A stretch of 64,000 nucleotides of DNA, from positions 372,001 to 436,000 of IMG/VR virus record IMGVR_UViG_3300037297_000066; one strand, written 5' to 3'. The translations under genes and the position numbers were made by a program. Under the pieces are notes generated by a model, which was not told where the DNA came from, searched no databases, and saw nothing but the letters and a program-made list of their open reading frames with translations. Each line of letters starts with the position of its first letter. The first letter of the stretch is position 1. Shown piece after piece: positions 1 to 64,000 of this stretch.

Positions 1-2
1 TG

Positions 3-170
3 TTTCCTGTAGCTACGGCAGATCAAGGAGACGTTGTTGCCTACGGGATCATGGATGCTCTGACAGCCGGCAACCTACTTTACTGGGCTAACTTGAACGT
101 TGCCTACCCTGTCCAAACCGACAACCAGTGGAAGTTCCCTGTAGGGACTCTTTTGGTGATCGAGGATTGA
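3..170 (+). CDS. 5'-truncated small phage fibre/baseplate-associated protein (FPVATADQGDVVAYGIMDALTAGNLLYW...LLVIED)
   Basis: Manual translation from nt 3 to TGA at 168-170. The pattern FP.AT...G.V...GI.DA.T.GNLL.W is typical of small phage tail-associated beta-sandwich proteins. Not in the ORF track. Confidence 0.6.
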   Translation, partial: FPVATADQGDVVAYGIMDALTAGNLLYWANLNVAYPVQTDNQWKFPVGTLLVIED

Positions 171-171
171 T

Positions 172-1197
172 ATGGCCCAAGCGACTATCCAGATCACTCA
201 AGGCGCAATCGTTGGCGGATCGGGGCAATCCATCATCGGCTTCGATACGACTACGGATGTGACCCTTACGGATGACGGTGGGGCAGGGGCCACCAGCTAC
301 CAATGGGAGGTTGTGTCCTATCCAGCTCCTCTAGCGTCCCCTCCAACCATCAATGACGATACAGACCAGGTGGCAACCATCACGGACGCGCTTCTTGATG
401 GGGTCTACGTGATACGTCTGACTCGGAATGACCCTGTGGACGGGGTCACGACCGATGTACGGTTCTTTGCGGTAGCCGACGAAGACGGGCTCAGCCTTCC
501 CTCATGGGGGATGAACCGTAACATGTCCAACGTGGGAGGATCCGTTGCTGCTCAGTTGGCTGGTTGGTTTGGTTCTGAGGCAGCGAGCACCAACGTTTTC
601 CTGGACGCCTACCTGCGAGACCTAAAAACCAAGGTCAAGCTAGTTCTTCCCGAAGCTCCCACGGACAATAGCAAGCTCACGTTCGCTTACAATGGGGGTT
701 CGGTCTTTGCTGCAGGGATCAGTATCATTGATCCCACGGGAGCACAGAACGGTCTCGTGCTCTCTCGGATAGAGTCTACGGAAGGGCTTGTCTTCCAAGC
801 GGGGGACATCACTGGGGCTGCGGGCAGTTCTGTGACTATCCAGGCTGGCTCTGTCTTGGCTGGGGACTTCAACGGGGGTGACGTGGTCATCTCTAGTGGA
901 GCGGGCAACGGGGCTGGAGTGGAAGGATCTGTCACCTTGAACGTGGCTTCTGCGGAGATGGTCAAGTGCAGTGCCGTAGGAATCGGCTTGTATGGGGCTG
1001 ACCCGGTTCCTCAGGCGGATGACCCGGGGGAGATTGTAGACAACACTGGGGGCTCCACAGCGGGTCCCTTGGAGGATGTGGGGGCGACTTTCAACCAGAC
1101 CACCCTCAATAACAACTTGGCTTTGTTGGCCGATGGGTTTAACAAGATACGAGCCATCCTCTCTGAAGGCTCGGGTGGGATGGGCGTCTGCAAATAG
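172..1197 (+). CDS. Short fibre/decoration protein, paralog of the N-terminus of the long fibre at 53261
   Basis: PKD/Ig-like N-terminus (SYQWEVVSYP...GVYVIRL), Gly-rich beta repeats and a C-terminal helix. Aligns by eye with 53261..54950. Confidence 0.6.
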   Translation: MAQATIQITQGAIVGGSGQSIIGFDTTTDVTLTDDGGAGATSYQWEVVSYPAPLASPPTINDDTDQVATITDALLDGVYVIRLTRNDPVDGVTTDVRFFAVADEDGLSLPSWGMNRNMSNVGGSVAAQLAGWFGSEAASTNVFLDAYLRDLKTKVKLVLPEAPTDNSKLTFAYNGGSVFAAGISIIDPTGAQNGLVLSRIESTEGLVFQAGDITGAAGSSVTIQAGSVLAGDFNGGDVVISSGAGNGAGVEGSVTLNVASAEMVKCSAVGIGLYGADPVPQADDPGEIVDNTGGSTAGPLEDVGATFNQTTLNNNLALLADGFNKIRAILSEGSGGMGVCK

Positions 1198-1244
1198 CTT
1201 TTCAGGCTGAGCCTGAAAGATGAGCATCGAATCACGAGGTAATC

Positions 1245-1673
1245 ATGCCAAGTCTGCGCAAAATTGAAGTTCCCAAACCCTTGAAAATGGTCGTCAACAA
1301 AGAAGAACAAGAGTTCGGTCTTTTTGAGCTGATTGAGCACTTCGTGAGGACTCAGTCGGCTTACAACGACGATGGAGCGGGCATCAAGTCAGCTTTGGTT
1401 TTGCTGGACAGGATCGAAAAGGCCAGGAAGGAAGCCGAAGAGCTGAAGAAGAGTCTTTCAATGAAGGAAGACGGAGAGGAAGCGGCCCAGGAGCTCACGC
1501 CGAAGCCTATGATTTTGGATGAAGAAGACTACCAACGCCTTCTGAAGACGATCCAGAAGCCTCACAAGCTCCGCAACCAGATGACTGGCGAGATGGTGTC
1601 TGGGTACCCCATTACCCCGGCCCACATTTTCGGGGATTACATCAAGGCAGTCGAAGAGGCTGAGAAGATCTAG
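1245..1673 (+). CDS. Hypothetical protein, possibly a fibre assembly chaperone
   Basis: 142 aa, charged and helical, GAGG Shine-Dalgarno, directly follows a fibre-like gene. Confidence 0.4.
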   Translation: MPSLRKIEVPKPLKMVVNKEEQEFGLFELIEHFVRTQSAYNDDGAGIKSALVLLDRIEKARKEAEELKKSLSMKEDGEEAAQELTPKPMILDEEDYQRLLKTIQKPHKLRNQMTGEMVSGYPITPAHIFGDYIKAVEEAEKI

Positions 1674-1682
1674 TGAGGGTAG

Positions 1683-2507
1683 ATGGCCTACGGGCAAGGT
1701 GAGTATGGGCAGATAGGGTACGGCGGCTCCTCTTTGGAGTCTGGCGGCCCTGCTCTGACTTTCTTTGATCCTTCAGAGGCCGAAGCCATCACTCAAGACG
1801 ACCCTTTGGAGTTCGTTGTTGAGTCTCCTGCTGAACTGGACGTCTTCAGTCTGAATCTAAGCCTGGGTGGGAAACAGGCTATCGTAGGTGGTGTGTTCCT
1901 CTCTGGGTATGAGGGGAGCATCACCTACGATCCTGAGACGAAAGTCGTCATCACCATAGAGAAACACCCTGACTTTCTGTCGAACACGGAAGTCAGCATC
2001 ACCATCACCGATCTGGCAGGGAACACAGATACCCTCGGGTACAACCTGTTGGTTCCCAATCCAATCGTTGGGCATGCAACCGTAACCGCTAGTCCAACGA
2101 TTGAGACCAGTGTTCCTGTTCGGGCCATTGTTTCGGACCCCAAGACTTTCTCGTACATGCAGAGGTTTCAACGGGGGGATCTGCCCATTCACTTCAGCAC
2201 GGCTCAGGGGTCCTATGTGCCGGCAACGGTCAGCTACACCCTCTACCAAGTCCGTGAGGATGGGACTCGGAAGCGGGTAGGGCCTCGTAACAGAGTTCCT
2301 GTGGCGGGGACCTTTGGGGAGTTCTATGTAACCGGAAGAGCTGGTGAAAGTGGACAGCCTGGGCGGTGGGTAGTCAAGTGGGAGTACCAGCGAAACTACT
2401 CATACCCCGTGGAAGAGAAAGAGATGGCATTTCAGGTCGTGGATGCAGCGACTTTGAACTGTCCTCTCGATACGACTCCACGTTGCAGAAGGTACGGGTG
2501 GAACTGA
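1683..2507 (+). CDS. Virion structural protein with GYG-rich N-terminus and Ig-like domains
   Basis: Starts MAYGQGEYGQIGYGG; Ig-like ITDLAGN motif; C-terminal domain resembles the N-terminal domain of 2906..3799. Confidence 0.55.
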   Translation: MAYGQGEYGQIGYGGSSLESGGPALTFFDPSEAEAITQDDPLEFVVESPAELDVFSLNLSLGGKQAIVGGVFLSGYEGSITYDPETKVVITIEKHPDFLSNTEVSITITDLAGNTDTLGYNLLVPNPIVGHATVTASPTIETSVPVRAIVSDPKTFSYMQRFQRGDLPIHFSTAQGSYVPATVSYTLYQVREDGTRKRVGPRNRVPVAGTFGEFYVTGRAGESGQPGRWVVKWEYQRNYSYPVEEKEMAFQVVDAATLNCPLDTTPRCRRYGWN

Positions 2508-2902
2508 TGGATAACCTCTCCAAGCGAATCGCATTTCGTTACCAGGAGGCCAACAGCCCCCTCAACCAAGACTTCTGGATGTCTCAAGACGACATACGGG
2601 AGCTCTGCCCAGCCTGTGCTGACCGGATGGCTTCGTTGAACATCCGACAGGTCAGGGCCTCGGTCTTCTTCTCCAATGCCTCTGAGCTGGCAGGTCTGAA
2701 GACAGCCAAAGGGTGGAAGTCTCTTCCCAAAGGGTGGACTCAAGACTCTCTCAAGAGCATGTGGGAGACCATCACTGGGGACGTGAAGCACAAAGTCACG
2801 AAGTGCATCAAGAAGATGGAGGGCAAGGTCGATGACCCTGGGGCCTTCTGCGCTTCGTTGGCTGACAAGATGGAGCCTGGGTGGAGAAGCCGTAGGGACT
2901 AA
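2507..2902 (+). CDS. Small Cys-containing protein, candidate head-internal protein
   Basis: Start more likely the ATG at 2507 (TGATG coupling) than 2366. Motifs KRIAFRYQEA, CPAC and CIKKMEGKVDDPGAFCA. Confidence 0.5.
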   Translation: MDNLSKRIAFRYQEANSPLNQDFWMSQDDIRELCPACADRMASLNIRQVRASVFFSNASELAGLKTAKGWKSLPKGWTQDSLKSMWETITGDVKHKVTKCIKKMEGKVDDPGAFCASLADKMEPGWRSRRD

Positions 2903-2905
2903 TCG

Positions 2906-3799
2906 ATGTCAGTCGCATTCTACAGAGGGCAACAGCTGGGTTGTGAAGACCTGAACATCTACCTGGAGAACGCCTCTGGGACTCCTACCAATGCGGCCGA
3001 GATCTGGTACTCCCTTCACGATGTGACCACGGGGCAAGAGGTGTTGTTGGGGGTTCCTCGTCGATCTCCTGTCAACCCTTCCGTGGGGCACTACTACGCT
3101 AGTGTGATCATCCCTCTTGATGCGAACATTGGGAACTACCGGGTGAGGTGGTTCTTCCGGGAAACGGTGGGGGGTCCCATTCACGAAGTGGTCCAGGAAT
3201 TCTCGGTCATCGACAAGGCAACGTGTCCTACCACTTCCTACACGGATTGTGAGACGGACATGATTCGTAGGTTGAGGATTCTGCTCCGAGACAACAATCC
3301 TGACCGAAACTACCATTTCAGACCCCCTACCCACGAAGCCACGATCAACCAGTACAACCAGGTCTTCGGATTCATTTGGGAGGATGAGGAGCTTCAGGAG
3401 TACCTGGCTAGGGGCATGGACATGATCATTGCTGCCCCGCCCAGGACTCCCTTCGCTTCCTGTGATCAGCTGGTGCAGTGTCGCCCTGAGTGGAGGACTC
3501 TCCTACTCAATGGGGCTATGATCCATGCTCTCTTGGCCTTGCAGATCAACTGGATTGCTGACGAATTCGACTACAGCATCGGGGGCGTGAGTCTGACCAT
3601 CGACAAGTCGAGCAAGTACGAGAGCGCCTACAACAGTGTCAAAGACATGTTCAATGACCAGTTGGAAAAGGCCAAAAGCACGGTCAAGATCGTTCGAGGA
3701 CTGCAGCAGCCTCGCTACGGTATCGGAATTCGCTCGTCTTTCGGCCCTTACACAGGTCGGGGTGTGTTGAGTCCTCGAAAGTTTGTAGGTTTCGGTTGA
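2906..3799 (+). CDS. Putative head-tail adaptor (neck protein 1) with N-terminal Ig-like domain
   Basis: Helical connector-like core (IRRLRILLRD...WEDEELQEYL...YSIGGVSL) and position upstream of terminator and sheath. Confidence 0.55.
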   Translation: MSVAFYRGQQLGCEDLNIYLENASGTPTNAAEIWYSLHDVTTGQEVLLGVPRRSPVNPSVGHYYASVIIPLDANIGNYRVRWFFRETVGGPIHEVVQEFSVIDKATCPTTSYTDCETDMIRRLRILLRDNNPDRNYHFRPPTHEATINQYNQVFGFIWEDEELQEYLARGMDMIIAAPPRTPFASCDQLVQCRPEWRTLLLNGAMIHALLALQINWIADEFDYSIGGVSLTIDKSSKYESAYNSVKDMFNDQLEKAKSTVKIVRGLQQPRYGIGIRSSFGPYTGRGVLSPRKFVGFG

Positions 3800-3831
3800 T
3801 ACCTAACCCCTTTGTGGGGTAAGGCTTTCGT

Positions 3832-4167
3832 ATGCCCGATGAGTCCAAGAAGAAACTGACTGTCAAAGATCCTGTTCCTAAGGAAGTGCTGGTTGTGTTG
3901 GAGCAGCTGGCTAAGGCTCGGGGGTCCTTGGCTGACCAGCTACTGGAGATGGAGCAGCGGAGGATCACTTTTTTGGCAGCTGCCAAAAGGGTTGAAGACC
4001 AGCGGAAAGCAGTTTTCGAGGAGATCTTGACTTCCCGAGGGCTGGCTCCCGGGACCCCTGTTAACATCTCCAGCTCGACTGGTGAGATCACTCTGACGAG
4101 CCCTCCTGAGGGAGGTCATCCAGAGGAAACGTCTTCGGAGGAAACGCCTTCGGAGAAAACGCGCTGA
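3832..4167 (+). CDS. Hypothetical coiled-coil protein
   Basis: 111 aa with heptad-like centre and acidic tail. Confidence 0.5.
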   Translation: MPDESKKKLTVKDPVPKEVLVVLEQLAKARGSLADQLLEMEQRRITFLAAAKRVEDQRKAVFEEILTSRGLAPGTPVNISSSTGEITLTSPPEGGHPEETSSEETPSEKTR

Positions 4168-4205
4168 GTGAGCTTTCCTTTTTTGGATTCCCTTGAGGGG
4201 AATCC

Positions 4206-5582
4206 ATGCCCTACGCTACTCAGCGAGACAGAGATCCGCACCAGCTGGAAATTGAGAGCTCCCCTTACCCGGTCTCTCCGTTGAATTTGTCCATGACTTC
4301 TGGCTACGAGCCGGGGGTCATCAATTTGACGTGGGATGACGCGGCCCAACTGTTTCAGAATTCTCGGTTTCAGATCATCGGGGTCAACGTTTGGAGGTCT
4401 TTCGACAGCGAGTTCGGTCCTTACGATCGGGTCACGACCTTGCCGGTGGGATCTAATTTCTGGCAGGACCGTACAGACAACGTGCTGATTCCAGCTGAGG
4501 ATGTTTCGGATTCGTTCATCCTCAGAGGAGTTAACTCGACCGGATCGGACTACGGTAGGTACGTATTTCAGACCCAGTATCCTATCGTGAAGGCAGGTTC
4601 CCAGGCGATACCGGCAAACAGTCCTGATGATGTGTTGGTGATGGTGGATGGGGTCCAGGCTCGGGTAAAGCGAGTTGATGGGTTCGCCAAAGAAGTCGAG
4701 CTGGATACCACCAAATACTACAACACCGAGAAGCAGAACCAGGATACCCCTGTCTATCCGGGGGACAACAGCGTGGTCACCTGTGCCTATCGGTACAACC
4801 GAACGCTTCTGAAGACAGACCTAGCACAAAGGGTCTTCTACAGAGTTACCACGGTAGGTCTTCCTGAGGCTTCTGATCTGTCGGCCGCTTGTTGTGAGGA
4901 TCTTCGGGAGACGCCTTTGGAGCGGGCTCCTGTGACCAGCACCTCAGAGATTGAGAAGCTGGACTACATCTGGAGGGAAGGTATTCGACGCAATCGTTGG
5001 ATTCTGTTCCAGGGGGGCGAGCGAGTGAAGGTCTTCATCAAGAAGCATGTAGGGCCTATTTGCCCATGCCGAGGTCCTCACTACGAGAGTTTTCATCAGC
5101 CCAAGAATGATTGCGAGCTGTGTTTTGGGGCGGGTATTTTGGGAGGGTATGAAGGCCCCTACGATATCATCATTGCTCCTGACGATGCTGAGCGTAGGAT
5201 TGCTCAACGGGACGTTGGTCGAACCGTGGAACATACCTACGAGGTCTGGACGGGTCCTTCCCCTCTCCTAAGCCAGAGAGACTTCTTGGTTAAGATCAAC
5301 GGGGAGCGCTACTCAATTGGAGCCGTACGGTTTCCGTCCAATCGAGGAATGGTGTTGCAGCAGCATTTCAATATCAGCCGTTTGGACGAACAGGACATTC
5401 GTTACAGGGTCCGGGTAACGGCTCCTTGTGGGGTGTCTGCCAACGTGGCGGGAGTTGGTCGAGCTCTTCCTGGCATACCTCCTGGCAGTAATGCGTCTGT
5501 CCCCCTCACTGAGAAGTGCAACATTCCTAATGAGCGTGAGATCAGAGGCCGCACTGTGACCTGGAAGAACATCACGTTCTGA
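4206..5582 (+). CDS. Putative head-closure protein (neck 2) with FN3-like N-terminus and CxC...CxxC Zn site
   Basis: FN3-like INLTWD/GVNVWRS/FYRVTTV; C-terminal GERVKVF...CPC...CELCFGAG...DFLVKINGERYSI beta-barrel pattern; synteny. Confidence 0.55.
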   Translation: MPYATQRDRDPHQLEIESSPYPVSPLNLSMTSGYEPGVINLTWDDAAQLFQNSRFQIIGVNVWRSFDSEFGPYDRVTTLPVGSNFWQDRTDNVLIPAEDVSDSFILRGVNSTGSDYGRYVFQTQYPIVKAGSQAIPANSPDDVLVMVDGVQARVKRVDGFAKEVELDTTKYYNTEKQNQDTPVYPGDNSVVTCAYRYNRTLLKTDLAQRVFYRVTTVGLPEASDLSAACCEDLRETPLERAPVTSTSEIEKLDYIWREGIRRNRWILFQGGERVKVFIKKHVGPICPCRGPHYESFHQPKNDCELCFGAGILGGYEGPYDIIIAPDDAERRIAQRDVGRTVEHTYEVWTGPSPLLSQRDFLVKINGERYSIGAVRFPSNRGMVLQQHFNISRLDEQDIRYRVRVTAPCGVSANVAGVGRALPGIPPGSNASVPLTEKCNIPNEREIRGRTVTWKNITF

Positions 5583-5588
5583 TTACCT

Positions 5589-6101
5589 ATGCGGCCTCCT
5601 AAAGTCAAAGTTGGCCGAGTCAACCTCAAGCCTTTGCTCCCTCCCGGGAGTCTGGAGACATTTGATGCTCAGAAGGTCCTTCGGTCTATTTCCAGGGAGG
5701 TGGTGAAGCAGCTCAGAGACAAAATCCTTCAGGAGCCTTTCTCGGACCGGGCCAAAGTAGCGTTGAGCAAGGCCATAGGTGTCACGGTGGGGCCCCGGAG
5801 CATCACTATCACAGCCAAGCACCCGGCCTTCAAGCCTCTACTGGAGGGACGCAAAGCCAGACAGATGACCTGGTTGACCAAGGCTAAGCGCCCCATTCCC
5901 ATCATCACAGAGGACGGTGAGCTGATCTTTCGTTCGGCTACTCCTCGATCGATGCAGAGGGGCAGTTGGTATCATCCTGGAAGGTCTCCCACGACTGTCA
6001 TTGAGCGTGCCCGAAAGGAGGCTCGAAAGAGCGTAAAGAAGAGAATAGTCAAGGCTTTAGCTAGCCACGTACGTAAGACGTACAAGAAGGGATCCAGATG
6101 A
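5589..6101 (+). CDS. Basic neck/tail-completion-like protein
   Basis: Very Lys/Arg-rich, with LEGRK...WYHPG; lies between neck genes and terminator. Confidence 0.45.
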   Translation: MRPPKVKVGRVNLKPLLPPGSLETFDAQKVLRSISREVVKQLRDKILQEPFSDRAKVALSKAIGVTVGPRSITITAKHPAFKPLLEGRKARQMTWLTKAKRPIPIITEDGELIFRSATPRSMQRGSWYHPGRSPTTVIERARKEARKSVKKRIVKALASHVRKTYKKGSR

Positions 6102-6102
6102 A

Positions 6103-6654
6103 ATGAGTGGTGGTATGGTTGTTTTGGGCAACGTCACGGGGACTCACTTGATAGAGGATATTCAGGTGTCTGTGCCTTATCAGGTGGCTGTGACGCTCAC
6201 ACAAGAAGACGTTGTAAGGTCTCGTGACTTGTGGGTTGCTCTTCAGCAGAGGTTCATAGTCAAGCTCCGAGATTTTCGTCAGGTACCGAATCCTCCTAGA
6301 TCGAATAATGCAACCTCGGCAGATTCTTCAGATCTGTTGAGACTGCAAGAGGAGAATCGGAAGCTTCAATCCGAGCTGAGGCAGTCGAATCAGCGGACCG
6401 ATGGTCTCGAATACAAGCTGGATGCCATCCTAGCGGCCCTAGGAAAGCTTTCTACGGTATCCCCTAGGGGAGAGACCGCTCCCGTTGAAAAGCCTCTCAG
6501 TGAGGCTGTGGGGGGTGACACGCCCATGTTCCTTCCGGAGTTTTCAGGGACTGAGTCGGAGGCTCGTATCAAGGTCAAAACTCAGCAGGAGGAGAGTGGC
6601 AGGGTACAGGAGGCGGCCGCTCTGCTGAGGAGGCTTCGCCAGCAAGAGAAGTGA
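6103..6654 (+). CDS. Coiled-coil protein with C-terminal amphipathic helix; candidate actin adaptor
   Basis: Coiled coil LQEENRKLQSEL...LDAILAAL, a linker, then terminal VQEAAALLRRLRQ. Confidence 0.5.
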   Translation: MSGGMVVLGNVTGTHLIEDIQVSVPYQVAVTLTQEDVVRSRDLWVALQQRFIVKLRDFRQVPNPPRSNNATSADSSDLLRLQEENRKLQSELRQSNQRTDGLEYKLDAILAALGKLSTVSPRGETAPVEKPLSEAVGGDTPMFLPEFSGTESEARIKVKTQQEESGRVQEAAALLRRLRQQEK

Positions 6655-6689
6655 TTCTTTTGATAGCGTTGGAATGACAGAGGTACGTT

Positions 6690-7382
6690 ATGGATCCCAA
6701 ATGGAAGGCTGTTTCCGTCCCTACCAGCAAGACGGCTTGTTCCTGTGACTCTGGAAAAGCTAAATGGCCTTCCAGTTTGGAGGCAGTGTGGCAGAATCCC
6801 ACTGCTTACGACGCTTTGGAGGACGGCCCTTCCTACATGCCCACGAAGACAGCCAGTACAACGGATCGGGCGGCTGTAGCCCGAATGGTTCAGGCCAATA
6901 CGTACGCTGGGCAAAAGTTGGCTGACGAGGTGGGGGGAACCAGGTTAGTATCTCTGCTGACGGTCATGAAGGCTTTGTACCTGATCCACCAGACTCATCA
7001 CTGGAGGACCAACGGGGCGTCCTACTATGCGGACCATTTGTTGTTCCAGCGGATCTACGAAGAGTCTCTGGAGTACATCGATGGGATGGCAGAGCGGGCT
7101 ATAGGGACGTCAAACAACCCTTGGGTGATCTGTCCTATGAAGTTGGCCAAAGGTCAGCTCAATGTCGTACACTTCTTCTGTGAGGGCAATTCTCAACCGA
7201 GCCCTGAGCAAATGGTCAACATCAGCCTCAAAGCGGAGCTGGCTTTCTTGGCTTTTCTGAAGCAGGTTGTAGAGGCTATGAGGCAAGAGGGAAGCTCGAC
7301 GGATGGCGTTGAGGACCTGATTCAGGGAACCGCCAGTAAGCATGAAGAGTTCGTTTACCTGCTGCAGCAGCGGTCCAGGTAA
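6690..7382 (+). CDS. dps: Dps/ferritin-like protein with N-terminal extension
   Basis: HQTHHW...G..YYADHLLFQRIYEE....IDGMAER matches the Dps ferroxidase signature. Confidence 0.75.
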   Translation: MDPKWKAVSVPTSKTACSCDSGKAKWPSSLEAVWQNPTAYDALEDGPSYMPTKTASTTDRAAVARMVQANTYAGQKLADEVGGTRLVSLLTVMKALYLIHQTHHWRTNGASYYADHLLFQRIYEESLEYIDGMAERAIGTSNNPWVICPMKLAKGQLNVVHFFCEGNSQPSPEQMVNISLKAELAFLAFLKQVVEAMRQEGSSTDGVEDLIQGTASKHEEFVYLLQQRSR

Positions 7383-7417
7383 AATCCAAATCCAGAATAC
7401 ATCAGACGAGGATACAG

Positions 7418-8428
7418 ATGAGCAAGAAAGAAGAAGGGCTTACTCTTGGGGTAGGTCTAGACATCGGGACCATGAACCTTGTAGGGGCCCGGGAGGTGGA
7501 AGGCAAGACCGTCTTCACACAGGTACGGGACGCCTTTCTGGACCTTGATCCGGAAGCGAAACGATCTCTCAAGATGTCGGGAGTGAACTTTCTGGAGAGC
7601 AACGGGTCCTTGGTGGTGGTTGGGGACAGTGCCTTGACCATGGCCAACCTTTTCAAGAGGGAGGCTCGTCGTCCTTTGAGTCGAGGGGTGATCTCGGCTG
7701 GGGAACTGGATGCTCAAGAGATCTTGAACGTCTTGTTGCTTGAAGTGGTGGAGCAGGCCCGGGAAGAGGGGGAGCACTGCTTCTACTCAGTTCCTGCGCC
7801 GCCTCTTGATGATCCAGGTCAAGACATCATTTTCCACACTGAGATCTTTCGTAAGATCATCAGGGGGCACAAGTACACGGCGCATCCAGCCAACGAGGCG
7901 ATGGCCATCATCTTCAGCCAGTGCGTTGAGGAGCAGTTCTCGGGTTTGGCGGTGAGTTTCGGGGCCGGGATGTGCAACGTGGCCTTGGCCTACAAGGCTG
8001 CTTCTGGAATGGAATTTTCCTTGGCTCGGGGAGGAGACTGGGTGGATTCTCAGTCGGCCCGAGCGGTGGGCAAGACTGCTAGTCAGATGTGTGCCATCAA
8101 GGAAAAGGGAGTGAACCTGGCTCAACCTCAAGGTAGAGAACAGGAGGCTCTGGCTCTCTACATTCGCTCTTTGATCAACTACTGTCTCCAGAACATCGTT
8201 GCTCAGTTCAAGAAGGTTCGAAACGATGTGTCGTTGCCTGATCCGATCCCCTTTATCGTTTCGGGAGGATCTTCGATGGCCGGCGGGTTCTTGGAGTTGT
8301 TCAAGGATGAGTTCCAGCAGGTCAAAGGGTTCCCCATCGAAATCAGTGAGATTCGAGCAGCCGCCGATCCCATGACAGCCGTGGCCGAGGGGTTGTTGGT
8401 GCTCGCCAAGCAGGAACACGAAGAGTAG
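7418..8428 (+). CDS. Actin-fold ATPase, volactin/salactin-like
   Basis: Phosphate-1 GLDIGTMN, connect NEAMA, phosphate-2 VSFGAGMCN, ARGGDWVD, adenosine VSGGSS, connect-2 DPMTAVAEG. Confidence 0.9.
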   Translation: MSKKEEGLTLGVGLDIGTMNLVGAREVEGKTVFTQVRDAFLDLDPEAKRSLKMSGVNFLESNGSLVVVGDSALTMANLFKREARRPLSRGVISAGELDAQEILNVLLLEVVEQAREEGEHCFYSVPAPPLDDPGQDIIFHTEIFRKIIRGHKYTAHPANEAMAIIFSQCVEEQFSGLAVSFGAGMCNVALAYKAASGMEFSLARGGDWVDSQSARAVGKTASQMCAIKEKGVNLAQPQGREQEALALYIRSLINYCLQNIVAQFKKVRNDVSLPDPIPFIVSGGSSMAGGFLELFKDEFQQVKGFPIEISEIRAAADPMTAVAEGLLVLAKQEHEE

Positions 8429-8429
8429 C

Positions 8430-9605
8430 GTGTACTACTTTCTCACCAACTCCCTTAGGAACCGTTTGATTCTGGAGCTGCAGGATTCGTTTTCGAAGCA
8501 TGCTCTCTACAAAAAGATCGTTCCTAACATCCAGAACAAGTACGCCTTCAAAGAGCGGCCTCAGTTTGGGGTAGTGGTCAAGGGAGCCAGCGGAAACAAA
8601 ATCCAGCTCTCGGCGGACAACTTCATTGGGGAAGTACTGAGCCATGTCATGCTGGCGTATGTGGGGGAACATCAGTTTCCCTTGGAGTGGGTGAGAGAGG
8701 ACCTGAATAGAGTTAGGGCAGCAGGAGGTTTCCCTTCTCCTCCGGGGATCTACTATATCGAGGTTCTTCAGGCTCCAACCAATCCGACAGAGCCTGGGTT
8801 TTTCGCTATCGACCCTCTTTACACGCAGCCTGATGAAGCGGTTCTGGTTTTCCAGTCGGGAATTGAGAAAGAGGCCCAGCTTCAGAACGTACCCGTTCAG
8901 GACACTGTGCGGATCTGGGAGAACAACAAGCGGCTTCTCATCGAGGGAACGGACTACATCGTCAATTATGAGACGGGGGCGGTGGCTGTCTTGCAGTCGT
9001 TCCCTCCTGGGACTACTTGGATTGCTCAATACCGTTATGCTGGGGAGTCCCAAGGTCCTATTCCCTTCTACTGGAACAGGGCGGACTTCGAGAGCATTCC
9101 GGGGGTGGTACTGGCTTTTGGAAAGAGAGCTGTTGAGGGGGATACGGTGGCTGTGGTTGTCTACCAGGATAGGGTAGGCACAGCCAAGGCTTATGGAGGG
9201 CAATTCGAAGCCTCTTTTGATTTGGATGTTATGGCTCGTGATACCGAGCAGGTGGGGGAAATCGCCGACATGATCTTCATGTACCTCATGGCGGAGAAGC
9301 GTCCGATTCTGAGTGAAGAAGGTCTAGAGATCATGGACGTCTCTATGGGGGGTGAGGCTGAAGAAGTGATGGATGAGAGTGGAGACAACTACTCCTATAC
9401 CGTTTCCATGTCGGTACAGATCCAGTCGGTGTGGGAAATTCATATTCCGCAACCTCTCACCATCAGCAGAGCTACTCCTGTGACAGCTGCGGGGGATTCC
9501 GATCCTTCTCAACCTTCAGGACTTGTGGCCAGGGCGGACAAGCTGTTTTTCCAGACCACCCCCATTCTGGCCAACAGAAATCCAGATTACGAACGCATCG
9601 GATGA
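8430..9605 (+). CDS. Putative tail terminator/completion protein with inserted beta domain
   Basis: GTG start; C-terminal SFDLDVMARD...IADMI...YTVSMSVQIQSVW resembles terminator folds; lies just upstream of the sheath. Confidence 0.55.
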   Translation: MYYFLTNSLRNRLILELQDSFSKHALYKKIVPNIQNKYAFKERPQFGVVVKGASGNKIQLSADNFIGEVLSHVMLAYVGEHQFPLEWVREDLNRVRAAGGFPSPPGIYYIEVLQAPTNPTEPGFFAIDPLYTQPDEAVLVFQSGIEKEAQLQNVPVQDTVRIWENNKRLLIEGTDYIVNYETGAVAVLQSFPPGTTWIAQYRYAGESQGPIPFYWNRADFESIPGVVLAFGKRAVEGDTVAVVVYQDRVGTAKAYGGQFEASFDLDVMARDTEQVGEIADMIFMYLMAEKRPILSEEGLEIMDVSMGGEAEEVMDESGDNYSYTVSMSVQIQSVWEIHIPQPLTISRATPVTAAGDSDPSQPSGLVARADKLFFQTTPILANRNPDYERIG

Positions 9606-9608
9606 ACC

Positions 9609-10043
9609 ATGCCCAAGTACACTTTCGAGTGTGATTCCTGCAACGTTAGGTTCACTCGGACTCTCAAAATGGGAGAACACCTGACCTGCGCCTGTCCCAA
9701 GTGCAGAGAGCAGGTTCCTAGGTTTTGGGATGGACAGGGGTTTTCCTTCGATTTTGCCGAGGGAGGGAAGGCCCCGGCAAACAGTGGGGTGACCAAGCAC
9801 GATTATCCGACGGCGGACCAGGCTGTGGGAAGGTCCGCCGACAAACGGTGGGCAGAGTACCGAGAGCGGGAAAAGGTGAAAGAAAAGGTTCGGGAGAGGG
9901 GGGGTTCCAGAGCCTTGAATCGGACAGACTCCCCGGAAATAAACGGAAATCGTAGCTATATCCAGTACACAGCCATAGGAGAAAAGGAGCTCCAGGGACG
10001 TCGGGAAGTGGTGGGTAAGCTTAAGCAGCTAGAGCCTCGATAA
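9609..10043 (+). CDS. FmdB-like zinc-ribbon protein
   Basis: MPKYTFECDSC...F...CPKC signature. Confidence 0.75.
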   Translation: MPKYTFECDSCNVRFTRTLKMGEHLTCACPKCREQVPRFWDGQGFSFDFAEGGKAPANSGVTKHDYPTADQAVGRSADKRWAEYREREKVKEKVRERGGSRALNRTDSPEINGNRSYIQYTAIGEKELQGRREVVGKLKQLEPR

Positions 10044-10085
10044 ACTATCGTTTGACTCTACTAATGTAGAGCGGTTCTGCTGCTC

Positions 10086-10135
10086 AGATTCAGATGTAGA
10101 CGTAGATCAAAAGCCCTAGATCCAGATTAAAATTG
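10086..10135 (+). repeat. 6-nt periodic AGAYNN repeat in the sheath leader
   Basis: AGATTC AGATGT AGACGT AGATCA AAAGCC ct AGATCC AGATTA AAATTG. Confidence 0.7.
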
Positions 10136-10163
10136 GCATTTTTCCTGCGAATAGGAGTGTCCA

Positions 10164-13100
10164 GTGTCTCTAGGACCATTGACGACCTACGTTCCCCCTG
10201 GCATCTACACCCGCACCCTGACCGAGGTCAACGCAGCCAACTTGGTGGCTGGCCTTCGGATCCCCGTTGTCATTGGCGTGGGACAGGAACAGCTGGAGCA
10301 ATCCGACCTGGAAATGGTCAGGGGTAGCTCGGCTACTCTGGACCAGCAAATCGTCAGCGAGGACGTCTCACAGTCTTTCGTGGTGGACAACTCCAATCCT
10401 CTGGTTCCCGTTCTGGGACCCACGGATGGGACCTTCACGACGGTTCGAGTTCGCAACTACCCCATTGTGGATGGACAGGGCTTTGGCCGAGTGACCAACG
10501 ACGTTCGTTCGGTCAGTGCCACGGTCAACGGGACGCCTGTGGCCATCGGAAGTGTGCAGGGTACCAACGGATACATCACCTTCCAGGTACCGCCTCAGGT
10601 GGGGGACGACGTTCGGGTCACCTATTACTTCCACCGAGGAGACACTGCTTTCACGGATACCGTGTCTGACCAGGTGACTCCGACCACAGCGGACCTGACC
10701 ACTCCTGCAGTGGCCAACTTCGCTTTCACGACAGGTATCAGCGACACCTTCGTGATCGGAGTGGATGGTACTGACAGTACCGTTGTCTTTACCGAGGGCA
10801 TTCACACAGCTCTAGCCGTCAAGACCATGATCGACGCCGCTCTGATCACTGGATTGACTACGGCAGTCTTCACGGACAACGAAGGCAATGACCACGTCAC
10901 TCTGACGGCGGCTCAGAAGCTGGTGATTGGTACGGGCAACGCTAATGGAGCTTTGGGCTTCACGGCGGGGGCTTCCACCAGTCGAAACGTCAACTTCCGG
11001 GTGTTCCAGCGTCCTATCGTGGATGGAACGGATGGAGGGATCACCACCACAGACCCAAGCAAGGTTGTGGTGCTAGTGAACAACTCTCAGGTCATTCCCA
11101 CTGCTGTGGATGGCACCAACGGAATCGTGACTTTGCCGATGGCCCCTGCGGCTGGAAGCACCGTCACAATTCAGTACTGGGCCAACACGTGGCAGGACAC
11201 CTTCGACTACTTGCCCAACACGCTGGTTTCGACGGTGACCCGTTGCGGGTTCTCGCCTGGTCGTTCGGACTACATCCAGAACCAGGATTTCGTCATCTCC
11301 AATCCGAGCGAGGATGTCTCGGTGGTCCACTGGGGCTCCAGTGTGGCTGTTTCCTCAGTCCTGAGAACGGCTGGGGCAACCGTCTTCGACGAGACGCAGA
11401 TCCTGGCCTCTTTGGTCGATGACAAGATGTACTTGGCGGAATGCACCCGGGTGGTAGACACCACGGTCGTTCCTGCCGAGACATCTCCCAATGAGTTCCT
11501 GCTCCCGGCTATTCCGACCACAGGCAACGGTCGAGACACGCCGCTTGGGAGCACACTCTACAACACGGTCACCAATGGCCGGATGAACCTGAACACGGAT
11601 CGTCCCGATCTCATCACGGTCTACACTGGTCGAGATCTTCGGGATGCGTTGGGTCGGGATCCCATCGATGTGATCGAAGTGGATGCCCTCAATCGCCAGA
11701 TCACGCTCAAGCAGGCCGTTCCTCCAGATCACAACGCCTACGCCACGTTCTGGTATAGCCGTCTGTCTGACGACACCTACGTGCTGACCAACAAGGTGGC
11801 TGGAGCCGTTGGTACAGGAGAGTACGAGGTATTCAGTTCCGTTCAGAACAACAACCTCTTGCAGGTTCTGTTCGGAAGCAAGACGGCTACCGAAGTCATT
11901 CAGTGGCCTCGGGGAGTGGAGAGTATTCCAGATGCCTTCCACACGGGTACGGGAACTGGGTCTCCAGTGGCCGAGACTGTCACTGTTACCTTCGCTTCTG
12001 AGGCAGCCAAGAATGCTGCTTACACTAACGAAGGGGCCGCTCCCTACGAGTTCTTCGCTGGAACTTCGGATCAGTGGGTGACCGTGCTCAACGGCGTGAC
12101 CTACCCTACGGACCTGGATACAGCCGTGGTTGGTCGAATCGTTGGGACTCGGGTGGCTGTGGATGGTTCCGACCAGATCACCTTCACCACGGGCGTCAAC
12201 GACGTTCTGAACCTGACCATCGACGGTACGGACTACACTGTGACTTTCTCAGCAGGCGCTACTGCTGTGGGGCCAGTGGGAACGCCTGGGACGGTCCTTG
12301 CTCAGATCGCTGCGGTCATTCCGACCACACCTGAACTGGTTCAGTTGGGTCCCTCGGGATCTGATGTGATGTTCATCATCCCCTCGTCTTCGACGCCTGC
12401 GGCTTTGCCTGGTGGCTTCGACCATGTCTCTGCGGTCAGCGTCCGTCAGGGTACTGCCGAGACGACTTTGGGCTTTGTGCCTTTCCAGTCGGCCTCGGGG
12501 ACTCCCACGGCAACCAACAAGCCGGCCACCCTTTTGGGTACGGAGACCGGGGACTTCATCATCACTCTTGGCGTGAACGACGAGTTCAAGTTCCGGGTCG
12601 ATGGATTGGAGTACACAGTCACTCTGACGGCGGGCACTCGTACGGCGACCCAGGTGGTTTCGGACATCACGGGTGTGGTTGCTGGGGTGGCTTCTGTGGG
12701 TACCTTGGCCAACTTGGACAAGGTTCGACTCACCAGTACCACCACCAACTCTGGCTCTAGGATCGTCATTCTCGATGGCTCAGCCAACGATACGCTGGGC
12801 TTCACCGAAGATGATTCGGCGAGCTACACGCCTGTCACGGCTCAGGAAGTGGTCAACGAGCTTCTGGCCACGGCCAGTTTCCAGACCGACGGGGTGGCTT
12901 ACGTTTCCACCATCAATGGAAGCCAGTACGTAACCATTGAGTCCAGTGATGTGGGAGCCACTACCCCATCGGCATCGAGCATCGCTTTCACGTCGGTTTC
13001 CAACTCGGCATTCAACACTACCACGGGTACAGGCATCGAGCCTGGCACCAGTGGAGACAATGGTGAGGACGCTCGGGACATTTACACCGTTGCCACGGAC

Positions 13101-14423
13101 CGAACAGACGGCCTGGGTTCTGGTGGAACCGGTGTTCCGGGGCAGACCTACACGGATGCCAAGACGGGCCTGAGATTCACGGTTCTGGAGTCTGCCACGG
13201 GGTCCTACACTCCTGGAGGCACCTTTACTCTGACTGTCAGCCCGACCTGGAAAGTCCATCCTTCGATTCCAAGCCTGCAGTTGGGCGGTCTCGAAGTCAT
13301 CGTCACGGACACGGTGGGTGTGGGAGTGGACGACACGGCCAATGTTCAGGCGTTCAATCCTGGTGGTAGCGAGCCAGCTGTCGGAGACTTCTACTACATC
13401 AGCTATCAGTACCTGAAGCAGGATTTCTCGACTCGGCTGTTCCAAACCTTCAAGGTCATCGAGGCCAACTTTGGTCGTTTGAGTCCTGAAAACAGGGTCA
13501 CCTTGGCTAGCTTCCTGGCCATTCTGAATGGTGCGGTCCTCGTGGGTATCAAACAGGTGCTCAAGGAGTCCAACACCAACCAGGCCAGTGACGCTTCGTT
13601 CTTGGCGGCCCTTCAGGAGCTGACCATTCCGCTGCCTGGCAACGTCAAGCCGGATGTATTGGTGCCTCTCACGACCTCTACGACGGTCTATGGGGCTCTG
13701 ATGCAGCACTGTGAGGTTCAGTCCAACATTCGCAACCAAGCGGAAAGGATGGGCTTCATTGGGTTCGCTTCGGGAACCTCTCCGATCACAGCCCAAACGA
13801 TTGCCAAGAGCTTGCTCAGCAACCGTATCGTGGCTGTGTACCCGGACTCGGCAGTCATTACTGTGACCAATGAACTGGGTGAGAGCAGCGAATCTCTGGT
13901 TGACGGCACCTTCCTGGCTTCAGCTTTGGCTGGTGCGATCGTCAGCCCGGCTGTGGACGTGGCGACTCCGTACACGAGGCGACAACTTGTCGGAATCGAC
14001 CGGCTTCCTCGGGTTTTGGACCCGGTGGAGGCAAGCCAGACAGCAGTGGCTGGTATCACGGTCCTGGAGGATCTCGCAACAACTGTTCGAGTCAAGCAGG
14101 GTCTGACCACGGACATGTCCACGATTCTGACTCGCCTTCCCACGGTGACTCAGATTGCGGACTTCGTGCAGCAACAGTCCCGAGCTACCTTGGATGCCTT
14201 CGTGGGCACCAAGTTCCTCAGCCAAAGGACGAACGAAGTCGAAGTCTCGATGACTTCTCTGTTCAACCAGATGTTGCAGGCAGAGATTGTTGGAGGCTTC
14301 ACGGGAATCAACGCAGAGGTGGATCCCAACGATCCGACCATCATGCGGTTCGAGGCGTTCTACGCTCCGATCTTCCCGCTTTTGTACATCGTCCTCACAT
14401 TCAACCTAAGAGCTAACGTCTAG
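10164..14423 (+). CDS. Contractile tail sheath protein with large multi-domain insertions
   Basis: N-terminal YVPPGIY; C-terminal sheath core (ERMGFIG...GITVLE...GLTTD...IADFV...FVGTKF...YAPIFPLLYIVLTF). GTG start. Confidence 0.9.
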   Translation: MSLGPLTTYVPPGIYTRTLTEVNAANLVAGLRIPVVIGVGQEQLEQSDLEMVRGSSATLDQQIVSEDVSQSFVVDNSNPLVPVLGPTDGTFTTVRVRNYPIVDGQGFGRVTNDVRSVSATVNGTPVAIGSVQGTNGYITFQVPPQVGDDVRVTYYFHRGDTAFTDTVSDQVTPTTADLTTPAVANFAFTTGISDTFVIGVDGTDSTVVFTEGIHTALAVKTMIDAALITGLTTAVFTDNEGNDHVTLTAAQKLVIGTGNANGALGFTAGASTSRNVNFRVFQRPIVDGTDGGITTTDPSKVVVLVNNSQVIPTAVDGTNGIVTLPMAPAAGSTVTIQYWANTWQDTFDYLPNTLVSTVTRCGFSPGRSDYIQNQDFVISNPSEDVSVVHWGSSVAVSSVLRTAGATVFDETQILASLVDDKMYLAECTRVVDTTVVPAETSPNEFLLPAIPTTGNGRDTPLGSTLYNTVTNGRMNLNTDRPDLITVYTGRDLRDALGRDPIDVIEVDALNRQITLKQAVPPDHNAYATFWYSRLSDDTYVLTNKVAGAVGTGEYEVFSSVQNNNLLQVLFGSKTATEVIQWPRGVESIPDAFHTGTGTGSPVAETVTVTFASEAAKNAAYTNEGAAPYEFFAGTSDQWVTVLNGVTYPTDLDTAVVGRIVGTRVAVDGSDQITFTTGVNDVLNLTIDGTDYTVTFSAGATAVGPVGTPGTVLAQIAAVIPTTPELVQLGPSGSDVMFIIPSSSTPAALPGGFDHVSAVSVRQGTAETTLGFVPFQSASGTPTATNKPATLLGTETGDFIITLGVNDEFKFRVDGLEYTVTLTAGTRTATQVVSDITGVVAGVASVGTLANLDKVRLTSTTTNSGSRIVILDGSANDTLGFTEDDSASYTPVTAQEVVNELLATASFQTDGVAYVSTINGSQYVTIESSDVGATTPSASSIAFTSVSNSAFNTTTGTGIEPGTSGDNGEDARDIYTVATDRTDGLGSGGTGVPGQTYTDAKTGLRFTVLESATGSYTPGGTFTLTVSPTWKVHPSIPSLQLGGLEVIVTDTVGVGVDDTANVQAFNPGGSEPAVGDFYYISYQYLKQDFSTRLFQTFKVIEANFGRLSPENRVTLASFLAILNGAVLVGIKQVLKESNTNQASDASFLAALQELTIPLPGNVKPDVLVPLTTSTTVYGALMQHCEVQSNIRNQAERMGFIGFASGTSPITAQTIAKSLLSNRIVAVYPDSAVITVTNELGESSESLVDGTFLASALAGAIVSPAVDVATPYTRRQLVGIDRLPRVLDPVEASQTAVAGITVLEDLATTVRVKQGLTTDMSTILTRLPTVTQIADFVQQQSRATLDAFVGTKFLSQRTNEVEVSMTSLFNQMLQAEIVGGFTGINAEVDPNDPTIMRFEAFYAPIFPLLYIVLTFNLRANV

Positions 14424-14431
14424 TTCGAAGG

Positions 14432-14465
14432 ACGGGGTGCCAAGGGATAGCCTTTGGCACCCTGT
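14432..14465 (+). terminator. Strong hairpin after the sheath (terminator or mRNA-stability element)
   Basis: ACGGGGTGCCAAGGG-ATAG-CCTTTGGCACCCTGT, about 15 bp including G-U pairs, with no U-tract. Confidence 0.5.
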
Positions 14466-14595
14466 GAGGGTTCCTTCCTAGGGGTCTGTAAATCCTGTCT
14501 TTTTTGGCAGGAGCATTCGCAGGCTAGGGCTCATGTGCTATACATGAACCTCGTAGGTCTATGCCGTTTTGGTGTAATGATCTTATCACCTAGGT

Positions 14596-17500
14596 ATGGA
14601 GATGGACGCCTCTACCGATTACGACTTCCGTGTTCAGGCAGCTCAGGACGAGGACATCAGCGAGCTAGAGGCCGCTGAGTACATCGTTTTCAACTTGGCT
14701 CTGGATACCTATTTCCGGTACATCGAAGAGGTCACAGGGGAGGAGCCCCCAGAGGATGACGAGAATACTCTGGATGAGGCCCCCGAGGGTGACACCACGA
14801 AGTTGGATTCTCTGGCTTCGGATGGCATTCGACTCTTGAAGCGAGTGGATAGCCGATTCCAAGAAGATGCGGTGTCCATGCTGGATACCAACCTGCCCTC
14901 TGAGACCCACAAGAAGATGCTTCAGAGGGCGTTTCGGCGCCCAGCCAGGTCAAGGGACGCTATCTCTCGTCGAGCTCTCTTGATGCGAACTGTGCTCTCC
15001 AGAGGAGGGCACAAGACCGTCAAAGCGGTCTTCCACAAAACTCGACCCCTTCGTGCTGTCAAAGATGCCTTGGCAGATGCCATGATGGAGGATGCAGGGC
15101 CGGCTTTGCAGAGATTTGCAGCGGTACCGATTCGGAATCCTCGGATCAAGGCTTGGATCAAGGCAGCAGCTTCCGTTACCAGGGAAAGGGATCAGCCCAA
15201 TGCTGCTCCTCTCAACCCCGTGGAGGTGGCCTCTTCGGTAGGTGCCGATCATGCGGAGGCACTTCGGAAGGACACTGTTGACGAAACAGGTCTCCAAGGG
15301 GCGGAAGAGCAAGCCGTTGCTGGGGATGAAAGGGAGAACAGGATTTCCGACATCGAGTCGGAGGCTGCCGAAGCTGCCGCTGAGGTTCTGGCTGATGCCG
15401 GTGAGCCCGATGAGGTTTTGACTCGTAGTGAGGTCATTGGCATTGCTACCGCTGCAGCGGTGGCAGCTTCTACCGACCCTACCGACCCTACCAACATCCC
15501 AGAGCCTCTTAAGCGTCTAGATGACGAGCAGAGAGCAGCGGCCATGACTGACGGCAAGGTCTTGGTGGCGGCAGGGGCCGGGTCTGGAAAGAGCTGGACT
15601 TTGGTGGCCCGGGTCGAGCATCTCATCAAGGATCGAGGCGTCAATCCTGCCAGGTGTCTAGTCACTTCCTTCAACAAGAAGGCCGCTCTAGAGCTCGACT
15701 ACAAGATCGGCAATGTCATTGGTGGGGACATGGCTGACGCTATGTCTATTGGGACCCTTCACGGGTTGTTCCGGCAGTTCATCGACAAGTATGGGACTCA
15801 GGAAGAGCGTATCGCTGTGGGGGTTGATAGGAAAGGTCCCAACGGGTTCGTGAAGGGAGGCGATTCTGTTGCTTCGGCTGTCAACCGGGTGTGGCGCAAG
15901 TGCTATGCCACCCAGAAGGCTGATGGGACGTGGAAGGATGCTGACGCTCCTAGGGTCAAGGATGGAATGCGTGCCAAGACCCAGTGGGCTGGAAACAACG
16001 TGACTCCTGCCCAGGCCATAGAGAAAGCGGCCACGCCAGAAGAGGCTCAGCTGGCTCAGTGGTATGAGTGGTACATGGGTTTCAAAGGGGACCTGGGGAA
16101 GGATTGGGAACCCCCTTGTGGTCGAAAGCTCAGGGAGTGGGAAGGGTTCCTAGCAAAGAAGCGTCTTGGGGGAAGGATTCGTCTTGGAGACTTCGACGAC
16201 ATGTTGGGTATCTTCAAAGACATCCTCAAGAGACAACCGGAAGTGAAGGCCACTGTCCAGGCGGCCTTCGACCACATTTTGGTTGACGAGTGTCAGGATC
16301 TTAATGAGACCCAGAATGAAATTATCATGATGATGTCCGAACACATCACTGATGGTTCTGATGGAAAGTCTCTTTGGATGGTGGGCGACGATAAGCAGTG
16401 CGTGGGTGTAGACACGCCTGTCCAGGTTTCAGCAACCGAGACTGTGCCCGCGGGGGAGCTTCAAGCGGGTGCCACTGTGTTGGCTTACCGCAATGGCAAA
16501 TTGCGTCCCCAGAAGGTGTTGCACGCCAAACATTCCGATTGGCGCACTGGGTACAAGGTCACTACGGAAAGCGGTAAGACGCTTACTATGTCTCCCAACC
16601 ACAAGATTTGGGCACAAGGTCCCGTTCTTGAGGAAAGGCAAGTAGCCGTCTACCTTATGTATCGTCAGGACAAGGGCTTCCGGGTTGGGATCACCAACAA
16701 GTGCCACGACGAGGATTACTACAACTCGTTTGGGGGTCGAGCCTTCATGGAGAAGGCCGAGCGTATGTGGGTTCTTACCGTATGCCAAGACCGTGAAGAA
16801 GCCTTGTTGAAGGAGGCTTCCTACTCTTTGGAATACGGTGTGCCTACGGCAGTGTTCGAGGGGGCCAGCAGGGGTATCAACCAGGATCGGTTGGATGCCT
16901 TGTTTGAGACTTTTGGACATAACGGTAGGAAACTGCTGGCTGAAAAGACTCTGGGTTTTGACCTTCCCCACTGGGTTAGCCAATCTTACACGAAGCATGG
17001 GCGTCTCCGTAGAACCGTGCAGATGACGGCTCATGGATCAAAGGGAAGCCAGGTTGCTTTGGAGTGGTCTGGGGATGACCTGGACGGGAAGTTGGAAGGC
17101 ATCCAGTTCTCCAAGCAAGCTAATGGGCGTCGCCGTCTCCGCAAATGGTTCACCAATTATCGAGAGGCTCTTGAGTTCGCTGAGCAGGTGGCAGAAAGGA
17201 CTGGAGCTGCGTTGTCTCGGCGTTTGTCTACTCCTGAAGGGCCTGTGCGGTTGCTCACTGCTTCTGGGTTGTTCTCTGGAATGCAAGTGGTTGTTAGGGA
17301 CGATGAGGATCCCGAAGCCGTTGCTTTGGAAACCATCGTGTCGGTGGAACCCGTTTCCGAGACGGCCTTCGTGGATCTGGACGTGGAAGATGCTTCCAAC
17401 TTCGTCGGAGGCGGTATTCTTTCCCACAACAGTATCTACGCCTTCCGTGGAGCTCGTCCTGATCTGTTCACCGCCCTGGATGGTAAGGAAGGCTGGAAGA

Positions 17501-19014
17501 CCCGATCCATTCGAACCAACTACCGCTGCCCCCCTGAGATTGTCGAGGCCGCCAACCTTCTCATTGCGAACAACGAGGACCAGATCCCCATGGAGGCCAC
17601 CCCCAATCCAGCTCGGATTCGAGGGATGGCAAGCATGCGGGTAGAGCAGATGCAGGACTGTGAAGGTACGGCTATCTTGGCAGCCAACACCATCAAATCC
17701 GCTCTTGATGGGGACAGTTGCGAGATCTCTGACAATGCGGTCCTGTGCCGTACCAATGCCGAATTGAACATGTTCGAGACGGCGTTGCTGCTTCGAGGCA
17801 TCCCGTACGCTCGCAAAGGAGCCAGCAGCTTCCTTGGGTCTCCAGAAACGGCGGCCTTCTTGGGCTACATCAAGATGGTTTCAGGGGGCACTGACTTTGA
17901 GGGGCAGCAGAAGGCTCTTCGATCTATTCTCAACACGCCGAATCGGTTCTTCGTAGCCCCTGATGCAGCCAAAGCTGCTGTAGACCAGGCGCTTAGAGAG
18001 TACGCTTCAATGGAAAGGATGCCTATCAAGAACGTGGACCCGATGGAAGCCTTGGGTGATGATCGGTTCCGGCGTTCTTTGGCACATGCCTTGACCAAGA
18101 TTGACCGTCCTCGTAGCCGGCGAGAAGAGTTCAAGCTGAGCAAGACGGTCGAGAAGTTAGATGCTTTCTGGGAAGAGGTAGCGGATTTGAGAGAGACCGC
18201 TCAAGCCGAGGAGACCACAACTCACCAATTGTTCGACGCCGTTCTCAGTGTCTCAGGAATCGAGTTGGAGGTGGATCCTAACACGGGAAGGATCACGGGA
18301 GAGAAGCCGGTTACTTTCCGAGAAGCCGTTTCCAACAACTTGAAGGACCAGGGTGGGGAGGACGATGACGCAGGGGCTGAGGATGAAGACAGCTCCATGC
18401 AAGGGTTGGGGAACATTTCCTTCCTCTACGAGCTGGCCAAGCCTGATCCGAATGACCCTGCAGACAAGGCAGCCGATCCTCGAACTCCCTTTGGATTCCG
18501 AGCCAAGATGGAACGAATCAAGGAGCGGGCAAAGGAGCTTCGCTACGACATCACGGCTTGGGACAAGCAACAAGAGGCCAAGCCTCCTGAAGAGCGACAG
18601 CCGCCTCCTGGGGTGTACCTTGGGACCGTGCACTCCACGAAAGGTGCACAGTGGAAGAACACCTTTGTTCAGATGCCCGCTGGCAAGTTCCCTTTCCAGC
18701 CGCCTGCCAAGCCTGGGTCTGAGCCGCCTCCCCCAGAGGTGATCGAGAAGGAGATGCAGCAGGAGCGAAGGCTGGGCTATGTGGCGATCACTCGGGCTAT
18801 CGACAACCTGACCATTCTCTGTCCAAACGAGGTCAACGGGAAGCCTGCAGGGGTTAGTCCTTTCGTAGCCGAAGCGGGGCTACACCTTGGGGAAAACATC
18901 GGAGCAGAGCCCACCTCTCCTGAAGAAGAGCCTCCTGGAGAGCCTTCAAAGGAGGCTTCCGATGATTCGGGTTCGGATTGGGATGGTTACGAAGCTGACT
19001 ACGAGAGGTCCTAG
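14596..19014 (+). CDS. uvrD: SF1A UvrD/PcrA-like helicase with intein and acidic N-terminal extension
   Basis: AGAGSGKS, SFNKKAA, GTLHG, DECQD, VGDDKQ|SIYAFRGA, TNYRC, TVHSTKG, ERRLGYVAITRA. Confidence 0.93.
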   Translation: MEMDASTDYDFRVQAAQDEDISELEAAEYIVFNLALDTYFRYIEEVTGEEPPEDDENTLDEAPEGDTTKLDSLASDGIRLLKRVDSRFQEDAVSMLDTNLPSETHKKMLQRAFRRPARSRDAISRRALLMRTVLSRGGHKTVKAVFHKTRPLRAVKDALADAMMEDAGPALQRFAAVPIRNPRIKAWIKAAASVTRERDQPNAAPLNPVEVASSVGADHAEALRKDTVDETGLQGAEEQAVAGDERENRISDIESEAAEAAAEVLADAGEPDEVLTRSEVIGIATAAAVAASTDPTDPTNIPEPLKRLDDEQRAAAMTDGKVLVAAGAGSGKSWTLVARVEHLIKDRGVNPARCLVTSFNKKAALELDYKIGNVIGGDMADAMSIGTLHGLFRQFIDKYGTQEERIAVGVDRKGPNGFVKGGDSVASAVNRVWRKCYATQKADGTWKDADAPRVKDGMRAKTQWAGNNVTPAQAIEKAATPEEAQLAQWYEWYMGFKGDLGKDWEPPCGRKLREWEGFLAKKRLGGRIRLGDFDDMLGIFKDILKRQPEVKATVQAAFDHILVDECQDLNETQNEIIMMMSEHITDGSDGKSLWMVGDDKQCVGVDTPVQVSATETVPAGELQAGATVLAYRNGKLRPQKVLHAKHSDWRTGYKVTTESGKTLTMSPNHKIWAQGPVLEERQVAVYLMYRQDKGFRVGITNKCHDEDYYNSFGGRAFMEKAERMWVLTVCQDREEALLKEASYSLEYGVPTAVFEGASRGINQDRLDALFETFGHNGRKLLAEKTLGFDLPHWVSQSYTKHGRLRRTVQMTAHGSKGSQVALEWSGDDLDGKLEGIQFSKQANGRRRLRKWFTNYREALEFAEQVAERTGAALSRRLSTPEGPVRLLTASGLFSGMQVVVRDDEDPEAVALETIVSVEPVSETAFVDLDVEDASNFVGGGILSHNSIYAFRGARPDLFTALDGKEGWKTRSIRTNYRCPPEIVEAANLLIANNEDQIPMEATPNPARIRGMASMRVEQMQDCEGTAILAANTIKSALDGDSCEISDNAVLCRTNAELNMFETALLLRGIPYARKGASSFLGSPETAAFLGYIKMVSGGTDFEGQQKALRSILNTPNRFFVAPDAAKAAVDQALREYASMERMPIKNVDPMEALGDDRFRRSLAHALTKIDRPRSRREEFKLSKTVEKLDAFWEEVADLRETAQAEETTTHQLFDAVLSVSGIELEVDPNTGRITGEKPVTFREAVSNNLKDQGGEDDDAGAEDEDSSMQGLGNISFLYELAKPDPNDPADKAADPRTPFGFRAKMERIKERAKELRYDITAWDKQQEAKPPEERQPPPGVYLGTVHSTKGAQWKNTFVQMPAGKFPFQPPAKPGSEPPPPEVIEKEMQQERRLGYVAITRAIDNLTILCPNEVNGKPAGVSPFVAEAGLHLGENIGAEPTSPEEEPPGEPSKEASDDSGSDWDGYEADYERS
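16399..17430 (+). mobile_element. Intein (344 aa) in helicase motif III, with GIY-YIG-like insert
   Basis: Starts CVGVDTPV, block B SPNHKIW, ends DLDVEDASNFVGGGILSHN followed by Ser; removal restores VGDDKQSIYAFRGA. Confidence 0.93.
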
Positions 19015-19016
19015 AC

Positions 19017-19961
19017 ATGGCTGCTCAGTACACTGAGATCACGTTGGAGGATATGGATCGCTTTTTTAAGCGAGCCTATCGAGCTTTGCGACCACGTCGA
19101 GACCTTGATCGTGGGGAGTATGTCTACACTCTCAAGCTCAGTAAGAACGTAGGTATTCGGGTCTACTCATCCATCACAAAGGAAGGAACGGGAGCTGGGG
19201 TAGGCAGTGATGCCATTCGAGTTGTCTTGTACGGGACTCGGGTTCGAAGACCTTTGGTCAAGGGGAAGGCGCCCATCGTCAAGCGCACCCAGGGATGGAG
19301 GAACAGCCTTCAGAAGCAGATTGAACAGGCCATCGAGACCTACGACGAGAAGGAAAGCTACTGGGAGGAACGAGCTGGGGGTCCGAGTCCTGAGGAGCGT
19401 GAAGAGTCTCGTCAGAAAGAAGGCAAGCCCACGCTTCGGATCGAGCCTCGACTGAAGGTCAAGCCTCTGATCCTAGCCATCCTGGAAGAGGTTGGGGGGC
19501 CTGATGACGCCATCAGTGTGTTCACAGACAGCGAGAACGTGAACACAGTGGTTGTTCTTGCCAAAGAAAGCGCTTCCCCTTCGGAGTTGATTCACTCCTT
19601 GAGCAAAGCGTTCGTGGCGAAAGGTATCAAGCCTAAGCAAACCAGGGGGAAAGTGGTTTTGCTAGACTACGATGACGTGGCTGGTTCAGACACGGCCCCG
19701 GCTCCGAAGTTGCCTCCCACAGACAAGCAGATTCGGTTCGCTCTCAAGCTGCTCAAGAAGGTCAGCGACGACAACTGGTACGACCATAGCTGGAACCAGA
19801 AGTACAAGATCCCTACGGTTCCCGACGAAGAACAACTGCGTGGGATGGAGCGGCGCCAGGTCAGTGCTCTCATTGACGACTTGCTGAAGAACGGGTTCGG
19901 CTACTACAGAAACGCTTCTACTTTGGATTTGGAATACCCTGAATACGACCAGTTGATGTAG
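19017..19961 (+). CDS. Multi-domain hypothetical protein
   Basis: N-terminal IRVYSSI...GSDAIRV...RTQGWR domain; C-terminal PTDKQIRF...VSALIDDL helical module. Confidence 0.6.
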   Translation: MAAQYTEITLEDMDRFFKRAYRALRPRRDLDRGEYVYTLKLSKNVGIRVYSSITKEGTGAGVGSDAIRVVLYGTRVRRPLVKGKAPIVKRTQGWRNSLQKQIEQAIETYDEKESYWEERAGGPSPEEREESRQKEGKPTLRIEPRLKVKPLILAILEEVGGPDDAISVFTDSENVNTVVVLAKESASPSELIHSLSKAFVAKGIKPKQTRGKVVLLDYDDVAGSDTAPAPKLPPTDKQIRFALKLLKKVSDDNWYDHSWNQKYKIPTVPDEEQLRGMERRQVSALIDDLLKNGFGYYRNASTLDLEYPEYDQLM

Positions 19962-19970
19962 ACTGAGGGT

Positions 19971-20798
19971 ATGCCGGACCTAGAGCTGCAGGTCGTCGTA
20001 AACGAAGATCTTCCGTACGAGTTGGAGTCCGGGGTCGCTTTTGGGGACTTCGAGGTTCGTGAAGGGGTTGTTTACGACGGGGGCCCTGAAAGCCTGCTTC
20101 AGCTTTACCGGAATCTCCTGGTGGGGAGAGCTCACGGCCTAACTCTCTACACTCGGAAGATCCCTTGGGTGTCGAGTCTGGTTGCCATCGCCTTGTTCTT
20201 GAGGAGGGACCTGGCAGTGCATCCCAAGATGGCACAGTTTGTGATGTCGGCCGACCTGGCTAGCACCTACGGAGCGGCTGGGTTAGCCCATGTGGAGCCC
20301 GACGTGTGTTCCTTCTTGAGACTCCTGAGGGACTACGTGGTGGACCAAAAGCTCGGAAAACCAGAGTTGGGCCGGAGACTTCATCAAGCGGTCGAGTGGA
20401 TCGGGGAGTACATTTTGGAGGACCGTCTTCCGAACCTTCGGCCTGACCCAGAACCTCCTCAGGTATTGGATGTGGGCACAGATGGGTTCGTAACGGCGCT
20501 GTCTTCCAGGCCGGAAATCACCCAAGATGATTGGATCCCTCTCTATCGGCAAGGTTTCTTGCGTGGGGTACTCTTCACTCCTCCCGAGAATGACTTCAGA
20601 GGGTACCTAGCTTCCCGCAAGAGCTCTTGGCTGACCTTCGACCTGCCCAAGGCCGCTGTTTGGCTAAACGAGGCTGAGAAGGCTCTGAGGGGCCTGGCCG
20701 GTCCGCTTTGGGAAGCGGATGGGGATTGGCTTTGGGGCCCGGAGCCTGGGACACTCCTTCCTCCTTCCTCCGTTTTGGATGTTCTGACCAGGGTCTAG
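19971..20798 (+). CDS. Hypothetical protein, possibly a degenerate DHH-like fold
   Basis: 275-aa ORF with GAGG Shine-Dalgarno; no intact catalytic motif recognised. Confidence 0.45.
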   Translation: MPDLELQVVVNEDLPYELESGVAFGDFEVREGVVYDGGPESLLQLYRNLLVGRAHGLTLYTRKIPWVSSLVAIALFLRRDLAVHPKMAQFVMSADLASTYGAAGLAHVEPDVCSFLRLLRDYVVDQKLGKPELGRRLHQAVEWIGEYILEDRLPNLRPDPEPPQVLDVGTDGFVTALSSRPEITQDDWIPLYRQGFLRGVLFTPPENDFRGYLASRKSSWLTFDLPKAAVWLNEAEKALRGLAGPLWEADGDWLWGPEPGTLLPPSSVLDVLTRV

Positions 20799-20831
20799 CG
20801 ATAGAGTTTTCGTGCCCATGTCTCTGTAGGC

Positions 20832-21878
20832 ATGCCTGCACGAGTTTTAGTCACCCTCGGAACGGATGGGATCACCAACTGGGTTCAGGCCCCGAACGGT
20901 CGAAAACTGAGTTTGGGGACCATTGCTCCTGTCAAGTTCGTAGTGGAATTGGCTTCCAACGCTAGGGCGGCTCGGCAGGCTCTGGATGGCTTTGTTCGGG
21001 ATGGGGAGGGGATGCTGAGTGTGGATCTTCAGGGGATGTTGGATTTGCTCACACCTAGACGCACTCGATGGGCCACGGATGCTTTTATTCCCTCTGATCT
21101 ACAACAGATGGAGAAGTCTAGCCTGGACCTACAGTGGGTCGATTTGTTCCTCTCAAAGGCAGAGGGACAGGTGCAGAAGTTGTCTTCGGAACCCGGAGAC
21201 CCTTCTGAACTGGAGACCCTCAACAAGTCTGTCCAGGCTCTTTGCCATCCAGAGCAGGTTTCCTTTGAGGGAAGGCTGACTGCCATCGAAGCGTGTCTTG
21301 AGAAGGTTCCTTTGTCGGAGGAGAGGGTAGCTACCTTGAGATATTTGGTAGCGAGTCTTCAAACTCCTAAGGCCGCCGTTGAGTTGGCCGAAAGCATTCT
21401 AGCTGAGGTTCGAGAGACGAATGCTCGGATTGATTCCCTGGTCGAGCAAGGAAAGCGTTTCAGTTCGGTCAAAGCCAAAACTGAACTGGCCAAGGTGGTC
21501 AATGCTGTGGCCGGCATTGCTACTCATGATGTGACGGTTCCAGAAGTTCGAGAGGAGCTGAATGCAACGGCCTGTCGAGCAGACGAGTTGCACCGTCTCT
21601 TTTTCAGCAAGAGTGCAGCTCTTCGTCCGGGAGCAGCCACTCAACTTGAGTCAGCTCTCAACAAACTCCTCCGAAAGTTCCGTGGTGTGAAGGTGTCCTT
21701 GGATTTTCGTACCCGAGGCAAGAAGCAGGAGCCTTACATCACAGTTGCTATGCCGAGCCGAGATTGGTTTGAGAACACCTTGGCTCGTGACTTGGACGCT
21801 TTGGGGGACTTCAATTCTCTAGTTGGCTCCTATGGGGCTGAGTACAAGCTGACCGGACAAGAGATCATCATCCAATGA
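20832..21878 (+). CDS. Hypothetical helical protein, candidate head-internal protein
   Basis: 348 aa; contains RWAT, RVAT and KSAA motifs. Confidence 0.55.
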   Translation: MPARVLVTLGTDGITNWVQAPNGRKLSLGTIAPVKFVVELASNARAARQALDGFVRDGEGMLSVDLQGMLDLLTPRRTRWATDAFIPSDLQQMEKSSLDLQWVDLFLSKAEGQVQKLSSEPGDPSELETLNKSVQALCHPEQVSFEGRLTAIEACLEKVPLSEERVATLRYLVASLQTPKAAVELAESILAEVRETNARIDSLVEQGKRFSSVKAKTELAKVVNAVAGIATHDVTVPEVREELNATACRADELHRLFFSKSAALRPGAATQLESALNKLLRKFRGVKVSLDFRTRGKKQEPYITVAMPSRDWFENTLARDLDALGDFNSLVGSYGAEYKLTGQEIIIQ

Positions 21879-21907
21879 GGATTTGAACCCGCCAGGGAGG
21901 ACCTACC

Positions 21908-22630
21908 GTGCCTACTGCAACCAATTCCAACAGCAACGCAAACTACATCTACCGGATGGGCACGAGCCCCAACACCCGAGCGGCCGTTTCACAAAAAAAC
22001 AAGGTCTACGGGTACATGGAGGGAGCCCAACGGTTTCAGCAGATCGGTGTTCTTTCTGAGTTCGGGCATGATGAGTCTCGGGCCATCGAGCCTATCCGTG
22101 GGGTAGGTTATGGTGATCAGGTTGCCGAGCTCATTCCGGGTGTAACGGAGCCAATGACCTTGACGGTCAACAAGACTCTGCTGTACGCCGTGAACATCTT
22201 CCAGGCACTCGGCTACAAGGGTGGGGTTCGAGGGCTGGTTCGAAGCCTCAAGCACCACCGGTGGCCGTTCGACATCCGTCAAGAACTGGTTTTCAGTGAG
22301 ATCGCTTCGGCTTGGGATACCTCTGAGTATCAAGAGAAAGCTTTGACTCAGGCAGGGGCTGTTCCGACACCTGCGTCTGTGATCAAGGCTCTGTTCACCT
22401 TCTACGAGGGTTGCTGGATGAACAGCTACTCGGCTTCCTACACATCGGATGCCTCGATCGTAGCGGAGAACTCCAGCGTCACCGTGACCGACGTTCTTGA
22501 TGGCAAGAGCACCTATGGTGAGTACATCGACAGCGGTCTGGCTCCAGTGTCTGAGAATGGTTCGGCAGGTGTTGGCTACTCCATCCGGTTCTCTGGAGGA
22601 GGCGCCGCGACACCGGCTCCTGCCGTCTAG
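21908..22630 (+). CDS. Tail tube protein
   Basis: IG.LSEF...ESRAIEPIRGVG...ELIPG...PFDI...YEGCW..SYS..Y...IVAEN is a myovirus tube pattern; GGAGG Shine-Dalgarno, GTG start. Confidence 0.8.
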   Translation: MPTATNSNSNANYIYRMGTSPNTRAAVSQKNKVYGYMEGAQRFQQIGVLSEFGHDESRAIEPIRGVGYGDQVAELIPGVTEPMTLTVNKTLLYAVNIFQALGYKGGVRGLVRSLKHHRWPFDIRQELVFSEIASAWDTSEYQEKALTQAGAVPTPASVIKALFTFYEGCWMNSYSASYTSDASIVAENSSVTVTDVLDGKSTYGEYIDSGLAPVSENGSAGVGYSIRFSGGGAATPAPAV

Positions 22631-22731
22631 TACGGTTGGACGACGATGAAGATGAGAATGCAGCAAGTACAATTGCGCCCTAGGCAGATGTAGACTTCCG
22701 CCTTCATCGCCGTCCTCAGATAAAGAAGAGG

Positions 22732-23880
22732 ATGAGGATGGCAACACTCAAGGCGACAAAGCTCCAAGCAGCTATACGCAAGGCAAAGAAGGTTGGTCTG
22801 GTTGAGGAGTTCGTAACCATTACGGGCTGCCCGATAACGCTGACCAACCTTCAGCCTGAGCAGTTTGAGCAGATCGTAGATGAATGCGAAGAACTGGAGG
22901 ATGTGGCCTACTACCACGCCTACCAGATCGGGCACATTTCTCGCAGTCTGGTTGAGGTCAACGGGATCGACCTAAGAGATGTTGACTTCGTAGAAGTTGA
23001 GGTCCAAGAGCCTGATGATTCGGGGCAGTTGGTACCCAAGACGGTCCAGATCGAGCGTCACGAATGGGTCAAGAAAGAGATCCTTTCGACATGGGGGAGA
23101 GAAGCCCTTGCTATAGCTTGGCGCAAGTTCATGGATGTCCTCCACAAGGCCGAGTTAGCGTCTAAGGAGGGGGTTACTTTCGACCTGGCGCAAGAAACTC
23201 CAGAGGAGAAGTATCGCCGTCTGTTGGACGAGGCCAGGGAAATTGAGGAGAACCTGCCTCCGGATCTGGTTCCACGCATTCTGGAGGAGAAAGGCTACCT
23301 GCTCAAGGCTTCTAAAGAGGAGTTGGAAGCCGCTGGAGAGAGGATAGATCGCCTAGCTCAGGAGCAAGAGGAGAGCTCCCCTTCTTCGGAACCTCCACCA
23401 CCCTCTCCTGAGCCTCCAGTACCCCCTCCAGTACCCCCTCCAGTGGCTTTGGCGTCTCCTACTCAGGGTTCCCCTCAGGAGGTTCCAAAACAGCCTCTAG
23501 ACGCTCCTGAGGGCCCTAGTCAGGACGTTAAGCAGAGAATGTCTAGTCGGACTCCTTTGAATCGCCAAGGAGTGCAGGCTCCGATACCGGTTCAGAGGCG
23601 TGTGGTTTCGGCTCAACAGTCAGTTCCGGTGCCCCCCAATATTGCAGCCGCTGCTATGAGTGCGTCGGACAAGGCGGAGATAGAGAGGAAGGCGTTAGAG
23701 GAGTTGGACCCTAGTTTAGCTCAGGCAGATCCTTCTCAGTCTGCCAAACGACCTTCTGCGGGGGAGATTGCGGAACTTCGAAAACAAGGGACTTTGGATG
23801 CTCGGGCTCTCGTAGGCATCACGGACACCCCTCCTCCTGCTGGGATAAACCCTAGGTACCGAAAGCCGCCTGGACTGTGA
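22732..23880 (+). CDS. Tail assembly chaperone-like protein with Pro-rich tail
   Basis: Between tube and tape measure; ITLTNL...SLVEVNG pattern; start may be 22738. Confidence 0.55.
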   Translation: MRMATLKATKLQAAIRKAKKVGLVEEFVTITGCPITLTNLQPEQFEQIVDECEELEDVAYYHAYQIGHISRSLVEVNGIDLRDVDFVEVEVQEPDDSGQLVPKTVQIERHEWVKKEILSTWGREALAIAWRKFMDVLHKAELASKEGVTFDLAQETPEEKYRRLLDEAREIEENLPPDLVPRILEEKGYLLKASKEELEAAGERIDRLAQEQEESSPSSEPPPPSPEPPVPPPVPPPVALASPTQGSPQEVPKQPLDAPEGPSQDVKQRMSSRTPLNRQGVQAPIPVQRRVVSAQQSVPVPPNIAAAAMSASDKAEIERKALEELDPSLAQADPSQSAKRPSAGEIAELRKQGTLDARALVGITDTPPPAGINPRYRKPPGL

Positions 23881-23884
23881 TCGT

Positions 23885-25141
23885 ATGAGCTACGAGGAAG
23901 ACCAGGCCAAACTCAAGCGAGAGTTGGAAGGGGCGCCCGAGGATCCGGATGACGCTTCTTTCATTCCTCCAGAGCCTGAGGTTAACCCGGAAGTATACAA
24001 GGATGTGGAGCCCTTGCTTTTTCGAGGGTTTCTATACCAAGCAGCAGAGATCAATGGGGTCCCTTTCGTTTTCAAGTCTCTCAACCAGCATGAGTTCGAT
24101 GCTTTGAATTTAGGGGGAGTTCCCTCTGGTAACCACAAGCTGGTTCAGAGGTACTACGACCGGTTTCTTTCTTACGGGGTCTTCAAGATCGATGACCAGA
24201 ATGTGCTGGTAGATCGGGAAGAGAGTCTGCCTGAACTGGTTGACTTCTTTAAGAGCCTTTCGGGCGAGGCCAAGCAAAAGGTAGTGCGTTACCTGAGTGA
24301 ATTGAATCGTAGGGCCAGTCGAGCTGTCTTGTTGTCTGAGGTCTTTGCTATGGAAAGCACCTCCAGGCATCGATGGTCTCAGTATCAGGGGATGGATCTA
24401 ACTTCTCCAGCCGTCACGGGGATTCGAGGCACTGAGTACCTGGGACTCAACTGGGGACAGTTGGCTTGGCGGGCGTTCAACTACTTCGAGGACATGAAGG
24501 TCCAAATGGAGGTGGACTGGGAAAACACGAAATTCGTAGCCAGCTCAATGGCCGGGAAGGGCATGAACAAGATTCACTCCCAGGATAAGACTCGGCGCAA
24601 GAGCGAAATGATGGAGAGGCGCGAACGAAAGGACAAGATCCTTCGTTTGGCCGTCTTAGGTGAGCCATTTGAGGATAGCAAGAAGGATAGCGCTCAACTC
24701 AAGGTAGCTCGAACGGTCGAAGAGTTGACGGACCAATTGGAAAGAGATCTTAAGGGTGAGAAAGACTGGCACGACATGGTGATTGCTGACCATGAACGGC
24801 GACTCAAAGAAGAGTACGAGGCCAAGTCCCAACGTCTGAAGGATCTGGCAGCTGCTCATCTGGCTGAGTATGGGGAGAGCCGACTAGCAGGCTCTACGGA
24901 TCGTCAAGGGTTGTCTAAGGCCCAAGTGGAAGAACGTGTTCAGCGACGACGTCAACTCATGGCTCAGCGATTGGCTCAGGGAATCGTCTACCCGGAGCTT
25001 CAAGACCCTAAGATGGCCAACCACATTGAGAAGTGGCAGAGCGCTGTTCCTCTGATTAGGACCAGTCGGGATCCGAGCACTGCTACTCCTGCTGTTACCC
25101 GTTCTCGTCCTGTGTCTCAGCCCTTCAACCTTAAGAGGTAG
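23885..25141 (+). CDS. Second tail assembly chaperone-like protein
   Basis: N-terminal region resembles the previous gene (INGVPFVFKSL); lies directly upstream of the tape measure. Confidence 0.55.
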   Translation: MSYEEDQAKLKRELEGAPEDPDDASFIPPEPEVNPEVYKDVEPLLFRGFLYQAAEINGVPFVFKSLNQHEFDALNLGGVPSGNHKLVQRYYDRFLSYGVFKIDDQNVLVDREESLPELVDFFKSLSGEAKQKVVRYLSELNRRASRAVLLSEVFAMESTSRHRWSQYQGMDLTSPAVTGIRGTEYLGLNWGQLAWRAFNYFEDMKVQMEVDWENTKFVASSMAGKGMNKIHSQDKTRRKSEMMERRERKDKILRLAVLGEPFEDSKKDSAQLKVARTVEELTDQLERDLKGEKDWHDMVIADHERRLKEEYEAKSQRLKDLAAAHLAEYGESRLAGSTDRQGLSKAQVEERVQRRRQLMAQRLAQGIVYPELQDPKMANHIEKWQSAVPLIRTSRDPSTATPAVTRSRPVSQPFNLKR

Positions 25142-25143
25142 TT

Positions 25144-28100
25144 GTGCCTACTCCTGAAGAAGTCCTGACTATTGGGTTGGACCTGGATATTACAGGGGCT
25201 CTCAAGGATCTGGCAGCCTTTCAACGGAAGATGTCTGCTCAGATGGGGGCGGTGACGGATACCGTAGACAAGCTGAGCAAGGCCAACGAAAGGATGGCTA
25301 AGAAGGCTGCCAAAGGGACCAGAGAGTGGGAAGAGTCCGTCGAAGATCTAGAAGAGTCAGTGGACAAGCTGGAGAAGGTACTGGCGAATCTGGAGCGTCG
25401 AGCCAAGAAGGCTAGTGGAGAAGAGAAAAGACGTCTTGAGCAAGAGATCGCTACTCTTCGACGGGTAGCAGAAGAGAAAAAGAAGGGAGAGAAGAAGGAG
25501 AAGGGAAAGAGAGGGGTAGGGGAGGCTGAAGCAGCTGCGAAAGGTGCTGTAGCTGGAGCTCTTGCTGGCTTGGCTGGTAGAGAGGCTAAGGACATTGGGA
25601 GGGATATCTTTGGAGGTATGAGAGGGGGCATGCAGTCCTTGTTCCAGAAGGACCTAAAGGGCTCTATCGCTGGAGGGGGAAAGCTTCTTAGCGGCATCAT
25701 GGAGGGAACCTTCAAGGTTGGTGGTGGGCTCTTCAAGCGAGGTGGGAAAGTATTTGGAGACCAGGCCGGAAGTTTCCTGATGCGCAAGTCTCAGCAGCAG
25801 ATGGCTAAGGGAGGGATGAAGGGCAAGATGGCGGGGGGTGGCCTGGCGGGCGTAGGAGCCGCCTTGAAGGGATTGGGGGGCATGTTCAAGGCAGTGGGTC
25901 CCCTTCTCAACACTCTTAGCAAGATCGGACCCTTGGTGGGAATGCTGTCTTCAGCCTTAATGGGGGTAGTTCAGCTTCTCATAGATCTAGATTCTAGGGC
26001 CAAAGACTTCAATCGATCTATCCTCCAGACGGCAGGCAATGCTGAGTTTCTGGCCAACAACTTCTACGATTCGGAGTTGGCTGCCGGGGATATGGAAGAT
26101 ACCCTGAAAGGGGTGAGAGACGCTGCCTACAGTCTCAAGAACATTGACTGGGGGATCACTGCGGACGAGCACAAGGCGGTCTACAACACTCTCAACCAAG
26201 AGGGTGTAGCCTTTGCTGATGTCTCCAAGTGGGCTAAAGCTTCCAAGAGATCGGTTGAGGACTTTTCGTTCGAGTTGGTGAAAGTGAGCGTGGGGATTTC
26301 TAGGAATCTCGGCGTACCTCTTCAAGAGATCAACCAAATGCAGGCCGAGATGATAACGGAGCTAGGTTCTAGTTTGGATGAGACCAAGCTGGCCTTTGCT
26401 CAAATGACTCGGGCAGCTACAGAGTCGGGGATTGCTGGCAACAAGTTTTTCGCCATGATTCGGGGTGTGAGTCAGGACTTGGCTCTGTACAACACTCGAA
26501 TGGGATCGGCTTCGAAGCTTCTCAAGGAAGTGGGTAAAGCCATGAATCCTCGGGCAGCTCAACAATTCATGCAGTTTGCCATGCAGGGGCTAAAGTCGAT
26601 GGATCAGGACGCTCGTATGCGTCTCAATCTGCTGACCGGAGGCAAGGGCAAAGGCATCGTCACGAAGGATTTGGAACGTAAGGGCAAGCTTCTGGTTAGA
26701 GACATTCGAGAGTCTTTCGTTCAGGGTTCTGAGGCTCTAGCGGCTTCTTGGAGTGAGGACAAGATTCAGGAGGCTTTGTCCAAAGGAGGGATCGAACGGG
26801 CCCAGCTGCTTCGTGATGTAGGGAAGATGCGTGGCGGAGGTGCTCTGGTAGGGGCAGCTGAAGAGATGAAGATCGATAGGTCTGCCGTCAAGAAAGGGGA
26901 GTACGGGGTGGCGGCTGCTATGCGAAACCTTTCTGCAGGGGGCAGCTTGGAGATGATGAGGGCGGGCATCATGAAGTTCAGTGGGGCCAAATCTCTTTCT
27001 GAGGGCATCGGAAGCATCGGTCAGGACAAGATGGCTCAGATGCTAGGCATCTCTGAAGAGCAGGTGCGGGGAATGGCCAAGCTGGAAGGCCACTTGATGC
27101 GACAGAGAGAGTTGCTCAAAGCAGACTTAGAGTCGTCAGATGAGAAGGTAAGAGAAGATGCCAAGCAGAGGCTTGAGGCAGCGGGGATAACCGAGGAGCA
27201 GCTCAAGAGCAACCAGGTGGGTATGGGTGCTCTTATGGAAACGCTGTCTGATAAGGATCGGAAGCAGGCTGAGGAAGACTCTGAAACTCAACTAGATGTA
27301 TCGAAGCGGCAAGCAGACATGCAGACGAGCATGCTTCAGAAGTTCGAGATACTCGTCAACTTCCTCATGAACCAGCTCTACAACGTACTCCTGGACATCT
27401 GGGAAGCCGTTGAATCTATCATGGATCCATTGGGTTCAGAGAAGGAGAAACGTAAGGCTAAGCGAGCTATTCTGGAGACCAAAGACCCTGAGATGATCAA
27501 GGCCATGCGAGACATGGGGGAGAATCTGGATGCCTACGCTTTGAGAGGAAAGGCTTCAGATGTGTATGGCAAGGCTTTGACGGAGAAGGTTCAAACAGAT
27601 GAGGGTCGAGCGCAGGTATTGAAGGTTGCCCAGGAGCAGTTGACTCACGAAGACATCATGGCTGCCGGAGCAATGGGAGGTGTCTCCAAGGCCAAGATGG
27701 ATAAGCTGAGGTCCAAGCTGTACAAGAAGGTAACAGCAACAGAGGCAGGTATGGCTCCTGCTGTTTCTGTTGGGGGCCCAGGCACTATGGCCCCTGCAAT
27801 GGCAATGGCAGGGGCTACCAAAGTTACGGTACCTATCGAAGGGGTGGACTTTGGTCAGGCTATGCGAGATGCTGGTTTCAGTCCCGATGAGATTTCCCAT
27901 CTCTTGGAAAAGGGAATCTGGGCTGCCGCTCCTTCTCGGGCAGTTTCTTTTGCTACCAGAGTAGGCAAGCCTGAGGCCAAGAAAGAAGCCAAGGTACAAG
28001 CTGAAGAGCAGGCCAAGGTCCAGCAGCCTTCCGCTCAGCAGCAGGCTTCGGCAAAGACGGCTGCCCCTCCAGGCCAACCTGCTGCGGCAGCGTCCGGCGT

Positions 28101-28845
28101 AGGTACTCTTGGCCAGGATGAGATGGCTCGTAGGTTAGGTGGGGGGATGAGAGGTTCTTTGGCTGCCGCTGTGGAGGCTGCCAGGGCGAAGATTCGACCC
28201 GGTGGGTCTGGGGGTACTCTGGAAGGCAAGGCTGAGGAGGTACCCGCTACGGCTAAGGGTCAAGGTCAGCTGCATGAAGACATGAGCCGGATGGAGAAAC
28301 GTCTCTCTACAAAGGGCATCCGGTACGACAAGTCCTTCCTGACCGGAGACTATGGTTCTGAGATCGAGAAGAGAGTTCTCGATGCGATGCGTGTGGCCCT
28401 CGTGGAATTCGCTATCTACAAGGACGCTGACAAGGAAGCCTTGGTTAGGTCTCTAGGAAAGGCTGATCCTAAGACCTTCGGAAAGGACCTTCTACAAGCA
28501 GCCCAGACAACCAAGAATCCTGCTGATTTCGCTAAATCTCTCACTACGGGAACTATGGGGGAGGGTACGCCTACACAGACCGGGGGGTATGTTGTGGGAC
28601 GGAACCCGGATGGCACAGCCCGTGTTCTTCGTCCACCGGCGGGCGAGTCTCCGGCCTTCGTGGGTCCTGGGGAAAGCATCATGTCCCGAGGGGCGATGGC
28701 AGCCATGGCTGGAGGGGGTCGAGGTGGGTTGCCTCCTATTCAGGTCAGCGTCAATGGTGTAGGAGGTCGGGAACTAGCTCGGATCATCGAAGCCAAGGTG
28801 GCTGATGGTGTGTACGAGTACAAGCGCAGGGAAGGGTTCTCTTGA
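25144..28845 (+). CDS. Tape measure protein
   Basis: 1233 aa, helical and Ala/Gly/Lys/Met-rich, with an N-terminal coiled coil and a C-terminal GGYV...GPGESI motif. Confidence 0.85.
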   Translation: MPTPEEVLTIGLDLDITGALKDLAAFQRKMSAQMGAVTDTVDKLSKANERMAKKAAKGTREWEESVEDLEESVDKLEKVLANLERRAKKASGEEKRRLEQEIATLRRVAEEKKKGEKKEKGKRGVGEAEAAAKGAVAGALAGLAGREAKDIGRDIFGGMRGGMQSLFQKDLKGSIAGGGKLLSGIMEGTFKVGGGLFKRGGKVFGDQAGSFLMRKSQQQMAKGGMKGKMAGGGLAGVGAALKGLGGMFKAVGPLLNTLSKIGPLVGMLSSALMGVVQLLIDLDSRAKDFNRSILQTAGNAEFLANNFYDSELAAGDMEDTLKGVRDAAYSLKNIDWGITADEHKAVYNTLNQEGVAFADVSKWAKASKRSVEDFSFELVKVSVGISRNLGVPLQEINQMQAEMITELGSSLDETKLAFAQMTRAATESGIAGNKFFAMIRGVSQDLALYNTRMGSASKLLKEVGKAMNPRAAQQFMQFAMQGLKSMDQDARMRLNLLTGGKGKGIVTKDLERKGKLLVRDIRESFVQGSEALAASWSEDKIQEALSKGGIERAQLLRDVGKMRGGGALVGAAEEMKIDRSAVKKGEYGVAAAMRNLSAGGSLEMMRAGIMKFSGAKSLSEGIGSIGQDKMAQMLGISEEQVRGMAKLEGHLMRQRELLKADLESSDEKVREDAKQRLEAAGITEEQLKSNQVGMGALMETLSDKDRKQAEEDSETQLDVSKRQADMQTSMLQKFEILVNFLMNQLYNVLLDIWEAVESIMDPLGSEKEKRKAKRAILETKDPEMIKAMRDMGENLDAYALRGKASDVYGKALTEKVQTDEGRAQVLKVAQEQLTHEDIMAAGAMGGVSKAKMDKLRSKLYKKVTATEAGMAPAVSVGGPGTMAPAMAMAGATKVTVPIEGVDFGQAMRDAGFSPDEISHLLEKGIWAAAPSRAVSFATRVGKPEAKKEAKVQAEEQAKVQQPSAQQQASAKTAAPPGQPAAAASGVGTLGQDEMARRLGGGMRGSLAAAVEAARAKIRPGGSGGTLEGKAEEVPATAKGQGQLHEDMSRMEKRLSTKGIRYDKSFLTGDYGSEIEKRVLDAMRVALVEFAIYKDADKEALVRSLGKADPKTFGKDLLQAAQTTKNPADFAKSLTTGTMGEGTPTQTGGYVVGRNPDGTARVLRPPAGESPAFVGPGESIMSRGAMAAMAGGGRGGLPPIQVSVNGVGGRELARIIEAKVADGVYEYKRREGFS

Positions 28846-28848
28846 TAG

Positions 28849-29574
28849 ATGGTTCGCATTCCGTCTCCCAACGATATGACTCCCTTCGCTCCGGCGGGCG
28901 GAGAAGTTCCGTCTGCGGATACGGGATACGTACACCCTGCTGAAATCCGTCGGGGACTCATCCCGATGGCTTTCCAAATCACGAGTCCCTTTGACCGGAG
29001 ACGAGTACTGCTCCCTCATGCGTTGGTGCTTCATGTCAACCCTTTGAGCATTCAAGAGTCCTATGTTCAAAAGGTAGAGCGCTTTCAGACCCGAGGTGGT
29101 TGGCAAGAGCAACATTGGGGTTCGGATTTGTCCGAGATCAGTGCTGACTCTACCACCGGGGCTTTCATGAACATCTACACGGGGCTCACCTCAGTGCTTC
29201 GGCAGCGGACGATAGCTTGGGACCGGTATCGAGATCTTGTAGAGCTGTTCTACAACAACGGCAGTGTTTACGATCCTTTCGGCAACATTGTGCTGCAGGG
29301 AGGGGTGATGCTCATCTACGATCGGGGGACCTACATGGGAACCTTCCGGTCCTTAGAGACTCAAGAAACAGATGACGCGCCTTTTTCCTTCAAGGTCAAT
29401 TGGAGCTTCAAGGTAGAGGAGACTATCTTGCTTGTTCCCTCTACCATGAGGAGCCCTAACATCCGACTTCCGACGTTTCAGAATCAGAACACTTTACCTG
29501 CTTCGAACGGCTCAACGGTCACCGGGTCCGCCCGAGCATTGACGGCTGAGGAAGCCAATGAATTTGGAGTGTGA
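28849..29574 (+). CDS. Baseplate tube-initiator-like protein
   Basis: LHVNP.SI...QTRGGW..QHWG...ISAD...YMGTFRSL..ETDDAPFSFKVNWSFKVE. Confidence 0.65.
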   Translation: MVRIPSPNDMTPFAPAGGEVPSADTGYVHPAEIRRGLIPMAFQITSPFDRRRVLLPHALVLHVNPLSIQESYVQKVERFQTRGGWQEQHWGSDLSEISADSTTGAFMNIYTGLTSVLRQRTIAWDRYRDLVELFYNNGSVYDPFGNIVLQGGVMLIYDRGTYMGTFRSLETQETDDAPFSFKVNWSFKVEETILLVPSTMRSPNIRLPTFQNQNTLPASNGSTVTGSARALTAEEANEFGV

Positions 29575-31544
29575 GGATGGCAACAAACGTACCAGATCCT
29601 TCTCCAGTTCAAGGAGATGTTGACCCCCAAGCTAGCAACAACGGAGCTACGGAGAGTCGTTCTCCGGTGTCTTCCAACGAACGTTTGTTGCGACAGATCG
29701 AAGCTAGTGCTGACTTCTACGACCCTCGAAAGTACGAATCTCTTCTAACCTACTACAACGATCTCGACCTCCAACCTGAGGGAGGACTCTCTATGGACTA
29801 CATCGGGTTGACGGCTTCCAAGCCTAACCCGAAAATGTTCGTGGTAGGTATACTTCCTCCGACAATGAACATCACGGGGAGGTTGCTTGACAGGTCCTCC
29901 AGTGCTGCTGCCATCACCGACCCTCTTCCGGTGAGAGCTTACGATCAGGGCAACCCTCGCCTGGTTTTGCAAGATGGTCAGTTGGTAGAAGACACGTCTG
30001 GAGATGCCACTGCTGGAGGAGGTAGTGATACTGAAGGTTCTCAAAAGTGGGGAGCTAACGCTAGAAACCTTCCTCGGTACTTCTGGGTTGAGTGGGTTAC
30101 CATGTGTAGGGACAGGTTGGGAATCGATCCTGTCGAGTTAGCGGCTGTCTGCTACAACGAAAGTGGGTTCAACCCTGGAGCTGTCAATTCTGGTTCCAAT
30201 GCCAAAGGCTTGTTTCAGTTCATGCCTGGGGTTGCTGATGACTACATGACAGACGAGCAGTTCGAGGATTTTGAAAACCTCTCTGCTAGCGAACAACTTC
30301 CTTACTTTGAGCAGTTCTTGGCGAAAGGGAAGTATCTTTGGAGGGGGCGTAAGCCTGGAGCTAGTGGGGCCGGCTCTCAGAGAGTTGGGGCCTATCAACA
30401 TGTGTTTGGTGGGCAGCAGGGCCTGAACATGTACGGGGAGTGGTACATTAGTGCTGAAGCCCAACAGAGGAATTTGGCAGCCGTTCAGGCTAAGGTTGAC
30501 CAACTAGAAGCTCAAGCAGCGGCAGCAACAGACCCTGCAGATCGTGACCATTATCTGGCCGAAGCTATTCGAACTCGCAGGTTGTTGCAGAAAGGTTATC
30601 CCGGGGGTCGCCAAGGTTGGCTGAATGATCGGGCGTATCGCCAGAACCGAGGGTTTGACAAGAATGGTGACGGAGCCATTACCTCTAGCGATATCTGGGC
30701 ATCCATCGCCAGCAAGCCTCCTATGTGGATTCAACAGATCATCCGTGAGGTAGAAGCTTCTGGGGAAAAGGCTGAGTACGAAGGTTCCTTGGGAACTCAG
30801 TTGCGTCCCATGTGGGTGGAGGATGGGAGCCCTGAAGCTGACTTGGTGAGGAAGCTACTTAGCCAGGTAGGGCAAACGGGGTACAACGCTACTCCGAACG
30901 GTATCAAGTTCTTGGAAAAACAGAAGGCCATGATTGCCCAGGCTCAGATGAAGCTGGACAACATGCGCAACACGCCCCCTCTCAAGATGCGGGTCAATCC
31001 GGCCAGCTTCACAGTCAAAGGGGAGAAGATCGTTTCGGACGGCAATTGGAGCCGCAACGGACCTATCATCGAGCATTGGGGAGACGCCCAGGACAAGATC
31101 TCGGGATCTGGGAAAGTGGCTGGCTTCTACTCCATGTACCGTAACGATGCTCGAATGCCCGGGTTGACCCGGACTGCCAAATTCTTCTCCGAATCCTTTC
31201 AGAACTTCTTGTCTCTGTTCCTGATCTACCGGAACAACGGCGGCCTTTTCCTGCAAGACCAGCAAGGAGAGGACGTTCGGCAGAACTTGTCGGTAGTAGG
31301 CACAATCTACATCTACTATGACAACACTTTGTACCTAGGGAGCTTTGACAACTTCAACATCACTGAGGATGCCACCGCTCCCCACACCTTGGAGTACAGT
31401 TTTGAGTTCACAGTGAGAGCGGCGTTCTTGCTTGATCGTCCCAATGAACAAAGCTTCACGTACGGAGCTCCTAATCTGTTTCCTTCTGAAAAAGCCCCCC
31501 TTCTTCAAGCCACGTCAGGCTCTGGAGTTCTAGGGGGTCGGTAA
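29571..31544 (+). CDS. Lytic transglycosylase (SLT) fused to a tube-initiator-like domain
   Basis: CYNESGFNPGAVN...AKGLFQFMP (catalytic Glu), EF-hand-like DKNGDGAITSSD, C-terminal paralog of 28849. Start may be 29577. Confidence 0.8.
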   Translation: MRMATNVPDPSPVQGDVDPQASNNGATESRSPVSSNERLLRQIEASADFYDPRKYESLLTYYNDLDLQPEGGLSMDYIGLTASKPNPKMFVVGILPPTMNITGRLLDRSSSAAAITDPLPVRAYDQGNPRLVLQDGQLVEDTSGDATAGGGSDTEGSQKWGANARNLPRYFWVEWVTMCRDRLGIDPVELAAVCYNESGFNPGAVNSGSNAKGLFQFMPGVADDYMTDEQFEDFENLSASEQLPYFEQFLAKGKYLWRGRKPGASGAGSQRVGAYQHVFGGQQGLNMYGEWYISAEAQQRNLAAVQAKVDQLEAQAAAATDPADRDHYLAEAIRTRRLLQKGYPGGRQGWLNDRAYRQNRGFDKNGDGAITSSDIWASIASKPPMWIQQIIREVEASGEKAEYEGSLGTQLRPMWVEDGSPEADLVRKLLSQVGQTGYNATPNGIKFLEKQKAMIAQAQMKLDNMRNTPPLKMRVNPASFTVKGEKIVSDGNWSRNGPIIEHWGDAQDKISGSGKVAGFYSMYRNDARMPGLTRTAKFFSESFQNFLSLFLIYRNNGGLFLQDQQGEDVRQNLSVVGTIYIYYDNTLYLGSFDNFNITEDATAPHTLEYSFEFTVRAAFLLDRPNEQSFTYGAPNLFPSEKAPLLQATSGSGVLGGR

Positions 31545-31547
31545 GCA

Positions 31548-34500
31548 ATGGCACGCAGTCCATACCAAGGCACTTGGCAACAAGGCATTCGTCCTACGAT
31601 AGTGACGGCGCCTGATGCCCTTGTGTTCATCAACGGGGAGATCGACGTTCTGGGGTGCTCTCAGTGTCAACGCCGCTTCGACATCCAGAAGTACATCACT
31701 AGTATTCAAGTGGACCTGAACGTCGATAGTCCGCCTGGTTCGGCTAGCATCAATCTGAGCATCCCCCGGCATACGATAGACGATTTCTACTTCGAAGGGG
31801 TCCCTCTCATCTCTCCGATGATGGAGGTAGAGATCTATGCCAAGGGCTATTTCACTCTAGAGGGCCTACCGCAGTACTACCCCATCTTTTGGGGACTCAC
31901 GACGGAAATCAGTGACCAGTATGCTGGAGGGGAACACACTGTCAGCATCAACTGCTCAGACATCCTGAAGTGGTGGGAACTGTGCAAGATGAACATCAAC
32001 CCATCCTTCACAGGAGGGCAGTTCAAGGGGCTCGCTTTCGGCAACATCTTCCACGGCATGAACCCTTATGATGTCATCTGGACGCTAGCTCAACAGTCGT
32101 TCGGAGATGTGGTTGTGGGCACCGGTTCTCTCACATCCTTCTTCAAGGAGAACTCCCAGAAGCAGACTTTCCAGTACGCTCTTCGGGACATCATGCAGTA
32201 CTGGAACGAAAGGTTCACGCGCATTCGTTCCAACATGATGCTGTACGGGACGGAGGGTGCTTCTGTCCGAGGGGACTATCTGTACGCACGGTACAAGGCT
32301 TGGCGAGCGGGTATCGGAACGTCGAAGAAAGACGCTGTCAACCAACCTTTCGCCTCTGCTGTAGTTAGAGAAGCCAACGGAGGGGCCTTAGGAAGTCAGA
32401 TGATCTTCGATCCCACCTCTTCTTCGGTGGTGGCTTTTCGCACTCAGATGATGGAGGCTGGTCAGGTCAACTTCTGGCAATCGGAGTATCAAACCAAGCT
32501 GGAGTTGGCTAATGCTGCCAAAGAAGCAATCGGCTACGAGTTCTTCATGGATGTGACGGGGGACATTGTATTCAAGCCTCCCTTCTACAACCTGGATGTG
32601 CTGAGCAACAAGCCAGTATCTTGGATTCAGGATATTGACATCATCAACTGGGACTTCTCGGAGTCTGAAGCGGAAGTAGTCACCCAGCTGTCAATTCAAG
32701 GCAACTACACGGGCGGTGTGGATTGGGGTATGGGAGAGGAGACCACTCCTTTCACCTCAGTCACAGACTATCATCTACTCCGTAAATACGGATGGCGTAC
32801 CCAGACTTTCAACTCAGAGTTCATGGCTTCCCCCAAGCTCATGTTCTACATGGGTCTGGACCTCATGGATCGTTACAACGCTCGTCGGCATCGATCTACG
32901 GTCAACATTCCTTTGCGCCCCGAGCTCCGACTTGGCTTTCCTGTCTACGTCGCTCCCAAGGATCAGATGTGGTACGTCCAGGGGATCAGCCACAACATCC
33001 AGTTTGGGGGACAAGCCCAAACTACTCTGACCTTGAGTGCTCGTCGCCAAAAGTTCGTAGCGCCTCAAGGGATTGGAACCATCCGTCTCACAAACTATGA
33101 AGGCCCACCGCCTTCTGAAGCACCTGCTACCCAGCTTCAAGACAGCAACCCGAAGCCTTCTGTTCGTCAGCTTCGAGCCGGGGGCGCTTTCAAGCTCACC
33201 ATTGGGGAAGCTGCTTTGGTTCCTCCGGTGAAAGCTCAGGATACCGGCAACTCTTTCAATCCCTACGCGCCTTTGATCTTGAGGCATCCCAAAACAGGGA
33301 GGATCGTGGGTTACCCTAATGTGGTGATGACCTACACCCGGCCCTTTGCTTCTGAGTTGTTCAGTGAAGAGCAACTGGCTCGGGCAGAAGGTCGGAAGCC
33401 TAGTCCTAGAGACAATCCCTATCTCAAAGACTACGATGAGGTCACAGCTAAGAATCTGGCGGATACCGAACGGGCCATGATCACTCAGACCACTGAGGAT
33501 CGGATTCGAGACAAACATCTTTCGAACCGTTACTCCTATGGTCTCAATTCGGCAGGGGTGTACACGTACGCTCACGATGTTTCGAAGGTCTTGGAAGAGA
33601 TTTTGCTCATCCCGAAGTCCAAGATCACGGTTGAGACTCTGGAAGAGGACGAGGCCACGGCTTCGGTTCTTGGTAAGCAGCGAGGCTCTGCCATGATTCG
33701 TCCGGTCTCTGATTCCAGAGGCTTCGAGGTCATCGGACACTACAAGTACGGCCGAGGTATCTCTCTGAGAGATGGCTCTTTGGTTTTGTCTGGGCCGAAC
33801 AACACCAACCAGCAAGCCAATGTAGATCTCCAGTTGGCTCTGAGTGGGGGTTTGTACGAGACTCTTAAGGCTCAATCCCAAGGACTCACAGGATTCGTCA
33901 ACACCTATCCCAACCCTTCTGATGCTGTAGCTCGCCTGGCTCCTGAAGAGCTCCAGACGGCCGCTGTGGTCAACCCGGACACGAAGGAGCCTGAATTTGT
34001 GGAGGTGGGTAAGAACTTCGTGGACGCAGCTCCATTGGGTTCCGCAGCCAATGAGGGGGTTCCTGTTAGTGTGGAGGCAGGGCAGCTTTCCAGGGCTTTG
34101 ACCTTGGCAGAAATGCGGGTTCGTGAAGACAGTATCGAGGCAACAGCCAACTGCAACTGTTTGTCTGGGAGGGCCGACTTGTCTTTCATCAACGTGGGTT
34201 ACCAGGTCAAGGTTTTGTCAGGGGGAAATGCTCAGGGAGATCTGTCTCAGCTACCAGGAGATCAAGGACTGGTTTCTTTCGGAGCGGGCCTTGACGAGGA
34301 AGGCCAGCAACGAAGAGAAGAGGCTCATACGGCTTACGAGGCAGCCTTGGAGCAAGCTCGGATCGAGGCTCAAGAAGTTTGGGACGAGACTTTTGCCAAG
34401 GAGATGCCAGACGCTTATGTCAGGCGTCAGGAAGAGCGCTGGAGACAGGACCAAATCACTCGGGAACAGTTAGAGCAGGTCTACGCCAACAACACGAATT

Positions 34501-35270
34501 ACAATATCGATGAGCCTTCTTCTTCAGTAGCTAAGCGAGAGACTGCTGCTAAAGCCAAAGCAGATGCTGCTGCTCAAGAGACCCGAGAGCGTTTAGAAGG
34601 GGAGGCCCTGGCGGCTTACCAAGAGGCTCTTGGTACAGAGGGTATAGACGGGACTATAGCGGAACAGGCGTTGTACGACTCCTATCAAGAGGATGGTGGC
34701 CCTATAGACCTGCGTGGGGCAGCTTTAGGACAGCAGCAGCTGAACCAGGTTGAGCAGTTCCTAGTCACTCTCTACGAGGCTCTTGACGCTCCTCACCAGC
34801 AGTATGAGAAAGCTCTTCGGGGTGAGTTACTGGATGTTCCCAACAAGACTGCGAATGAGATTCGCTTTGACAACCCTGCTGATACGGGTCTCAGTCCGTT
34901 GGAGCCTCCCTACTCTCAACCAAACCGGGCCCTGGGAGGTGATCCAATAGCTTTGGCGAACCAGATCAGTAGCAACGCTGATCAAGTAGCTGAGTCCTGG
35001 AGTACCTTTGGGACTCGTTTGCAAGAGAATGCCCAACGATCTCAGATTGAAGCAGAGATCTCCAGGGACACTCAGCGTCTCAATGGCCTTAGGGAAGAGC
35101 AGGAGCGTCTGCAAAGAGCTCAAACAGCTGGAGGGGTTCGGTATACTGGGATCCCTCTTGAGGACCTTCCGTCTCGAAGAGCTGAGGTGGATGACCAGAT
35201 CGTACGTACTGAGCAGAATATCGCTCGAAATCAGGCTCGAATCATCGAGCTGAACAACAGCAACCCGTAG
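31548..35270 (+). CDS. Baseplate hub (gp27-like) with long C-terminal extension
   Basis: SASINL...MMEVEIY...IFWG; YEFFMDVTGDIVFKPPFYN; KYGWR; RPELRLGFPVY...YVQGISH. Confidence 0.8.
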   Translation: MARSPYQGTWQQGIRPTIVTAPDALVFINGEIDVLGCSQCQRRFDIQKYITSIQVDLNVDSPPGSASINLSIPRHTIDDFYFEGVPLISPMMEVEIYAKGYFTLEGLPQYYPIFWGLTTEISDQYAGGEHTVSINCSDILKWWELCKMNINPSFTGGQFKGLAFGNIFHGMNPYDVIWTLAQQSFGDVVVGTGSLTSFFKENSQKQTFQYALRDIMQYWNERFTRIRSNMMLYGTEGASVRGDYLYARYKAWRAGIGTSKKDAVNQPFASAVVREANGGALGSQMIFDPTSSSVVAFRTQMMEAGQVNFWQSEYQTKLELANAAKEAIGYEFFMDVTGDIVFKPPFYNLDVLSNKPVSWIQDIDIINWDFSESEAEVVTQLSIQGNYTGGVDWGMGEETTPFTSVTDYHLLRKYGWRTQTFNSEFMASPKLMFYMGLDLMDRYNARRHRSTVNIPLRPELRLGFPVYVAPKDQMWYVQGISHNIQFGGQAQTTLTLSARRQKFVAPQGIGTIRLTNYEGPPPSEAPATQLQDSNPKPSVRQLRAGGAFKLTIGEAALVPPVKAQDTGNSFNPYAPLILRHPKTGRIVGYPNVVMTYTRPFASELFSEEQLARAEGRKPSPRDNPYLKDYDEVTAKNLADTERAMITQTTEDRIRDKHLSNRYSYGLNSAGVYTYAHDVSKVLEEILLIPKSKITVETLEEDEATASVLGKQRGSAMIRPVSDSRGFEVIGHYKYGRGISLRDGSLVLSGPNNTNQQANVDLQLALSGGLYETLKAQSQGLTGFVNTYPNPSDAVARLAPEELQTAAVVNPDTKEPEFVEVGKNFVDAAPLGSAANEGVPVSVEAGQLSRALTLAEMRVREDSIEATANCNCLSGRADLSFINVGYQVKVLSGGNAQGDLSQLPGDQGLVSFGAGLDEEGQQRREEAHTAYEAALEQARIEAQEVWDETFAKEMPDAYVRRQEERWRQDQITREQLEQVYANNTNYNIDEPSSSVAKRETAAKAKADAAAQETRERLEGEALAAYQEALGTEGIDGTIAEQALYDSYQEDGGPIDLRGAALGQQQLNQVEQFLVTLYEALDAPHQQYEKALRGELLDVPNKTANEIRFDNPADTGLSPLEPPYSQPNRALGGDPIALANQISSNADQVAESWSTFGTRLQENAQRSQIEAEISRDTQRLNGLREEQERLQRAQTAGGVRYTGIPLEDLPSRRAEVDDQIVRTEQNIARNQARIIELNNSNP

Positions 35271-35272
35271 TC

Positions 35273-37465
35273 ATGCCTGTAAACCGCACTGTTCCCAGAA
35301 GGCCCATAGGCACTGTTCCAAAGAAAGACTTTGCTGACGGTCCTCAGAACTTCATTGGTACCAAGATTGGTCTGATCACCCGAGTGGATGAGATCAACAT
35401 GAAGGCCGATGTGAAGATTCTGACAGGTGCAGGTTTTCGCTATGAGCTGGATCTGACCCAATCGATGGCGGGCCCTCGTAGTTTCTGGGGCGGGATCCCT
35501 GAAGTCAATTCTTTGGTCATCTTGGGGTATCGTCGAGTCCACAAGAACCTTCAAGAGGCTGTAATTCTCACCTACCTGCCGACAGGTACCAAGAGCGGTC
35601 TTCGTTTCGATCCCTTCTCTCAGTACGATCCGAACAACGTTGACCCCGACGAACTAGAACTGGTTGAGCAACTCTTGGGGAAGGCCGTCAGGTACAAGCG
35701 ACTCATGATGAAGCCGGGGGACGTGGGAGGCATGTCCTCGTCGGGGTCAGAGCTGGTGCTGTCCAAGGACGTGTCCTTCTGCAACCGAGCCGGAGATTTC
35801 GTTGAGCTAAGGGATTCAGAACGAACTTTAGTAGCACAGTCGGTCCACAGGATTGAAGCAGAGTCAGGTGTCCGCAGAGTCTCTGGGCCTATCCGTCGTA
35901 GTGCTTTCTACTTACCCGAAGACATCTTCGATGCTGATGGGAAGCTCAAGAGCGCTAGTGCAACGGCAGTCAAAGATCGCTACTACGGGCAGGATGAGCT
36001 GGAGAAGATGGGCCCTGGGCTACAGGCTGGGGAGCCCCCCAAGTACGCCAACTCTGACGGAACGGTTTCTGAGATCTTCAACGACTTCACCAACTATCCC
36101 CCCACTACCTATTCAAACGGCCGAAAGGTTCACTACGTCCCCACCTCTCCAGGGCAAGGGATAGACGACATTGGCGCAACGGCTGATGCCTTTGTGGAAC
36201 ATCGAATGGAGATGAGTCAGACCTCTGACTTGTCTCAGGAGGTCCTCGAAGAGATAGATGGGTTCCGTTTGGATCAACGGCTTCCCTACATCGAGCAAGT
36301 TCTGGGTACCGTGGTGGGCAACGACATGCTCACCTCTTTGGGGATGCGTCAGTACGCCGACATTCTCAAACCACGTATCTTTGACGAGTTCAACAGCATC
36401 CAGAGGGGTCGGTTCCGTTTGGAACGGTGCTTAAGGTCTCCTACCAATGATCTCGAAGCCTATACGAAGGCCGGGGCTTACCTGTTCCGGCTTCGAATTC
36501 CTCGGGGTCGTGGGACAGAGTACTTTGCAGCGGCGGTATCGAAGCAAGGAAAGCTCTTCCTCAACGTTCCGGCCCCAGCCACTGAGGACTATGCCTCGGG
36601 GGTGAAGAACGTCTCGGCCGAGATCAACATGGGAGGGGCTCTCAAGGCTCATTTTGGGGCAGCCCGTCCTGATGGTGTTTCCATTCACGCCACTATGGAT
36701 GGGGGCATCAAAGCAGTTATTGGACATGACTCCAGGGGCCGAGCTCTAGACATAACCTATCGGTCTTCTGTCAAGAGCACTTACGAGGCCAATAACCCTG
36801 ACGACAACGGGGTAGCCTACGAGATGCTTTGCAAAGGGGCTCGCCGTACGAACGTCACAGGGACCGACCAAGACTTCGTGGGAGCTCGTCAGTCGGTAGT
36901 AGATGGTGGGGACAAGCTTCAGTGTGATCGTAGAATGGTCAATGCCCATTCCGGTTACACTCTCAATGCGGGAGAGATGAACACTCTCATCGCCGGCAAG
37001 TCTCAGTACAACTACGCCCTTCAGGTATTGGAGAACATCATTGCGGGGGGCCGGATCTCGACCATCTTGGCGGGTGGCTTGGTTCAAAACGTGGCCGCCG
37101 GAGGGATGTCCTACAACGTTGGGGCCGGGGGCATCACGATGACGGTTCAGGCTGGAGGCATCGTGGGGAATGTCACGGCTGGAGGGGTGTCTTTTACTAC
37201 CGCTGCTGGAGCTGTGAATCTTGCAACTGCCAGTGGGGCGGTGTCTATTGGAGCAGGGGCAGGGGCCATCTCTTTGACGGCTAGCTTGGCTCTCAACTTG
37301 ACTGGAGCTCTTATCGTGGCCTCGGCTGCCCAGGTGAAGCTCGGGGCTCCTATCGCCGTTCTAGGAGTCTGCAGAGGTACTCCTACGATGCCCCCAAACA
37401 TGCCTACACTGGATCCAATCACGAACATCCCTCTCCAAGGTAGCGTGCAAGTCTGGTCCACCTGA
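35273..37465 (+). CDS. Central spike (gp5/gpV-like): OB fold plus beta-helix
   Basis: IGLITRVD...GIPEVNSLVILGY OB fold; C-terminal 9-aa Gly-rich repeats (NVAAGGMSY/NVGAGGITM/TVQAGGIVG). Confidence 0.8.
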   Translation: MPVNRTVPRRPIGTVPKKDFADGPQNFIGTKIGLITRVDEINMKADVKILTGAGFRYELDLTQSMAGPRSFWGGIPEVNSLVILGYRRVHKNLQEAVILTYLPTGTKSGLRFDPFSQYDPNNVDPDELELVEQLLGKAVRYKRLMMKPGDVGGMSSSGSELVLSKDVSFCNRAGDFVELRDSERTLVAQSVHRIEAESGVRRVSGPIRRSAFYLPEDIFDADGKLKSASATAVKDRYYGQDELEKMGPGLQAGEPPKYANSDGTVSEIFNDFTNYPPTTYSNGRKVHYVPTSPGQGIDDIGATADAFVEHRMEMSQTSDLSQEVLEEIDGFRLDQRLPYIEQVLGTVVGNDMLTSLGMRQYADILKPRIFDEFNSIQRGRFRLERCLRSPTNDLEAYTKAGAYLFRLRIPRGRGTEYFAAAVSKQGKLFLNVPAPATEDYASGVKNVSAEINMGGALKAHFGAARPDGVSIHATMDGGIKAVIGHDSRGRALDITYRSSVKSTYEANNPDDNGVAYEMLCKGARRTNVTGTDQDFVGARQSVVDGGDKLQCDRRMVNAHSGYTLNAGEMNTLIAGKSQYNYALQVLENIIAGGRISTILAGGLVQNVAAGGMSYNVGAGGITMTVQAGGIVGNVTAGGVSFTTAAGAVNLATASGAVSIGAGAGAISLTASLALNLTGALIVASAAQVKLGAPIAVLGVCRGTPTMPPNMPTLDPITNIPLQGSVQVWST

Positions 37466-38028
37466 TGCCTGCTACGATTCCGGGTGTGGTAGGGGTACTG
37501 GTACCCAACATCCTCTTTACGGGGGTGGGCGTGATCAAGTATTCCAAAGGTGTAGCCAACGGGCTGACTGCTTGGTCTAGGGCTATTCAGATCTCAACTA
37601 CGGACGCAGGTACAGTAGGCGTAGGTAAGGGGGCTCCAATACCGCTCATTGTTCCTCAACCCATTCTGTTTGGAAACATCCTGGCAGGGATGAAAGCCTA
37701 TGACTTGATAGGCTTGTTGGCGGTGCCTTTTGTACTTGGCCTATCGACTGGTCTGAGTCTGGCGTTTGCTCAGATGCTAATCAACACGACACATCCGTCG
37801 GTAGGTTCCGGGACGGCCATAGCGAAGTTCAGCGCTCCCCCAGCCTCTTCTTTCATGATCAGCGGTTTTGCCCGAGAAAACATGACCGGAGAAGGATCCG
37901 TCCGGAAGGCCAGAGCTTTGTCACAAGGTCTGGACAGATCCATCGCGAGTCTTGTTATCCCCGTCCCCATTGTAGGGCCTGCCGCCTCAGCCCCCTCTTC
38001 GGGGTCGGGTTCTGGCAAGCTCATATGA
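37465..38028 (+). CDS. Small hydrophobic Gly-rich protein, candidate spike tip or adaptor
   Basis: Coupled (TGATG) to the spike gene. Confidence 0.45.
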   Translation: MPATIPGVVGVLVPNILFTGVGVIKYSKGVANGLTAWSRAIQISTTDAGTVGVGKGAPIPLIVPQPILFGNILAGMKAYDLIGLLAVPFVLGLSTGLSLAFAQMLINTTHPSVGSGTAIAKFSAPPASSFMISGFARENMTGEGSVRKARALSQGLDRSIASLVIPVPIVGPAASAPSSGSGSGKLI

Positions 38029-38069
38029 GGATGAAAATGCAAACGTCGATTCGTTCCCAGGAGTAACCC

Positions 38070-41000
38070 GTGGGCCTTTCCGTCACTGGTTACGTAGTGG
38101 AGGCCCCAAGAGTCGGACAGGGGAACTCCCCTTTCACGGCTACCCCCAATAGTGTCATCTCGGATCAGGCGGCTTTCAACGCAGCCTATCCTTCGAACGA
38201 GTCTGCTCCTCGAACCGAATACCTGGTTTTCGTTCTGACCGACGGCAAGCTTACGGCTGCTGTTTTGGGGTGGACGAGAAACGAGGTCATCAACCGGTTT
38301 GACTACGAAGGTCAAGAGGGGCGTTTCAAGCCGTTGCCGGGAGCCGCTCTAATCGAGGTTGGGGTTCTAGCCTCTGGCTCCAACACCAACCGTCTCACCG
38401 CTCCCATCCCAATCAGCACCGACTTGGTGACCTATCCCATGCGGATCTCGGTGGGATCCGGAAGTGGGACTACGTTTACCGTCTCCCTGGTAGCCAACGA
38501 TGCTGCCTTGAACTCCCCTGACCCGCCCTCGGGGACGGTCCAGCTTTCTTTGGAGTCAGGGGATTTGGGGTGGGCCCCCGCGGATTTGGTGACCTACGAA
38601 GGGCAGGATGTTCGAGCTCAAAGACAGACGTTCTACAAGTTAGACCAGTCGGCCAGTATAGGAGCCATAGACGGAGTTTTGCTCCTCAATCCTTTGCCCG
38701 CTACAAGCCAGTCTCCGCTCGTTCGGATCGGGTTTGGCGAATACCTCACGGCGATTGAGAAAGCCACAGAGGGGGCGTTTTCAGCGAACCCAACGGCAGG
38801 TACGGTTGAGTGGGCCCGGAACACTGGAAGGCTCAAGTTCAACTCGGGAGACATTTCCTCTAATTCCGGACGTCCGGTCTACTATGACGGGGTCTTGATG
38901 TCCGCCAGTCTGACAGTACCGACCCAAACGGTGGGCACCGTTGATTCCCCGGGGTCGGTTTTTCCAGTCCCTTCCGAGGATAGCGATCTCTACTTCCGGG
39001 TCCCTGGGGTGGTGCAGTTTGAGCAGACCCAGTTCGTGGACACTCTCACATCGGGAAAGGCCGGAGTAGTCCAGATCAACCGAAGCACCGGGGTTGTGAA
39101 GCCCTCTGATGCTGACCAGGCTACCTATGCGGGGGAAACGTTGCAGGCTGTTCTCCCGGACGTTCCTATCGAGCGAGGGATGTCCCTTCGCCTGTTCCGA
39201 TCTCCTGTGGATTTGGAAGGGGCTAACCCTGCGGTCAGAGACCTGGCGGCCTTCCACGAGAGTGAGGGAGCCACGCTGTCGGATCCCATCATTGCCGTAC
39301 CTCAGGTCTACTTGCCAGCGGTTCCTGTAGATACCCTCCCTCTTTCCGTAGACGTGTCTCAAGGGACAGGCTCTTTCACACCCGGGGCTCTTCCTCGCTT
39401 GGATGTCACGTCGCCCCCGACAGGCTACGGGTATGTTCTGGATTTCGAGAATCGGCAGCTGCTTTACGCTCGTCGAGAGGAGAACCAGGTTTTGGGGGCT
39501 CCTCAGGACTACGGGGCAGTTCAGCTTCCAAATCCCCTGGTCTTCTCTTCCAACTTGGTTCTAGAGGTTGAGGACACTGCTGGTGGCGGAACCTACACGC
39601 CGTTGGTGTTGGGAACAGATGCCCTCATCGAGTATCCCCCGGGCCTCGTCACTCTGATTGCCACAGAGGGGAGCTTCGTTCTTTCGGGCACGGCTGGCTC
39701 CATCTCTGGAAGCACCTTCACGGACGCCTCCCAAGACTTCACGGTTCCCCCCGTGTTGGCTGGTGATCTGCTGGTCATTACTAGTGGATCCGCTCAAGGG
39801 GTCTACACTGTCAACACAGTAGCTGCTACCACTCTTGGTCTGGAAGAGAGCTACTCTGGTTCTGAGACTGGAGTGGCCTACGAGATTCGTAGGGGTCAGG
39901 AAATCCTGGCAGACAGGTATTTCCAGGAGGTTCTTCCTCTCGACCCTAACACGAAGGTGGAGCGTCTAAACGCTTTGGGTACCACCACCAACTCCCCCAG
40001 GCTCAACATCAATGTTTCCTTTGCCTCGGTGAGTCGGTTCAGATTCGGCAAGACAACCTTTGCCACGACGGTTTCGCTAGTCATCGATGATGGGTCTTTC
40101 ACTGCACCGTCCTTGATGACGGCGGGGCAGGTGGAGATCAGTCTCGATACGGGCAACCTGAACTTCAGTCAAGATGACGTGCTTGCTGCCGAGACGGTCT
40201 ACTGGGTGAAGGAACTGGATCTAGGGAAAGACTACAAGCTGCAGCCAGACCTGGGCTTCATTGAGTTCACCGAACGGATGTTGGAGTTGGAGGAGGTCTT
40301 GGTCACCTACAAGACCTCTGACGGGACCTTAGTTGAAGAACGAGGGACCTTTTTGGTTCGAAAAGAGGAGGTCTCACATCCGACAGCCACCTCCACCATG
40401 ACCTTCAACCCTTCAGGGAGAGAAGCCGCTGAAACGCCTGCTCCCAGGGTCTTTCGAGGGGGGCGCCCCCAGACCTCTGCTCAGGTCACCATCGATGTAG
40501 CTACTTCCACCATTACCTTCTTACCTAGCACCCAGGTGACAGATGCTCTTCCGGCTGGAATTCCAGTAGACCCTGTTGAGAGCGTCTACATCGACTACTA
40601 TCTCTACCAGGCTTTCGGAGGAGAGAAGACTCTCTCGGTTCTACAGCCTCCTATGCTGAACGTTCCGGTTCAGATCACAGAGGGAGACACTTCTTTTGAG
40701 ATGGGGGGAGATCGTACACCTGACTTCCTGGCTAACTACTTGCTCAAGGTGGATGAGTCACAGGTCTACCTCATTGCCTCGTCGAGCTACGACAGCTTGA
40801 CCGAGAAGACCACGATCAACATTGTAGCTGGTTCGGGAGACAACCAAGGCTTCCTTGATGATTTCCGGAACCCTTCCTTGGCGGTCACTTCTGGGCCCAC
40901 CCCTCTTGCTTCTTATTTCCAGGTGGAATCGGGCTCTTTTGAGGCCACTCCTCGGGGATCTAACACGCTTCGTTTGAGTGGAGATCTGACTCAGACTTAC

Positions 41001-43925
41001 ACGAAGGGAGTTGTGATCTACTTTGACGGGGGGAGCACATACACGGATCTCAATCTGGTGGACGGCTCTGTCTACGACAAGGATACGGATCGAACGGAGG
41101 TTACCTTAGCTTCCAATGGAGCTCGTCAGTACAGCTCAACTCCAGGTCTTTTGAAGCGTTCTGTGAGAGCTATTTTGGGGTCTCCAGTGGCTCAGGCCAA
41201 TACGGCTCGGGCCCCCATCCTAAGCGAACCCAGTCCAGACTCTCCTATCTTCCAAGGCTCTCTTTACGTAGTTTTCCGGAAGGCCGAGGGGGAAATCGGA
41301 ACCATCCTGACAGAAGGAGAAGACTACACCATTGACGGCTCTGGGCTGGTGGTCTTCACGGATCCGTTAGGCTCTGATGAGGAGCTTTCAATTCTTTACT
41401 CGGGCAATCGGTTGGTAGAAGCCGGCCGACGTTTCCGGGTTTCATACACCTACGGGATTGGGCCGGATGACAGCAGCAACGGGCTCTTAGATCAGGTCCT
41501 CACCATGGACTACGTGGCCTACATCCCGGATTCTTTCTTCTGGAGGGTCGAGACCTACACCAACTTCCGAGGGGAGTTGGCTGAGCAGTATGAGGATGAG
41601 GCCAAGGCTTCCGTTCCTTCTGGGGGGCCCGTTTTGGAGAATGCTCCGGCGTCCCGACTTTACGAGCAAGGGGTAGAGTCTGAGTTTTTCGATGAGAGAT
41701 ACCTGTCCAACGAAGATGTGGTGGCCCGAGCTACTCTCAAGCTCTACAACGACATGGTTAACTATCTGGAGGATGCCCTTCAGCATATGGATGGCCGGGT
41801 AGTAGGTGATCAGGATGGTCGGTTCTTGTTCGACGGGAATCTTGACAACCCTGATCGAACTTCTTTCGACGATGTCACCAACCAGATCGACGACCGCTTC
41901 AAGATCAGTCCCGCTCCCTACGAGGTCAACTTCCCTCCCTTGTCGTTGGTTTCCGTGGGGACCTACCAAGAGGTCTACAAAGCTGCCCCAACCAGTCGTT
42001 TCTATCCTACCCAGAGACAGCTGTTTTCCGGGGTGGACTATACGGGAACACCTGATACAGGAGAACCGATTGGGGCTGTAGGTTACGAGAACGTTACCGG
42101 TCTCAATGGAGTAGAAAAACGGTGGCCCTGGGCTATCGTGACGGAGACGGCAGAGGCCACAGCCACTCAGCTTTCGGTGGACTATGCTCAAGGGGATGAA
42201 ACGCTGCTACGGCCTCCTTTCTCCTCGGGGGATACGGTCACTGTGTACGCCCCCAATCGAGTCTCAGTTCTCATTTCGGCCGTAGCTGTGGTGGGGGTTC
42301 CCAACGGTACTACCATTCAGCTAGGGACCCTGGGGGTGATCGTTCCCAGGGGTTCGGCGGTGGTGCTCGACAAGTCTGACACGAACTACCGAGACAAGTA
42401 CTCTGTGGGTTGGGATCTTGGCTTGGATTCTGAGCTTGGACTACTGACCTACATTGATGCGGGCACCTTTTTCACCAACAACCCCCCTCCAACGGGAACC
42501 ATGTTGGACATGGTGGCTGGCCTTCCGGCAGCTTACACAGATCCCGAGCGTTTCCCTGCTTTGGATGGCCTTACCACGGATGACGATGGGAATCGGGCCC
42601 TGCCGCCCCTCAACCCCTACTATGAGTCTGAGCTAGGAGGATCCGAGCATATTGGGTATCTTTACCGAGAAAGAGAGGCGCTTGAAGGTGGGGGACGCTT
42701 GAGGGATGCCACTCAGGCACCGTTCTTGGGGGTGGGGGATACCACAGGCACGATCATTAACCTAACTAGCCCAGCTACTTTCCCAGCTCCGGCTCCTCAA
42801 GCAGGGGACTTGGTACGCATTCTGGATGGTAACCCTGCCAACACGGCGAACTTCCGGAGAATCATCTCGGCGACAACCAACAGTGTTACTGTTGCGGGTG
42901 GGGATAGCTACGTTTCGGACACTGGGTTCAACTTCACGGTCACAGTCAGCAACAACCTGGAGTCTGGTTCTGGGACAGTCAGCCCCGCTACTCGTCTGAC
43001 TGATGGTTCGGCTACCTTCCAAAGCAACAACGTGTTGCCAGGGCACACGGTGGTTTTGAACAACACCGAAAGACGTCAGGTGACAGCTGTGATCTCCGAG
43101 ACTCAGCTCAACATCACGGCGGCTTCTTTCACTGGGGGGGCTTCCTATCGAGTGGAAAATCCTCGAAGCACGTTTGGGGGTAGTAACTCGATTCAGGACG
43201 ACGTTGTAGACTTCCTGAACGGAGAGTTGGGAGCCCTTTCTACGAACACTCCTCCGGGCCCTTATGGGCAACGAACAGCTCTTGGGAAATACTTAGACGA
43301 AGCCTTCTCCTACATCTATGTAGCCTATGGAGGCAGCGTTAGTGGGAGCACGCTCACGAGCGGCGGAGCTCAGTTCCTAGACGATGCTCAGGCTGGGGAC
43401 TACATCTACGTCAAGACGGGGGCCAACACTGGTGTTTACCGAATAGACTCGATCACGAGTCAAACAGCTTTGGAGATCGAAGGCACTTTCCCCTCCGCCG
43501 GAGCCGTCACTTACTGGCTTGCCCAGACGAGTTTGGCTACTCAAACTGCCTTGGAAACGGTGGGAGAGGTGATGGCTCGTATTGACGACGCCATTGCTGA
43601 AACCACCACCTTCTTGAGTTTGGCCAGTACTCAGATTCCTGTTTCGGGGGATGCCGGAGCCTTTGCTCTAGGTTGGCTGACTTCGGACATGACCAGTCGG
43701 GTATCTGAGATCAACCTTCGAATCAGTGCCCTCACGACGGATGTGCCTTTACTGGAAGACATTTTGGCAGCCACTGACCGGCTCTACGACAAGAGGTACG
43801 TATGGATCGATGCAAGGATCAATCGGGAGAACGGAATCATAGTGAGGAAGGAACGGGCGCAGGAGAGCCGGTCGAAGAACAAGAGCAAGACGCTGAAGGC
43901 ACTGACGAAACTCCTGACGACGTAA
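38070..43925 (+). CDS. Very large baseplate/structural protein with repeated beta domains
   Basis: 1951 aa; recurring G.V.I...TG.L.F and DY....G.I.F motifs; C-terminal helix; lies in the baseplate cluster. Confidence 0.7.
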   Translation: MGLSVTGYVVEAPRVGQGNSPFTATPNSVISDQAAFNAAYPSNESAPRTEYLVFVLTDGKLTAAVLGWTRNEVINRFDYEGQEGRFKPLPGAALIEVGVLASGSNTNRLTAPIPISTDLVTYPMRISVGSGSGTTFTVSLVANDAALNSPDPPSGTVQLSLESGDLGWAPADLVTYEGQDVRAQRQTFYKLDQSASIGAIDGVLLLNPLPATSQSPLVRIGFGEYLTAIEKATEGAFSANPTAGTVEWARNTGRLKFNSGDISSNSGRPVYYDGVLMSASLTVPTQTVGTVDSPGSVFPVPSEDSDLYFRVPGVVQFEQTQFVDTLTSGKAGVVQINRSTGVVKPSDADQATYAGETLQAVLPDVPIERGMSLRLFRSPVDLEGANPAVRDLAAFHESEGATLSDPIIAVPQVYLPAVPVDTLPLSVDVSQGTGSFTPGALPRLDVTSPPTGYGYVLDFENRQLLYARREENQVLGAPQDYGAVQLPNPLVFSSNLVLEVEDTAGGGTYTPLVLGTDALIEYPPGLVTLIATEGSFVLSGTAGSISGSTFTDASQDFTVPPVLAGDLLVITSGSAQGVYTVNTVAATTLGLEESYSGSETGVAYEIRRGQEILADRYFQEVLPLDPNTKVERLNALGTTTNSPRLNINVSFASVSRFRFGKTTFATTVSLVIDDGSFTAPSLMTAGQVEISLDTGNLNFSQDDVLAAETVYWVKELDLGKDYKLQPDLGFIEFTERMLELEEVLVTYKTSDGTLVEERGTFLVRKEEVSHPTATSTMTFNPSGREAAETPAPRVFRGGRPQTSAQVTIDVATSTITFLPSTQVTDALPAGIPVDPVESVYIDYYLYQAFGGEKTLSVLQPPMLNVPVQITEGDTSFEMGGDRTPDFLANYLLKVDESQVYLIASSSYDSLTEKTTINIVAGSGDNQGFLDDFRNPSLAVTSGPTPLASYFQVESGSFEATPRGSNTLRLSGDLTQTYTKGVVIYFDGGSTYTDLNLVDGSVYDKDTDRTEVTLASNGARQYSSTPGLLKRSVRAILGSPVAQANTARAPILSEPSPDSPIFQGSLYVVFRKAEGEIGTILTEGEDYTIDGSGLVVFTDPLGSDEELSILYSGNRLVEAGRRFRVSYTYGIGPDDSSNGLLDQVLTMDYVAYIPDSFFWRVETYTNFRGELAEQYEDEAKASVPSGGPVLENAPASRLYEQGVESEFFDERYLSNEDVVARATLKLYNDMVNYLEDALQHMDGRVVGDQDGRFLFDGNLDNPDRTSFDDVTNQIDDRFKISPAPYEVNFPPLSLVSVGTYQEVYKAAPTSRFYPTQRQLFSGVDYTGTPDTGEPIGAVGYENVTGLNGVEKRWPWAIVTETAEATATQLSVDYAQGDETLLRPPFSSGDTVTVYAPNRVSVLISAVAVVGVPNGTTIQLGTLGVIVPRGSAVVLDKSDTNYRDKYSVGWDLGLDSELGLLTYIDAGTFFTNNPPPTGTMLDMVAGLPAAYTDPERFPALDGLTTDDDGNRALPPLNPYYESELGGSEHIGYLYREREALEGGGRLRDATQAPFLGVGDTTGTIINLTSPATFPAPAPQAGDLVRILDGNPANTANFRRIISATTNSVTVAGGDSYVSDTGFNFTVTVSNNLESGSGTVSPATRLTDGSATFQSNNVLPGHTVVLNNTERRQVTAVISETQLNITAASFTGGASYRVENPRSTFGGSNSIQDDVVDFLNGELGALSTNTPPGPYGQRTALGKYLDEAFSYIYVAYGGSVSGSTLTSGGAQFLDDAQAGDYIYVKTGANTGVYRIDSITSQTALEIEGTFPSAGAVTYWLAQTSLATQTALETVGEVMARIDDAIAETTTFLSLASTQIPVSGDAGAFALGWLTSDMTSRVSEINLRISALTTDVPLLEDILAATDRLYDKRYVWIDARINRENGIIVRKERAQESRSKNKSKTLKALTKLLTT

Positions 43926-44062
43926 GTCCGAAATGGGTCCGGAAGGAACGTTTCGCCATTCAGGATCGCATGATTGATGTGGTGAAGAAGACCATTGAAG
44001 CCGCTAAGGCTGAGAGAGACGCAGCCAAGAAGAGACTGAGGAAGCTGCAGTACGGAAGATAG
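43802..44062 (+). CDS. Small protein overlapping the upstream gene by 124 nt
   Basis: GAGGT Shine-Dalgarno before ATG 43802; basic helical C-terminus fills the gap to 44066. Alternative start 43970. Confidence 0.5.
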   Translation: MDRCKDQSGERNHSEEGTGAGEPVEEQEQDAEGTDETPDDVSPKWVRKERFAIQDRMIDVVKKTIEAAKAERDAAKKRLRKLQYGR

Positions 44063-44065
44063 TCT

Positions 44066-46375
44066 ATGGCCAATTGGCAGTCGTTCGTCATCCAGGTACC
44101 CGGCAAGGACGTTCTTGAACCAGTCAGGAATGTCCTAGAGACGCTACTCATTTACCTGGAGATCCTGAAGGCTATCCTAGACACCATCAAAGCGGCCCTG
44201 ATTGACTTCGGAAACCCGATCAAGGAACTCATCGAGGCCCTTCTTAGACTCATCGAAGAGCTTCTGCAATCTCTGAAAGCCACGGGTGTTTTCGCCTATT
44301 TCGACGTGCCTGATCCGTTGGTAGACCCCAACTTTGACGCCTACCATGGGGGCTTCCCAGCTTTCACTACTCGCTGGAAAGGTTCTTTGCTGGATTCTCA
44401 GGATCCGAATCGTCCCCAACCCAGAGCAGGTACCAAGAGTGGTTTCGTCATCCTTCTAGTGGATGCTTCTGATCCTTTCACGTTGCTGAATCGGTTGAAG
44501 AACCTTCTTCGCTTTTTCAGCAAGGAGTTCACTGCTCCTCGCTATGCCGCACCAGCCAACTTCCGAGCTGTACCGGTTGGCTCGGATGGGGATCCAATTC
44601 TGGCAGTGGCTAGCATGTTCGATAGTGAGATCGAAGCTATCGAGGTCATGTGGACGCTGCCTACTTCTCAAGAGGTTCCTGATCCGGGCTTCCAAGACGT
44701 CGTAAGCAAGGTGGCTCACGAGTTTGTTCCCCCTACCTTCTTGCTGGAACGCTCCAACATTGCTCCTAGCCGGGACCTTGATGCCACGCTACGGGGGTCT
44801 GACGGGAATCCGACTTCGGGCGTCGTTGACCAAGACATCATGCGTTCGGAGGACGATGCTGGGAAGGTAGTTTTCAGCAATGCTCAGAGCTTTGCCTTTG
44901 CCCGGGATGAGGTGGGTTACTCGATAGAGCCCCTTAAGGATGAGAATGGGGACCAGGTCCTGAAGTTCCAGAAGTACATCAAGATCGATCCCACTGATGT
45001 AGCCGCTATCTTTGGCCAGTTGGGAACTTTCCGGTACTTGGACTCGGACATCGAAAGGGATGTCACCTACTACTACCGGGTGCGAGCCTATTCAGGGGAT
45101 TTGGACATCGATGAGACGGCCAATATGGTTCGTTTCCCAGGCAGTCTTGAAGCTGGCGGAGCTTCCGGTAGAGGGGACTACTTCTTGCGGTGGCCTTCGA
45201 CCAGCGGGGGGGTAGTCACCATGGGAGAGCCCACGAGCATCGTGTCGGCTATCGTGCCTACGGTGCCCGAGGACTTCAACGTCATCGAGACTTTGAGAAG
45301 GTTGTTTCAGGCGGCTTTCTCTCTGGATTTCCACCTTCCTTTGGAGGCCAATGCCACCTTCGATGACAACGGACTGCCTACAGGTAGTACCGAGTCTTTG
45401 CAAGTGGGGCGAGGGTCTTTGCAGGACTATGCAGGTATTGTAGCTACGCTCTTTGCTTTGGGCAGCATTGAGGAATCTGGAGAAGCTCTAGGGCTGACTG
45501 AGGCAACCGCTGTCCCCAGGACGGAAGCAGAGATCTTGGAGGACATCGGAGAGGCGACGGCCAATCGTTCTTCCATCAGCTACCCTTGGCAGAACTTCGT
45601 ATTGAGAAGGCACTCTGCTCGGCTGGCGGACACGGTAGCTTCTGCCATGCTGGAGGCTTCTCATGTGGGGGCGGCTGGCAACTTCCAGGCCATCATGGAA
45701 GGTTCTTGGCCCAAGACTCCCATCCCCGACATCGACGTGACGGTGGATGGTGTAACTAGACCAGCCCAGAATATTCGGGAGCTGGTCTATGCGATGACGG
45801 GAACGGAAGACGATCCCAATCAATCAGCTGCCTACAATGCGCTCTATCCGGGGATAGCTACCGAAGAGTCCATCCGAGTCTACTTCCGGTCCTATGACAA
45901 CACAGCTCCTCGGATCAACATCTTGGCAGCCGTCAAGTTCATACTCTCTTTTACCTTGGGAGGGGTGCCCCCGGATTGGGAAGCGGTGGTCCCTTTGCGG
46001 GACATCATCCCGTGGTCAGGGCAGTACATCTACGACCTTCTTGAGCTCATCCGTAAACTGATTGCGGCCTATGAAGGGATCATCCAGGAGATCAACAACT
46101 TCATTGAGCTGCTGGAACGGAAGATTGATGCTCTGGAACGGCTCATCCAGTTCCTGATCGACATCTTGAACATCATCGAGAGTTTGCAGGTGGGTGCCTA
46201 CATGCTCAGTGCCAGCGGCCTCAGTGGGGACGTTTCCACCTGGTTGGACGTGATAGACAACGCTGGAGGGGACATTCCTCCTTCGGGGCCGGGGGGCTAT
46301 TCGGCCGGCGTTTCGTTTGCTTACGTGGCGGTAGATGTAGCCGCCTTTGAGGAAGCATTTTCGATCATCTTCTAG
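44066..46375 (+). CDS. Baseplate-region protein with amphipathic helical ends and FN3-like core
   Basis: Leu/Ile-rich helices at both ends; YYYRVRAY. Confidence 0.6.
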   Translation: MANWQSFVIQVPGKDVLEPVRNVLETLLIYLEILKAILDTIKAALIDFGNPIKELIEALLRLIEELLQSLKATGVFAYFDVPDPLVDPNFDAYHGGFPAFTTRWKGSLLDSQDPNRPQPRAGTKSGFVILLVDASDPFTLLNRLKNLLRFFSKEFTAPRYAAPANFRAVPVGSDGDPILAVASMFDSEIEAIEVMWTLPTSQEVPDPGFQDVVSKVAHEFVPPTFLLERSNIAPSRDLDATLRGSDGNPTSGVVDQDIMRSEDDAGKVVFSNAQSFAFARDEVGYSIEPLKDENGDQVLKFQKYIKIDPTDVAAIFGQLGTFRYLDSDIERDVTYYYRVRAYSGDLDIDETANMVRFPGSLEAGGASGRGDYFLRWPSTSGGVVTMGEPTSIVSAIVPTVPEDFNVIETLRRLFQAAFSLDFHLPLEANATFDDNGLPTGSTESLQVGRGSLQDYAGIVATLFALGSIEESGEALGLTEATAVPRTEAEILEDIGEATANRSSISYPWQNFVLRRHSARLADTVASAMLEASHVGAAGNFQAIMEGSWPKTPIPDIDVTVDGVTRPAQNIRELVYAMTGTEDDPNQSAAYNALYPGIATEESIRVYFRSYDNTAPRINILAAVKFILSFTLGGVPPDWEAVVPLRDIIPWSGQYIYDLLELIRKLIAAYEGIIQEINNFIELLERKIDALERLIQFLIDILNIIESLQVGAYMLSASGLSGDVSTWLDVIDNAGGDIPPSGPGGYSAGVSFAYVAVDVAAFEEAFSIIF

Positions 46376-46380
46376 TAGGC

Positions 46381-47175
46381 ATGGCTCACGACACGTATCT
46401 CGGGACCTTCAACCAGGCGCAGTTCGAACGCTTTCTGGAGTTCGCCCGCAGTCAGCTGTCCTTGATTGAGGCCAGGCAGGCCCATCTAGCGGCAGAGATG
46501 ACCCGGGTGGGGGTAGTAGTTTTCACGTACTCTTCAAATGGAGTTCCGACAGGCTACTCGGCCGATCCTTCTACCTCATACCTGGCGAAGCTTCTGGCGG
46601 CCTATGAGGTGCTCGGAGGCAATCCCTTCATTGACCTGAGAGCTCGGGTCAAAACGACCCCTGTGTTCGTGGTGGCAGGGGATGAGAACGTGTCTCCTAA
46701 CCTCATGTCGAGTGGTGACGTGATCGCCCAGAAAGGGCTTTCTGATGCCACGACGGCACAGCTGATGCGCCAGGCCCGGAGCTGGCTGGATGAGACCCTG
46801 TGGAGTCGGTCAGGGCGCCTAGAGAGGCGTATCAGGAGAGCTCTGGACTACTACGATGCTCTTCAGGAGGAGTTGGATCATCTGACGGTCATTCAGCAGG
46901 CCGTGACTACCAAGGGGAGTTTGGAGGAGGTAGCAGCCCAAATCTCAGTGTGGATCAATGACCCGAGCTATTTAGCTGTTTTGCCTTTGTCGGCAGAGAT
47001 AGACGCCTACGGTTTCCAGAATCATGCTCCCGAAGCCCCTTATGCCCCACCTGTAATGACCACTCCGGATGGGCAATCCCTCACGAACCCCAATGCTGTG
47101 GGTCGTGTGGCCGGAGTGGAGGGTACCCAGAAGTATTCTGGCGGTATTGCAGAACCAGGACAGAACCAAGGATGA
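46381..47175 (+). CDS. Hypothetical baseplate-region protein
   Basis: 264 aa, coiled-coil segments, coupled to the next gene. Confidence 0.55.
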   Translation: MAHDTYLGTFNQAQFERFLEFARSQLSLIEARQAHLAAEMTRVGVVVFTYSSNGVPTGYSADPSTSYLAKLLAAYEVLGGNPFIDLRARVKTTPVFVVAGDENVSPNLMSSGDVIAQKGLSDATTAQLMRQARSWLDETLWSRSGRLERRIRRALDYYDALQEELDHLTVIQQAVTTKGSLEEVAAQISVWINDPSYLAVLPLSAEIDAYGFQNHAPEAPYAPPVMTTPDGQSLTNPNAVGRVAGVEGTQKYSGGIAEPGQNQG

Positions 47176-48311
47176 GTTTCGACCGAAAGATCGATCAGGT
47201 ATGTCCCCACGAGGTGGTGGCAGAGCCCTTGTATTTGAGCACCGACAGGCAGACGGTTCGCCCACTTCGTCCTATCGGCTCATTTCGGTCTGTTCGGTTG
47301 CGGCTCAATGGCTTGATCGAGGTTCCAAGCGAAGGGGTACACATAGCTGCCAGGGCTATGGGTTCTAGACGGGGGCCCTTCAACATCACTTCTGGTGTCA
47401 ACGACTCGATGGTAGTGCAGGTGAATCAGGGAGACGAGCAGATACTCACGGCTCCTCCTGGCAATAGTATCCCAGCCTCTAACCTAGTTTCTGCACTGAA
47501 CCAGCAAATCAGCAAAGCTCGTTTTGAGGTCTTCAACGAGACCCTTCAGCTGAAGTCCGAAGCTATAGGCCCTTACGCCAGCCTCTTCATTGGTTCGTCA
47601 GGTAGTTTGGCTACTACTTTGGGGCTCACTCAGAATCGCCTGTGGCGTGGCGTCCAAACAGTGCCCGGTTGGTCATTGGTGAACCTGCCAGGGGCGCTTC
47701 CTGATCGACCCCTTCGTCTTGTTCTGTTTGACGAGAAGCTCAAAGGCTTTTCGGACTACGTGGAGTTGGATTACGCCACTATTCGGCAAGAGTGTCGTCG
47801 TTGTGGAGGAGTGGGGGTAGAGAACGACTGGCGCTACACTCAGCAAGGAAATACTGTCGAGGTTCGAGACGAGGCTCTTTTGATCCAGGAGATCCTCAAG
47901 TTCACCTACACAGTCAAAGGTTCCAACCGATTCCATGGCTGGTACGGAACTAGCGTCTTGACGGTGGTGGGACAGAAGTTGTCGAACGGGGGCTTGGTTC
48001 AGAACATCCTTTCATCTGAGTTGCAGGAAGGGTTTCGTCGTTGGCAGAACATCAAGAAGCAGCAGGAAGAGACCGTGGGGCAAGAGGTCTCTGACGCTGA
48101 GTATCCTCTAGCAATCTCTGCCGTCAACGTCGAGCAGAGCACGGAAGATCCAACGGTCATTTACGTTGGAACCACCGTCATCAATCGTTCTCGGCAACCT
48201 ATTCAGATAGAGCGAGGAGTCAGAGTCCCAGAACCTTTGGACCTACTTGGATCAACAGCGCAAGAAGGTGTGATTCGTCAGTCTCTCAGTGGCTACTCTC
48301 GTATCGGGTAA
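47172..48311 (+). CDS. gp25-like sheath initiator/wedge protein with extra domains
   Basis: C-terminal LLIQEILK...T.KGSN.FHGWYGT...Q...AE is gp25-like; CPH and CRRC ligands; sheath-like FNITSGVND domain. Confidence 0.7.
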   Translation: MSFDRKIDQVCPHEVVAEPLYLSTDRQTVRPLRPIGSFRSVRLRLNGLIEVPSEGVHIAARAMGSRRGPFNITSGVNDSMVVQVNQGDEQILTAPPGNSIPASNLVSALNQQISKARFEVFNETLQLKSEAIGPYASLFIGSSGSLATTLGLTQNRLWRGVQTVPGWSLVNLPGALPDRPLRLVLFDEKLKGFSDYVELDYATIRQECRRCGGVGVENDWRYTQQGNTVEVRDEALLIQEILKFTYTVKGSNRFHGWYGTSVLTVVGQKLSNGGLVQNILSSELQEGFRRWQNIKKQQEETVGQEVSDAEYPLAISAVNVEQSTEDPTVIYVGTTVINRSRQPIQIERGVRVPEPLDLLGSTAQEGVIRQSLSGYSRIG

Positions 48312-48320
48312 GTCTTTGGT

Positions 48321-48351
48321 CTCTGCTGGTGAGCCGCAGAGCTGGCTTTGT
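48321..48351 (+). terminator. Possible terminator hairpin
   Basis: CTCTGC-t-GG-tgag-CC-GCAGAG followed by ctggctttgt; weak U-tract. Confidence 0.3.
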
Positions 48352-48429
48352 TAGAACTCATTTCTCCCTGAAAGAATCTATGTCAACCCAAAATTATCCT
48401 TTTTGAGGGAAAGCCTCGGGTAAGCAACG

Positions 48430-51400
48430 ATGGCTACAGCACCACAGATCAATCTCAGAGACGGCTCGGGCACATCCCAGACGATTGAGTACTCCACCAA
48501 CATGGAGTTCGCTACGATCGAGGGGACCATCGATACCACTACGGTGGATCTTCAGGTGTCTGTCAATGGGTCTGCCTTTGTTTCTGACCCCACCCTGGTG
48601 AAGTTGGATGCTCAGACCTTCATAGTACCCAACCCTGCTTCGTTGCCTGACGGGTTGTCTCTGGACATCGGTATAAACACGATCCAACTTCGTGCCATTG
48701 GTATTTCGGGGGACGTGAGTGCGGCTTCCACGGCTACCATTACTCGGCTCGAACCTACGGATGACGACGGTACCATTCCTTCGGGGATACGGGTTCGTAG
48801 GCACCGGAACTACATTGACATTCTTGTAGCTAAGCCACAGTTTTCAGCGGGCCTTACGCTTGACCTGGCTCAGTTGCCGCTTCAATTCAGAGGCTTCAAC
48901 ATCTACGCCTCAGCGGCACCAGGAGGGACCACAGGGTACTTCAAGGTCAATGAAAGCCTCCTGACTGAGGCAGGTACCTATGAGGAAGACACCAATACCA
49001 TCCAGCAGTACAGCACGGTATTTGAGCCTGAGGCTCAGTATGTTCGGGTGGTGGTGACTCAGGAAGACGAGTTTGGAAACGAGATTCACAGGAACCTTGA
49101 TTCCTCGTTCAGTGTGTTGGGTTACTCTAACGACCTTCGTTTCTCGGGTACTCTAGATAACCGAAAGTTGACGGAGTTCATCTCCTTTTCGCACAACCGT
49201 TCTGGGGGCGCCGGAATCATCAACAGTGATAGGTTCTTGAATGTTCAGTCTACTGACCCTCTTTACTACGTTGTCACGGCTGTCTACTACGATGCAGATC
49301 TGAACCGAGAGTTCGAAACCCCTTATTCTCAAGAGGTTTTGGGAGCGCCCTTAATCATTGACACTAACATCACCGATTTGCCTGGTAGAAATCAGCTTCA
49401 GATCATTACCAGTTTCGTGGATGATGTACAGAGGGTAAACCAGGAGATCAGTCTTCTGCCAGGGTCCACTACCCGAGATGTGAGCATCGACCCCTTCTCT
49501 AGTGAGGCCGAGCGTATTTGGTTCATCATCGACTTTGTTCACCGAAGTCAGTCTTTCGTAACCCTTCTTCAGATCGATGACTCCAACGGAGATGGGGTGT
49601 CGGATTTGGTGTCGGGAAGTGCTTACAAGACAGCTCTCAAAGCAGCCCTTGGGTACTCCACGGATTCGGCTGTTCAGCAGCTAATCGATGCTCAATTCGA
49701 TAAGCTGGCCAAGAATGTGCAGAAGACTCGCCTCCCTGGGCGTCAGGCGGTAGGGGAAGCGGTTTTCTACAAGGCGGTTCGTCCTACCGAAGACATTACC
49801 ATCGCCTCAGGTACGACAGTTTCTACTAACGCAGACTCTGCCTCAGGACTTGCTTCGGTCAGGTTTGTTGTGGGGGGCACCTACGTGATGGTGGCTGCTA
49901 ATGCAGACGCCTACTACAATTTCGACAACCAACGTTACGAGATCACAACCGACATTTCAGCGGAGACCATTGGAAGTGCCGGAAACCGTCCTGCAGGAAG
50001 CATCAAGAACGTTCAGGGTTCGGTAGGGGGTCTGCAGGTCACCAACGTAGAAGCAACGGTTTTCGGTAACAACCGGGAATCCAATGCAGCCTTAGCGGCT
50101 CGGGCTCAGCTTGGATTTGTCAGTGTGGATACGGGAACCGAAGGGGGCTATCAGTCTACCTCGGCCGAACAGACTGGAATCATCAAGAGCAAGATCGTCA
50201 AGAGTGGAGATCCTCTGATGATGAGGGATTGGGACGAGGTCCGAAAGAAGCACATTGGGGGCAAGGTAGATATCTGGATTCAGGGTCTGCGGGAGCGAAC
50301 TGTCACGGAAAGGTTTGCTTTCACCTTCGAGATCGCCCGAGACATTCGGTGTGAGATCATCGATTTGGCCAACCTCATTTTCCGAGTGCAAGACTCTCGG
50401 GTCACAGTTGATACCCCCATCATGGATATCCTGAACGACTCCGTTCACGGGTTGGGCGTCAGAAATGTTACTCTAGGCTTGGACTACGATCTGACGGGGG
50501 TGACTATCCTCGACTATGAAACCTTCCAGATCGACAATTCCATTCCTCAGCCGGCTACGGCTATCGACGACATCATCACTGCAGACTACCGTTTCCGATC
50601 CATCAACCAGTTCACCTTCAGCCTTCAGCCGGTACGTCGAGTGGTGTCCGTGGTGGGGACTGAGTCCGGGGCTCTGGACAACAGCTTGGGGTACGATCTG
50701 TACAAAACTGACGATCCCCTTCTGGATGGCGAAAGCACGATCGCTCAGAACTACTTGGTCATCAACCAAGTAGGAGGCATTCCTACAGGAGCTACGATCC
50801 CGGTCAACGGGGAAGAGCATGTGCTGATTGGGTTCTTCCAAGAACCTCTTGGAAGCGTAGGTATCAATACAGCGACCCTTCGAGTCTTCAGTGAGGACGG
50901 GCTTATCGAGTATGACGGCCCCTCTGCTTCCAGCCCGGATTACGAGATCGTTGAGGGAACCTCAACCACTCCCATCAAGATCGTTCGTACAGCTTCTTCG
51001 GCGATCCTCAGTGGTCAGACAGTCAGTGTGGACTACGACCACGACGAAAACTTCACAGTCACTTACGTGATCAACGATTTGGTGCAGGAGTTGCAACGCA
51101 CGGTGAACACTCGGCGACACACAACTGCCGATGTGCTGGTCAAGCAGGCTGTCGAAAATGAGCTGGACTTGGAGACTACCGTACAGCTCAAGCTGGGGGC
51201 CAAAAAGGACAAGGCTGATCCGGCCATTCGGTCAAGTGTCTCTATTGAGACCAACTCCAAGATCATTGGGGCAGGCTTGGCGCAATCTGACGTAATCCAG
51301 GCTGTAGACTCCACAGAGGGCGTTGACTTCCAAGTTCTACCCTTGGCCCAGATGGGATACTCCGATGGCTCCTTGAGGCTCAGAGAGGCCGTATTGAGCA

Positions 51401-51882
51401 GTTATGTGCCTCTCCCCTACTACAACACCGGGGCCAATCTGGTCTACCTCCTCACCAATCCACTGCAGTACCCCACCACAGATGGTGGAGGTCTCGAAGT
51501 GGAACACAAGGGGGTGTTCCAAGACGATGAGGCCATGCTCCTTGCTACCAGTCTTGCTGTCGTCAAGTTGAATGACTTCTCGGCTTGGATCATCGGGGAC
51601 GATGGGGCTGTCATTCCCGAATACTCTGACGATGCCACCCTTGTCAGTGAAGGTTTCACGGATCCTGATGACATCGAGACTGAGCGTCTTCGTAGGACGG
51701 CCAACCACATTGTGGTGTCTATCGCTGGAGGGGGAACTCCGGTGGATACCCCAGCGAACCACAGCTATGCCGTGAGCTATGTGGTGAGAAACGACAAGGG
51801 ACCTCACAACATCGTCAGCTCGGACGTGGAGCACTTGTCCATGGGCAACTTTACCCTCACTTGTAGGGAGGTCACGAGCTAA
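48430..51882 (+). CDS. Baseplate J/gp6-like wedge protein with N-terminal Ig/FN3 domains
   Basis: PGSTTRDV.IDP; FDKLAKN...R..GR.A.G...F; GSAGN; VTN.....G.NRESN..LA.R; GGKVDIWI. Confidence 0.85.
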   Translation: MATAPQINLRDGSGTSQTIEYSTNMEFATIEGTIDTTTVDLQVSVNGSAFVSDPTLVKLDAQTFIVPNPASLPDGLSLDIGINTIQLRAIGISGDVSAASTATITRLEPTDDDGTIPSGIRVRRHRNYIDILVAKPQFSAGLTLDLAQLPLQFRGFNIYASAAPGGTTGYFKVNESLLTEAGTYEEDTNTIQQYSTVFEPEAQYVRVVVTQEDEFGNEIHRNLDSSFSVLGYSNDLRFSGTLDNRKLTEFISFSHNRSGGAGIINSDRFLNVQSTDPLYYVVTAVYYDADLNREFETPYSQEVLGAPLIIDTNITDLPGRNQLQIITSFVDDVQRVNQEISLLPGSTTRDVSIDPFSSEAERIWFIIDFVHRSQSFVTLLQIDDSNGDGVSDLVSGSAYKTALKAALGYSTDSAVQQLIDAQFDKLAKNVQKTRLPGRQAVGEAVFYKAVRPTEDITIASGTTVSTNADSASGLASVRFVVGGTYVMVAANADAYYNFDNQRYEITTDISAETIGSAGNRPAGSIKNVQGSVGGLQVTNVEATVFGNNRESNAALAARAQLGFVSVDTGTEGGYQSTSAEQTGIIKSKIVKSGDPLMMRDWDEVRKKHIGGKVDIWIQGLRERTVTERFAFTFEIARDIRCEIIDLANLIFRVQDSRVTVDTPIMDILNDSVHGLGVRNVTLGLDYDLTGVTILDYETFQIDNSIPQPATAIDDIITADYRFRSINQFTFSLQPVRRVVSVVGTESGALDNSLGYDLYKTDDPLLDGESTIAQNYLVINQVGGIPTGATIPVNGEEHVLIGFFQEPLGSVGINTATLRVFSEDGLIEYDGPSASSPDYEIVEGTSTTPIKIVRTASSAILSGQTVSVDYDHDENFTVTYVINDLVQELQRTVNTRRHTTADVLVKQAVENELDLETTVQLKLGAKKDKADPAIRSSVSIETNSKIIGAGLAQSDVIQAVDSTEGVDFQVLPLAQMGYSDGSLRLREAVLSSYVPLPYYNTGANLVYLLTNPLQYPTTDGGGLEVEHKGVFQDDEAMLLATSLAVVKLNDFSAWIIGDDGAVIPEYSDDATLVSEGFTDPDDIETERLRRTANHIVVSIAGGGTPVDTPANHSYAVSYVVRNDKGPHNIVSSDVEHLSMGNFTLTCREVTS

Positions 51883-52694
51883 TGCCCCGCTTCATGTTTG
51901 ACCCAAATCGGGTCAACTACAGCATCCACAAGAAGGGCAAAGAGTACAATCTACTGGTTTTGCAGAGGGCTCAGTCCATTTTCTCGACCTTGCTAGACCT
52001 CCTTCCCAGCAACTGGATCAGTGGAGTGCAAGGCCCGAGCTACACACTGGAACTCAAGGCTGTTGCCGTAGAACTGGCCAAAATCGAGATAGCTCTGGAG
52101 GATGTGAATCGGGATATTTCCTTCGAGACCACTCGTAGTGAGTTCCTTCAGTCGATCGTGGGCTACCTGGTTTTCGTCAACGGCAAGATCCCTCCTATGG
52201 AGTATGACGACGTTGAATTTCGTCGTTTTCTCCTCACTCTCATTCGGATCTACTTTCAAGGTTCGATTCCGGAGGCTCTCAAGGACGCTGTAGACCTATT
52301 TTTGACCGAAGAGTCGGATTTCATAGAGAACTTTCTCCTGGTTCGGCAGGGGGCTTCTGGGTACGACATCAGCGATCAGTTCGGTTTTCAGGCGACAGTG
52401 GACACAGGCGGGGTGTTCCCGGAAAACGCTTTTGCCCTCCAGGCGGCTCTAGGAACCATCATGGACGTGATCCGGCCGGCCCATACGCTCTACCGGATTC
52501 GATACCTCTTCACCGATGACTACATCCCCAATGGGGACGATATCAACCGCATTTTGGACGAGAGTCGGTGGCGTTTGGCCTGCTACTACTACGAAGATTT
52601 TCGGACCTATTGTGCTGGGATCAAGGATCGGGACCGTTTGGGGCGGAAAACTAACCAGGCGGTGGTCGGGGAAGACCACAGTCAGGATTTCTAA
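51882..52694 (+). CDS. Baseplate wedge protein (gpI/gp7-like)
   Basis: DVEFRRFL...GSIPEAL...IRPAHT; coupled to baseplate J. Confidence 0.7.
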   Translation: MPRFMFDPNRVNYSIHKKGKEYNLLVLQRAQSIFSTLLDLLPSNWISGVQGPSYTLELKAVAVELAKIEIALEDVNRDISFETTRSEFLQSIVGYLVFVNGKIPPMEYDDVEFRRFLLTLIRIYFQGSIPEALKDAVDLFLTEESDFIENFLLVRQGASGYDISDQFGFQATVDTGGVFPENAFALQAALGTIMDVIRPAHTLYRIRYLFTDDYIPNGDDINRILDESRWRLACYYYEDFRTYCAGIKDRDRLGRKTNQAVVGEDHSQDF

Positions 52695-52729
52695 CGGTTT
52701 TATGGGCCCGCTAGAGAGCAGGAGGCCCT

Positions 52730-53248
52730 ATGCAGATCAAACTCCGAGCCCGAGCCCGAGTCCGGGTTCACCAAGAGCGCCCCTATTGCTACGACAAGAA
52801 GAGGGGTCTCTGGCTTTACCGGCAGGTAGGGGAGGATGAAGAGGCGGGAAACATCGTCACAAATGCGGGTTTGGTAGCTCTTCATACCTACATCTACGGG
52901 ACAACTGCTCAACGGACAGCCGGTGGTTTGAGTGGCACAGGATTCAATTACATCGCTTTGTCCAATGATGCCGCTGCTCCAGCAGCCTCTGACACATCCC
53001 TGACCGGGGAACTTTCTGGGGATGGTCTCACTCGGGCAGCAGGGTCGGTGACATTGCCCACGGGGGCAGGCACTGCCACTGAGATTTCCCATGCCTTTAC
53101 CTACACAGGGGTCTCTCAAGGAGTCCGTAAGACAGCTCTTTTTGACGACTCCTCTAGCGGGAAGATGGCGCATGAGATTCAGTTCACCCAGCGGGTTCTA
53201 GTCACCAACGACGTTCTGACGCTCACCTTCTCGATCACGATTTCCTAG
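52730..53248 (+). CDS. Small fibre-attachment/baseplate protein
   Basis: NIVTNAG...YIALS...DTSL.GEL...ALFD..S.G.M...D.LTLT is a typical fibre-proximal domain. Confidence 0.6.
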   Translation: MQIKLRARARVRVHQERPYCYDKKRGLWLYRQVGEDEEAGNIVTNAGLVALHTYIYGTTAQRTAGGLSGTGFNYIALSNDAAAPAASDTSLTGELSGDGLTRAAGSVTLPTGAGTATEISHAFTYTGVSQGVRKTALFDDSSSGKMAHEIQFTQRVLVTNDVLTLTFSITIS

Positions 53249-53260
53249 GGGCTCTAGTCA

Positions 53261-56200
53261 ATGGCCGCCATAGCTCTCATCAAGTTCACTCAAGGGCCTA
53301 ACACAGACATTGCAGGTCGAGCCGTCGTTGGAACTCCCTACGGTGTGGACGGCTCTGTGGTGGTCTCGAACGACGACCCTACTGACATTCATCACTGGAA
53401 GGTCTACCTGGTCAGTGCCCCTCCCGGGAGCGCTCTGGAGCTAGCTACTCAGGGAGATTGGACTCTACTCAACGAAGGAGTCAGCAACACCCCGACGGCC
53501 AGCTTCAATCCGGACATTGCCGGTAGCTACCGTATCTTGCTTCAGGTTTGGGATGTCGCCAACAACCTGAACCAAGACATTCGAAACTTCATCATCCTGG
53601 ATGATGGTGACTTCATCCTGCCTCCTTTCCAGAAGCTTCCAGACCCTCTTCCGCTACCCAATCCTCAAGACCCTAGTGACGTCCAGAAACCTAATGAGAT
53701 GAACGTTGGGGGGCAGCCCTATGGCTGGATGGGCAACACCAGCTATCAGCTTCATCATCAGCTCATCAAGCATGTGGCTACTTTGGTGCCGTCTCCTGGG
53801 GCAGGCGACACAAGCAAGATCTACGTGGTCACAGGCGCCGGATCTGTAGCTTTTTCGTTCTTGGTTGATGCCAACATCGATGCTGCTGCGGCTATTGATG
53901 TTTCGAAGTTAGCTCCAGGTACGAACGGATACGTGTTGACCACGAGTGGAGGAGTCCCTGTCTGGGCGGCTCCTTCTGGTGGAGGGCTTACACCCCCTAG
54001 CGGAGCTGGGGACATAGCAAAGCTGGCCTTTGCAGATGCCGCTGGAACTGACCTGGATTATGCCGATGGTGTCAAGGTCAAGAATGCTGGGACCACTCAA
54101 AATGGTCTTGAGTTTGGTACGGCAAGCATTGAGAACGAAAGTGATGACCTCGTATTCAATGTGGCTACAGGTCAAGCCCACATCCTCCAAGAGAATACCA
54201 CGGAGTTTGCCCGGTTTGATTTAGGCTCTGGAGGGAGCACGCCTCGGCTACTGTTTGCCAACGATGGGGCGGTTGTCTTGCCCGGGGATGGGTATGTGCT
54301 TTTCGGGGATGGGACTGCACCTTCTACCGGAGCGATCCGAGTGGGCGGTGCTTTCACTACTGGAAGCCCTGTAATTATTCCAGTGATGGTTGCTTACAAG
54401 AATAGCAACGATCGCAATATCATCAGCTATATAGCTCCAGAGGGTCCTCCTTCTTCGCTAGCCTTCGGAGACTTCTCTGAGCCTACTCAGATTCTGGGGA
54501 CTTCTGTTGGGATCCAGACCGGTTACTTCGGTGTCAACTCATCCGGAGAGATCAGGTTTGCTGCCTCCAGCAATGCCACTGGCTTGCATTTGCTAGCTAG
54601 TGGGCTTGTGAAGATCGTAGGTGGTTCTACAGATCGCGTACTAGAGTTCGATGCTTCTCAGGACGCGATCGTTCGCTGCGCTGCTTGGACGGCTGGAATA
54701 CATCCTGGAGACAACCTGACGATTCTGGCTGGAGAAGCCTTCGGCTCCGGGCAGCCTGGAGGCCAACTCAGATTGGCCAGTGGTCCCGGAAGTACTCCAG
54801 GTACTAATGATGGGGATCTGGAGTTCTACGTTGGAGGAACGTCTGGGACGAAGGTTCTAGTCTTCGACGTCGATACGGTTGCCCCGACTGATGGTCAGGT
54901 GTTGACCTGGAGTGCCACGAACGCTGCTGCTGAGTGGGTTACACCTGGAGGTGGATCTGGGGACGTAGTTGGCCCAGCTTCAGCTACAGACAACGCTGTT
55001 GCCCGTTTTGACACCACAACAGGGAAGCTGATTCAGGACTCCGTCTTCCTGGTTGACGATAGCGGCAACGTTACCGGAGCTGGGACTTACAACGGGGAAA
55101 CCGTTGCTAACCTGATCCATGACAATGTAGCGGGAGAGATCGCAGCCGTTACAGAGAAGGCCAGTCCGGTTTCAGCGGACCTAGTGCTGATTGAAGACTC
55201 GGCAGATTCGAACAACAAGAAGAGAGTCCAAGTTGGGAACCTTCCAGGTGGTGGATCTGGAGACGTAGTTGGCCCAGCTTCAGCTACGGACAACGCTGTT
55301 GCTCGTTTTGACACCACAACAGGGAAGCTGATCCAGGATTCGGTCTTCTTGGTTGACGACAGCGGAAACGTCACTGGTGCTGGCACCTACAATGGTGAGA
55401 CAGTCGCTAACCTGATCCATGACAACGTGGCCGGAGAAATTGCGGCTGTCACGGAGAAGGCTACTCCTGTCTCAGCTGATGTTCTCCTGATCGAAGACTC
55501 GGCAGATTCGAACAACAAAAAGAGGATCCAGATTGGAAACCTTCCGGCCTCTTCTGGAGACGTGGTCGGGCCCGGGTCGGCCACGGACAATGCCGTAGCC
55601 AGATTCGACACAACCACAGGGAAGCTCATCCAGGACTCCGTCTTCCTGATTGACGATAGTGGAAACGTCACAGGAGCGGGTACTTACAATGGTGAGACGG
55701 TTGCTAACCTGATCCATGACAACGTGGCAGGGGAGATCATAGCTGTCACAGAGAAGGCTACCCCGGTTTCTGGAGATGTTCTCCTGATCGAGGACTCAGC
55801 TGATTCCAACAACAAGAAGAGAGTCCAGGTCGGCAACCTTCCTACGGGAGGAGCTGGCTCCGATACTACAGCCATTCATGATGACACGGCAGCTGAGATC
55901 TCTGCCATTACAGAGAAAGCAACTCCCGTCAGTGCTGACCTTCTATTGATTGAGGACTCGGCAGATTCGAACAACAAGAAGAGGGTTCAAGTTGGGAACC
56001 TCCCCTCTTCCTCTGGGGACGTTGTAGGCCCAGCTTCTGCCACCGATAACGCTGTTGCCCGGTTCGACACAACCACAGGGAAGCTCATCCAGGATTCGGT
56101 CTTCCTGGTTGACGATAGTGGAAATGTCACAGGTGCAGGGACTTACAACGGGGAAACAGTAGCCAACCTGATCCATGACAATGTGGCAGGGGAGATCACT

Positions 56201-59200
56201 GCTGTCACTCTGAAAGCTACCCCGGTTTCTGGAGATGTTCTCCTGATCGAGGACTCGGCAGATTCCAACAACAAGAAGAGGATCACGGTTGGAAGTCTCC
56301 CCTCTTCCTCTGGGGACGTAGTTGGCCCAGCTTCAGCTACAGACAACGCTGTTGCCCGGTTTGATACCACAACCGGGAAACTGATTCAGGACTCTGTTTT
56401 CCTGGTGGATGATAGTGGCAACGTCACAGGGGCAGGGACTTACAACGGGGAAACCGTAGCAAATCTGATCCATGACAACGTGGCAGGAGAGATCACTGCT
56501 GTCACCGAGAAAGCAACTCCCGTCAGTGCTGACGTTCTATTGATTGAGGACTCGGCAGACTCAAACAACAAGAAGAGGGTTCAAGTTGGGAACCTCCCCA
56601 CGGGAGGGGCTGGTTCTGATACAACGGCTATTCACGATGACACTGCTGGAGAGATCTCAGCCGTTACAGAGAAGGCAACTCCCGTCAGTGCTGACCTCCT
56701 CTTGATCGAGGATTCAGCAGATTCCAACAACAAGAAACGAGTTCAGGTAGGCAACCTCCCGAGCTCCTCAGGGGATGTGGTGGGTCCTGCTTCGGCGACA
56801 GACAATGCCGTTGCCAGGTTTGACACGACTACCGGAAAACTCATCCAGGATTCGGTCTTCCTGGTTGACGATAGCGGGAATGTCACGGGAGCAGGAACCT
56901 ACAACGGGGAAACGGTAGCCAATCTCCTACATGACAACGTAGCTGGGGAAATCGCAGCTGTCACAGAGAAGGCTACCCCAGTCTCGGCTGACCTTGTTCT
57001 GATTGAAGACTCGGCAGACTCAAACAACAAGAAGAGGGTCCAGGTTGGGAACCTCCCTGGAGGGGGCTCTGGGGACGTGGTAGGTCCCGCTTCTGCTACG
57101 GACAACGCTATTGCCCGGTTCGACACGACCACTGGAAAGCTGATTCAAGACTCCGTTTTCTTGGTTGACGACAGTGGCAACGTCACCGGGGCTGGGACTT
57201 ACAACGGAGAAACGGTTGCGAATCTGATCCATGACAATGTAGCGGGAGAGATCTCAGCTGTTACTCTGAAGGCCACTCCGGTCAGTGCTGACCTTCTTCT
57301 GATTGAAGACTCGGCAGACTCGAACAACAAGAAGAGGATCACGGTTGGAAGCCTCCCCTCTTCCTCTGGAGACGTTGTGGGGCCGGCTTCAGCGACAGAC
57401 AACGCTGTTGCCCGGTTTGATACGACCACAGGCAAGCTCATCCAAGACTCAGTCTTCCTGGTGGATGATAGTGGCAACGTCACAGGCGCCGGCACATACA
57501 ATGGTGAGACGGTAGCGAACCTGATTCACGACAACGTGGCAGGGGAGATCACAGCTGTCACTCTGAAGGCCACTCCGGTCAGTGCCGACGTTCTTTTGAT
57601 CGAGGATTCGGCAGACTCGAACAACAAGAAGAGGATTACGGTTGGAAGCCTGCCTTCTTCCTCTGGGGACGTAGTTGGCCCAGCTTCGGCCACGGACAAT
57701 GCTGTTGCCCGTTTTGATACTACCACTGGCAAACTCATTCAAGACTCTGTCTTCTTGGTTGACGACAGCGGCAACGTCACTGGTGCGGGAACATACAATG
57801 GTGAGACGGTTGCTAACCTAATCCATGATAACGTAGCCGGGGAGATCACAGCTGTCACTGAAAAGGCTACCCCCGTTTCAGCAGACGTTCTTCTGATCGA
57901 GGACTCGGCTGATTCAAACAACAAGAAGAGAGTCCAGATTGGGAACCTCCCCACAGGATCAGATCCGGACGCCATCCATGACAATGTGGCCTCTGAGATC
58001 TCAGCCGTTACAGAGAAGACCACTCCCGTCTCGGCAGATTTGATCCTGATCGAGGACTCGGCTGATTCAAACAACAAGAAGAGAGTCCAGATTGGGAACC
58101 TCCCCTATTCTTCAGGGGACGTGGTAGGTCCTGCTTCAGCTACGGACAACGCTGTTGCCCGTTTTGACACCACAACCGGGAAACTGATTCAGGACTCCGT
58201 CTTCCTGGTGGATGATAGCGGCAACGTCACCGGGGCTGGGACTTACAACGGAGAGACAGTAGCAAATCTGATCCACGATAACGTGGCAGGGGAGATCACA
58301 GCTGTTTCTCTGAAGGCCACTCCGGTTTCCGGAGATGTTCTCCTCATTGAGGACTCAGCTGATTCTAACAACAAGAAGAGGATCACGGTTGGGAGTCTCC
58401 CGAGCTCTTCCGGGGACGTTGTGGGACCGGCGAGTGCCACGGATAATGCAGTTGCTCGCTATGACACTACCACCGGGAAGCTCATCCAGGACTCAGTCTT
58501 CCTGGTTGATGATAGTGGAAATGTCACGGGTGCGGGAACATACAACGGAGAGACTGTTGCCAATCTGATTCACGACAACGTGGCCGGAGAGATCACAGCG
58601 GTAACAGAGAAGGCAACTCCTATCAGTGCTGACGTTCTCCTGATCGAGGACTCAGCTGATTCGAACAACAAGAAGAGGGTTCAGATCGGAAACCTCCCCA
58701 CGGGAGGGGCTGGCTCTGATACCACTGCCATCCATGATGACACAGCGGGAGAGATCGCAGCTGTCACGGAGAAGGCCACTCCGGTCTCGGCAGATTTGAT
58801 CCTGATCGAGGACTCAGCTGATTCGAACAACAAGAAGAGGGTTCAGATCGGAAACCTTCCTGGAGGTGGCTCAGGAGACGTAGTTGGCCCAGCTAGCGCT
58901 ACAGACAATGCAGTAGCCAGGTTCGACACCACAACAGGGAAACTAATCCAAGACTCAGTTTTCCTAGTTGACGACAGTGGGAATGTCACGGGTGCGGGAA
59001 CATACAACGGTGAGACTGTTGCCAATCTGATTCACGACAATGTGGCAGGAGAGATCTCAGCTGTTACTCTGAAGGCCACTCCTGTCAGTGCTGATGTTAT
59101 CCTGATCGAAGACTCAGCCGATTCGAACAACAAGAAAAGGATCACGGTTGGAAGCCTCCCGAGCTCTTCTGGGGATGTTGTAGGGCCGGCGAGTGCCACA

Positions 59201-61006
59201 GACAACGCTGTAGCAAGGTTCGACACGACCACCGGGAAGCTGATTCAGGACTCAGTATTCTTGGTTGATGACAGTGGAAACGTTACGGGCGCCGGTACCT
59301 ACAACGGGGAAACGGTTGCCAATCTGATTCATGACAATGTAGCAGGGGAAATCTCGGCTGTTACAGAGAAGGCAACTCCTGTCAGTGCTGACGTTCTCCT
59401 GATTGAGGACTCGGCAGACTCCAACAACAAGAAGAGGGTCCAGGTTGGAAACCTTCCAGGAGGAGGGGCTGGTTCTGACACTACAGCCATCCATGATGAC
59501 ACTGCTGGAGAGATCTCAGCCATCACGGAGAAGGCAACTCCGGTCTCGGCCGATCTAATTCTGATTGAGGATTCAGCTGATTCGAACAACAAGAAGAGAG
59601 TCCAAGTTGGGAACCTGCCCTCTTCCTCTGGGGACGTTGTAGGACCTGCCAGTGCTACGGACAACGCAGTAGCCAGATTCGACACAACCACAGGGAAGCT
59701 CATCCAAGATTCAGTCTTCCTCGTTGACGACAGCGGGAACGTTACCGGGGCAGGAACCTACAACGGAGAAACCGTAGCGAACCTGATTCACGATAACGTG
59801 GCGGGAGAGATCACGGCTGTCACTCTGAAAGCAACCCCGGTCAGTGCCGACGTTCTTCTGATTGAAGACTCCGCAGACTCCAACAACAAGAAGAGGATCA
59901 CGGTTGGGAGTCTCCCGAGCTCTTCCGGGGATGTAGTTGGACCCTCTTCAGCCACAGACAATGCAGTGGCTAGGTTCGACACAACCACTGGAAAACTCAT
60001 TCAGGACTCTGTTTTCCTGGTTGACGACAGTGGAAATGTCACAGGGGCAGGGACCTACAATGGAGAGACCGTTGCCAATCTAATTCACGACAACGTGGCC
60101 TCTGAGATCTCAGCCATTACGGAGAAGGCTACTCCAGTCTCGGCAGACCTTCTCTTGATTGAGGATTCTGCGGACTCGAACAACAAGAAGAGAGTCCAAG
60201 TTGGGAACCTCCCAGGTGGTGGCTCAGGAGATGTTGTAGGGCCGGCTTCGGCCACGGACAATGCAGTAGCCAGGTTCGACACCACAACAGGGAAGCTGAT
60301 TCAGGACTCTGTCTTCTTGGTTGACGACAGTGGAAATGTCACGGGGGCGGGCACCTACAATGGTGAAACAGTCGCCAACTTGATCCATGACAATGTGGCA
60401 GGAGAGATCACAGCTGTCACAGAGAAGGCTACGCCGGTCTCAGCTGACGTTCTTCTGATCGAGGATTCAGCCGATTCCAACAACAAGAAGAGGGTTCAGG
60501 TTGGCAACCTTCCGGGCGGGGGTGCTGGTTCTGATACCACTGCCATTCACGATGACACGGCAGCTGAGATCTCTGCCATTACAGAGAAAGCAACGCCGGT
60601 CAGTGCTGACCTCCTATTGATTGAGGACTCGGCAGATTCGAACAACAAGAAGAGGGTTCAAGTTGGGAACCTCCCCTCGGGAGGCAGTACTGTAACCTTC
60701 ATCAGTCCTTCTCAAATCACTTCCGATCAGAACAACTACGCTCCGACAGACTGGAGTACGGCGAATGCCGTAAGGTTGAGCTCCGATGCTTCTCGTAACA
60801 TCACGGGGTTGAATGGGTCTGCTAGTGTGGTCAAGAAGATTCTGATTAACGTGGGGTCCTACAACATTGTTTTGCAGCATGAGAACAGTAGTTCTACGGC
60901 TGCCAATCGGCTCATTGTGTCTGGAGGGTCTGACTTGACAGTACAACCAAATGATGCTGTGACTGTGCTATACGACCCTGTAACGACCCGTTGGAGGGTT
61001 GTCTAA
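53261..61006 (+). CDS. Long tail fibre-like protein with two-module repeat shaft
   Basis: 2581 aa; N-terminal Ig-like domain, fibre motifs (TDGQVLTW), 16 A and 22 B modules, C-terminal ~100-aa beta domain. Confidence 0.85.
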   Translation: MAAIALIKFTQGPNTDIAGRAVVGTPYGVDGSVVVSNDDPTDIHHWKVYLVSAPPGSALELATQGDWTLLNEGVSNTPTASFNPDIAGSYRILLQVWDVANNLNQDIRNFIILDDGDFILPPFQKLPDPLPLPNPQDPSDVQKPNEMNVGGQPYGWMGNTSYQLHHQLIKHVATLVPSPGAGDTSKIYVVTGAGSVAFSFLVDANIDAAAAIDVSKLAPGTNGYVLTTSGGVPVWAAPSGGGLTPPSGAGDIAKLAFADAAGTDLDYADGVKVKNAGTTQNGLEFGTASIENESDDLVFNVATGQAHILQENTTEFARFDLGSGGSTPRLLFANDGAVVLPGDGYVLFGDGTAPSTGAIRVGGAFTTGSPVIIPVMVAYKNSNDRNIISYIAPEGPPSSLAFGDFSEPTQILGTSVGIQTGYFGVNSSGEIRFAASSNATGLHLLASGLVKIVGGSTDRVLEFDASQDAIVRCAAWTAGIHPGDNLTILAGEAFGSGQPGGQLRLASGPGSTPGTNDGDLEFYVGGTSGTKVLVFDVDTVAPTDGQVLTWSATNAAAEWVTPGGGSGDVVGPASATDNAVARFDTTTGKLIQDSVFLVDDSGNVTGAGTYNGETVANLIHDNVAGEIAAVTEKASPVSADLVLIEDSADSNNKKRVQVGNLPGGGSGDVVGPASATDNAVARFDTTTGKLIQDSVFLVDDSGNVTGAGTYNGETVANLIHDNVAGEIAAVTEKATPVSADVLLIEDSADSNNKKRIQIGNLPASSGDVVGPGSATDNAVARFDTTTGKLIQDSVFLIDDSGNVTGAGTYNGETVANLIHDNVAGEIIAVTEKATPVSGDVLLIEDSADSNNKKRVQVGNLPTGGAGSDTTAIHDDTAAEISAITEKATPVSADLLLIEDSADSNNKKRVQVGNLPSSSGDVVGPASATDNAVARFDTTTGKLIQDSVFLVDDSGNVTGAGTYNGETVANLIHDNVAGEITAVTLKATPVSGDVLLIEDSADSNNKKRITVGSLPSSSGDVVGPASATDNAVARFDTTTGKLIQDSVFLVDDSGNVTGAGTYNGETVANLIHDNVAGEITAVTEKATPVSADVLLIEDSADSNNKKRVQVGNLPTGGAGSDTTAIHDDTAGEISAVTEKATPVSADLLLIEDSADSNNKKRVQVGNLPSSSGDVVGPASATDNAVARFDTTTGKLIQDSVFLVDDSGNVTGAGTYNGETVANLLHDNVAGEIAAVTEKATPVSADLVLIEDSADSNNKKRVQVGNLPGGGSGDVVGPASATDNAIARFDTTTGKLIQDSVFLVDDSGNVTGAGTYNGETVANLIHDNVAGEISAVTLKATPVSADLLLIEDSADSNNKKRITVGSLPSSSGDVVGPASATDNAVARFDTTTGKLIQDSVFLVDDSGNVTGAGTYNGETVANLIHDNVAGEITAVTLKATPVSADVLLIEDSADSNNKKRITVGSLPSSSGDVVGPASATDNAVARFDTTTGKLIQDSVFLVDDSGNVTGAGTYNGETVANLIHDNVAGEITAVTEKATPVSADVLLIEDSADSNNKKRVQIGNLPTGSDPDAIHDNVASEISAVTEKTTPVSADLILIEDSADSNNKKRVQIGNLPYSSGDVVGPASATDNAVARFDTTTGKLIQDSVFLVDDSGNVTGAGTYNGETVANLIHDNVAGEITAVSLKATPVSGDVLLIEDSADSNNKKRITVGSLPSSSGDVVGPASATDNAVARYDTTTGKLIQDSVFLVDDSGNVTGAGTYNGETVANLIHDNVAGEITAVTEKATPISADVLLIEDSADSNNKKRVQIGNLPTGGAGSDTTAIHDDTAGEIAAVTEKATPVSADLILIEDSADSNNKKRVQIGNLPGGGSGDVVGPASATDNAVARFDTTTGKLIQDSVFLVDDSGNVTGAGTYNGETVANLIHDNVAGEISAVTLKATPVSADVILIEDSADSNNKKRITVGSLPSSSGDVVGPASATDNAVARFDTTTGKLIQDSVFLVDDSGNVTGAGTYNGETVANLIHDNVAGEISAVTEKATPVSADVLLIEDSADSNNKKRVQVGNLPGGGAGSDTTAIHDDTAGEISAITEKATPVSADLILIEDSADSNNKKRVQVGNLPSSSGDVVGPASATDNAVARFDTTTGKLIQDSVFLVDDSGNVTGAGTYNGETVANLIHDNVAGEITAVTLKATPVSADVLLIEDSADSNNKKRITVGSLPSSSGDVVGPSSATDNAVARFDTTTGKLIQDSVFLVDDSGNVTGAGTYNGETVANLIHDNVASEISAITEKATPVSADLLLIEDSADSNNKKRVQVGNLPGGGSGDVVGPASATDNAVARFDTTTGKLIQDSVFLVDDSGNVTGAGTYNGETVANLIHDNVAGEITAVTEKATPVSADVLLIEDSADSNNKKRVQVGNLPGGGAGSDTTAIHDDTAAEISAITEKATPVSADLLLIEDSADSNNKKRVQVGNLPSGGSTVTFISPSQITSDQNNYAPTDWSTANAVRLSSDASRNITGLNGSASVVKKILINVGSYNIVLQHENSSSTAANRLIVSGGSDLTVQPNDAVTVLYDPVTTRWRVV
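54956..60676 (+). repeat. Intragenic tandem repeat: 16 x 53-aa module A and 22 x 44-aa module B
   Basis: A = SGDVVGPASATDNAVARFDTTTGKLIQDS...ANL; B = IHDNVAGEI...IEDSADSNNKKRVQVGNLP. Period 297-300 nt for AB and about 450-462 nt for ABB. Confidence 0.97.
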
Positions 61007-61722
61007 TGACTTTTTTGCTGAAGCAGTTGTCTGGGGGCGGGGCTGGCTCGATTCTGACTCAAGTTTCAATTCCAGGTTTTAGTGGGGAGGCTTCCAACAC
61101 GTATACTACATGGGGGGTTATAGGATCATTTGCTCTAGATCCTTCCGACTTTCCAGGAACCTACACGTTTGAGTCGGTACTTGAAGTGACGGATACCTAC
61201 ACTGCGGAGGTTCGGTTGTATGATGTGACCGCTGCCGCAGCTGTATCTGGATCTACTCTGAGTTCCACGTCCGATACTCCTGAGATAGTTTCTGCTTCGA
61301 TCACTCCTGCCAGTGGGGCCCGTGTTTACGAGGTGCAGCTGAGAGTAACCGCTACAGGAGGAACAGCTGTCTGCAAGTTCGCTACGCTGAGGGTGGGACA
61401 GTTTGCGAGCCTTACGATCTCCCCCGCTCAGATCACAGCAAACCAGAACAACTACTCACCGACTGACTGGAGCACAGCGACACATGTTCGGTTGAATACG
61501 GACGCTTCGAGGGATATCACCGGGTTCAGTGCGACTGCAGACATGAAACTCAAGGTCATCATCAATGTAGGGTCCTCAGATCTGGTTCTGAAGCATGAGA
61601 GCGCTAGTTCAGATGCTTCAAACCGAATACTTGTCCCGAGTGCTTCTGATCTCACCCTGGGAGCCGGAGATGCGGTGAACCTGTACTATGATGATACTTC
61701 CTCTCGGTGGAGGTGTGTCTGA
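61006..61722 (+). CDS. Fibre-associated protein sharing the fibre's C-terminal domain
   Basis: Start probably 61006 (TAATG coupling); ends ISPAQITANQNNYSPTDWSTA...SRWRCV. Confidence 0.75.
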   Translation: MTFLLKQLSGGGAGSILTQVSIPGFSGEASNTYTTWGVIGSFALDPSDFPGTYTFESVLEVTDTYTAEVRLYDVTAAAAVSGSTLSSTSDTPEIVSASITPASGARVYEVQLRVTATGGTAVCKFATLRVGQFASLTISPAQITANQNNYSPTDWSTATHVRLNTDASRDITGFSATADMKLKVIINVGSSDLVLKHESASSDASNRILVPSASDLTLGAGDAVNLYYDDTSSRWRCV

Positions 61723-61781
61723 TGACGTTCATACTAGTCAGGGCAGTAACGGTGAGTGGGTGTTGGGAACACGTTAGATAG
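61722..61781 (+). pseudogene. 19-codon remnant MTFILVRAVTVSGCWEHVR
   Basis: TGATG-coupled; its junction mirrors the one at 61006 (MTFLL). Confidence 0.3.
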
Positions 61782-61824
61782 GGGCAAAAGGACCCCCCGA
61801 GCAGCTGAATAGACTGGAGAAAAT

Positions 61825-62739
61825 ATGGCAATCGTAACTACAGGGGCAGGAATAACCACCGACGTTGCTCACGAAGGCCCCTCGTTGATTTTCGAGCTAG
61901 TCGATCTTTTACGGACCAGTACCAATTGGACCGTTGATGGTTCGGGGAATGGAACCAGTGGGGGGATGGGTGGCGACTACATCACGACGGCGGCAGATCT
62001 AGAGGATTCTGGTGCTTGGGTGTGCATGGGGTGTCCGGGAAGCGGTCCTCAGATCTTGTTTTCTCGCTACACCGCCACGGATACCCAGTGGAGAGTGGCG
62101 GTTGCTCCGGATGCGGATTACACGGGAGGCGGTGCTTCTACCATTCCGACAGCGACCTCCGAGGCATTGTTCTTCGCGACGACTATGATCGGTACAAGTT
62201 CGACCAGGTTGCACATTACCGCAGAAAATGGATCAACAGTAGCAACAGCTGGATGGTCCGTGTATGCTCACGCGGAGGGAACTCCTGCCACAGCAAAAGC
62301 TGCGTTTGCTTTTTGTCCTACGGTGTACTCATTTGCTGAGGATACAGACCCGTGGATACTGTATATTGGGTCTTACACTGGGGGACATGATCAGAGCGGG
62401 TGGAATGAGACTACTACATCTACTACCCAAGGAGGTGCTCGTGGAATTGCTACGGATTCCTCAATGCAGACTGTACCGGCGGCTCTCCTCCAACACGAAA
62501 CTACCATTGCTGCTCCGAACAACAGCCCCAGTTCTCCAACCTCGCAAGATCTGGCACTACCTATGATGCATATACGGGCACCCTCTCTTGGGACGGGGTG
62601 TTGGAAGGGGGCCAATACCTTCGCTTACTGGAATGGGACTACGAGAGCTCCTTTGGAGACTTACGCATCGAAAACACGTGTCTCGTTCGGAGATGTCAAC
62701 TTCCCGTGGGACGGGACCAGCACCCCTTCGGCTAGCTAA
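61825..62739 (+). CDS. Fibre-associated Thr/Gly/Trp-rich beta protein, candidate receptor-binding protein
   Basis: GGAG Shine-Dalgarno, composition and position after the fibre genes. Confidence 0.55.
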   Translation: MAIVTTGAGITTDVAHEGPSLIFELVDLLRTSTNWTVDGSGNGTSGGMGGDYITTAADLEDSGAWVCMGCPGSGPQILFSRYTATDTQWRVAVAPDADYTGGGASTIPTATSEALFFATTMIGTSSTRLHITAENGSTVATAGWSVYAHAEGTPATAKAAFAFCPTVYSFAEDTDPWILYIGSYTGGHDQSGWNETTTSTTQGGARGIATDSSMQTVPAALLQHETTIAAPNNSPSSPTSQDLALPMMHIRAPSLGTGCWKGANTFAYWNGTTRAPLETYASKTRVSFGDVNFPWDGTSTPSAS

Positions 62740-63011
62740 TGGCTGACTGGACTCAGAGAATCCCGATAGCTGCATCAGACGTCTCTATGGAGCGTCTAAC
62801 TAGGGATGGCCATGGTGGTTGGGTGGTAGCGTTCGGGGGTTCCGCTATCACCGCTTACTACAAGATGCGAGCCCTGGACGATACACAGAGCTACTACGTG
62901 ACATGGGTAGTGTCTAACGAACCAGATCCCCTAGGGACCTACGCTCCTGAGGAAATCCATGCAGGGTCTGCAGTAGTTGCTGCAAGATGGACGGATCCTC
63001 CAACAGGTTAG
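62739..63011 (+). CDS. Small hypothetical fibre accessory protein
   Basis: 90 aa, TAATG-coupled. Confidence 0.55.
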   Translation: MADWTQRIPIAASDVSMERLTRDGHGGWVVAFGGSAITAYYKMRALDDTQSYYVTWVVSNEPDPLGTYAPEEIHAGSAVVAARWTDPPTG

Positions 63012-63050
63012 TGGACTGTTTCTGATTAGGGTAATAGGTTGTAACAGGTA

Positions 63051-64000
63051 ATGTCTGGAGGCGGATACGGTGGTGGTGCATGGGGCGGGGCCCCGTACGG
63101 ATACGGTTCCGTAATAGGGGGCTCTGCAGATGTACCCCTATCGGAATCCCTTTCCATAGCGGAAGGGTTGTCCGTCAGTATCGGATTGCTGAAAGTCGAG
63201 ATCACCGGAGGCCGCTACATCACAGCTACTCCAGTCACCGAGCTCCGATTTCACAAGATCCGAGACTTTCAGCGCTACAGTCTCTTTACGGTGGTCGAAG
63301 GGAGCACAGTTCTTCCTAGAATCCTGAGCATCGATCCCGTTTATACAATCTTAGAGTCAGGCTCAGGAGGAGCAGTCGTAAACACGGGGAGCTCCTATTC
63401 CACCCGAGCTCTTCAGGTTGATGGCCCTATTGCTGCCAACGACTACTACAAATACATCGAGATCGAAAACGGTCCCAACACTGGTCGCTACCAGATCTTG
63501 TCAGTACTGGTTCCTGGAAACCCTGGGACAGTCCTCTTAGATCGTGAGCTTGTTCTGAGAGATGCCTACAGTGGAGCTCTTTCTTGGAAGTTGACTACAG
63601 CGGTTCAAGCCATCGAAATGGAGGTCACCAAGGTCACGAACAACGTAGAGTATCAACTGGAAGTCAACCACCTCTGGACCGATTCAGGGTCGGTGTTCAG
63701 CGCTTCGGGTAAGTTCGAGACAGCCGCTGCTCCCAAGCCACAAGTGGCCTCAGCAAGCGCTTTGGAGGATGGGGTTGTCCTAGTGACCTTCAACGAGCCT
63801 ATGCGCTCAGAAAACGATCTCGTTGACCCTGCGGACTATGAGATCACTGGGCCCACAACGGTTCGGGTAAAGCGGGCATGGACCCTGACTGACACAGAGG
63901 TGGCTCTGGACACCGTAGGGTTGGACGCTGGAAGCTACACTCTGGAGGTAAACACTTCAGGAACGCCAAAGGACATTGCTGGAAATCCTCTGGACCCGAT
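63051..64000 (+). CDS. 3'-truncated structural protein with GYG-rich N-terminus and Ig-like domain
   Basis: Manual translation is open to the window end: MSGGGYGGGAWGGAPYGYG...VTFNEPM...YTLEV...KDIAGNPL. Not in the ORF track. Confidence 0.75.
   Translation, partial: MSGGGYGGGAWGGAPYGYGSVIGGSADVPLSESLSIAEGLSVSIGLLKVEITGGRYITATPVTELRFHKIRDFQRYSLFTVVEGSTVLPRILSIDPVYTILESGSGGAVVNTGSSYSTRALQVDGPIAANDYYKYIEIENGPNTGRYQILSVLVPGNPGTVLLDRELVLRDAYSGALSWKLTTAVQAIEMEVTKVTNNVEYQLEVNHLWTDSGSVFSASGKFETAAAPKPQVASASALEDGVVLVTFNEPMRSENDLVDPADYEITGPTTVRVKRAWTLTDTEVALDTVGLDAGSYTLEVNTSGTPKDIAGNPLDP

What the first reader, a model, noticed from the sequence alone, without database searches (positions are those of the whole stretch)
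54956..60676. Fibre repeats nearly invariant in protein but codon-scrambled, including TCN/AGY serine switches
Seen: module A is identical in most of its 16 copies, yet adjacent copies differ at many third codon positions. One Ser (GPAS) is TCA, TCG, TCT, AGT or AGC in different copies (for example 54980 TCA versus AGT near 58433), which needs double changes. This implies very strong purifying selection on old repeats, or selection to limit recombinational collapse.
Basis: partly seen in the sequence, partly recalled or inferred. Interest (0 to 1): 0.6.

Follow-up and report, generated by a model that had tools for sequence, protein, structure and literature searches.

The report
Codon-scrambled repeats in a phage tail fibre
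A giant phage's tail-fibre gene repeats two ~50-residue modules 38 times with almost the same protein each time but heavily reshuffled synonymous codons, which is best explained by very strong protein-level selection on old copies that still occasionally recombine.

Summary
One ORF (53261-61006, 2581 aa) of a 437-kb phage holds 16 copies of module A (53 aa) and 22 of a related module B (44 aa) at 54956-60676. Eleven of the 16 A copies are protein-identical, yet A copies are only 80% identical in DNA. Their synonymous sites are at 87% of full scrambling (omega about 0.004-0.01). The GPAS serine is TCN in 12 copies and AGY in copies 11-14. A second serine, in module B, is AGT in 10 of 22 copies.

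Purifying selection is confirmed independently. 38 of 40 differences in other populations' contigs are synonymous third positions, and an orthologous array has pS 0.112 against pN 0.004. A homotrimer model puts almost every residue at a chain interface, which would explain the constraint.

"Selection to avoid recombination" gets no support. Exact matches reach 65 nt, longer than in scrambled or permuted nulls. Codon identity is above random, not below, and neighbouring copies are no more different than distant ones.

The array is not frozen. Strains differ by 162-nt and 297-nt unit deletions and by clustered synonymous patches, one of which swaps AGT for TCT in the same copy. The serine switches therefore need few origins. 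The evolutionary pattern is like polyubiquitin. The module family is widespread and unannotated.

The parts
53261..61006 (+). Tail-fibre ORF, 2581 aa (P0001)
   Evidence: It is the only long open frame here. It lies downstream of a Baseplate_J-like gene. The window is bases 372001-436000 of a 437,331-bp virus record with terminal repeats.
53261..54955 (+). Non-repeat N-terminal region (aa 1-565)
   Evidence: No Pfam, PHROG or NCBIfam hit. It is about 99% identical to relative L088 up to 54324.
54324..54776 (+). Segment replaced in the close relative (mosaic breakpoint)
   Evidence: L088 is 98.96% identical over 43278-54324. There is no blastn match over 54324-54776, then 84% identity. The protein also differs here.
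54956..60676 (+). Repeat array: 16 module A plus 22 module B
   Evidence: TRF finds periods of 297-300 with 75-82% matches.
54956..55114 (+). Module A copy 1, GPAS Ser = TCA
55256..55414 (+). Module A copy 2, Ser TCA
55553..55711 (+). Module A copy 3, Ser TCG (variants A8G, V33I)
56012..56170 (+). Module A copy 4, Ser TCT
   Evidence: Its codons 5-11 equal the L129 version of copy 13.
56309..56467 (+). Module A copy 5, Ser TCA
   Evidence: It shares a 47-nt concordant tract with copy 1.
56768..56926 (+). Module A copy 6, Ser TCG
57068..57226 (+). Module A copy 7, Ser TCT (V15I)
57365..57523 (+). Module A copy 8, Ser TCA
57662..57820 (+). Module A copy 9, Ser TCG
   Evidence: L129 seems to have no counterpart of this copy.
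58112..58270 (+). Module A copy 10, Ser TCA
   Evidence: L129 carries an A10/A11 hybrid.
58409..58567 (+). Module A copy 11, Ser AGT (F18Y)
58871..59029 (+). Module A copy 12, Ser AGC
59168..59326 (+). Module A copy 13, Ser AGT here, TCT in L129
59627..59785 (+). Module A copy 14, Ser AGT
59924..60082 (+). Module A copy 15, Ser TCA (A8S)
60224..60382 (+). Module A copy 16, Ser TCG
55115..55246 (+). Module B copy 1 (type E), PVS Ser TCA
55415..55546 (+). Module B copy 2 (E), Ser TCA
55712..55843 (+). Module B copy 3 (E), Ser TCT
55874..56005 (+). Module B copy 4 (extra B'), Ser AGT
   Evidence: It is 97% identical to copy 22.
56171..56302 (+). Module B copy 5 (type L), Ser TCT
56468..56599 (+). 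Module B copy 6 (E), Ser AGT
56630..56761 (+). Module B copy 7 (B'), Ser AGT
56927..57058 (+). Module B copy 8 (E), Ser TCG
57227..57358 (+). Module B copy 9 (L), Ser AGT
57524..57655 (+). Module B copy 10 (L), Ser AGT
57821..57952 (+). Module B copy 11 (E), Ser TCA
57974..58105 (+). Module B copy 12 (B'), Ser TCG
58271..58402 (+). Module B copy 13 (L), Ser TCC
58568..58699 (+). Module B copy 14 (E), Ser AGT
58730..58861 (+). Module B copy 15 (B'), Ser TCG
59030..59161 (+). Module B copy 16 (L), Ser AGT
59327..59458 (+). Module B copy 17 (E), Ser AGT
59489..59620 (+). Module B copy 18 (B'), Ser TCG
59786..59917 (+). Module B copy 19 (L), Ser AGT
60083..60214 (+). Module B copy 20 (E), Ser TCG
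60383..60514 (+). Module B copy 21 (E), Ser TCA
60545..60676 (+). Module B copy 22 (B'), Ser AGT
55943..56007 (+). Longest exact direct repeat, first arm (65 nt)
   Evidence: Fully re-drawn codons give 28 +/- 4 nt.
60614..60678 (+). Longest exact direct repeat, second arm
58638..58799 (+). 162 nt (54 codons, the length of one extra B with its linker) skipped in a contig of run X1
   Evidence: The joint runs 58637 to 58800, with 58 nt fitting both sides, at depth 14. The skipped bin has depth 2.85, against 13.7 and 20.7 in the flanking bins.
59179..59200 (+). Patch of 7 differences in 22 nt against the orthologous array, including AGT/TCT
60677..61006 (+). C-terminal beta-sandwich domain
   Evidence: AF2 pLDDT 91.9. 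There are weak fold matches to phage tailspike domains. It is 100% identical in L129, and related domains at 36-57% identity occur in many viral and metagenome contigs.
48430..51882 (+). Upstream baseplate gene (context)
   Evidence: Pfam Baseplate_J, E 1.1e-8, 35.2 bits against a cut-off of 21.1

Best explanation
The array encodes the shaft of a homotrimeric tail fibre of a 437-kb phage. It is built from two distantly related ~50-residue modules (A x16, B x22).

The copies are old at the DNA level: their synonymous sites have drifted almost to the phage's codon-usage equilibrium. The protein is held nearly constant by very strong purifying selection on every copy. The likely reason is that the three chains intertwine, so almost every residue sits at an inter-chain contact.

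The array is not frozen. Unequal recombination at the longest surviving identical stretches removes whole units. Short patches of about 20-140 nt are exchanged between copies or between lineages. Because the copies encode the same protein, such exchanges are invisible to selection. They shuffle synonymous variants, including the TCN or AGY state of two serines, among copies. Each serine switch therefore needs to have arisen only once or a few times.

The DNA divergence does slow collapse and does make the array assemblable from short reads, but it looks like a by-product of age plus protein constraint, not a selected design.

Shown: the repeat anatomy, the dN/dS figures, the run-length tests, and the strain differences. 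Inferred: the trimer as the cause of the constraint, and the donor of the patches.
For: - Anatomy.
- Paralogs: module A has pS 0.712, which is 87% of the 0.815 expected for fully re-drawn codons. Corrected dS is about 1.7 and omega about 0.01. Module B has pS 0.63, 76% of saturation.
- Codon identity between copies is 0.439 (A) and 0.544 (B), against 0.356 and 0.385 for independent draws.
- No genealogy: Mantel A-matrix vs B-matrix r=0.04; identity vs distance r=0.11.
- Population level: 38 of 40 listed differences in contigs of three other runs are synonymous third positions.
- Orthologous array L129: Sd 59, Nd 6, pS 0.112, pN 0.0038.
- Genome-typical omega on the 11-kb backbone against L088 is 0.076.
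- Dynamics: a 162-nt deletion joint at a 58-nt shared stretch. L129 lacks two 297-nt units and holds an A10/A11 hybrid. B copies 4 and 22 are 97% identical inside flanks of 82-85%.
- Differences from L129 are clustered: 14 adjacent differing codons against 4.95 expected, P=4e-4. Array pS is 2.2 times that of the flanks, Fisher P=1e-4.
- 54 of 57 variant codons exist in a paralogous copy, against 47.5 expected, P=0.01.
- Copy 13 is AGT here and TCT in L129, within 7 differences in 22 nt.
- Trimer: ipSAE 0.93 against a best control of 0.02. That mark was reached by 20 of 30 proteins solved as pairs of one chain and by 1 of 23 solved as single chains. The runs agree in at least 87% of contacts and pLDDT is at least 88. 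My own alignment and three copies were used, so those counts hold only roughly. Nearly all of residues 6-105 are at the interface. The monomer model reaches only pLDDT 68.
- Fibre context: Baseplate_J upstream and a tailspike-like C-terminal sandwich.
- The pattern recurs in an unrelated contig (P0004/L089): nine 73-aa units with aa identity 0.91, nt identity 0.775 and codon identity 0.46.
Against: - In most other proteins of the family the copies are much less alike (median within-array aa identity 0.59). The fold alone therefore does not force invariance, and why this phage keeps its copies uniform is unexplained.
- The test for a single paralogous donor of the patches was not significant (P=0.42). 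The patches could equally come from recombination with diverged lineages.
- The 162-nt joint comes from a k=31 contig and could be a path artefact.
- No long read confirms the order of all 16 units.
- The trimer is a model, not a measurement.
Confidence: 0.7

Rival explanations
1. The synonymous divergence is itself selected. Variants that break up identical DNA between copies are favoured because they lower the rate of recombinational deletion of fibre units, making this a natural counterpart of engineered codon scrambling.
For: - Deletions do happen, and one sits at one of the longest identical stretches: the 162-nt joint at a 58-nt shared run.
- Two one-unit deletions are seen in L129.
- Engineered repeats are stabilised in the same way (papers listed, e.g. 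PMC12365220).
- No near-identical pair of full units exists.
Against: - Codon identity is higher, not lower, than for independent draws.
- The longest exact repeat is 65 nt, against 28-30 nt in scrambled nulls.
- In-register runs are longer than in a column-permutation null: A 17.5 vs 14.7, B 18.9 vs 17.4.
- Adjacent copies are no more diverged than distant ones.
- Age plus protein constraint already explains the pattern.
Confidence: 0.12
2. The copies did not diverge in place. The array was assembled and is continually re-assorted by recombination with other phage lineages that carry the same protein modules in diverged DNA, so the scrambling reflects a shared gene pool rather than the age of this array.
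For: - Relative L088 is 99% identical over 11 kb (pS 0.034). It then switches to pS 0.33-0.62 with nearly the same protein, and its first unit best matches our copy 8.
- Module B of an unrelated 142-kb contig (L009) differs from ours at only 2 of 44 residues.
- Array pS against L129 is twice that of the flanks.
Against: - The last 2.1 kb of the array is collinear and 95-99% identical in L129, so units are inherited vertically on that time-scale.
- This reading still requires the same purifying selection across lineages.
- It complements the main explanation rather than excluding it.
Confidence: 0.25
3. Assembly artefact: strain variants of a shorter array were strung together, or units were mis-ordered, by a short-read assembler.
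For: - No long read or single contig in the public runs spans the array. Logan pieces are 150-560 nt.
- The relative's assembly breaks inside the array.
Against: - All 30 bins are covered at 99% identity or more by independent contigs of run X1, including pieces that cross module junctions.
- L129 from another metagenome has the same order over seven modules A and eleven modules B, apart from unit deletions.
- Exact repeats are at most 65 nt, shorter than ordinary reads.
- The frame stays open for 2581 codons.
Confidence: 0.04

Closest known systems
Polyubiquitin genes (head-to-tail repeats with identical protein and many synonymous differences; purifying selection versus concerted evolution; background knowledge, see also PMC10457151 found)
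   Same: Both are tandem in-frame copies. The protein is almost invariant between copies and synonymous sites are strongly diverged. Constraint on the protein explains the pattern, with occasional homogenising events.
   Different: Here the units are not cleaved into monomers; they form one 2581-aa structural fibre. Two module types alternate. The host is a phage. The conserved sequence is lineage-specific, not universal (within-array identity elsewhere in the family has a median of 0.59).
DNA-homogenised repeat arrays of bacterial surface proteins and many phage fibres (concerted evolution; background knowledge)
   Same: Long arrays of structural modules whose copy number varies by unequal recombination. 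Unit deletions are seen here too.
   Different: Those arrays are near-identical in DNA. Here copies are 75-90% identical, with no distance effect.
Engineered codon scrambling of repetitive genes (PMC13642069, PMC12365220, PMC10094428)
   Same: The same outcome in sequence terms: identical protein repeats encoded by non-identical DNA, which limits recombination.
   Different: The natural array is not optimised. Exact matches reach 65 nt and codon identity is above random.
Serine codon-set switching at conserved serines (PMC6872785)
   Same: A conserved Ser is encoded by TCN in some copies and AGY in others. Thr/Ser alternation (ACT/AGT, ACT/TCT) occurs at two other columns of module B.
   Different: Here the two states are distributed among paralogous copies of one gene. 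They differ between orthologous copies of close strains inside a multi-substitution patch, which points to transfer of the state rather than repeated double mutation.
Unannotated A-type and B-type module arrays in giant phage proteins (P0002-P0120; loci L009-L087)
   Same: The same two modules, with the core GDVVGP..S.TDNA.ARFD.TTGK for A and IHDN....EI....K..P...D...IEDS for B. In P0002 the gene follows a Phage-tail_3/Rcc01698_C gene.
   Different: Elsewhere A or B mostly form arrays of one module type with much less uniform copies. Strict A-B alternation with near-invariant A is particular to this phage and its close relatives.

Membership tests
Phage tail fibre | Gene lies in the tail/baseplate module | tested here: met
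   The gene two upstream (48430-51882) has Baseplate_J at 35.2 bits against a cut-off of 21.1. All genes are on the same strand.
Phage tail fibre | Homotrimeric elongated shaft | tested here: inconclusive
   A three-copy model of one A-B unit scores 0.93 against a best control of 0.02. That mark was reached by 20 of 30 solved one-chain pairs and 1 of 23 single chains. Contacts agree in at least 87% and pLDDT is at least 88. The calibration holds only roughly. This is a model only.
Phage tail fibre | Distal receptor-binding or tailspike-like terminal domain | tested here: inconclusive
   The C-terminal 112 aa fold as a confident beta sandwich (pLDDT 91.9). The best PDB match is a phage tailspike depolymerase at E 3.9e-3, TM 0.52. 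Pfam Phage_depo_C scores 17.9-20.4 bits, below its cut-off of 25.
Phage tail fibre | Present in the virion and needed for adsorption | not testable with these tools
   The phage is uncultured and known only from a metagenome record.
Polyubiquitin-type evolution (protein-identical tandem repeats under purifying selection) | Copies identical or nearly so in protein | tested here: met
   11 of 16 A copies are identical, and the others differ by 1-2 residues.
Polyubiquitin-type evolution (protein-identical tandem repeats under purifying selection) | Synonymous divergence between copies far above non-synonymous | tested here: met
   pS 0.712 against pN 0.016 for A, omega about 0.01.
Polyubiquitin-type evolution (protein-identical tandem repeats under purifying selection) | Units released as separate functional monomers | not tested
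   No cleavage motif was sought. The units are modelled as a continuous fibre. The likeness is in evolutionary pattern only.
Concerted-evolution (DNA-homogenised) repeat array | Copies near-identical in DNA, neighbours most alike | tested here: not met
   Mean DNA identity is 0.80 (A) and 0.78 (B). The correlation with distance is r=0.11, not significant. Only one tract (B4/B22) reaches 97%.
Pfam fvmX3 (PF19999), DUF2963 (PF11178), DUF2585 (PF10755) | A single domain match above the curated threshold | tested here: inconclusive
   Whole-protein scores of 47-76 bits exceed the cut-offs, but no single stretch passes on its own. The scores are sums over many weak repeat matches. I do not file the modules under these families.
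Diversity-generating retroelement target | Variation concentrated at non-synonymous, adenine-templated positions | tested here: not met
   The variation is almost purely synonymous third positions of all four bases. No search for a reverse transcriptase was made.

The most novel reading that the evidence does not exclude
The array is a natural codon-scrambled gene. In a phage with very active recombination, selection acts on synonymous sites to keep identical runs between the 38 modules short enough that the fibre does not collapse. Neutral micro-conversion between protein-identical copies keeps re-shuffling the synonymous variants. It raises local synonymous divergence about two-fold and moves serine codons between the TCN and AGY sets without a non-serine intermediate.
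Probability: 0.12. Interest if true: 0.75.

Novelty: new variant of a known kind. Interest (0 to 1): 0.5.

Why it matters
- Tail fibres are usually among the fastest-changing phage proteins, and long repeats are usually either homogenised in DNA or free to diverge in protein. This array does neither. It gives a clean natural case of omega near 0.01 maintained in 38 parallel copies.
- The synonymous differences between copies act as markers. They let recombination, conversion and deletion inside a repeat array be read directly from strain comparisons.
- The finding flags a widespread and unannotated pair of fibre modules: 454 viral-contig stretches and over 200 giant proteins.
- It carries a caution for metagenomics. 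Only arrays that are scrambled in DNA assemble from short reads, so their apparent frequency is biased.
- If second-order selection on synonymous sites were shown, it would be a natural precedent for the codon scrambling used in synthetic biology.

Tried and rejected
- **Megablast against the phage collection:** no match.
- **Family scans of the repeats and N-terminal region (Pfam, PHROGs, NCBIfam):** only summed weak repeat hits, nothing usable.
- **Sequence search of the PDB:** nothing.
- **Protein atlas by features:** best score 0.89, unnamed viral clusters, a lead only. The first call failed on the length limit.
- **Joint MAFFT alignment of A and B fragments (A1):** it laid the A core on B. 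That is informative about A/B kinship but unusable for folding, so it was replaced by A2.
- **Monomer AF2 of one A-B unit:** pLDDT 68, not used for a fold search.
- **Natural A-then-B junctions in relatives:** none found with my narrow HMMs.
- **DNA for P0002 and P0006:** not available.
- **Single-donor test for conversion patches:** not significant, P=0.42. I therefore do not claim that a paralogous donor is proven.
- **Mantel tests for unit genealogy or a distance effect:** null.
- **GENECONV-style test on all 22 B copies:** not significant, P=0.63. On the A+B units, P=0.008.
- **Literature searches for a description of this pattern in phage fibres:** none found.
- **DGR idea:** rejected because the variation is synonymous.
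- **Another genetic code:** not needed, since the frame is open under table 11, although the genome has two tRNA(CUA) genes.
- **The large representative-protein search:** not run, because the word search already found more than 200 relatives.
Full report
**Where it is.** The window is bases 372001-436000 of a 437,331-bp IMG/VR virus record with direct terminal repeats, judged complete. Nearly all long ORFs are on the + strand. The genome carries 53 tRNA genes and a tmRNA, so this is a huge phage. The finding lies wholly inside one ORF, 53261-61006 (+), 2581 aa. The gene at 48430-51882 has a Baseplate_J domain, so the ORF sits in the tail module.

**Anatomy.**
- Residues 1-565 are non-repetitive and match no family.
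- From 54956 to 60676 the protein is built from two modules.
- Module A (53 aa) occurs 16 times.
- Module B (44 aa) occurs 22 times: once after every A, plus six extra copies (B') that follow a B.
- B has three protein subtypes (E, L and B') in the order EEExLExELLExLExLExLEEx.
- The last 110 residues fold as a confident beta sandwich (pLDDT 91.9). It has weak fold matches to phage tailspike domains (best E 3.9e-3, TM 0.52).
- When A and B fragments from many proteins were aligned together, MAFFT laid the A core on B. The shared pattern is (T/H)DN....h...T.K ... D.hhhh(D/E)DS. The two modules are therefore probably old relatives of each other.

**Checking the observation.**
- Eleven of the 16 A copies are identical over 55 residues. 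The others carry one or two singleton changes.
- DNA identity between A copies is 0.80 on average (0.75-0.90). Nei-Gojobori pS is 0.71 (0.38-0.90) overall and 0.70 for neighbours.
- The GPAS serine is TCA/TCG/TCT in 12 copies and AGT/AGC in copies 11-14.
- A second serine, in module B (PVS), is AGT in 10 of 22 copies and TCN in the rest.

**How scrambled is it?**
- Re-drawing every codon from the phage's own codon usage gives pS 0.815 for A and 0.826 for B. The observed values are 87% and 76% of that.
- With that ceiling, dS is about 1.7 (A) and 1.2 (B), and omega is 0.01 (A) and 0.08 (B).
- The A figure counts the serine switch as two non-synonymous steps. Real amino-acid differences are about 0.75 per pair in 53 residues, which by my arithmetic gives omega near 0.004.
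- Codon identity at shared residues is 0.439 (A) and 0.544 (B), against 0.356 and 0.385 for independent draws.
- The copies are therefore close to saturation but not beyond it.

**Is DNA identity minimised?** No.
- The longest exact direct repeat in the array is 65 nt (55943 and 60614), against 28 +/- 4 nt for re-drawn codons.
- In register, the mean longest run per pair is 17.5 nt (A) and 18.9 nt (B). This is above a null that permutes codons within columns (14.7 and 17.4), and every permutation falls below the observed value.
- Neighbours are not more diverged than distant copies. The similarity matrices of the A and B halves of the same units do not correlate (r=0.04), and identity does not fall with distance (r=0.11, P=0.14).
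- A few tracts are significantly long. B copies 4 and 22, which lie 4.7 kb apart, are 97% identical over 132 nt inside flanks of 82-85%.

**Independent evidence for purifying selection.**
- Logan contigs of four public runs from four different studies were laid on 54900-60800.
- Run X1 (wetland) covers all 30 bins with 54 pieces, all at 99% identity or more.
- Runs X2 and X3 hold close variants. Of the 40 differences listed, 38 are synonymous third positions. The other two are T>A and C>G at 54980-54981, the first two bases of the copy-1 serine codon. The third base was not shown, so I cannot tell whether that strain has AGY.
- Contig L129, from another metagenome, starts inside the array and is collinear with 58592-61006. 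In the array part Sd is 59 and Nd is 6 (pS 0.112, pN 0.0038, three residue differences in 695). The C-terminal domain has pS 0.012 and the next genes 0.04-0.07.
- On the 11-kb backbone shared with a second contig, L088, pS is 0.034 and omega 0.076. The array's omega is thus well below the local genome average.

**The array is dynamic.**
- *Fibre mosaicism.* L088 is 98.96% identical to the window up to 54324. It then has a replaced segment, and after that only 84% identity. Its first repeat unit best matches our copy 8, not copy 1. The unique 60 codons just before the array have pS 0.33 with one residue change. The distal fibre has therefore been exchanged between lineages that share the protein but not the codons.
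- *Unit deletions in L129.* L129 lacks two 297-nt units relative to the window. Its first A is copy-8-like and is followed directly by B11, and it holds one A that is copy-10-like at its 5' end and copy-11-like at its 3' end. Because the window's neighbouring copies are only 79-83% identical, these are deletions in L129's lineage, not recent duplications here.
- *A 162-nt deletion variant in X1.* One X1 contig joins 58637 to 58800, skipping 162 nt, the length of one extra B with its linker. Fifty-eight nt fit both sides. Its depth is 14, while the skipped bin has 2.85. This is either a real deletion variant or a path artefact of a k=31 assembly.
- *Clustered differences against L129.* There are 14 adjacent differing codons against 4.95 expected (P=4e-4). 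Array pS is 2.2 times that of the flanks (Fisher P=1e-4). Of 57 variant codons, 54 exist at the same column in another copy, against 47.5 expected (P=0.01).
- *The clearest patch.* At 59179-59200 in copy 13 there are seven differences in 22 nt, including AGT in the window against TCT in L129. The L129 version equals the window's copy 4 over 21 nt.
- *A caveat on the donor.* A formal test for a single paralogous donor over all patches was not significant (P=0.42). With 15-21 copies and few codon states a match is easy to obtain, so the donor could be a paralogous copy or a diverged lineage.

**The serine switches.**
- At the GPAS serine, AGY sits in four contiguous copies.
- In module B all ten AGY copies use AGT, and eight of the ten have the identical flanking codons GTC AGT GCT GAC.
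- In a related array (P0004/L089) the homologous GPAS serine is AGY in all nine copies. Two other serines use the opposite codon set from ours, and one column again mixes AGT/AGC with TCT. L009 shows another such mix.
- Thr/Ser alternations by one step (ACT/AGT and ACT/TCT) occur at two B columns, so the single-step intermediates are seen in the array.
- Few origins, followed by spread through duplication or patch transfer, explain the pattern. Many independent double changes are not needed.

**Why so constrained?**
- A monomer model of one A-B unit is poor (pLDDT 68).
- Three copies give a confident intertwined model. The score is 0.93 against a best control of 0.02. That mark was reached by 20 of 30 proteins solved as pairs of one chain and by 1 of 23 solved as single chains. 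The runs agree in at least 87% of contacts and pLDDT is at least 88. The counts hold only roughly, because my own alignment and three copies were used. Nearly all of residues 6-105 are at an interface.
- If that is right, a substitution changes three symmetric buried positions at once, which would account for strong constraint.
- It does not explain why this phage keeps copies uniform while most relatives do not. In 59 arrays of the family, the median within-array protein identity is 0.59.
- A requirement that all modules bind the same partner or ligand is possible but untested.

**The family.**
- The modules are widespread: 454 stretches in viral contigs and 211 long proteins.
- They mostly occur as arrays of A only or B only.
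- In one case the gene follows a Phage-tail_3/Rcc01698_C gene.
- No curated family describes them. The Pfam scores above threshold are sums of weak repeat matches with no single passing stretch.
- The scrambled-but-conserved pattern recurs in P0004: nine 73-aa units with aa identity 0.91, nt identity 0.775 and codon identity 0.46. L009 holds younger identical B copies at 83-96% DNA identity. This array is therefore the extreme of a continuum.

**Verdict.** The first half of the interpretation, strong purifying selection on old copies, is supported. The second half, selection against recombinational collapse, is not supported, although divergence clearly does limit collapse, and collapse is seen where identity persists. 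There is also an ascertainment effect: only arrays with diverged DNA can be assembled from short reads, and the relative's assembly breaks in its array. The evolutionary pattern is the one known from polyubiquitin (background knowledge; PMC10457151), here in a phage structural protein made of an unannotated module pair. I found no published description.

Noticed in passing
window 14596-19014 (+): A 1472-aa UvrD-type helicase is interrupted by an intein. The Intein_splicing match covers residues 617-945, between the UvrD N-terminal and C-terminal domains.
   Followed up: no
outside the window: genome C1 257557-257714: ARAGORN finds two adjacent tRNA genes with anticodon CTA, which would read TAG. 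They are among 53 tRNAs and a tmRNA, mostly clustered at 278-302 kb. The fibre ORF is open under table 11, so no recoding is needed here. Only one tRNA-Ser (TGA) is encoded, and none for AGY.
   Followed up: no
window 54956-60676; alignment A1: Modules A and B share a core pattern. MAFFT aligns the A core onto B, which suggests that both descend from one ancestral fibre module.
   Followed up: partly
window 60677-61006; loci L090-L208: The C-terminal beta-sandwich domain is very widespread. 39 viral loci and 110 metagenome stretches match at 36-57% identity, with invariant Q, D, TG, S and W positions. It often ends proteins with quite different upstream parts.
   Followed up: partly
L089 2753-7624 (P0004): In this other phage, module A alternates with a different 20-residue module bearing an H..RHE.GG.DEI motif, in nine 73-aa units. 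These units are likewise protein-conserved and codon-scrambled.
   Followed up: partly
window 10164-14423, 25144-28845, 31548-35270, 38070-43925 (+): Four ORFs of 1233-1951 aa have no Pfam family, or only a sub-threshold one (DUF2460 at 23.9 bits). The one also scanned against PHROGs (38070-43925) has no hit there either. They are presumably giant structural proteins of the tail.
   Followed up: no
window 61442-61813 vs L129: Identity to L129 drops from about 98% to 82-87% at the end of the gene after the fibre (60991-61722). The blastn alignments leave 61733-61812 unmatched, and identity returns to 97% from 61813. This is another small mosaic segment just downstream of the fibre.
   Followed up: no
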